From positions 1 through 30,614 of the forward strand of contig JBBIIG010000049.1 in assembly GCA_037446635.1 (NCBI GenBank): a stretch of DNA of 30,614 nucleotides, given 5' to 3'. The notes beneath the pieces were generated by a model that was not told the DNA's origin, made no database searches, and was given only the letters and a program-made list of their open reading frames with translations. The stretch is from a bacterium (GTDB lineage: Bacteria; Zhuqueibacterota; Zhuqueibacteria; Oceanimicrobiales; Oceanimicrobiaceae). Made by a program: the position numbers and the translations under genes. This document shows positions 1 to 30,614 of the stretch, in pieces. Position 1 is the first letter of the stretch. Every line of letters begins with the position of its first letter.

Positions 1-684
1 GGCATCGCCTACAAATTCGGCATGATTTTGAACATGGTTTTGGTGACGCCGTTCATTCAGGCGTGGCAGCCGATTCTCTTCCGTCTGGAAAATCATCCCG
101 AGCAAAAACTGACTTACCAGCGCACGGCGCTGCACTTCATGCAAATCGCTGCGTGGGCGTGGCTGGGGCTGTCGGTCCTCGCAAAATATTTTGTTTTTTG
201 GACGACGACGGAAGCGTACTACGCCGGCATCTCCGTCATCCCGTGGATTGCCTTTTCGTACCTGTTGTACGGCTTGCAAAATATTTTCAACGCCGGCGCG
301 CTCATTCACAACGAAACCATCAAAATGATGATCTGCGGCGCGGTCACCGCGGCGGTGAACATCGGCCTCAATTTCGTGATGATCCCCAAGTGGGGGATGC
401 TGGGCGCCGCGGCCGTCACGGTGTTTTCGTATTTGCTTTTGATGCTGCTGATTTTGCAGCTTTCGCAGAGCCGGCTGGCGGTGAATTGGCGGTGGGAAAA
501 AATGCTCGCAATTTTAACGCTCAGCGTGACTTGCTATTTCGTGAGTTTGATTGATTTGGGCGGTCCGCTTAATTTTTTGAAAGACATTTTGTCCGTCGTC
601 CTTTTTCCGGTTCTCTTAATCACGCTAAAGCTTTTCTCTTTGAACGAAGCCCGGCGGTTCGTTTTGAAGTTTAGACGAATGTGA
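1..684 (+). CDS. Oligosaccharide flippase (Wzx/MATE-like), 5' partial
   Basis: Frame is open from base 1 (GIAYKFGMIL...). Multiple TM segments and the polysaccharide-flippase C-terminal motif 'NIGLNFVMIPKWGMLGAAAVT'. Confidence 0.85.
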   Translation, partial: GIAYKFGMILNMVLVTPFIQAWQPILFRLENHPEQKLTYQRTALHFMQIAAWAWLGLSVLAKYFVFWTTTEAYYAGISVIPWIAFSYLLYGLQNIFNAGALIHNETIKMMICGAVTAAVNIGLNFVMIPKWGMLGAAAVTVFSYLLLMLLILQLSQSRLAVNWRWEKMLAILTLSVTCYFVSLIDLGGPLNFLKDILSVVLFPVLLITLKLFSLNEARRFVLKFRRM

Positions 685-721
685 TTAATTGACTTTCAAC
701 GAGTTATTCTTTATTATAACT

Positions 722-796
722 GATCCAACACGGTTTGTAACCGTGTTTTAAGATTTAAAAAAGTAAGGAAGACACAGTTGCAAACTGTGTCGGATC
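722..796. repeat. REP-like doublet of inverted palindromes
   Basis: GATCCAACACGGTTTGTAACCGTGTT (722-747) and GACACAGTTGCAAACTGTGTCGGATC (771-796). Each is a hairpin and the two are imperfect inverted copies of each other. Confidence 0.65.
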
Positions 797-804
797 GATG
801 CCTT

Positions 805-847
805 GTAGGGGCGTATTGCCATACGCCCCTACCAGATACGCCCCTAC
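805..847. repeat. GTAG-type REP palindrome plus duplicated half
   Basis: GTAGGGGCGTAT-TGCC-ATACGCCCCTAC (805-832), followed by a second ATACGCCCCTAC arm. Confidence 0.75.
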
Positions 848-864
848 GAAAAGGGATGAGACGA

Positions 865-3414
865 ATGGCCAAAAAGAAAACAACCCAACCCGCGAAGCAG
901 CCCAGTCCAATCGCCGCGTTTTTAAAACGGCGTCCCAATTTTGCGCCGCTGCTGATTTTGTTTTTGCTGCTGGTGATTTTTTACAACGAGGTGATCTTCG
1001 GCGGCAAAACCTTCATCACGCCGGACACGCTCACTTCCAGCAGCGTGCAGCCATTTGTCCGCGACGCCCTCGACCGCGGCATCTACCCGCAGTGGAATCC
1101 TTACATTTTCAGCGGCATGCCCTCCTTCGCCAGCTTGCAAAGCGCGCCCTACATCGATTTGCTGGGCAACGTCATTCAGGGCGTTTTGTGGCTGTGGGAT
1201 TTGCTCTTCCCTCTGCCCGACTTTTTGCGGCTGCTCATCAACTACTTCCTGTTCGGCTTTTTTATGTACCTGCTGATTTTCAAAAAAACCGCCAGCCGCC
1301 CGATTGCGCTGTTCGCCGCGCTGGCGCTGGTATTTCAGCCGCAGGTGGTGGCGTTTGCGGCGTTCGGCCACAACACCAAGCTGACCACCATCGCGCTGCT
1401 GCCCGCCATTTTTTTTCTGTTGGATGAACTTTTGCAAAAACGGCAGTTGCACCACTTCGCGCTGCTGGCGCTCGCGGTCGGCCTGCAACTGCTGCGCGCC
1501 CACACCCAAATGGCCTACTACACGTTTATGATGATCGGCCTTTACTTCCTCTTCTATCTGGTGGAGACGATTCGCAAAAAAGAGGGGGCGGCCAACGTCG
1601 GCAAATCGCTGGCGCTGGGCGTGGCGGCGCTCGCCGTGGGCGCGGCGATGTCCGCGTGGCTCTATTTGCCGGTGCAGGAATATTCCCACTACTCGATCCG
1701 CGGCGGCGGTACCGGCCTCGATTACGGCTACGCCACCAACTGGTCGTTCTCGCCGCTGGAAGTAATCACCTTTTTCGTGCCGTCGTTTGTGGGATTCGGC
1801 GGCGAAACCTACTGGGGCACGATGCCGTTCACCGATTTCCCGTTTTATATGGGCATCGTTACTTTGCTGCTGGCGGGATTGGCGCTGGTCATCAAACGCG
1901 ACCGCTACGTGATTTTTTTCTCCATTCTGGCCGGGCTGTCGCTGCTGGTTTCCTTCGGCAAAAATTTTCCGCTTTTGTATGATCCGCTTTTCAAGCTGCT
2001 GCCCTTCTTCAACAAGTTCCGCGTGCCCTCGATGATTTTAATTTTGACGGCTTTTTCGGCGGTTTCGTTAGCGGCATTGGGACTGCACGCGCTTATCCAT
2101 TCCAGAGATCAACATTCGAAATTCGATATTCGATATTCGATGTTTATTCGCCGCTACGTTTATATTTTTATCGCCGCCGCCGGTGTGATCACCCTGCTTC
2201 TTATTTTTGGAAAAAATATTTACCTCGACTGGATTGCCGGCTCGCAGAAACCGCTGTCGGCGGCGGCGCGCGAAGTGGCCCACGAAAGTGCCGCGCTGGA
2301 CGCCGTCAAAATGCTGCTGCTGCTCGGTGCTGGCGGGTTTCTCATTCTGCAATTTCTGAAAAACAAAATCAAAGCCGCGACGTTCGCCGTCGCGATGATC
2401 GCGCTGGCGGTGCTCGATCTGTGGTTGATCGATTTTAAGATCAACAATCCGCATCCCCAAAGCGATCGTTCCGCGTATTTCGCCGAAACGCCCGCCGTGG
2501 CGTTTCTGAAATCACAAGCGCAGCAGAGCGCCGAGCCCTTTCGCATTTTCCCGGCGTTCGATCTCGATCCGCAAACGCAGAGCTTGAAATCCGAAAATTG
2601 GTACCAGTACCATCTCATTCAAAGCATTCGCGGCTATCACGCCGCCAAGCTGAAAATCTATCAGGAGTTCATCGAAGAAACCGGCTTCGACGTCCGCAAC
2701 CGCTACGGGTTTCCGCCGCTGTTGGAAAAATATTTGCAGATCGAGCTGCACAGCGATCGCCCCGGCATTCGCGCTGTGCCGCCGGAACAAATACCGCCGC
2801 AGCGGCTGCAAGCCGACAACGCGGTGATGGATTTGCTCAACGTCAAGTACCTGATCTCGCATTACCCCGTGCCGGATCCGCGCTACAAAGTGGCGATGGA
2901 AGGGAGGCCGTCGGTGCTGGAAAACACCGGCGTACCGGGGCGCGCGTTTTTCGTGGACGCGGTAAAAGTTTTGGCGGGAAAAGAGGCGTTCTTTTCTTAT
3001 TTAAAAAGCGGGCAGTTCGATCCAGCCAAAGAGGCGACGCTGGAGGAGCCGCCGCCATTTGCCATCGAGCCGGCGCCGGAAAATTCGGTGAAAATTACTT
3101 CGTACGACATTCACGAAATTCACCTCCAGGCGTACGCCGCCAAACCGGCGCTGCTGGTGCTGAGCGAGATTTATTACCCCGCCGGCTGGAAGGCGTTCGT
3201 CGATGGCAAAGAGACGAAGATTTATAAAACCAATTACATTTTGCGCTCGATTTTTTTGGAGCCGGGCGATCATCAAATTAAATTTGTGTACGAGTCCAGC
3301 GCCTTCAAAATTGGGCTGGCGCTCACGTTCGGCATTTTGTTTCTTTTGGTGGGAGTTTTGATTTATAGTTGGAAAGTGAGACGGCAAACGGCAGACGGCA
3401 GATGGCAGACGTAA
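865..3414 (+). CDS. YfhO-family polytopic membrane protein (GT-C-like glycosyltransferase)
   Basis: Motifs 'PQWNPYIFSGMP', 'FNKFRVPSM', 'SIRGYHAAKL', 'LVLSEIYYPAGWKAFVDG' and many TM helices. Start placed at ATG 865, downstream of AAGGGA. Confidence 0.85.
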   Translation: MAKKKTTQPAKQPSPIAAFLKRRPNFAPLLILFLLLVIFYNEVIFGGKTFITPDTLTSSSVQPFVRDALDRGIYPQWNPYIFSGMPSFASLQSAPYIDLLGNVIQGVLWLWDLLFPLPDFLRLLINYFLFGFFMYLLIFKKTASRPIALFAALALVFQPQVVAFAAFGHNTKLTTIALLPAIFFLLDELLQKRQLHHFALLALAVGLQLLRAHTQMAYYTFMMIGLYFLFYLVETIRKKEGAANVGKSLALGVAALAVGAAMSAWLYLPVQEYSHYSIRGGGTGLDYGYATNWSFSPLEVITFFVPSFVGFGGETYWGTMPFTDFPFYMGIVTLLLAGLALVIKRDRYVIFFSILAGLSLLVSFGKNFPLLYDPLFKLLPFFNKFRVPSMILILTAFSAVSLAALGLHALIHSRDQHSKFDIRYSMFIRRYVYIFIAAAGVITLLLIFGKNIYLDWIAGSQKPLSAAAREVAHESAALDAVKMLLLLGAGGFLILQFLKNKIKAATFAVAMIALAVLDLWLIDFKINNPHPQSDRSAYFAETPAVAFLKSQAQQSAEPFRIFPAFDLDPQTQSLKSENWYQYHLIQSIRGYHAAKLKIYQEFIEETGFDVRNRYGFPPLLEKYLQIELHSDRPGIRAVPPEQIPPQRLQADNAVMDLLNVKYLISHYPVPDPRYKVAMEGRPSVLENTGVPGRAFFVDAVKVLAGKEAFFSYLKSGQFDPAKEATLEEPPPFAIEPAPENSVKITSYDIHEIHLQAYAAKPALLVLSEIYYPAGWKAFVDGKETKIYKTNYILRSIFLEPGDHQIKFVYESSAFKIGLALTFGILFLLVGVLIYSWKVRRQTADGRWQT
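2114..2141 (+). repeat. Heptamer tandem repeat (ATTCGAW)x4 inside the YfhO CDS
   Basis: attcgaa attcgat attcgat attcgat, translated in frame as part of HSKFDIRYSM. Confidence 0.8.
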
Positions 3415-3461
3415 AGCGTTAAGGACTTTTCACATTTGCCGTCTGCCCTCTGCCGTCTCAC
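3376..3461. repeat. Inverted heptamer-repeat hairpin (ACGGCAR-like x4 / TGCCGT units)
   Basis: GTGAGACGGCA(3376)...TGCCGTCTCAC(3461). It spans the YfhO stop codon and ends about 10 nt before the kinase ATG. Confidence 0.75.
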
Positions 3462-3470
3462 GTAATAAAC

Positions 3471-4664
3471 ATGAAGATCAATCTGTATCGTCTCAAAGGC
3501 AGTTTCAAAGGGCTGCTGTTTATTTTCGCGATTGCGATCATCGTGGTGTTGTTGATTCACACCCAGCGCATCGTGGGGGCGCTGCGCGCTGAGTCGCGTG
3601 AGCTCATGGAATTTTATGCCCAACTCTACGCTTCTGTCGCCACCACCGAATCCAACTCGAGTCTGAATTTCATTTTCGATGAAATTATTCTGCGCACAAA
3701 CTATCCGTTCATCCTCACCGACGCCGACGGCCACCCCAACGCCTGGAAAGGCATCGAAGTCGATCCGGACGATCGCTCGCCAGAGGCGATCAAAAAAGTC
3801 AAACGCATGATCGAGGTGATGAAAAAGGAAGCCCAGCCAATCCCTCTGAAATACGAAGAGATTGTGTTGGGCTATCTTTACTACGGCGACTCGAAACTCA
3901 TCAAGGAGCTGCAGATGCTGCCGTACATCGGCATTGCGGTGGTGGGGATGTTCATTCTTATCGGCTTTCTCGGTTTCCGCAGCATTCAGCGCAGTGAGGA
4001 ACAGTTCATTTGGGTGGGGATGTCGAAAGAGACGGCGCATCAAATCGGCACGCCGCTGTCATCGATCATGGGATGGGTGGAAATTCTGAAGACGCAGATC
4101 GAAAATAAAAATGCGTTGAAGACTGTAAAGGAAATGGAACGCGATGTTGAGCGCTTGAACAAAGTGACGGCGCGTTTTTCCCAAATCGGCTCGCGCGCGG
4201 ATTTGAAAGAAGTGAACATCCCCGCGGTCATTTCCGAGGTGGTAAAATATTTTCAGCGCCGGCTGCCGCAGTGGGGCAAGAAAGTCCGCATCGTGGAAAA
4301 TTATGCGCTGCAAACCAAAGCGCCGCTCAACCGCGATTTGTTCGAGTGGGTGATCGAAAATCTCATTAAAAATTCGCTGGATGCCATCGAGAAAGATTCG
4401 GGACAAATCAGCATTGAGCTGGGGAAACTCGAAAACGGCCGCCATGAAATTTACATCGACATTTCGGACGATGGCCGCGGCATCGAGGCCTCAAAAAAGA
4501 AAGATATTTTCAAGCCCGGCTTCAGCACCAAAAAACGCGGCTGGGGCCTCGGACTGAGTTTGGCCAAACGCATCGTCGAAGATTACCACGGCGGCAAATT
4601 ATTTGTGAAGGAAACGAAATTGGGGCAGGGGACGACGATGCGGATCCTGCTGCGGCAGGGATGA
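3471..4664 (+). CDS. Sensor histidine kinase (2 TM, HisKA + HATPase_c)
   Basis: H-box 'KETAHQIGTPLSS', N-box 'ENLIKNSLDA', G1 'DDGRGI', F/G2 'FKPGFSTKKRGWGLGL'. Confidence 0.95.
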   Translation: MKINLYRLKGSFKGLLFIFAIAIIVVLLIHTQRIVGALRAESRELMEFYAQLYASVATTESNSSLNFIFDEIILRTNYPFILTDADGHPNAWKGIEVDPDDRSPEAIKKVKRMIEVMKKEAQPIPLKYEEIVLGYLYYGDSKLIKELQMLPYIGIAVVGMFILIGFLGFRSIQRSEEQFIWVGMSKETAHQIGTPLSSIMGWVEILKTQIENKNALKTVKEMERDVERLNKVTARFSQIGSRADLKEVNIPAVISEVVKYFQRRLPQWGKKVRIVENYALQTKAPLNRDLFEWVIENLIKNSLDAIEKDSGQISIELGKLENGRHEIYIDISDDGRGIEASKKKDIFKPGFSTKKRGWGLGLSLAKRIVEDYHGGKLFVKETKLGQGTTMRILLRQG

Positions 4665-4717
4665 TGGTTGGGCTTTCCGAAAAAGCGCTAAGTTAAAATC
4701 TGAAATTCGATAACCCC

Positions 4718-4747
4718 TCGGCCAGAGGCCGATCCGCCTTTGGCGGA
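4718..4747. repeat. Tandem short palindromes flanked by AAATCYGAA-type repeats
   Basis: TCGGCC-AGA-GGCCGA directly followed by TCCGCC-TTT-GGCGGA. Confidence 0.6.
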
Positions 4748-4787
4748 AAATCCGAAGCAAATCTGGAAAAACAAAGGTATGGCAACC

Positions 4788-5489
4788 ATGTTAAATTTTC
4801 CATTTGAACCGACCATCATCATTTTAATTTCGTCGGCCTCGCTTTTGCTCGCCACTCTTACGCTGCTGATTTTGTTAGCCAATCGTTTTCGTCGCACCGT
4901 CAAGCGGCTGCGGTCGCAACCAACGAGGTACATCGGCGTGGGCCAGCACGTCTTTCGCTTTACGTTGACGTTTTTGTGGATCGCCGTCTCGGCCGCGATT
5001 TTGTTTCTCGCCGCATTCATACAATCCTACCGCAATTTTACCAAAGAAGAGTTGGTGGCCGAAGTGCGCTGTGTGCCCTTGCAGCAGGACGGCGGCGCCG
5101 CCGCGATGCACTTCGAGCTGACGCCGGTCGTTGCCGGTAACCGTCTGCCGGCGCGAACATTTTTGCTAACCGGAGATCAGTGGGCGCTGGAGGGCGATAT
5201 TTTGAAATGGGACGATTGGCTCAATTTTGCCGGCATCCACACGATGTACAAGCTGGCGCGAGTTCGCGGTCGCTTTGTAAATTATGAGGACGAAATCAAC
5301 AACCGCCCCAGCGTTTATAGTCTGGTGGAACACGAGGACGATCCGCGCTGGCGCTGGCTTTACAAATACGGCCACCGGCTGCGCTTTGTGGACGCGGTTT
5401 ACGGCAATACCGTTTACACCTATCCCTCTGCGGAAGGCGTTTTTGAGGTTTATGTCAGCACCACCGGGTTTACGGTCAAAACTGAATGA
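4788..5489 (+). CDS. Hypothetical membrane protein (2 N-terminal TM + soluble domain)
   Basis: Long ORF with two hydrophobic segments and a 'GDQWALEGDILKW...VDAVYGNTVY' region. Start could be 4779 or 4788. Confidence 0.75.
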   Translation: MLNFPFEPTIIILISSASLLLATLTLLILLANRFRRTVKRLRSQPTRYIGVGQHVFRFTLTFLWIAVSAAILFLAAFIQSYRNFTKEELVAEVRCVPLQQDGGAAAMHFELTPVVAGNRLPARTFLLTGDQWALEGDILKWDDWLNFAGIHTMYKLARVRGRFVNYEDEINNRPSVYSLVEHEDDPRWRWLYKYGHRLRFVDAVYGNTVYTYPSAEGVFEVYVSTTGFTVKTE

Positions 5490-5496
5490 AATAATA

Positions 5497-5597
5497 CTCC
5501 TTCCCAAACTCCAGTTTGGAAATGTAAGTCGAGGCGAAGCTCTGTTTCGCAGTAAAGAGCGGCCTCCCCTTTCCTCATCGGCGAAGCAGAACTTCGC
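5497..5597. repeat. REP-like composite element (TTCCCAAAC..GTTTGG + GCGAAGCTCTGTTTCGC/GCGAAGCAGAACTTCGC)
   Basis: Hairpin at 5501-5523 plus inverted pair 5534-5550 / 5581-5597, lying between convergent genes. A partial second copy is at 13904-13955. Confidence 0.65.
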
Positions 5598-5611
5598 ATT
5601 ACAATTATGCT

Positions 5612-6499
5612 CTAATTTAACCCCAGGGCAATCTCCACCGGCATCCCGTGCTTCAAAATGCGCTCCGGATTCTCCACCTCCACTTTGACCGCGTACACCA
5701 GCGACGTCCGACTCTCCTCCGTCAAAATGTTTTTGGGAGTAAATTCGGCCCGCGGACTTATCCAACTCACTTTGCCGGCAAGCGTTTGTGCTGATCCGTC
5801 GATGCGGATTTCCGCGGGCTGGCCGATTTTGATTTTCGGCAGCAACAGTTCGGAAACATACACTTTCGTCCACATTTTTTGGAGGTCGATAATCTCCACC
5901 ACTGGCGCGCCTGTCGGCGCCATCTCGCCGGCCTCGAAATATTTCACGCTCACGGTGCCGGCGCTGGGCGCGGCAATGGTGGCATCGGCGATCTGGCGTT
6001 TTAGTAATTTCGCTTGCGCTTCCAAGCTGTTCTGTTTCGCTTCCACGATTTTGAGATTCTGCTGCGCGTTTTCCAACTGCGTCGCTGCCAGATCGTACGC
6101 GTTTTTTAAATCGTCAATAGTCTGCTGAGACGCGGAGTTCTTCTCATACAATTCTTTGAAACGATTGTACTTGGTTTCGATGTGTTTAAAATCGGCTTGC
6201 GCTTTTTCGACAAGGTTGGTGTTGATTCGGCGCTGCACCGCCACTTCCTGCAATCCGCTTTCGATTTGCTGCAGTTGATAAACTAATTTTTCCGTGTCCA
6301 CTACTGCCACGACTTGTCCCAACTGCACATCCTCACCTTCATCAACGTTTACGGCTAAAAGTAAACCACCGGTTTGCGCCGGCACTTTCACAGTCGTGCC
6401 TTCGATGATGCCGCTAGCGACAAATTGATTCTGATGCTCGTTGCCACAAGCCAACAAAAATAAAATGAAACCAGCGCACAATAAAAAATCGCGACGCAT
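5612..6499 (-). CDS. HlyD-family efflux periplasmic adaptor (YbhG-like), lipoprotein
   Basis: Lipobox 'LLAC', lipoyl/coiled-coil architecture, C-terminal 'WISPRAEFTPKNI...LVYAVKV...LKHGMP'. Confidence 0.92.
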   Translation of the reverse strand: MRRDFLLCAGFILFLLACGNEHQNQFVASGIIEGTTVKVPAQTGGLLLAVNVDEGEDVQLGQVVAVVDTEKLVYQLQQIESGLQEVAVQRRINTNLVEKAQADFKHIETKYNRFKELYEKNSASQQTIDDLKNAYDLAATQLENAQQNLKIVEAKQNSLEAQAKLLKRQIADATIAAPSAGTVSVKYFEAGEMAPTGAPVVEIIDLQKMWTKVYVSELLLPKIKIGQPAEIRIDGSAQTLAGKVSWISPRAEFTPKNILTEESRTSLVYAVKVEVENPERILKHGMPVEIALGLN

Positions 6500-6508
6500 T
6501 TTTCCTCC

Positions 6509-7843
6509 CTATTCTATGTTTTCACCGATGGCGCCAACCGCGCGTTTGAGATCCGCGAGGTGGAGGTAATAACGAATCAGCGCCTGCTGGGTTTGCAATT
6601 CGGCGCGCGTCAAATCCGCTTCCGCAACGACGAGATCGTTGGTGGATGCCACCCCGTTTTGATGTTGCACCGAAACGATACGGTAACGCTCCGCCTGCTG
6701 CGACTGCAGCTCTTCCGCCAGCCGCCACTCTTCCAAACTGAAACGCAGATTTTCAAACGCCTCTTCGACTTCAAACGAAACGGTGCGCAGCAGTTCCTGT
6801 TCTTCCAACTGCAGGCGATGATGCAGCACCTCCGCCTGTTGAACTTTGTTGCGGTCGCCGCCCCAGCGCCAGAGGTTCCACTGCAACGTCGCGCCGACGG
6901 AAAAATAATCCATCCACTGGTTGAGCACCGGATTCAATCCCGGTTTGGAGTAATGATAATTCGCCTGCCCCAAAATTGTTGGGAAGAACGTGGAACGCGC
7001 CAGTGTTTGTTGCAGCCGTGCGCTGTTCTGTGCCAGCCGCACCGTTTCCAATTCCGCGCGCTTGTTCACCGCCTCTTGCTGAAGCTGGTCCAAATTGGCG
7101 CCTTCGCCGGTGGGCTGCGGCAGCTCAGTTTCGGCAACTGGCCGCGACTGCGGCAAGTCCAGCAGCCGCGCCATCTGCAATTGCGCGAGGTTCAATTTCA
7201 ATTGGTTGTTTTCGATTTCAATTTTGAGCGCAAGCATTCCGTTATAAACTTGCAGCGTGTCGAACGCCATCGCCTGCGCGGCCTGATACAAATTCCGAAC
7301 GTTGTTGAGTTGAATTTGCAGACGCCGCAAACTGGCGTCTAAAATTTTGCGCTGCGTATATAAACTTTGAACTTGATAGAAAAGCAGATGCACACGATGA
7401 TAAACCTCGTTCGATAAGATATCGAACTTTGCGGCTTCACTGAGGCTGGTATTTTTTGCCAACTCGACTTGCGATTTCAACCGAAAGCCGGTGAAGATCG
7501 GCTGGCGAAGGCCGATCTGCATTTCATAACGATCGTGACCGCCCAACTCAACGGTCACCGCCGGCGCGCCGAATTGCTGGCTCAATCGGCTCAAATCAAT
7601 TTTGTTGGTCTCCGATGAATAGCTGGCGCTAAACGACAGCTCCAACGACGGCAAGCGATTCGCCTGCTGCACCCACTCTTCCAACCGCGCAATGCGCTGG
7701 CTTTCCGACTGCTTTCGCAAATTCAAATTATTTTGCTTCGCCAGATGCAGCGCTTCCTCGAGAGTCAAGGGCGTTTGTGCGTGCAGCGGCAAAAGAGTAA
7801 GGCAAAGAGCGGCGCACATCAAAACTTTGACTTTAATGGGCAT
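6509..7843 (-). CDS. TolC-family outer membrane efflux protein
   Basis: Signal peptide, 'LTLEEALHLAKQNN', repeated OEP halves ('LRQPIFTGF', 'LQWNLWRWG'), terminal 'LKRAVG'. Confidence 0.92.
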   Translation of the reverse strand: MPIKVKVLMCAALCLTLLPLHAQTPLTLEEALHLAKQNNLNLRKQSESQRIARLEEWVQQANRLPSLELSFSASYSSETNKIDLSRLSQQFGAPAVTVELGGHDRYEMQIGLRQPIFTGFRLKSQVELAKNTSLSEAAKFDILSNEVYHRVHLLFYQVQSLYTQRKILDASLRRLQIQLNNVRNLYQAAQAMAFDTLQVYNGMLALKIEIENNQLKLNLAQLQMARLLDLPQSRPVAETELPQPTGEGANLDQLQQEAVNKRAELETVRLAQNSARLQQTLARSTFFPTILGQANYHYSKPGLNPVLNQWMDYFSVGATLQWNLWRWGGDRNKVQQAEVLHHRLQLEEQELLRTVSFEVEEAFENLRFSLEEWRLAEELQSQQAERYRIVSVQHQNGVASTNDLVVAEADLTRAELQTQQALIRYYLHLADLKRAVGAIGENIE

Positions 7844-7871
7844 GAATAGATCTTCTCCTCAAGAAACGGAA

Positions 7872-7893
7872 TGCCTGCCTGCGCAGGCAGGCA
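7872..7893. repeat. Perfect 22-bp palindrome TGCCTGCCTGCGCAGGCAGGCA
   Basis: Read directly between tetR and tolC. Confidence 0.7.
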
Positions 7894-7917
7894 AAACTTA
7901 AGTTTTGGACTCCGGGG

Positions 7918-8532
7918 TTAGTTTGAAAAAACTTTCTTGCGTGCTTCGTCCGTCAAAATTCCTCGGAAAATAATTTGCACGACGGCGTCGAACACCTCCG
8001 ATGCTGTATGCGGCAACTGCGCAAGCGTCTCGGGATTAATGATATTTTGCACGGCATGTAAATAAACCAAGACCACCACCTGTTGATCCACATCTTTTCT
8101 GAAGACGCCCTTTCGCATCCCCTCTTTGATCAGGTTCGAAAACTTGGAGTAAATTTGCGCTCTGCGAAATTCATCTACACGCTGCCAGATTTCCGGATGA
8201 TGCTTTTTGATATCCTGCAGGAAAGATTTGTTGAAATAACGGGCGACTTTCTCACCGACATAAGCCACAATGACTTCCATCTTTTGGTGAAATTCCAGCG
8301 AACGATCACGAAGAATTTGCTCCAGCCCGCTTCGGATTTCATACAAGACACTGTCAACGACCTCCTGTAACAAATCTTTTTTCGCCGGGAAGTATTTATA
8401 GAGCGTTTTTTTGGAAACGCCTAACTCAGCGCTCAGCTCGTCGGTGGTGACTTTTGAGAAGCCGAGCCGGAAGAAGCGCTCACGCGCGGTTTCTAAAATT
8501 CGCGCCTTTGTTAAGTCAGGAGTCGCAGTCAT
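7918..8532 (-). CDS. TetR/AcrR family transcriptional regulator
   Basis: N-terminal HTH 'RILETARERFFRLGFSKVTTDELSAELGVSKKTLYKYFPAK'. Confidence 0.95.
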   Translation of the reverse strand: MTATPDLTKARILETARERFFRLGFSKVTTDELSAELGVSKKTLYKYFPAKKDLLQEVVDSVLYEIRSGLEQILRDRSLEFHQKMEVIVAYVGEKVARYFNKSFLQDIKKHHPEIWQRVDEFRRAQIYSKFSNLIKEGMRKGVFRKDVDQQVVVLVYLHAVQNIINPETLAQLPHTASEVFDAVVQIIFRGILTDEARKKVFSN

Positions 8533-8564
8533 TTGGAAACTTTTATAGTTTTTTAAGTTTCCAA
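8533..8564. promoter_or_regulatory. Putative TetR operator (10-bp inverted repeat)
   Basis: TTGGAAACTT-N12-AAGTTTCCAA abutting the tetR start codon. TetR autoregulation at such sites is typical, but binding here is inferred. Confidence 0.6.
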
Positions 8565-8667
8565 TTAAACAAGTTATTTGTCAAAGTCAAGAAATATTTT
8601 GGTGGATAGATATAAATCACCTTAACGGGGAAGAAATTCGTCCGCCTCTTTGCCAGCGCAAAGCAAC

Positions 8668-8865
8668 TTAAAGATTTCTGATTCGAATTTTGGGGGGCTT
8701 AATCACCGTGAATCTGGGGGCCAATAAATCTTTGTATTTAGTGAGCACCCGAGTTACGGACTCAACTATTTTCTCGACATCTTTGGAGGCATTAAATCCC
8801 TCGTCCCTTAGTTTTTTTACGATGCGAAAATCGAGGCATTCATCCGTTATGATTTTACGGCGCAA
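8668..8865 (-). pseudogene. DUF5615 PIN-like toxin remnant (internal deletion, no clean start)
   Basis: N-terminal 'KIITDECLDFRIVKKLRDEGF' and C-terminal 'FTVIKPPKIRIRNL' match the family ends, but the central part ('D..L..A..E.R..LT.DKDF') is missing. Only about 62 aa remain. Confidence 0.7.
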
Positions 8866-9080
8866 TCAACTCCTCTCCGGCAATCACATCTGCTGAATAA
8901 GAAACGGCAGCAAGAATATCTTCCTTCGAAAGATGGGGATAAGCCTCTAAAAGCTCTTCCGGAGGCCTGCCTTCCGAAATCTTTCTCAGAATGAGCTCCA
9001 ACCGTTATGCGCGTACCTTTGATGATGGGTTTTCCAAGCATGATATTTGGGTCAGAAACAATTCGATCCGTGTACTGCAT
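8855..9080 (-). pseudogene. DUF433 antitoxin, frameshifted
   Basis: MQYTDRIVSDPNIMLGKPIIKGTRITV, then a +1 shift near 8999 restores ELILRKISEGRPPEELLEAYPHLSKEDILAAVSYSADVIAGEELIAP*. Confidence 0.85.
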
Positions 9081-9118
9081 CGTCAATCAAAAATTTGAAT
9101 CAAAAGGGAATTTCTAAA

Positions 9119-10828
9119 TCAGCCCTCCAGCGCCGGATGCTGCAAATGAAATCCCGTGGCCTCCTGATATGCCTTCGCTATCGCCAACGTCTCCGCTTCG
9201 CCAAACAAATTGCCCAGGAACGTGATGCTCGTGGGTGTGCCCTTCTCGGTAAATCCGTTGGGCAGCACGACACACGGATGCCCGGTGAGATTGGTGAGCA
9301 ATAAGTTGCTGCCGCCGTAGGACGGACAAACGTACACATCCACTGTTGAAAATATCTCCGCCATCGACTGCATTACCAGTGTGCGCAGGCGATTGGCCTG
9401 CAGATACTCGACGGCCGGAATCGTGCGCGCTTGCCGGAAGACATTCGGCCAGGCGTTTTTGATCTGCCGCACCAGCAAATCGTCGCGATTGCTGCGGGTG
9501 AGATCATCGAACGCCGCGGCGGCCTCGGCGCTCAAAATAAACGACAGCGCATCGATGGGGTAATCGGGCAATTCGATGGGGATGAGATTCAAGCCCAGTT
9601 TGGAACGCAAAGTTTCGAGAGTGGCCTCGTCGTGCGCCTTCCACTCTTTGTTTTCACGATCGAACTCGAACGCACTTTTGACGTAACCAATACGCAGTTT
9701 TTTGATATCGAAATTCGCATCCCAGTTGAAGGGCAGATCCACCACCGTCAAATCTTTGCCGTCGGGACCGTAAATCGCGTCGAACACCAGCGCGCAATCT
9801 TCGACGCTGCGGCACATCGGGCCTAACTTGTCCATGCTCCAGCTCAACGCCATCGCCCCGTGCCGGCTGACGCGCCCGAAAGTTGGCCGCAAACCGGTGA
9901 CGCCGCAGCGCGTCGAGGGCGAAACAATCGAGCCCCAGGTCTCCGAGCCGATTGAAAATCCCACGAGTCCAGCCGCGGTGGCCGAAGCCGGTCCCGCGGA
10001 CGAGCCGCTGGAGCCTTCTTCTAAATTCCACGGATTTTTGGTCGTGCCGCCAAACCAGACGTCGCCCCAGGCCAGCTCGCCCAGTGTGAGTTTGGCGACC
10101 AGCACCGCGCCGGCTGATTCCAGGCGCTGCACAACCGTCGCGTCCGCGTCGATCATCTGATCTTTGTAGGGCACCGAACCCCAGGTAGTTTTATAGCCGC
10201 GCGCCGCCAGCAAATCTTTGGCACCCCACGGGATGCCGTGCAGCGGCCCGCGATACGTGCCGCGGGCGATTTCGTCATCGGCGCGTTTCGCTTGTTTGAG
10301 CGCTAATTCTTCAGTTAAGGTCACAACGCATAAAAGTTTGGGATCATATTTCTTTAGACGATTGAGATACATCTGCGTAAGCTCAACCGAGCTGACCTTT
10401 TTGGATTTGATGAGCGCGGCGAGATGCGTCACCGGCCAAAACGCCGCTTCTTCTAAATTCGCCGGCAGTTTCGGCGTCTCGATCTGGCTCATTTTGATGG
10501 GGCGGCGCGTCGTCTCAAATTTCATTCCGGACAAAATGGGATGGAATGCGATCGCGGGCGGCACGCTGTTCTCAATCGGAATTTTGCGAATAGCTTCGTA
10601 GCTTTCCAAATAGTCGTTCACGCCTTCTAACATCAATTCGCGTTCGGCGTCGGTGAATTCGAGACCGGCCAATTTCTCGGCTTCCTGCAGCATTTCTTTG
10701 GAAACGCGCAGCGCTTTTTCTTCCTGAAATTTTGACCAGAGAATGCCGGGGAGAAGCGTGGAGGTTAAACCAATGCTGGAAAAATAGGCGAGAAAACGGC
10801 GGCGAGTTAAATGAGTTGGTTCAGTCAT
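9119..10828 (-). CDS. Amidase signature (GatA-like) family protein with Tat motif
   Basis: 'TRRRFL' Tat motif. Catalytic K in 'GAKDL' and S residues in 'GSSGSSAG' and 'GSETWGSIVSPS'. Start at 10828 after GAAAGGAAG. Confidence 0.92.
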   Translation of the reverse strand: MTEPTHLTRRRFLAYFSSIGLTSTLLPGILWSKFQEEKALRVSKEMLQEAEKLAGLEFTDAERELMLEGVNDYLESYEAIRKIPIENSVPPAIAFHPILSGMKFETTRRPIKMSQIETPKLPANLEEAAFWPVTHLAALIKSKKVSSVELTQMYLNRLKKYDPKLLCVVTLTEELALKQAKRADDEIARGTYRGPLHGIPWGAKDLLAARGYKTTWGSVPYKDQMIDADATVVQRLESAGAVLVAKLTLGELAWGDVWFGGTTKNPWNLEEGSSGSSAGPASATAAGLVGFSIGSETWGSIVSPSTRCGVTGLRPTFGRVSRHGAMALSWSMDKLGPMCRSVEDCALVFDAIYGPDGKDLTVVDLPFNWDANFDIKKLRIGYVKSAFEFDRENKEWKAHDEATLETLRSKLGLNLIPIELPDYPIDALSFILSAEAAAAFDDLTRSNRDDLLVRQIKNAWPNVFRQARTIPAVEYLQANRLRTLVMQSMAEIFSTVDVYVCPSYGGSNLLLTNLTGHPCVVLPNGFTEKGTPTSITFLGNLFGEAETLAIAKAYQEATGFHLQHPALEG

Positions 10829-10853
10829 AATCTTCCTTTCATGATAGGAGATT

Positions 10854-10924
10854 AATGAAAAATGAAAATAGCAAAAATGCAAATTTCAAAATTTTGCGTT
10901 TTTCACTCTGCATTTTGCATTTCA
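10854..10924. repeat. Inverted heptamer-like repeat (AATGMAA... / ...TGCATTT)
   Basis: aatgaaa aatgaaa ... aatgcaa on the left and ctgcattttgcatttc on the right, between the AKR and amidase genes. Confidence 0.55.
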
Positions 10925-10928
10925 GATG

Positions 10929-11912
10929 TTACCGATATTCATGTCCGAGCACCGGCCGCGGCATATATGGTTCTTCTAAAAATTTTCGCTCCTCTTCGGA
11001 TAATTTGATATCCAACGCCGCGACCAATTGTTCAAGATGTTCGATCTTCCCGCTACCAACGATCGGCGAGGTGATGCCCGGCTGCTGCAGCACCCACGCC
11101 AGCGCGATTTGAATTGGCTGCACGCCTTTGCGCTGCGCCAATTCCACGACGCGATCGGCGATCACAAAATCCTGATCGGAGTAATAGAGTTTGCGGGCGT
11201 AGTCATCGGTTTTGGCGCGCAGCGTCTCCCCGCCCTCTCGCCTGCGGTTACCGGCTAAAAATCCGCGCGCCAGCGGACTCCACGGAATCACGCCAATTCC
11301 CTGATCGCGGCAGAGCGGCAGCATCTCGCGTTCCTCTTCGCGGTAAATCAGGTTGTAATGATTTTGCATGCTGATGAAACGCGTCCAGCCGTGGAGGTCC
11401 GCAAGATACAACATTTTGGCAAATTGCCAGGCAAACATGCTGGAGGCGCCGATGTAGCGCGCTTTGCCCATGCGCACAAGATCATGCAGCGCTTCCAGCG
11501 TCTCCTCGAATGGCGTCGAGTAGTCGAGGCGGTGAATTTGATACAAGTCAACGTAATCCGTTCCGAGGCGTTTGAGCGAGGCATCGATTTGCGAAAAGAT
11601 GTGCTTGCGCGAGAGTCCACCCATGTTGGGCTTATCGTTCATTGGAAAATAAACTTTGGTGGCGATGACCACTTCGTCGCGCTTGGCAAAATCTTTTAGC
11701 GCGCGGCCAACAATTTCCTCGCTGACGCCGAGCGAGTACATGTTGGCGGTGTCGAAAAAATTGATACCCAACTCCAGCGCTTTCTGAATAATCGGCCGCG
11801 ACTCTTTTTCCTCGATCACCCACTCCCGCCATGTCTTCGAGCCGAAGGTCATGCAGCCGAGACAGAGGCGAGAAACCTTCAATCCGCTTTTACCAAGATT
11901 GACGTATTCCAT
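10929..11912 (-). CDS. Aldo/keto reductase (YajO/IolS-like)
   Basis: 'LCLGCMTFG', 'FFDTANMY', 'IATK', 'DLYQIHR', 'PWSPLARG'. Start at 11912 downstream of GGAGG. Confidence 0.95.
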   Translation of the reverse strand: MEYVNLGKSGLKVSRLCLGCMTFGSKTWREWVIEEKESRPIIQKALELGINFFDTANMYSLGVSEEIVGRALKDFAKRDEVVIATKVYFPMNDKPNMGGLSRKHIFSQIDASLKRLGTDYVDLYQIHRLDYSTPFEETLEALHDLVRMGKARYIGASSMFAWQFAKMLYLADLHGWTRFISMQNHYNLIYREEEREMLPLCRDQGIGVIPWSPLARGFLAGNRRREGGETLRAKTDDYARKLYYSDQDFVIADRVVELAQRKGVQPIQIALAWVLQQPGITSPIVGSGKIEHLEQLVAALDIKLSEEERKFLEEPYMPRPVLGHEYR

Positions 11913-11930
11913 TTGTTCCTCCATTCGTGC

Positions 11931-11952
11931 AACACAACATTAATGTTGTGTT
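11931..11952. repeat. Palindrome AACACAACATTAATGTTGTGTT
   Basis: Perfect 22-bp palindrome just upstream of the AKR gene. Could be REP-like or an operator. Confidence 0.55.
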
Positions 11953-12053
11953 ACGTTACACCTACCCTCTTTCCCAACCTAACCGTAAGGCGCGCGAAGA
12001 ACAAAGGACGCTATTAATGTTTCTACCTTGCGACCCTTGCGAATTCCTCGCGC

Positions 12054-13799
12054 TCATTGCGGTTTACTCTTTTGCTTTTTCCGCTCTCTAAAAAACTCGT
12101 CAATTTTATTCAGGCTCATTGCATTCAAAATATTCTCTTTCCCCAACCAGCCCTTGCGCGCGATGCCCACGCCGTAGCGCATGTCGCGCAGACCCTCAAC
12201 GCTGTGGGCGTCGGGATTGATGCTGATGAGCACGCCCTTTTCTTTAGCGTATTTGCAGTAGCGCCAGTCGATATCCAATCGGTGCGGATTAGCATTTAAC
12301 TCGATGGCAACTTTGTGTTCCGCCGCGGCGGCGATGATTTTTTCCATGTCCAGCGGATAACCATCGCGGCCCAACAGCAATCGCCCCGTGGGATGCCCGA
12401 TGATGGTAACAAACGGATTGGCAATGGCCCGCAACATGCGCTTCGTTGCCTCTTCTTTCGTCATGTTTAAAACGCTGTGAATCGAGGCTACGACAAAATC
12501 GAAACTGGCGAGCACCTCGTCGGGATAATCGAGGGCGCCGTCGTGCAAAATATCGACCTCTGTGCCTTTGAAAATTTTGAACGGCGCGAGCCTTTTGTTC
12601 AACTCATCCACTACCGCGTGTTGCTCGATCACGCGGTGCGGCTCAAGGCCGTGGGCGTAAACAACAATCTGACTGTGATCGCATAGCCCAAAATATTCGT
12701 AGCCCAGGTCGCGGGTGGCGATCGCCATCGCTTCGATGGAATCGCGGCCATCGCTGAAAGTCGAGTGGCAGTGGAGGATGCCTTTGAGATCGGATTCCTC
12801 CACTAACTTCGGAATTTTGTTTTCCGCCGCGGCGTCAATTTCACCGTTATCTTCGCGCAGCTCCGGCGGAATGTAGGCTAATCCCAATTTCGCAAAAATG
12901 TCGCTTTCGTTTTTGCAGGGAACCAGCTCGGTTTCATTTTTGAAGAGACCGTATTCGCTCATCTTCATCCCCATTTTGATGGCGCGGCCGCGCATCGCGA
13001 TATTGTGCTCGGCGGAGCCGGTGAAATGGTGCAGCGCATACGGAAATTGTTTGTCGCTGACGATTCGCAAATCGGCGTTGATGCCGCTTTTGAGAACGAC
13101 GCTGGATTTCGTGGAGCCTTTGCCGGTGATCACCTCCACTTCCGGACGGCTGGTGAAAAAATCCATGATCGCTTCCACGTCTTTGTCTTTGGCGCTGGCC
13201 ACGATATCGATGTCTTTCACCGTCTCCTTTTTGCGGCGCAGGCTGCCGGCCAACTCCGCGCGGATCACGTTTGGATGATTTTTCACCGCATCGAAAATCG
13301 GCTGCGCCGCGGCCTCAACGACGTGAAACAGATGGCGGTCTTTGTGCTTGCGCAAAAATTCGATGCCCTGCAAAATTTTCTCTTCGGTCTTCGCGCCAAA
13401 GCCATCCAATTGCGCGAGACGATTTTCCCGAGCCGCGGCTTCCAACTCGGTGATGGTTTTGATATTCAGCTCATCATAAACCTTTTTGATTTTCTTGGGA
13501 CCGAAGCCGGGGATGGCGGTCATTTCGATGAGACCCGGCGGAATGGATTCTTTGAGATTATCGTAGTACGGCAGGCGGCCGGTGGTAACCAGCTCGGTGA
13601 TTTTTTCCGCCAGCGCATCGCCAATGCCTTTGATGTTGTGGATTTCACCGCTCGCCACCAATTCCTCAATTTCACCGCTCTCAGAGAGAATCGCCCTTGC
13701 CGCGTTCTCGTACGCCCGGCTCTTAAACGGATTCTCGCCTTTGATTTCCAAAAGCACGGCGATATCTTCTAAAATGCGAGCGACTTGTTTTTTGTCCAT
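12054..13799 (-). CDS. polX: DNA polymerase X / PHP 3'-5' exonuclease
   Basis: 'GENPFKSRAY', HhH motifs, 'GSLRR', catalytic 'DIDI' and 'ADLR', 'HFTGS'. PHP motifs 'HCHSTFSDG', 'CDHS', 'GHPTGR', 'NPDAH'. Confidence 0.95.
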   Translation of the reverse strand: MDKKQVARILEDIAVLLEIKGENPFKSRAYENAARAILSESGEIEELVASGEIHNIKGIGDALAEKITELVTTGRLPYYDNLKESIPPGLIEMTAIPGFGPKKIKKVYDELNIKTITELEAAARENRLAQLDGFGAKTEEKILQGIEFLRKHKDRHLFHVVEAAAQPIFDAVKNHPNVIRAELAGSLRRKKETVKDIDIVASAKDKDVEAIMDFFTSRPEVEVITGKGSTKSSVVLKSGINADLRIVSDKQFPYALHHFTGSAEHNIAMRGRAIKMGMKMSEYGLFKNETELVPCKNESDIFAKLGLAYIPPELREDNGEIDAAAENKIPKLVEESDLKGILHCHSTFSDGRDSIEAMAIATRDLGYEYFGLCDHSQIVVYAHGLEPHRVIEQHAVVDELNKRLAPFKIFKGTEVDILHDGALDYPDEVLASFDFVVASIHSVLNMTKEEATKRMLRAIANPFVTIIGHPTGRLLLGRDGYPLDMEKIIAAAAEHKVAIELNANPHRLDIDWRYCKYAKEKGVLISINPDAHSVEGLRDMRYGVGIARKGWLGKENILNAMSLNKIDEFFRERKKQKSKPQ

Positions 13800-13822
13800 A
13801 GTTGATGAAAATGCTGTAATTA

Positions 13823-13856
13823 CCGTAGGGGGGCGATTCATGAATCACCCCTACGG
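13823..13856. repeat. GTAG-type REP palindrome
   Basis: CCGTAGGGGGGCGATTCATGAATCACCCCTACGG. Confidence 0.75.
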
Positions 13857-13958
13857 TTGAAATTGATCCTATTTACTCGTTTTACTCGCGGCCAAATTTC
13901 AAATCGTTCCCAAACTTCCAGTTTGCAAACGCAACTGCCCGACCAGCTTTGTTTCTCC

Positions 13959-14102
13959 TCAAAGGCGATTGTCGGTGCTGATGAACAGCTGATTCACCAC
14001 CGCGATCACGGCGTCTTTTTCAAGCAAAATTTTATTTTGTGAATTTTGATTTGAGCAGGCTGCCAGCAACAGAATTAGCAGTAAATTCAGAAATGGCAAC
14101 AT
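13959..14102 (-). pseudogene. Truncated lipoprotein (47 aa), probable SnoaL/NTF2-like remnant
   Basis: Strong RBS GGGGAGG. MLPFLNLLLILLLAAC lipobox, then 'EKDAVIAVVNQLFISTDNRL*'. Too short for the ORF track. Confidence 0.6.
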
Positions 14103-14183
14103 TCCTCCCCTTTCAATTTTAACGCCACCATAATAGCGATTCGCTGCAACAAAATCAAGCTGCGAGATGCGACTGTCGTGGCG

Positions 14184-14215
14184 AACCCTGGCAAGGTTGA
14201 AACCCTGTCAGGGTT
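14184..14215. repeat. Double palindrome AACCCTGGCAAGGTT-GA-AACCCTGTCAGGGTT
   Basis: Two tandem 15-bp hairpins just downstream of the mtgA stop. Confidence 0.6.
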
Positions 14216-14219
14216 TTGA

Positions 14220-15185
14220 TTACTGCAAGCTGTCGGGTGGAACGGACTCTTGGGAATCACTGGCAGATGAGCCGGGCACCGAGGTGGCAAACAACGAATC
14301 TTCTTCCACATCAACTTCAACTTCGGGCGATTCTGTGATGAGGGTATCGGAAAGCATGGGCGCAATCACGGGCATTTGACCGCGCAAATGAAGAGGTTCG
14401 GCAAAAGCAGCTTCAGCGGTTTGGGCATCGATTACTTTGGAAATTACCAGCAAATCCAGCACCCTCTTTTGAAATCGGCGTGCGGTTTCCACGCGGCGGA
14501 ATGGACTGAAGCGCTTGGGGTTCGGCAGAATTCCCGCTAACATCGTGGCTTCGGACAAATTCAGATCACTGGCAGATTTGCCGAAGTGGTACTGCGCGGC
14601 CGCCTCGGCGCCGTAAACATTCTCCCCCCACTCGATGATGTTCAGATACAATTCTAAAATCTGTTTTTTGCTCAACACTTTTTCAATTCGCCGGGCGACG
14701 ATGATTTCGCGGACTTTGCGAATAAGGGTTTTCTCTTTGCTCAAAAACGCGTTGCGCGCCAACTGCATGGTAATGGTGCTGGCGCCGCGGGCGTAGCGGC
14801 CGCGCTGCCAGTTGACCTTCCACGCCTCTTTCATCATTTGAAAATTCACGCCGTCGTGATGCCAAAAGGTGTCATCCTCGCTGATGATGACAGCCCTCTG
14901 CAAATTCTCGGCTATGGCCGATAGCGGCACCACTTTACGGATCGGCTCATCGCGTTTTTTTTGCCAATCAAAATTGTTGAAGGATTTAACGGTGGAGGAA
15001 AGTTGGAATTCTTTGATCTCCTGCTCGCTGGGCAATCCGCCTAAAATAGCGAAGGCGCTGAGCGCAAGGATGATCAGAAAAAGCAAAGAAAACAAGATAA
15101 TGAGACGCGCAAACGGTGAAAGGCGCCGGGATGAAATTTCAGAGGCCGGCGCATCAGAGGAAGAGGTGGTCGGTTCTTCGGTCAT
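14220..15185 (-). CDS. mtgA: Monofunctional peptidoglycan transglycosylase (GT51)
   Basis: One TM. Motifs 'SEDDTFWHHDG', 'GASTITMQLARNAF', 'RKVRE', 'ILELYLN', 'LPNP'. No transpeptidase domain. Confidence 0.9.
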   Translation of the reverse strand: MTEEPTTSSSDAPASEISSRRLSPFARLIILFSLLFLIILALSAFAILGGLPSEQEIKEFQLSSTVKSFNNFDWQKKRDEPIRKVVPLSAIAENLQRAVIISEDDTFWHHDGVNFQMMKEAWKVNWQRGRYARGASTITMQLARNAFLSKEKTLIRKVREIIVARRIEKVLSKKQILELYLNIIEWGENVYGAEAAAQYHFGKSASDLNLSEATMLAGILPNPKRFSPFRRVETARRFQKRVLDLLVISKVIDAQTAEAAFAEPLHLRGQMPVIAPMLSDTLITESPEVEVDVEEDSLFATSVPGSSASDSQESVPPDSLQ

Positions 15186-15217
15186 GTAATAACCTTAATT
15201 TAGAAAACGGGCCGCGA

Positions 15218-15295
15218 TCACCTGAAATTAAATTTCAGGCGACGCAACGCCGTAGCCGTAGGGATAATTCATGAATTACCCTCCTACCCCTACGG
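15218..15295. repeat. Palindrome CCTGAAATT-A-AATTTCAGG plus GTAG-type REP
   Basis: Hairpin at 15221-15239. CCGTAGGGATAATTCATGAATTACCCTCCTACCCCTACGG at 15256-15295 overlaps the stop codon of the pyrophosphorylase gene. Confidence 0.7.
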
Positions 15296-16726
15296 GTTCG
15301 TTTCTAAATATAACTCACCATCAAATTTGATTTCACGACTTATTTTTGCAGCAAGTTCTTCCGCGTCGAGGGCAAACAGTGGGCTGATTTCAATGTTTCC
15401 CTGCACGTTGTTATGAGCATCGCGGGGGACGGCAACTCCGGCCTGCTCCAACCAGGCGCCGTATAAATTCACCAGATCCCGGCGCGCGGTTTCCGGGGAA
15501 TCCGGGCCGCTGTCGTTTTTGACCGGGCTGAACTCCTGTTCGCGGGCAACTTCCAAAATCACCGTGCGTTCGGCGTACATCAGGGCGTCGAACACAAAGG
15601 TCTCGAATTTGTAGCCGTTCGGCCGGGAGGGGGTCTGCTCTTCGCCGCGCTCGTCCAAAAACGGAATCACTTTGTGCGCCACGTGCCACGGCAGTTTAAA
15701 ACCATCGCGATTCAACTCCTCGATGAACGCAACGTCAAACACATGAATGGCGATGCTGCCGGCGCGAAACGTTAAGCTGCCATCGGGATTGGTCTGGGAT
15801 TTTTGCTCCTCCGACAAATCACTGTATTCCACCACCCCGAGGCGGCCACCAATTTTGGCGACCACTCCGACTTTCTCGTGGGCGTCGCGCTTGCTCACCA
15901 CTTTGGCCGACATCTGCGCTCGATTCTGCAAATGAAAGCCGATGAACACCGGGTCGCAAATTTTCACCAGAACGTTATCCACCTGAAAATAAAACAGCAA
16001 ATCGATGCCGCGGGCGCGCAGGTTTTCCAACGCGCCGCTTTTGTGCAGCGCCGAGAGCGAGCCGCCGTGGCCGTTGGGGTTGGTGAAAATGTGATCTTTG
16101 GCGTCGAGAATAAGCTTGCCCTGTTCATCCAGAGCCGGGATCATTTCCTGCTGGAACAACATTACGTCGGCGGACGGCAATCCAAAAAAATCGTGGCGCT
16201 CGAAAAACTCCACCGCGCCCTCGTGATTGCTTTCGCTGGTCATGATCAGCCACGGAATGGTGGTCTGATATTTCCGGGAAAGCGCTTTAATCTGTTCCGC
16301 AAAAAGTTGGAAGAAGCTTTTTTGTTTGACGGGCGTGATGGGAAAAATTCCTTTCGGCCCGGTAAACCCCAACCGTGTGCCCTGGCCGCCGGCCACCACA
16401 AACGCCGCCACCCGGCCCTGGCGCAGAGCCTGCTCACCGACTTGTTTTGCTACTTCAAACGGCTGCTTTTCTTCGGGAGTTTTGGGAAGCTGAATGAAAT
16501 CCGCCGGCTCGAGACGGCTGGAGAGTTTAGCGCCCGCGGGGTTTTCGATCAAGTTGCGATACAGTCTGGCCAACAAATCGAAATCGATCTCCCGCAATTG
16601 CGCCAGCAGCTTGTTTCGGGAGGAGTCGTCCAGCTCGTTCCAGTACCGCAAAACGTGATTTTGTCCGGCGGCGCGGACTTGTTGCAACAACTTTTTTTCG
16701 TCAGTGTGTGTAGTTGTAACCAGCAT
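15290..16726 (-). CDS. UDPGP type 1 family nucleotidyltransferase (UAP1-like UDP-GlcNAc pyrophosphorylase)
   Basis: 'AGGQGTRLG..GPKG', 'PNGHGG', 'QVDN', 'VEYSD', 'KFETFVFD', 'EFSPVKN'. Confidence 0.92.
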   Translation of the reverse strand: MLVTTTHTDEKKLLQQVRAAGQNHVLRYWNELDDSSRNKLLAQLREIDFDLLARLYRNLIENPAGAKLSSRLEPADFIQLPKTPEEKQPFEVAKQVGEQALRQGRVAAFVVAGGQGTRLGFTGPKGIFPITPVKQKSFFQLFAEQIKALSRKYQTTIPWLIMTSESNHEGAVEFFERHDFFGLPSADVMLFQQEMIPALDEQGKLILDAKDHIFTNPNGHGGSLSALHKSGALENLRARGIDLLFYFQVDNVLVKICDPVFIGFHLQNRAQMSAKVVSKRDAHEKVGVVAKIGGRLGVVEYSDLSEEQKSQTNPDGSLTFRAGSIAIHVFDVAFIEELNRDGFKLPWHVAHKVIPFLDERGEEQTPSRPNGYKFETFVFDALMYAERTVILEVAREQEFSPVKNDSGPDSPETARRDLVNLYGAWLEQAGVAVPRDAHNNVQGNIEISPLFALDAEELAAKISREIKFDGELYLETNP

Positions 16727-16752
16727 CCTGAGTCCCTTTCAGGCTAATTGTC

Positions 16753-16974
16753 CTAATGTTTTTCAGAGCGCGATTCATATTTACCTTTAAAATAGGCCAA
16801 ATGGCTAAACCAGCCCACCAACGCGCCGACAAAAACCGCCCCCAAAAGAAAAATCAGCAGCGGCGCCGAGACCGACCAAAACAAAAGTCTAATGGGCACA
16901 GTGGTCATGTTTTGCAACAAAACAACGGCAATCAGAGCGACGAGAATCAAAAGGAAAATGGTTTTGGGCTTCAT
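16753..16974 (-). CDS. LapA/DUF1049-family small membrane protein
   Basis: 73 aa, two TM, 'LLQNMTTVPIRLLFW...PL...LLGAVFVGALVG'. Confidence 0.8.
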   Translation of the reverse strand: MKPKTIFLLILVALIAVVLLQNMTTVPIRLLFWSVSAPLLIFLLGAVFVGALVGWFSHLAYFKGKYESRSEKH

Positions 16975-17077
16975 ACTATTTCTTGATTAAATGAGAATCC
17001 ACTTAAATCATCGGCAGGCACCCACCGGCTTTGAATTTGAATTTAAAAGATCAAGCATTTTGATCAATAAAAATCAT

Positions 17078-17106
17078 TTGACATTTAAGAAGCAATTTTG
17101 TATGCT
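17078..17106 (+). promoter_or_regulatory. Near-consensus sigma70 promoter
   Basis: TTGACA (17078-83), 17 nt spacer, TATGCT (17101-06). Confidence 0.7.
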
Positions 17107-17145
17107 TGCGTTACGCATCGTAAAACAGCACGTCAATCCTAAGAT

Positions 17146-17173
17146 ACCCAGCCTGATGCGGCTGGGTTTTTTG
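17146..17173 (+). terminator. Intrinsic terminator upstream of the sigma gene
   Basis: ACCCAGCC-TGATGC-GGCTGGGT followed by a T tract. Confidence 0.7.
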
Positions 17174-17208
17174 TTTTCACCAATACTTTTTCTAAAAGGC
17201 GCCGCGAA

Positions 17209-17853
17209 ATGATCCCGTTCGTTCCGGGCTTCTTGCTTTATTGTCGGCAGAATCTCTCCATCATTCATTTTGCCGAGCTTTTGGATTTATGCATTAACCG
17301 GGCGCACGAATGCTATCAGGAGGCGTGGTATGAGTTTGAGCGCCGTTATCGCGCCATCATCTTTGCCCGCATCCGCGCCCATCTCCTGCGTTGGAGCGCC
17401 GCCAACAACCGCGAATACATGGAAGACATCTCAAGCAAAATCACCGAACGCCTGCTGGCCAACGAGTGCCGCGCCCTTCGAAACTTCAAGGGGCGGGAAA
17501 ATGAAGGCAAATTCATCAGCTTTTTAAGTGTCATCTGCCAGCGCGCTGCCAACTCCTACATGATTCTTCAAACTCAATTGAATCCGGCGCTTCTGGAAGG
17601 GATAACCATCCCCCAAGAAGACAAAGCAGATTTGTTCGATCTTTATGTCGAAACTCTGCGGGACAAGTTGGCCGATTCCCAGAAATCGCCGCTTAACATC
17701 GAGCGCGATATGTTTATTTTTTTGCTGCGCTTCCTGGCGGAATTCAAATCCAAGGACGTAGCCGCGATCCCGTTGTTGAAATTGAGCCCGCACAACGTCG
17801 ATATCATCGTCCATCGCCTGTGCGCCATTCTTCGCGATCAGAAAAAAAACTAA
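17209..17853 (+). CDS. Divergent ECF-type sigma-70 factor
   Basis: Region 2-like 'AWYEFERRYRAII...EDISSKITERL...FISFLSVICQRAANSY' and region 4-like 'RDMFIFLLRFLAEFKSKDVA...SPHNVDIIVHRL'. About 210 aa and adjacent to ZAS genes. Confidence 0.72.
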   Translation: MIPFVPGFLLYCRQNLSIIHFAELLDLCINRAHECYQEAWYEFERRYRAIIFARIRAHLLRWSAANNREYMEDISSKITERLLANECRALRNFKGRENEGKFISFLSVICQRAANSYMILQTQLNPALLEGITIPQEDKADLFDLYVETLRDKLADSQKSPLNIERDMFIFLLRFLAEFKSKDVAAIPLLKLSPHNVDIIVHRLCAILRDQKKN

Positions 17854-17866
17854 ATTGGGTAGGCGC

Positions 17867-17895
17867 TGAGAGATTTCCGCAGCCCCGGTTCACTA
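17867..17895 (+). promoter_or_regulatory. Candidate ECF promoter, copy A
   Basis: TGAGAGATTT-N13-TCACTA. Same motif and spacing as copy B at 25766. Confidence 0.5.
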
Positions 17896-17970
17896 TATGG
17901 TTGAGCGCTCAAATTACCAGTGTAAATTAAATCACACGTTCTGCTTAACTTACCAACATCAAAGAGGCAG

Positions 17971-18345
17971 ATGAAAACATCTGTGCAACATCTCTCGTGC
18001 GGCGCCTTAGCGGCGTTGGCCAAAACGAAGGAAACCGGGGACGAGGTTGGAAAATCCATGCAACACCTCAATACATGCGCTGAGTGTGCTCGAAATTTCG
18101 CCGCTGTCACCAAGTGGCTGAACACGTCTCCCTCGGAACTGAACGACAGGGTATCCAACTTCTTCAAAACCGCCCACTGCAGTGAAGAAGAGAGCGATAA
18201 TGACAAAGCCGCTTCAATATTCGTCTCCTTTTTAAATCCGGAGCCTTCGGAATCCAATTCGCTAACGTTGTTTAGGCACCTCAATAAGTGTTACCCTTGC
18301 TTCGAGATGTTTGTTAGGAGCTGGAACGACTATTTGAACACTTAG
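17971..18345 (+). CDS. Soluble twin zinc-finger (ZAS/zf-HC2-like) protein
   Basis: H7-x24-H32xxxCxxC ('HLNTCAEC') and a second 'HLNKCYPC'. RBS AAGAGG, no TM. Confidence 0.72.
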   Translation: MKTSVQHLSCGALAALAKTKETGDEVGKSMQHLNTCAECARNFAAVTKWLNTSPSELNDRVSNFFKTAHCSEEESDNDKAASIFVSFLNPEPSESNSLTLFRHLNKCYPCFEMFVRSWNDYLNT

Positions 18346-18513
18346 AAGTCGAGCTGAAGCTGATCGCCTTCGATTCATGTTTTGACTCTGCTCGCGATGA
18401 AAAGATTTTGACACCCTTTGTCGAGTTTTCTTGAGCAAAATCGCTGCGAGTTTGCCCGGCAAACAGTGGATTCTTTTCGGCCCGACTTCTATGAAACGCA
18501 TCAAGGGAACACC

Positions 18514-19617
18514 ATGACAAAACAAGACACCCAACATCTCAATTATGCTTACTTTCAAGCGTTGATTAAAAACCAGCTTTCGCAAACACAAATTCGTGAA
18601 CACGAAACCCATTTGGCGCAATGCGAGCGCTGCCGCGTTCTCGCCGAAACCTTGACCGACGCCCGCACCATCGCCGGGCGGCCATCGAAAACCGTGGACG
18701 TCCACCCGCGGAAAGCCGACTTGACGGCAACCATCGAAAAGCTCTTGGCCGAAGAATGTTCGCCGCGCGAGGCCGCCGATCTCCTTGGCCACGTGGTTTC
18801 GTGCAAACGATGCTTCAGTTATCTGGAATCGTTTTTTGAGGAAGCCTTTCGGCCGTTGGGGGAAAACATTGCGGATCAATTGCAAATGTACGCCGGCATC
18901 TCCATCGCCAAACAAGCGCTGGCGCTGCGCCCGCCCAAAAGCAGTTGGACCGCCCCGCTGACCGACTGGGTGAAAAAAATAATCCCGGAGCCTATTCCCA
19001 AGTGGGGCCTGGCCACCGCCGGAGCGGCCATGTGCCTGCTGATCGTATTTGGCGGAATACGTTACTACCAAACCAGCTATCGTTTAAACCTCTCAGAAAA
19101 GATATTGAAAGAGCATCACCGCGTTTTTGTGGAAGACACACCCCGGCCCAGCGGCGGATATGCCGCCGCCGGCATCAGCGTTCTGATGGCGCCCGATACC
19201 GCCAGCTATTTGGCGCAGGCTCTGGACTTAACAAAGAAAGCCCTCGACAACGGCGCGGATAAAAACCGCTCCCAGCATTTGCTGGCGCGGATTCTGATCT
19301 TCCAAAATCAACTGGCGGAGGCCGACTCGGTGTTCCATCAGTTGGAGCCCGCCGCCCAAAACCGTGCAGAGGTTCTGAACGATCGCGGCGTGTTGGAATC
19401 GAAGCGGCAAAATTGGCCAGCCGCCGCAAATTATTTCGATGCCGCCATTCGCGCGGACGCCACGTTCGCCGAGGCTTATTACAACTTAGCGCTGGCGCTC
19501 AGTAAACAGGGTCAAAACGCCGGCGCGATTACGCTGCTCAATGATTTTCTCAAAATAGAAAAAGACGAAGGGTGGAAAATCGCAGCGCGGGAATGGCTCA
19601 AGCGCTTAAACATGTAG
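18514..19617 (+). CDS. Anti-sigma factor: twin ZAS + TM + TPR domain
   Basis: 'HLAQCERC' and 'HVVSCKRC', TM 'WGLATAGAAMCLLIVFGGI', TPRs 'AEVLNDRGV...', 'AEAYYNLALAL'. Start at 18514 after AAGGGA. Confidence 0.8.
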   Translation: MTKQDTQHLNYAYFQALIKNQLSQTQIREHETHLAQCERCRVLAETLTDARTIAGRPSKTVDVHPRKADLTATIEKLLAEECSPREAADLLGHVVSCKRCFSYLESFFEEAFRPLGENIADQLQMYAGISIAKQALALRPPKSSWTAPLTDWVKKIIPEPIPKWGLATAGAAMCLLIVFGGIRYYQTSYRLNLSEKILKEHHRVFVEDTPRPSGGYAAAGISVLMAPDTASYLAQALDLTKKALDNGADKNRSQHLLARILIFQNQLAEADSVFHQLEPAAQNRAEVLNDRGVLESKRQNWPAAANYFDAAIRADATFAEAYYNLALALSKQGQNAGAITLLNDFLKIEKDEGWKIAAREWLKRLNM

Positions 19618-19644
19618 TTCTAATCAAGCTAAAGGAGGCAGGAG

Positions 19645-21234
19645 ATGGTAGCCCTATTCATGCTGATATGGAATGTTCTAAAAAGATGGTTGGGGATACG
19701 CATCACGGTCATCCGCCGGCTGCCGGCGGCCAAATCATTGGACGTGCACCTCTTGGGGTTGGCCGCCGCGGTGACGGGCGTGCTGATGGCCAGCGCCATC
19801 GCCTACCAAACCACGTTGTTGACGCAGTTGTGGGTCACGCTTTTTTGGATCGGCTTGATTCTGCTGGGCGTCCTGTTTGGCAGCGGCATCACCACGCTAC
19901 TCGCCGTGATAACCTTTTTAATTCTCACTCTCGCCGGCGGCTCATCCGTTCTATTTATTTTGCTGCGCGGCTACGTGTTGGGGTACGCCTTCGGGGCGGT
20001 GTTCGCGATTTTGTACAACGACCTGGTGTATCTCTACCTGAGAATTTTTGAGCGCCGCCTGACGAAGATCGCGTTTGCCGTTTATGATGATCGCGAAGTG
20101 AACATCATCAAATCGCCCATTCAAGAAGAAGAACGAGCGCTGCGCGAATTGGCTCCCCCTCGAGCAGAGCTGCTTTATGATTATGAGATCGCTCACCCGC
20201 CGGCCGCGCCCTACACCATCTTATTTGTGGCCAATCCCTTCATTCGCCGACGCAAGGCTCAACAAGCGGACCCGGATGTCTTTGCCGCGGATCCAATTTT
20301 GGATGACCGGGAATTGTTTCTCAATTCGGTCAATCGCGCGCTGCGCAGTTTTGAAGATAACGAAGCCCTCGGCCATCCGGAAATCTGGAGCCGGGTGCGC
20401 GTGGTCGTCATCTTTGATGATTCGTTAAAAACGGAGGCCGCCAGCGATTGGGCGCTCATTGAAGAGCTGCAAATCCCATTTGTCATCAACGACGAGACCA
20501 TCGAAAACATTCTCGACCCGCTGCCGCAAATGACCGCCCGCGTGAGCAACCTGCTGCAAAGATATGAAACGCGCCGCGGGGAAAGACTCGTTCGCATTGA
20601 AGACGTGGACATCATCTTTGGCATGAGCGCCTGGCCCAATTATATTCGCTCCTTCGCCCATTTTTCGGATTACAGAGAAGGCCAGGGGGGAATCCCGGAC
20701 CGCGCCGGCACCGGCGCCGGATTTCATTTTGAGCCAGCTCCAAACAACGGCGGCGGACGACCCGTGAATGCGAACGGTTTGATTCATGAATTTCGCGTCT
20801 CCGAGCCGGGCCGGGTGGCGCTCAGCGTGGTAGGCGCCAACCAGCGCACCTTCATCCATGAGTTCGCTCACGCCATGTCCTCGATGATTAACGGCGCCGT
20901 TGCCGATGAATACACCGACCGCATCCTGGTAATCCAGGAAGCGAAGGATCTAAATACTCCGCGGCCGCTTTACATCAATCAGATCGAGCGGCCATTTCAC
21001 AACTCGCCCCGCTTCAATGGCGTCCCAAAAGTGTTTGCAGATTACAACGGCGCAGTCTTTCACAGCGATCTGGCGCACCCTTCGGCGAAGGAACACTGGC
21101 TCGGCTACTTTCCCGACCGCCCGAACCCAGATGTTGGCTGCACCATGGATCGCTACTTCGGCCACTACCGCTTCGATAATTTGATCGGCAACTTCATGTA
21201 CGATCGGCTAACCGCCAAACTCAATCGTCCATAA
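19645..21234 (+). CDS. Membrane-anchored zinc metallopeptidase, M64-like
   Basis: About 4 N-terminal TM segments. 'TFIHEFAH...AVADEY' (HExxH at 20857-20871) and downstream 'GCTMDR'. Strong RBS AAGGAGG. Confidence 0.7.
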   Translation: MVALFMLIWNVLKRWLGIRITVIRRLPAAKSLDVHLLGLAAAVTGVLMASAIAYQTTLLTQLWVTLFWIGLILLGVLFGSGITTLLAVITFLILTLAGGSSVLFILLRGYVLGYAFGAVFAILYNDLVYLYLRIFERRLTKIAFAVYDDREVNIIKSPIQEEERALRELAPPRAELLYDYEIAHPPAAPYTILFVANPFIRRRKAQQADPDVFAADPILDDRELFLNSVNRALRSFEDNEALGHPEIWSRVRVVVIFDDSLKTEAASDWALIEELQIPFVINDETIENILDPLPQMTARVSNLLQRYETRRGERLVRIEDVDIIFGMSAWPNYIRSFAHFSDYREGQGGIPDRAGTGAGFHFEPAPNNGGGRPVNANGLIHEFRVSEPGRVALSVVGANQRTFIHEFAHAMSSMINGAVADEYTDRILVIQEAKDLNTPRPLYINQIERPFHNSPRFNGVPKVFADYNGAVFHSDLAHPSAKEHWLGYFPDRPNPDVGCTMDRYFGHYRFDNLIGNFMYDRLTAKLNRP

Positions 21235-21263
21235 GACTTCACAAATAGTCGGAGGGATTTGAC

Positions 21264-22250
21264 ATGCTGCCTTTCAATCCATCCTTTCGCCGTCTCTTGA
21301 ACAAATTTCTACCGCAGTTACGCGATGAAGATTTGGATCGGCACGAGAGTCTCATCGCCTTGCGGCAGCAGTTACTTATTGAGCGCGACCTGTCTCCGCC
21401 GCCGCAGATCGCAGGCGAGCAAACCGCGCCCGCGCTTAGAGATATCGCTACTCTCATCGAGCGCGCAACCCAATTAGCGGACGCGATCCTGCGGCCGTTT
21501 CGGACGGAGTTCCGGCTGCTGCTGCGTCTCTATGACCACCAGCGCCGGCAGCAGCTTTTCAAAGGACGGTTCACGCCCTTTCCAACCTCGCCCTCAAGTT
21601 TCGTCCAGTTTGTCAGGCACGTCGCCGTGGGGCTGGTGCTTGAGCCACTCATCTATATTAGAATTTTCATCCTGCAAATTCGCCGCGCCCTCGCCGAATT
21701 GACCTCGGCGCAGGGGATCGCTGTTGCCGCTGCGGCGGCGCTGCTGCTTTTGGGCGTGATCACCCTCAACAATCAAACGGTTGGCGTCCCCAAGCCAGAC
21801 ATCAGCGCGACAGCGGAAATCGATTCCGGCCGGGCCGTTCATACTATCGAGATTCAAAAAATGAGCGAGAGCCAGTTTGATCCAAACCACCCGCAACCCC
21901 TCGAAATCAACATCGCCACCGAGTCGGTAACGGACGCCTTCGATGGCACCGTCACGATCCGCACGATCGCCGCGGTCATCGAAATCATCGCGCCGACCAA
22001 TCTGGCGTCGGCGCCGGTTGTTTGGTCGAAGGCGGGGCAATACGATGGCCTGGAATACCAGTTAGTCTTGATGCAGGAAAACGGCAACTCGACGCAAATC
22101 GTGATCGCGGCCCGCGCCGCGGATCAGGTCGCCGTGTCAGCGCAAGACTCGGTGGTGCGTAGTGAGTATCACCGAAAATCAGGAATTCGCAAAGTAACCG
22201 TGAGGTCGGTTTATACGCTGACTTCAACGACAGCGATGAGCTTGAAATAG
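21264..22250 (+). CDS. Hypothetical membrane protein (helical N-terminus, central TM, beta-rich C-terminus)
   Basis: 328-aa ORF with RBS GGAGG, packed between neighbours with 29 and 10 nt gaps. Confidence 0.7.
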   Translation: MLPFNPSFRRLLNKFLPQLRDEDLDRHESLIALRQQLLIERDLSPPPQIAGEQTAPALRDIATLIERATQLADAILRPFRTEFRLLLRLYDHQRRQQLFKGRFTPFPTSPSSFVQFVRHVAVGLVLEPLIYIRIFILQIRRALAELTSAQGIAVAAAAALLLLGVITLNNQTVGVPKPDISATAEIDSGRAVHTIEIQKMSESQFDPNHPQPLEINIATESVTDAFDGTVTIRTIAAVIEIIAPTNLASAPVVWSKAGQYDGLEYQLVLMQENGNSTQIVIAARAADQVAVSAQDSVVRSEYHRKSGIRKVTVRSVYTLTSTTAMSLK

Positions 22251-22260
22251 CGGTGCAGTC

Positions 22261-25200
22261 TTGAAAAGAAAATTAACATACTTTGCGCTCCTAACTTCCG
22301 TGGGCGCCGCGATCGCGATCTACTGGCAGCTTAACCGCCAGCCGACGCTGGCGCAACTGCAGCAAAAATATCTCACGGCCCAAAACGACAGCGAGCGCGC
22401 TCGAATCATCGATCAGGTGGAAGAATATTATCTCCACCTCAGCGTGGAAGATTCCATCCGAAAACGCGTCGAGCAAAACGTGGCGGCAATGGTGGACACT
22501 TCCCGGCCCGGCCTTTCCGATTTTGACGGCGGCTGGGACTCGCCGGATCTCTATGCCCTGGAATCCCGCCTCAAACAACTGCTGAAAGCCGCGATGATCG
22601 TTTGCGCAAAATCCTCGCGGGAGGCGTGCGCGGCGTTCCTGCAAAAGGCAGTGGAACGCGCGGCTTTTGTGGATAGCAAAACGCAGCACCAATATTGGAC
22701 GGCGCTCGTGGAAAAAATGAAGGCCTACTCAAAAAAAGCAGCGCTGGCTTATTTGCGGGCCGGGGAAGCGGCGGCGTGGTGTGCAAGAAGGATCGATCGC
22801 GATTACCAGGCGGCGGAGCAGAGCGCCGCGCTGGCGCTGCAGTATTTGCGGTCGCGCCGGAATGAAAGATTACGACTCGAATTGATGCAGCGTATTCAGT
22901 ACATTCTCTTTTTATTTCGCAACCTGAATGAGCTGTCCATCGCTTTAGCGGAACACAACTGGCCGGCCGCGGAAAAAGTTGGCGATTATTTGCGGATGAC
23001 GGGGATTTTGTACAATCAAGCCGAGGCCTATGGAAGAGGTGGTGAAATTGAGAACTTACTGAAACAGTGCCAGCGTATTCAAAATCTTGCTGAGGAACAT
23101 AAAGATATTTCAATAATAAGTTGGTATCAGATAAAAGCAATGATTTTTACCATCGAGGCCTACTGGCGATTAGGTGATTTTGAAAAAGCGTTAATTGTGG
23201 TCGCTCAAGCTGAACAGTTACGGCTGTCGCCCGAAGAAATTGTTGTACTAACAAACTTAAAAGGCCTGATATCTCAAGGTTTGGGAAATTACGAAATAGC
23301 CGAGTCAGAATTTAAACGGGCGTTGCTGTTGGCAGACTCATCGGCGGTGCTATTCAATAGAATTGTGTTTCGAATTAATTTAGCCGATCTGTATCGTAAC
23401 CTCACAGAATACGAGCTTGCATCCACTTATCTAAATCAGGCCACCCAATTGTTATATGAATATGATGTCGAAACCAGCGGAGAATTTGTGCGAGTCCTTT
23501 TTAACAGCAATTTGCTGGAGGCCACAACTGAAAAGGTACAACCGTTATTGACTCACAAGTTGATAGAGCAAACGAAACGAATACTCACCGGCGCGCAACA
23601 TTCGCCCAACTCGGAATCAAGATTGCACTTTACACTTGGCCGATTGTATTTTGCCCTCCAAGAATATCAAAATGCTTTGCCGGCATTTCAGTCCGCGGAA
23701 CGTATTTGCGAACAAAATGGATTGATAAGTTTTGCATGGGAAGTAAAAATAAACGCCGCCAAAACATTGCTCCATTTGCGGGAATTCGACCAGGCTAGAA
23801 AAAAGGTGAATGAAGTTTTCCTTGCCAGCCGGGAGAAAAAAGAATATGAACGCATGATCGATGCTCTCGCCATCAGGGCTGAAATCGAACGCCAGAAAGG
23901 AGATTTGAATGCCGCCATCAACATTACTAACCAACTCATTAACACTGTCGAAGAGCTAAGCGGACGTTTCGAGCAGCCTCATCGTCTGGCGGCCTTCCGA
24001 CAAAAAATGTACGATTACCTGAAACAAGCTGTCCTTTATGAAATTTACCGAAACCGGGTGGACTCGGCCCTCATCAAATTGGATTATGCCAAGTCTCGAG
24101 CATTAAAACACTTTGAGAATTTTGGAAATGGAGACTCTCGAATGCCGATCCCCTTCGTGGGTAAGCATCTAATCAACATTGATTCTTTAAAAAACAACGT
24201 GGGCGAACGCAAAGTCGTCCTTGATTACTTTCTAAGTTCTGACACCTTGTACATGTTTGTCATCTCCCGTGCAGATTCGCTGCTCTTGAAAAAGCAGGTT
24301 GATATAAATGATTTGAAAAAAAATGTTTATGATCTTCTAAAAAACATCAATCAAACCATCACTCTTTTCAAAAATTATGATCCAAGCAACAATCGCAGGC
24401 ACTTCATAGAAAACACAGAGCTGGCTCACAGCTTGTTTGAAAAATTAATGGGGCTTCCGGAACTCAAAGCGGTGTTGGAAAATGTGAATATGATCTACTT
24501 CGTACCGGATGAATTTCTTTACCAGGTACCGTTCGCAGCGCTGGTGGTTGACACGACAAAAGAAGCCAAATACCTCGTAGAAACAGCCGCCCTGGCGTAT
24601 CTGCCGGCTGTCTCATTTTTGCAGCCGAATTCTAAAATATCAGATGGCGCTTCTCTGCATAGCCAACGCTCTTTGATCAGCGCCAACCCGGATATCCCAG
24701 GCGTTAGCGAGCTCGTGAACTTTCTCCGCAAGACATTCCCTCTATTTGAAGAATTACAAACCAACTCTCCGCCGACGAAACAACACATCATCGAAAAATT
24801 AACCGCGGGCCATGACGTTTACATTGTAGTAGGACACGGCAGCGCCAACCCAACAGAGGTAGAACGCTCACAGATGGAATTTACTATCAAGGATGAACAA
24901 AACGGATCAATCGTAACCATTCCCCTCACAATTGCAGATCTAAAACAAACAACCTGGTTCGGCGCTAAAATGGTGATGCTGGTCGGCTGCGAGACCGGCG
25001 GCGGCAAAGTTTATCGCGGCGCCGGCATGATCGGGCTGCAGCAGTGGTTCGCTGCCATGGGCGCCGAGAATGTGATCGGAAGCCAATGGAAAGTAGATGC
25101 CGCTCAAACCCTGGATCAAATAGAGCATTTTATCGGCGTCTGGCTGGAGAATGACAACCCAGCAAAAGCTTTGCAAACGGTGCAATCGGCGGCCATCCAA

Positions 25201-25278
25201 AAGCTGAGACAGCACGACTATTTCAAATTTCCGCATCCCTATTACTGGTCCGCCAATACCTTAATCTGCAAAAATTAA
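22261..25278 (+). CDS. TPR-CHAT (caspase HetF-associated) protease with N-terminal signal anchor
   Basis: TTG start, KRK + hydrophobic stretch, TPR-like array. CHAT motifs 'FVPDEFLYQVPFAAL', 'GHG' (H859), 'LVGCETG' (C910), 'IGSQWKVD', 'HPYYWSA'. Confidence 0.92.
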   Translation: MKRKLTYFALLTSVGAAIAIYWQLNRQPTLAQLQQKYLTAQNDSERARIIDQVEEYYLHLSVEDSIRKRVEQNVAAMVDTSRPGLSDFDGGWDSPDLYALESRLKQLLKAAMIVCAKSSREACAAFLQKAVERAAFVDSKTQHQYWTALVEKMKAYSKKAALAYLRAGEAAAWCARRIDRDYQAAEQSAALALQYLRSRRNERLRLELMQRIQYILFLFRNLNELSIALAEHNWPAAEKVGDYLRMTGILYNQAEAYGRGGEIENLLKQCQRIQNLAEEHKDISIISWYQIKAMIFTIEAYWRLGDFEKALIVVAQAEQLRLSPEEIVVLTNLKGLISQGLGNYEIAESEFKRALLLADSSAVLFNRIVFRINLADLYRNLTEYELASTYLNQATQLLYEYDVETSGEFVRVLFNSNLLEATTEKVQPLLTHKLIEQTKRILTGAQHSPNSESRLHFTLGRLYFALQEYQNALPAFQSAERICEQNGLISFAWEVKINAAKTLLHLREFDQARKKVNEVFLASREKKEYERMIDALAIRAEIERQKGDLNAAINITNQLINTVEELSGRFEQPHRLAAFRQKMYDYLKQAVLYEIYRNRVDSALIKLDYAKSRALKHFENFGNGDSRMPIPFVGKHLINIDSLKNNVGERKVVLDYFLSSDTLYMFVISRADSLLLKKQVDINDLKKNVYDLLKNINQTITLFKNYDPSNNRRHFIENTELAHSLFEKLMGLPELKAVLENVNMIYFVPDEFLYQVPFAALVVDTTKEAKYLVETAALAYLPAVSFLQPNSKISDGASLHSQRSLISANPDIPGVSELVNFLRKTFPLFEELQTNSPPTKQHIIEKLTAGHDVYIVVGHGSANPTEVERSQMEFTIKDEQNGSIVTIPLTIADLKQTTWFGAKMVMLVGCETGGGKVYRGAGMIGLQQWFAAMGAENVIGSQWKVDAAQTLDQIEHFIGVWLENDNPAKALQTVQSAAIQKLRQHDYFKFPHPYYWSANTLICKN

Positions 25279-25295
25279 AGAAGACAGGAGGAATT

Positions 25296-25649
25296 ATGTT
25301 GAACAAACGTCCTGCTATCTATTTTCAAGGCGGCACATTTGGCGGCGGCGGCCCGGATGACGGCGCCCGCACACCGGAATCCGCAGCGGGCCGCAGCCAG
25401 GGCTATTTGGCGGTGGCGTTCGGCCTGGCGCTCGGGCTCACGCTCATGGTTTTCTTCGGAATTTTTCGGGCGTTTCCGGGGCTGATCTCGGAGTTCCGAG
25501 CGCTGCAGGAGTTTGTGGCGGCGGTCTATCCCAATCTTTGGCTGAGCTTCCTGTTCGGTTTCATTGGCGGAACGCTCATCTCGGCCATTTACAACATGCT
25601 GGTGGTGCGCCGCCTCAACCTCTTTGGGTTGGAATACACCCACGACTGA
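25296..25649 (+). CDS. Small 2-TM membrane protein with Gly-rich N-terminus
   Basis: RBS GGAGG. Two hydrophobic helices ending 'GFIGGTLISAIYN'. Confidence 0.75.
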   Translation: MLNKRPAIYFQGGTFGGGGPDDGARTPESAAGRSQGYLAVAFGLALGLTLMVFFGIFRAFPGLISEFRALQEFVAAVYPNLWLSFLFGFIGGTLISAIYNMLVVRRLNLFGLEYTHD

Positions 25650-25686
25650 TCTCCATTCCCCCCGCATCAGCGGGCCTCACTAAAAC

Positions 25687-25728
25687 GGGTGCGTTTCATG
25701 CTAAAAACATGAACGCACCCATTTTTTT
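25687..25728 (+). terminator. Intrinsic terminator closing the sigma-CHAT operon
   Basis: GGGTGCGTT(T)CATG-CTAAAAA-CATGAACGCACCC followed by ATTTTTTT. Confidence 0.7.
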
Positions 25729-25765
25729 ATCTCGATTAGATTCCCTAAAAAAATCCCGAGCAAGT

Positions 25766-25794
25766 TGTGAGATTTTTCCAAATCTGAGTGACTA
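25766..25794 (+). promoter_or_regulatory. Candidate ECF promoter, copy B
   Basis: TGTGAGATTT-N13-TGACTA, 93 nt upstream of ATG 25888. Confidence 0.5.
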
Positions 25795-25887
25795 ACTAAT
25801 TGCAAGAAGATCAGAGTCAGAAACTGATCGTCACCATCAATCGTGGTTGCAAAACCACCAACCCTAAAATCATAAAGGAGGTTCATC

Positions 25888-26541
25888 ATGCCACTCGGAA
25901 TGTTTGTCAACCCGCTGCCGGATTTGCGGGCCGGCCATCTGCTGCAGTTCGATTTCCCGGCTGATTACCGCACGCGCGGCGCCCTGCCGAACATCAACAT
26001 CGCGCCGCCGGGTATCGAGCAAATGTACGGACTGTTGGGAACGCCGCCCAAAGAACAGGGGCACCCGGTGATCAAAGAGCGTCCGGTTGAAGACGAGGAT
26101 CCACGCACGCCGCCCTACCAGGATCAGATCATCGACATCGATCAGCGTGCGGCGATCTACCACACCGGCCGCTTGAGCGGAGTGTTGGCGAAGTTTTTGG
26201 CGCAGGACCGCTATGAATCGCGCGTTCGTTTCGACGCACTGCCGCTGACCATCGCGGGCGCGCCCATCCCAATCCGCACCATCAATGCTTCCCTGGCTGC
26301 GCAGGCGGAATCGGTCAATGTCTGGTATTTTCGCGATCCCGCCACCCAGCAGGAGCTGATGTTTCACGCGCGGGTCTTTTTCAACCCGGCAAGCGTGGGC
26401 TTAACCCCTGGCAACCTTTACAAACTCACCGTCCGTTGGGAGTTCTGGGATAAAAGCTCGACGCCCAATCTGCGGATGCCGATTTCCGGTTTCGATGAAA
26501 CCGTGGCGTTCGAGGTGAGCGAGGCTACCATCAACTTGTGA
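25888..26541 (+). CDS. Hypothetical soluble protein, probable beta-sandwich
   Basis: Strong RBS AAAGGAGG, 217 aa, no TM, C-terminal 'PGNLYKLTVRWEF...PISGFDE'. Confidence 0.8.
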   Translation: MPLGMFVNPLPDLRAGHLLQFDFPADYRTRGALPNINIAPPGIEQMYGLLGTPPKEQGHPVIKERPVEDEDPRTPPYQDQIIDIDQRAAIYHTGRLSGVLAKFLAQDRYESRVRFDALPLTIAGAPIPIRTINASLAAQAESVNVWYFRDPATQQELMFHARVFFNPASVGLTPGNLYKLTVRWEFWDKSSTPNLRMPISGFDETVAFEVSEATINL

Positions 26542-26574
26542 GACCGGCTGTCCAACAGGCTGCCACATCAGCGC

Positions 26575-26614
26575 GGGGCTGTCCTTAATTTTTGTTGCAA
26601 TTTTGGACAGCCCC
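26575..26614. repeat. Intergenic hairpin GGGGCTGTCC-N20-GGACAGCCCC
   Basis: Perfect 10-bp inverted repeat between the 25888 and 26643 genes. Confidence 0.6.
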
Positions 26615-26642
26615 AATTTCAATTAGGCAATGGAGAGTACCA

Positions 26643-27560
26643 ATGAACAACCACCAACTAAAAAGCAACGCGCCGGCGCAGCGGGCAGGCAAGCGAAAAG
26701 GAAAAAGCGCCGCTGCGCTGCGAAACGAACTGGAAAAGCTGAAAGCGATTTTGCTGGAGCGGAACGGCCAGCTCGCGGCTAACCAACAGGAGTTGGAAAA
26801 TAAACAGCAAGAAATCAACGCGCTGCAAAAGAAAATCCCGGCGATGGAAACCGAATTAAAACAGGCGGAGGAAATCAAACAGGAAAATATTGAATTGAAA
26901 AAACAGTTGCACGCGCTGGTAGAGAAGTCATCCCGTCAAACGGAGGAGCTGAAGCGCGAGCTGCGTGAGTCGGAACGGCAGCGGCTGCACCTTGAACAGG
27001 AAAACAAAGATTTGCGAACGCAATTAGCCGAGTACGTTCAAAAATACCGAGCGGCGCAAATCGAGCTCGCAAACCGCTCCGCAACCAACCTGCCGTTGCC
27101 GGATGACTCGCAGAAAACCGTTATCCCCAAAAACGCAGAAGCGACCGTTGCTAACGCGGGCGTCAAACGCGAAGCGATGATCCCGCTGAACAGCGTGAAG
27201 ATACTCAAGCAAATAAAAATTCAACAGAGCGATCAATTCATTTCGCCGGGGCAACCCCTGCGGGCGCTGCGCCCGTTTACCGTTTTGACGACCATGCGGC
27301 TTCAGAAAGCGCCGAGCGCCTCGGCGCTCGCCAACGAGCTGGCGGATTTTGCCGTGACCGTTGAAGCGCAGGGGACAAAAGCTAACGAGCTAAACAAGGC
27401 CAGCGCGGTCGAAGAACTGGTTTGCGGAAAACAAGATTACCACATAACCGTGCCCATGCCGAGCCTCAAAGCCGGAGAATACTGCCTGAAAATCTCCGCG
27501 CTCGTGCCGTACGCCCGGATCGATGAACAGGAAAAATTAGAGATTGCGGTTGTGAATTAA
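26643..27560 (+). CDS. Coiled-coil protein with C-terminal Ig-like domain
   Basis: About 120 aa of E/K/Q/L heptads, then beta-rich '...PSLKAGEYCLKISALVP...'. RBS GGAG before ATG 26643. Confidence 0.75.
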   Translation: MNNHQLKSNAPAQRAGKRKGKSAAALRNELEKLKAILLERNGQLAANQQELENKQQEINALQKKIPAMETELKQAEEIKQENIELKKQLHALVEKSSRQTEELKRELRESERQRLHLEQENKDLRTQLAEYVQKYRAAQIELANRSATNLPLPDDSQKTVIPKNAEATVANAGVKREAMIPLNSVKILKQIKIQQSDQFISPGQPLRALRPFTVLTTMRLQKAPSASALANELADFAVTVEAQGTKANELNKASAVEELVCGKQDYHITVPMPSLKAGEYCLKISALVPYARIDEQEKLEIAVVN

Positions 27561-27781
27561 TTGAGGTTTTCGTAGCCGGCGCGGTACTCAACGGGAACGT
27601 AGCTGCCGGTGTGTTTTATTTCCAGCTTGGGATTTTTAACTTCGAGCGCGCCGGTGCGCCAGTTGTCCCACAACTCGTAATTGCATTTCGGGCAGCGGTA
27701 AATGATCCAGTCGCCCTCGCGGGTGGACTCGCATTCGTGGTGTTGGAAATTGGAGGCGGGGAGAGCGGTTGCTTTTAACAT
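27557..27781 (-). CDS. Small putative metal-binding protein (HxC...CPKC...H)
   Basis: 74 aa with RBS GAGGTG. Its stop overlaps the stop of the convergent gene. Confidence 0.65.
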   Translation of the reverse strand: MLKATALPASNFQHHECESTREGDWIIYRCPKCNYELWDNWRTGALEVKNPKLEIKHTGSYVPVEYRAGYENLN

Positions 27782-27809
27782 AACTTCACCTCAATTTTTT
27801 TACAAGCCA

Positions 27810-27838
27810 AATATAACGAACTTACCGGCGCGTCGCAA
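27810..27838 (-). promoter_or_regulatory. Putative sigma70 promoter for the 74-aa gene
   Basis: On the minus strand TTGCGA-17 nt-TATATT, adjacent to an AACTGAAATTT...AAATTTCAGTT inverted repeat (about 27837-27867). Confidence 0.4.
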
Positions 27839-27902
27839 CTGAAATTTTTGTTGGTGAAATTTCAGTTACAGTCGCCCCCGCCATTCAAAAAATTCAACCG
27901 GC

Positions 27903-30614
27903 CTATTTTTGCAGAGTTATTCGATGGGCAAAAAAACGCCCCCCGGCTTCCAAACGCATGAAATAAGTCCCCGAGCTAACCTGGTTGCCAAATTCGTCTT
28001 TGCCATCCCAAAAGCACGCGCTTCATCCCAGCCGATTCCTCGCCGTCCACCAGCATGCGCACCATTTGACCACGAATGTTATAAATTTTAAGTTGCACCG
28101 ATGCTCTCTCCGGCAAAGAATATTCGATCGTCGTTTCGGCGTTGAAGGGGTTCGGGTACCTCGGGAAAAGCTGATAACGACTGGGAAGGGCTTGCTCGGT
28201 TTCGATTTTTTCCGATTCAAGATTGGCAGCGATTTTGGCGGCGCTATTCTGCGGCCGAATCTCCAGGCCAATCATCGCCCAGTCAACGGAACTACTGAAT
28301 GAACCGTTCACGGTAACGGCGCTAGCGGAGGCGACGATTTTATCCTCTACGGCGCAGCTTGCGCCGGCGCCGGATGAACCCTGCAATATTTCCGCCCGTT
28401 CCGTGTACCCCGCTCCAGGAGTATGCGTTCTCTCGCGCATCGTCGCGGCGCCGTACACGATCGCCCCACTCACCGACGTGGTTAAGCTAAATGAATAGGC
28501 CGCATTATCCACGCCACCCGAGCAAACCCCATTGACGCCCGTAGTGTTTCCGGAAACCACCGTGCCGATCGGATTGGCGTTCGTACCGGAATAGCGACAA
28601 ACCACGATCACCGCGTTTTTGGGAACAGCCGCAAAAGTAGCGGTAACCGGGCCATCTCCGCTGGGGCTGCCCTGCGCCATCCATACTTCAATGCCCGTCT
28701 GATTGCGGCCGCCGCACTGCGACCGAACTCGCATCCAGGTTAATCCTAAACCGGTCACCGAGCTCACGCCCACAACGGATTTCATCGAGATGGCCGCCAA
28801 ATAGAGATGACCGTTCACACCAGCCAAACTCGCGGAAGTCGCAACGCTGTTCACATTCGATGACGCCCCGGTTTTAACCTCTTCAAATGCTATTTCCCCG
28901 CTGGGCGGCGGGCTGTCCACTCCGCTGCCGGTTAAACTCACCTCCTTCGGATCCTCGTCCGAATCGTTGGTGGCAAATCGCAGCGCCGCGTTTTTCGCGC
29001 CCGTCGAAGTCGGGGCGAAACTCACCGCCACGTCGCGGCTCTGGCCCGGCGTCAGCGTGAACGCGCCGCCGCCGCTGGCGATGGAAAATTGCCCGGCGTC
29101 CGTTCCCACTAACGTGGTAGAACTGATCACTAAGTCCGCTGCGCCGTCATTCTTCACTTCAAACGTCTGCTGCGAACTGCTGCCTACCACCACGTCGCCG
29201 TAATTGTGAGAGGACGGCGTAACTGTGATATCCGGCGTTGGCGCGCCCACTCCGCTGCCGGTTAAACTCACCTCCTTCGGATCCTCGTCCGCGTCGTTGG
29301 TGGCAAATCGCAGCGCCGCGTTTTTCGCGCCCGTCGAAGTCGGGGCGAAACTCACCGCCACGTCGCGGCTCTGGCCCGGCGTCAGCGTGAACGCGCCGCC
29401 GCCGCTGGCGATGGAAAATTGCCCGGCGTCCGTTCCCACTAACGTGGTAGAACTGATCACTAAGTCCGCTGCGCCGTCATTCTTCACTTCAAACGTCTGC
29501 TGCGAACTGCTGCCTACCACCACGTCGCCGTAATTGTGAGAGGACGGCGCGACGGTGATATCCGGAACCGGGCTACTGCCACCGCCGCTCCCGGCTTTAA
29601 TTTGCAAACCAATCACCGCCCAATCGGTGGCGCCGCTAAAGGAACCGTTCAACACCACGCTGGCCGACGAAGCGACGCCGCGATCCTGCACCGCAGCTCC
29701 CGCGCCGCTACTGCTGCTCCCCTGAATAACTTCTCCCCGTTCCATGTAGTCCGCGCCTGGCGTGTGATTCTTGGCACGCATCGCTACCGCGCCGTAAATC
29801 AGCCCATTGCCTGCGCTGGTAATATTAAATGAATAGCTGCTGTTGTCCGAACCGCCGGAACACAAACCACTTAAACCGGTGGTGTTGCCAGATATGATTG
29901 TTCCAATGGGATTGGAACTCGCCGCTCCGGAATAGCGCGTGACGATGATCACCGCGTTGCTGGGCGCGCTCGCAAACGTGGCGGTCACCACCCCGCTGCT
30001 GGCGTTGCCCTGCGCCATCCAAACTTCTATTCCCGTCTGGTTGCGGCCCGCACACTGGCTCGCCACCCGCGTCCACGTCAAGCCCAAACCCGATACCCCG
30101 GTCACCGCACGAGTATTCTTCGTTGAGATCGCTGCCAAATACAAATGTCCGTTCGCCCCCGCCAAACTCGAAGCCGTCGATACCGTCGTCAAACTTGTTG
30201 AGCCGCCCGTCTTTACTTCCTCAAACGCGACATCTCCACTCGGCGGCGGACTATCTACTCCCGTCCCTGTCAAACTCACCTCCTTCGGATCCTCGTCCGC
30301 ATCGTTGGTGGCAAATCGCAGGGTGGCAGTTTTTGTCCCCAACGAAGTCGGAGCGAAGCTCACCGCCACGTCGCGGCTCTGGCCCGGCGTCAGCGTGAAC
30401 GCGCCGCCGCCGCTGTCGATGGCAAATTCCCCCGCGTCCGTTCCCGCCAACGTCGTCGAACTGACCACTAAGTCCGCCGTCCCATCATTCTTCACCACAA
30501 ACGTCTGCTGCGAGTTATTACCTACCACCACGTCGCCGAAATTGTGAGTGGCCGGTGTAACGGTGATATCCGGCGCCGGTGCAACCCCACTGCCGCTTAA
30601 GTTGACATCCAATG
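27903..30614 (-). CDS. Large secreted/surface protein (5' partial): choice-of-anchor D/ASH Ig-like repeats, duplicated ~210-aa domain, C-terminal YPNPFN/FlgD-Ig sorting domain (frameshifted near 28011)
   Basis: Three 'PDITV.P..HN[FY]GDV...F.VKNDG.ADL...FAPTS.G.K.A.LRF' units and 'YPNPFNAETTIEYSLP'. After removing 1 nt the frame continues WDGKDEFGNQVSSGTYFMRLEAG...ITLQK* to 27903. Confidence 0.88.
28917..29549. repeat. Near-identical intragenic tandem repeat (303-bp units, period 330)
   Basis: 28917-29219 vs 29247-29549 differ only at GAATCG/GCGTCG by my reading. A diverged third copy lies at about 30256-30558. Confidence 0.9.

Follow-up and report, generated by a model that had tools for sequence, protein, structure and literature searches.

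The window analysed here, 30,614 nucleotides at positions 1 to 30,614 of contig JBBIIG010000049.1 (assembly GCA_037446635.1), contains a run of genes headed by a candidate sigma factor and including two putative proteases, which raises the question of which of these genes belong together and whether they form a protease-controlled sigma switch. ORF calling on the window gave nine plus-strand ORFs spanning 17209-27560, from the sigma gene to the second of two cargo genes, in agreement with the nine co-oriented genes of the preliminary description.

Conservation and distribution of the cassette

Only six of the nine genes make up the conserved unit. Of 46 distinct peptidase loci, 27 contain all six core genes, encoding the sigma factor, a predicted anti-sigma factor, a metallopeptidase, a helical protein, a TPR-CHAT protease and a 2-TM protein, in this order; one further locus carries a helical-protein/CHAT fusion and one (L047) is rearranged. 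Contig ends interrupt 15 of the 46 loci, in which the order agrees over the part present. The gene for a soluble ZAS protein is present in 10 of the 46 loci, whereas a single locus has the last two genes, and all three therefore lie outside the core, so that the co-conservation expected earlier holds for the six genes and not for the other three. The loci were selected via the peptidase and the evidence of co-occurrence is therefore one-way. The same order was present over the reachable part of 42 metagenome loci, two of which had no detected sigma or anti-sigma gene.

Regarding distribution, the cassette was detected in 42 of 167 genomes of the phylum, all of one class, and also in Calditrichota. 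Dozens of uncultured bacteria from KSB1 and Calditrichota retain the gene order, and the cassette seems to be a regulator common to the whole lineage in these little-studied phyla. The sigma family has members in 75 of the 167 genomes; among 20 listed other loci of this family the peptidase was present in none and the CHAT gene was missing from most, thus sigma and anti-sigma can occur without the protease machine. Sigma, anti-sigma and CHAT genes without the peptidase were found in L097, L098 and L112-L114, while in L020 the peptidase, a helical-protein/CHAT fusion and the 2-TM gene are present but the 8.3 kb upstream contain neither a sigma nor an anti-sigma gene, and in L081 a sigma gene is missing next to the cassette. 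Active-site residues are invariant in the 27 peptidases and 22 CHAT proteins aligned, and one locus (L032) is broken.

The sigma factor and its predicted promoter

The first gene (17209..17853, plus strand) encodes a divergent ECF-like sigma factor of 214 aa which has sigma2 and sigma4 domains only, the composition and approximate size (~200 aa) of the ECF group (group 4). As a single sequence it has no Pfam match and reaches TIGR02937 only at E 0.043, below the curated cut-offs; within its family, however, Sigma70_r2 is matched by 7 of 27 members and r4_2 by 4 of 27, and the family profile aligns with AlgU/RpoE-type structures over positions 21-202 (E 2.6e-7 to 3.7e-6). The earlier assignment as an ECF-like sigma, for which the presence of both folds was the check, is thus borne out at the family level.

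Upstream, a sigma-70-like promoter with 10/12 consensus matches was found at 17078..17106 (plus strand), which is weak on its own since 13 such sites were found against 10.0 expected, and a hairpin with a U-tract (17146-17177, plus strand, folding z -1.5) precedes the sigma start codon and is retained, with a weaker U-tract, in the close relatives L115/L116. Just 3' of the sigma stop lies a predicted ECF promoter, GAGAGAT-N14-TTCACTA (17868..17895, plus strand), scored with a motif trained on 28 other loci with the window left out. This motif, G[AG]GA[AG]WW-N13/14-KTGTCYW, is located at most ~20 nt from the sigma stop in most of the 28 loci, and its total score was 439 against ~270 for shuffles. 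The site is the top-scoring plus-strand site of the window at a modest 11.7 bits, a genome-wide scan giving 715 sites of 11 bits or more, and L116 has GAGAGAT-N14-ATGACTA at the equivalent position. A cognate -35/-10 motif near the own gene is characteristic of ECF factors, and the sigma factor probably reads the one predicted here; the promoter is predicted to drive the genes from the anti-sigma through the 2-TM gene.

Predicted anti-sigma proteins

Two twin-ZAS proteins had been proposed, and two HxxxCxxC motifs are indeed present in each product. The optional soluble protein (17971..18345, plus strand, 124 aa) has them at H32 and H103. The predicted membrane anti-sigma (18418..19617, plus strand, 399 aa) has them at H65 and H125, followed by a predicted TM helix at ~196-214, a periplasmic loop and TPRs, with domain matches to zf-HC2 (above cut-off) and TPR; its true start is probably ATG 18514, because close relatives align from residue 35. 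At least one HxxxCxxC motif is present in 24 of 28 aligned proteins of the anti-sigma family, and its location in an N-terminal, predicted cytoplasmic domain encoded beside an ECF gene is that of ZAS proteins. The 399-aa protein is predicted to bind zinc and to sequester the sigma factor.

TPR-CHAT protease and helical protein

The TPR-CHAT protein (22261..25278, plus strand, 1005 aa) has a CHAT domain match at E 7.8e-37 and retains the H859/C910 dyad reported from the first inspection, this dyad being invariant in the 22 aligned CHAT proteins. The CHAT N-termini have a basic start and a hydrophobic stretch, an anchor or signal, with a lipobox-like Cys in 7 of 22 as judged by eye, and export to the periplasm is quite likely. 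The helical-hairpin protein (21264..22250, plus strand, 328 aa) has a predicted TM helix at 148-170 and a variable C-terminus; in L020 and L044 it forms a fusion with the N-terminus of CHAT, which suits a signalling role.

Metallopeptidase and 2-TM protein

The peptidase (19645..21234, plus strand, 529 aa) is membrane-tethered, its structure model (pLDDT 86) having four TM helices within residues 34-134; another clade of the family has two. The membrane HExxH peptidase of the preliminary description was confirmed, with HEFAH at 405-409 and H405/E406/H409, G417, D421-E422-Y423 and C499-x-M501, the catalytic residues being invariant in 27 peptidases. Its label as M64-like holds for the fold, since structure comparison identified an M64 catalytic domain, and not for Pfam, as no M64 match was found in any of the 27 family members or in 21 further relatives. 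The HEXXHXXXGXXD motif given in PMC12402451 is replaced by HEFAH-x7-G-x3-DEY. Inspection by eye of 14 distant relatives gave no signal peptide, and the catalytic domain is predicted, with good confidence, to be cytoplasmic, so that the two proteases are predicted to lie on opposite sides of the inner membrane. With 361 representatives at 50% identity, this unannotated metzincin family would stand out among relatives of the secreted M64 enzymes in facing the cytoplasm. Two distant relatives, P0132 and P0144, have a different two-helix membrane domain, which we take to be SLATT-like.

The 2-TM protein (25296..25649, plus strand, 117 aa) consists of a DUF5676-like hairpin and a Gly/Pro/acidic N-terminal tail (GGGPxDD), and may resemble a holin. 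Its hairpin is homologous to the peptidase anchor (hhalign 96.7%, E 3.5e-10). The protein of the window has no match to DUF5676; 5 of 26 relatives match (best E 9.3e-6), and the two that were scored singly did not reach the curated cut-off, at less than 27.6 bits. A GGP/PPP-type motif is present in the tails of 25 of 25 2-TM proteins.

Proposed mechanism and alternatives

A protease-controlled sigma switch, as first suggested, is still the best reading and now has a cut site predicted from co-variation, while the joint action of the two proteases has to be modified since they are predicted on opposite membrane sides. That the six genes form a regulated-proteolysis switch, in which CHAT, RseP and the M64-like peptidase free the sigma factor, has about an even chance of being correct. 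Gene order, active sites, the promoter motif, the common hairpin, the CHAT fusions and the 257/947 co-variation described below provide its basis in sequence; topology, recognition of the motif by the sigma factor, the CHAT cut at 257 and the RseP step are what we infer from them.

In this switch, the signal would be, at a guess, envelope damage or a foreign periplasmic protein to which the TPRs bind, and the exported TPR-CHAT would cleave the periplasmic loop of the membrane anti-sigma, with the cut predicted directly behind Met257. RseP would next cut the remaining stub within the membrane, a reasonably probable step by analogy with DdvA, where RseP removes the stub once the TPR-CHAT has been taken off (PMC11506125), and a full-length M50 protease gene is encoded in the genome. 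The M64-like peptidase might cut the stub on the cytoplasmic side; this is the weakest step and a doubtful one. Given RseP, release does not require another metallopeptidase. Once freed, the sigma factor would use the predicted promoter 3' of its own gene to express the cassette along with variable cargo genes. The helical protein may serve the CHAT receptor as its cytoplasmic tail. The 2-TM protein may be a scaffold on which the peptidase docks through packing of the two similar hairpins, and until a signal comes its Gly/Pro tail may hold or feed the peptidase active site.

Regarding the peptidase, helical and 2-TM genes, an unlikely alternative is that the switch comprises only sigma, anti-sigma, CHAT and host RseP, and that these three genes form a built-in effector arm made after induction, in which the peptidase clips the Pro-rich 2-TM tail and the hairpins oligomerise and depolarise the membrane, leading to dormancy or abortive infection. 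The predicted sigma promoter precedes all three genes, some loci with sigma, anti-sigma and CHAT lack the peptidase, the peptidase anchor and the 2-TM protein have the hairpin in common (DUF5676-like in 5 of 26 members), P0132 and P0144 have another membrane domain, the tail motif is present in 25 of 25 proteins, and BF3526, to which the peptidase is closest in structure, cleaves near N-termini and prefers Pro (PMC12402451); against this, neither Pfam nor PADLOC gave a pore or defence match, the flanking genes look housekeeping, and the two fusions of the helical protein to CHAT fit signalling.

It is less likely still that the role of the peptidase arm is to reset or dampen the response by destroying the activated CHAT tail, the sigma factor or the soluble ZAS protein after induction, thereby limiting the pulse. 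Its co-transcription with the anti-sigma from the predicted sigma promoter would suit negative feedback, the peptidase and helical genes are neighbours even in the rearranged L047, and a sigma2-only gene in the optional slot of L018/L019 suggests layered damping; however, nothing points to a particular substrate. Similarly improbable is a self-contained relay across the inner membrane, in which the anti-sigma is cut by a caspase-like receptor that is located in the periplasm, has a programmable P1 code and, via the cytoplasmic helical tail, also switches on the inward-facing metzincin of the new family, which clips the Gly/Pro tail of the holin-like 2-TM protein to give a pore or a peptide signal. 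If true, such a caspase-to-metalloprotease cascade would link transcription with a membrane effector and involve neither CRISPR nor a nucleotide messenger.

Co-variation at the predicted cut site

The regulated-proteolysis switch predicts an interaction between the CHAT domain and Met257 of the anti-sigma (19186..19188, plus strand), the putative P1 residue in the loop R243-PSGGY...SVLM-AP, assigned by co-variation only. Among 33 anti-sigma/CHAT pairs, 11 combine Arg/His257 with Asp947 and 21 combine Met/Leu257 with a residue other than Asp at 947, with one exception; the CHAT of the window has Ala at this position (W943+4). Within the CHAT domain 947 ranks first among acidic columns, as does 257 among the basic columns of the anti-sigma, with 1 mismatch against 6 for the next; when any residue is allowed, three other CHAT columns divide the classes equally well. 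Held-out pairs, from which the tandem locus L124 and the duplicate L138 were left out, agree with the rule in 15 of 15 cases and belong to the same three sequence types as the first set. In a quick CHAT tree, the Met/non-Asp combination is found in two distinct clades (SH-aLRT 100 and 98). The co-variation rests on about two independent changes.

Craspases cleave after Met or Leu (PMC11506125), the Csx29 chain of the S. brodae type has Ser at the column matching 947, and this column falls in the loop after beta5, described in PMC4626109 as substrate-binding in clan CD proteases; the published numbering of the Arg-binding Asp of separase fits either W+4 or W+8 of CHAT, so that its match to 947 is ambiguous. 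A CHAT cut at 257 is, on this evidence from aligned residues, somewhat favoured.

The opposing reading, that the CHAT substrate is secreted cargo or a foreign protein, or that CHAT binds the loop without cutting it, the 257/947 match reflecting shared ancestry, could draw on the few independent changes, on the other clade-marking columns, on orphan sigma/anti-sigma pairs that keep the periplasmic loop without a neighbouring CHAT and on DdvA dyad mutants having no phenotype at rest (PMC11506125), but is improbable given that L097 and L098, inside the Asp clade, have changed both residues, that the match is chemical (acid-base, neutral-hydrophobic) and reciprocal-best, and that two other CHAT loci of the same genome, judged by eye, pair Arg-Gly in the anti-sigma with Asp at W+4. 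This Arg-Gly/Asp rule may extend to split sigma/anti-sigma/CHAT trios of other phyla.

Comparison with known systems

The preliminary description had compared the locus with type III-E Craspase and knew of no characterised system of this composition; DdvS/DdvA of Myxococcus xanthus (PMC11506125; PDB 8ROT, 8RW5), with a membrane anti-sigma and periplasmic TPR-CHAT, fits better. Both have an ECF sigma, a cytoplasmic zinc anti-sigma domain, one TM helix and a TPR-CHAT with a His-Cys dyad, periplasmic in DdvA and predicted to be so here from the N-terminal anchor and lipobox-like motifs; the CHAT profile matches 8rot (DdvA) at E 1e-5, and in both a CHAT cut in the juxtamembrane linker followed by RseP is proposed. 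In contrast to DdvA, where ZAS, TM and TPR-CHAT form one chain, anti-sigma and CHAT are separate ORFs in all mapped loci and adjacent only in L047; there are one or two ZAS motifs, an optional soluble ZAS protein and three extra conserved genes, and the cassette promoter is placed after the sigma gene. CHAT activity has not been observed in DdvA itself, and for this sole characterised example, site-1 cleavage of an anti-sigma by a periplasmic CHAT is stated to be unproven (PMC11506125). With enzyme and substrate as separate proteins, natural variants of the cassette allow a residue-level prediction, a cut after Met257 with specificity tied to CHAT 947.

Type III-E Craspase/CASP (Csx29, Csx30, CASP-sigma; PMC10028731) likewise has a TPR-CHAT protease acting on a sigma inhibitor (predicted here), a hydrophobic P1 and, in Csx29 of the S. 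brodae type, a non-Asp residue at the column equal to 947, but is cytoplasmic and RNA-activated through Cas7-11, and Csx30 is not a ZAS-TM protein. No cas gene was detected in the window, with neither Cas7-11 nor Csx30 among its 23 scanned proteins, and PADLOC gave no match for the core genes. The DdvS/DdvA control of a CBASS-CRISPR island had no counterpart in the window or among the sampled flanking genes (part of the flanks was scanned), where no CBASS or CRISPR genes were found; targets may lie elsewhere in the genome. The suggested conflict or defence role gained no link to phage defence, with no PADLOC match for the seven upstream genes and sampled flanks of housekeeping character.

As in RseA/DegS/RseP and RsiW-type regulated intramembrane proteolysis (PMC11506125, PMC10028731), site-1 cleavage outside, site-2 cleavage in the membrane, cytoplasmic clean-up and sigma release are envisaged, the differences being a clan CD cysteine protease as the predicted enzyme for site 1 and a dedicated metzincin encoded in the operon. 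Compared with M64 BF3526 and ThomasA/IgAse, as described in PMC12402451, the cassette peptidase has 12 instead of 7 residues from the second His to Asp, keeps one of three Cys of the second zinc site, and has a membrane hairpin anchor with no signal peptide or Pfam M64 match.

Cassette end and cargo genes

The terminator noted earlier after the 2-TM gene was supported by folding: the hairpin with U-tract at 25687..25729 (plus strand) has z -5.3, and 0 of 200 shuffles were equally good. Downstream lies a second, weaker promoter-like site, GTGAGAT-N14-GTGACTA (25767..25794, plus strand, 9.1 bits), which has 13 of 16 bases in common with the first, 38 such sites at that spacing occurring among 9.3 million positions. 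L115/L116 keep this site at the same position with other cargo, and of 52 loci, 7 have a second site of 11 bits or more 3' of the cassette, compared with none of the 52 when the reverse strand is scored. Cargo gene 2 (26592..27560, plus strand, 322 aa; true start likely ATG 26643, because of a better RBS) encodes a coiled coil and a conserved C-terminal domain, and travels with cargo gene 1 (25888..26541, plus strand, 217 aa, no family), whose relatives are present in 10 of 167 genomes, away from the cassette.

Genes of the cassette in the window

The window is an entire contig. All nine co-oriented open reading frames of the preliminary description are present at the positions given, and the twin-ZAS assignment holds, with two HxxxCxxC motifs in each of the ZAS-type proteins (genes starting at 17971 and 18418). 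The HExxH motif proposed for the M64-like peptidase (19645) was found as H405-E406-F-A-H409, the dyad H859/C910 of the TPR-CHAT protease (22261) is intact and its CHAT domain was matched at E 7.8e-37, and the terminator-like hairpin 3' of the gene encoding the 117-aa 2-TM protein (25296) is real (z -5.3). The identification of the 17209 product as a sigma factor was borne out at family level: scanned singly against Pfam it gave no match, while Sigma70_r2 was matched by 7 and r4_2 by 4 of 27 sigma relatives and the family profile matched the structures of AlgU and RpoE (E about 1e-6 to 1e-7), so the assignment needs the family.

At 17078-17177, 5' of the sigma start codon, a hairpin and U-tract come after a sigma-70-like promoter and might attenuate expression of the sigma gene; loci L115 and L116, the window's closest relatives, retain the hairpin, but their U-tract is weaker. 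Positions 1-16726 hold ordinary genes (flippase-like, YfhO-like, histidine kinase, an HlyD/TolC/TetR efflux set, amidase, aldo-keto reductase, PolX-PHP, transglycosylase and UDP-sugar pyrophosphorylase), and the product of an unrelated reverse-strand neighbor (27976-30612, truncated by the contig end) is secreted and combines three choice-of-anchor D repeats with a T9SS/FlgD-like tail.

Conservation and distribution

DNA was fetched around peptidase homologs and six family profiles were mapped onto it, giving 58 loci, of which 46 were analyzed after removal of 12 duplicates or near-duplicates. The order sigma, anti-sigma, peptidase, helical protein, CHAT, 2-TM protein is complete in 27 of the 46 loci, and 15 are truncated by contig ends, their remaining parts agreeing with this order. 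Locus L044 has the usual order with helical protein and CHAT fused, L047 has the peptidase and helical protein relocated ahead of the anti-sigma, no sigma or anti-sigma was found within 8.3 kb in L020, and no sigma was found in locus L081. In 42 metagenome loci, obtained via the motif HEFAHA[MI]S, the order is repeated as far as the sequence extends, with sigma or anti-sigma undetected in L134 and L146. Thus, of the nine-gene system first proposed, six genes stand as a cassette, but the soluble ZAS gene was detected in only 10 of the 46 loci and the last two genes (cargo genes 1 and 2; 25888..26541 and 26592..27560) follow the cassette in the window only.

Regarding distribution, named relatives belong to candidate division KSB1 (Zhuqueibacter) and Calditrichia, and four records carry the label Cytophagia. 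Strong peptidase matches were detected in 42 of 167 genomes of the phylum, all in one class (51 if weak hairpin-only matches are counted), and the sigma family is broader (75 of 167). The co-conservation of these families therefore runs one way: the peptidase is nearly always accompanied by the rest of the cassette, but it is absent, among the matches listed, from 20 other fetched sigma loci, at least five of which have a CHAT gene.

Several loci depart from this pattern in detail. A short sigma2-only gene occupies the soluble ZAS slot between sigma and anti-sigma in L018 (12222-12620) and L019 (7357-7782); CHAT or peptidase genes are fragmented by frameshifts or assembly errors in L024, L032, L049, and L113, and in L032 the catalytic His is replaced by Arg.

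Coupled residues and a predicted cut site

Immediately outside the membrane, the loop of the anti-sigma opens with a conserved R-x-x-G-G-[YF]; about a dozen residues further on, a column (257 in the window) is occupied by Met/Leu, Arg or His. CHAT position W943+4 (947) is Asp in 11 pairs with a basic anti-sigma residue and non-Asp in 21 pairs with a hydrophobic one, with locus L089 as the exception and four CHATs without a readable anti-sigma partner left aside. Among CHAT-domain columns W943+4 gave the best acid-versus-base split, although three others divide the classes equally well if chemistry is ignored and the coupled changes are few; among anti-sigma columns 257 was the best partner (one mismatch; next best, six). 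All 16 new metagenome pairs fit the rule, or 15 once a tandem locus is removed. In a quick tree the Met/non-Asp state occupies a clade of 22 rows and recurs in L097/L098, within the Asp clade, so 257 and 947 changed together at least twice.

Craspases are described as cleaving after Met or Leu and separases after Arg (PMC11506125), and the S. brodae-type Csx29 chain has Ser at the column corresponding to 947. The loop after beta5 is described as binding the substrate in clan CD proteases (PMC4626109), but equivalence of 947 with the separase Arg-binding Asp could not be demonstrated. For the window, the prediction from these alignments is a cut after anti-sigma M257, paired with CHAT A947.

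Membrane topology

The anti-sigma has a single TM helix C-terminal to its ZAS motifs. The CHAT N-terminus is first basic and then hydrophobic, and in 7 of 22 relatives a lipobox-like Cys is visible by eye; CHAT is therefore likely exported. The helical protein (21264), modeled confidently as a hairpin plus TM helix and without a match in a fold search, is fused with the N-terminus of CHAT in two loci, L020 and L044, which suggests that it serves CHAT as a cytoplasmic tail.

Four membrane helices (34-134) are present in the model of the peptidase (mean pLDDT 86) and two in another clade, and in distant relatives no signal peptide was seen by eye; under the positive-inside rule, an even number of helices after a basic N-terminus would place the catalytic domain in the cytoplasm. 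The membrane anchor of the peptidase and the 2-TM protein are homologs (hhalign 96.7%), both lean to DUF5676, and all 25 aligned 2-TM proteins, which may be holin-like, carry an N-terminal tail of GGP or PPP type. A distant peptidase branch (P0132-P0150, 300-570 aa) has different N-termini, namely Ig-like, peptidoglycan-binding, a two-helix membrane domain (presumably SLATT-like) or none.

Proposed mechanism and comparison with known systems

The most likely reading, to which we give about an even chance as a whole, is that a signal at the TPRs would activate CHAT, which would cleave the anti-sigma loop; RseP would then cut the remaining stub, the M64-like peptidase might help clear the ZAS fragment (the weakest step), and the freed sigma would transcribe cassette and cargo. 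An M50 gene spanning the full profile is present on contig C34 of the same genome, and RseP has been shown to cleave the stub of truncated DdvA (PMC11506125). Peptidase, helical and 2-TM proteins might instead form a membrane effector arm, which we consider unlikely; that they act as a reset arm is more doubtful still, and no better a prospect is CHAT acting on another target.

The closest known system to the proposed proteolytic chain is DdvS/DdvA of Myxococcus xanthus, but the cassette falls outside it: anti-sigma and CHAT form two chains here, and the window and sampled flanks showed no CBASS/CRISPR island. The analogy with Craspase drawn previously holds for the logic but for nothing beyond it. 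No description of the cassette was found in the open-access texts searched. The cassette adds three conserved parts so far undescribed, and the unproven CHAT site-1 step becomes testable at one residue.

Promoter motif and cargo

A bipartite search of 150 bases around the sigma stop in 28 loci, the window left out, gave G[AG]GA[AG]WW-N13/14-KTGTCYW (score 439; shuffled sequences, about 270), and most sites lie no more than 20 bases from the stop. The best plus-strand match of the window is 17868-17895 (11.7 bits), and the boxes of L116 are nearly identical. A second predicted site at 25767 (9.1 bits), weak taken singly, lies 5' of the cargo genes, and close relatives retain a site there ahead of different genes. 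Sites of at least 11 bits occur within 450 bases 3' of the 2-TM gene in 7 of 52 loci, vs 0 of 52 on the reverse strand. Far from any cassette, 18-bit sites also lie upstream of two distant copies of cargo gene 1 (L065 and L074; 18.2 and 18.3 bits); these are 2 of 13 scored relatives, several truncated by contig ends. We infer that cargo genes 1 and 2 are variable cargo of the sigma family.

In L115 (9602-11957) and L116 (9121-11488) the cargo slot is filled by different genes, one of them coding for a 441-aa HExxH protein that matches Lit/U49, M48, and M78. This Lit/U49-like protein stands beside otherwise defence-free results: the suggested phage-defence output found no backing, with no PADLOC match among the seven upstream genes and housekeeping or secreted proteins in the sampled flanks.

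A recurring cargo protein is a trypsin-like protease with a GDSG motif and, in those scanned, a C-terminal SLT lytic transglycosylase (L017 16276-18027, L036 16968-20799, L126 7816-9573, L096 7937-9823; also L065, L066, L068, L069, and L070); it had no match in the window's genome. This protein links the cassette and cargo-gene settings: in five loci its gene comes after relatives of cargo genes 1 and 2, and in three it comes after the cassette, preceded by a strong copy of the promoter. In L096 it is found four genes 3' of a sigma/anti-sigma pair. Paralogous parts in the window's genome (contigs C84 9956-12021, C3 92960-97288, C52 18782-23790, and C25 41076-46840) comprise one sigma/anti-sigma pair and one pair of TPR and TPR-CHAT genes, each with the promoter motif, as well as two more anti-sigma-like/CHAT loci.
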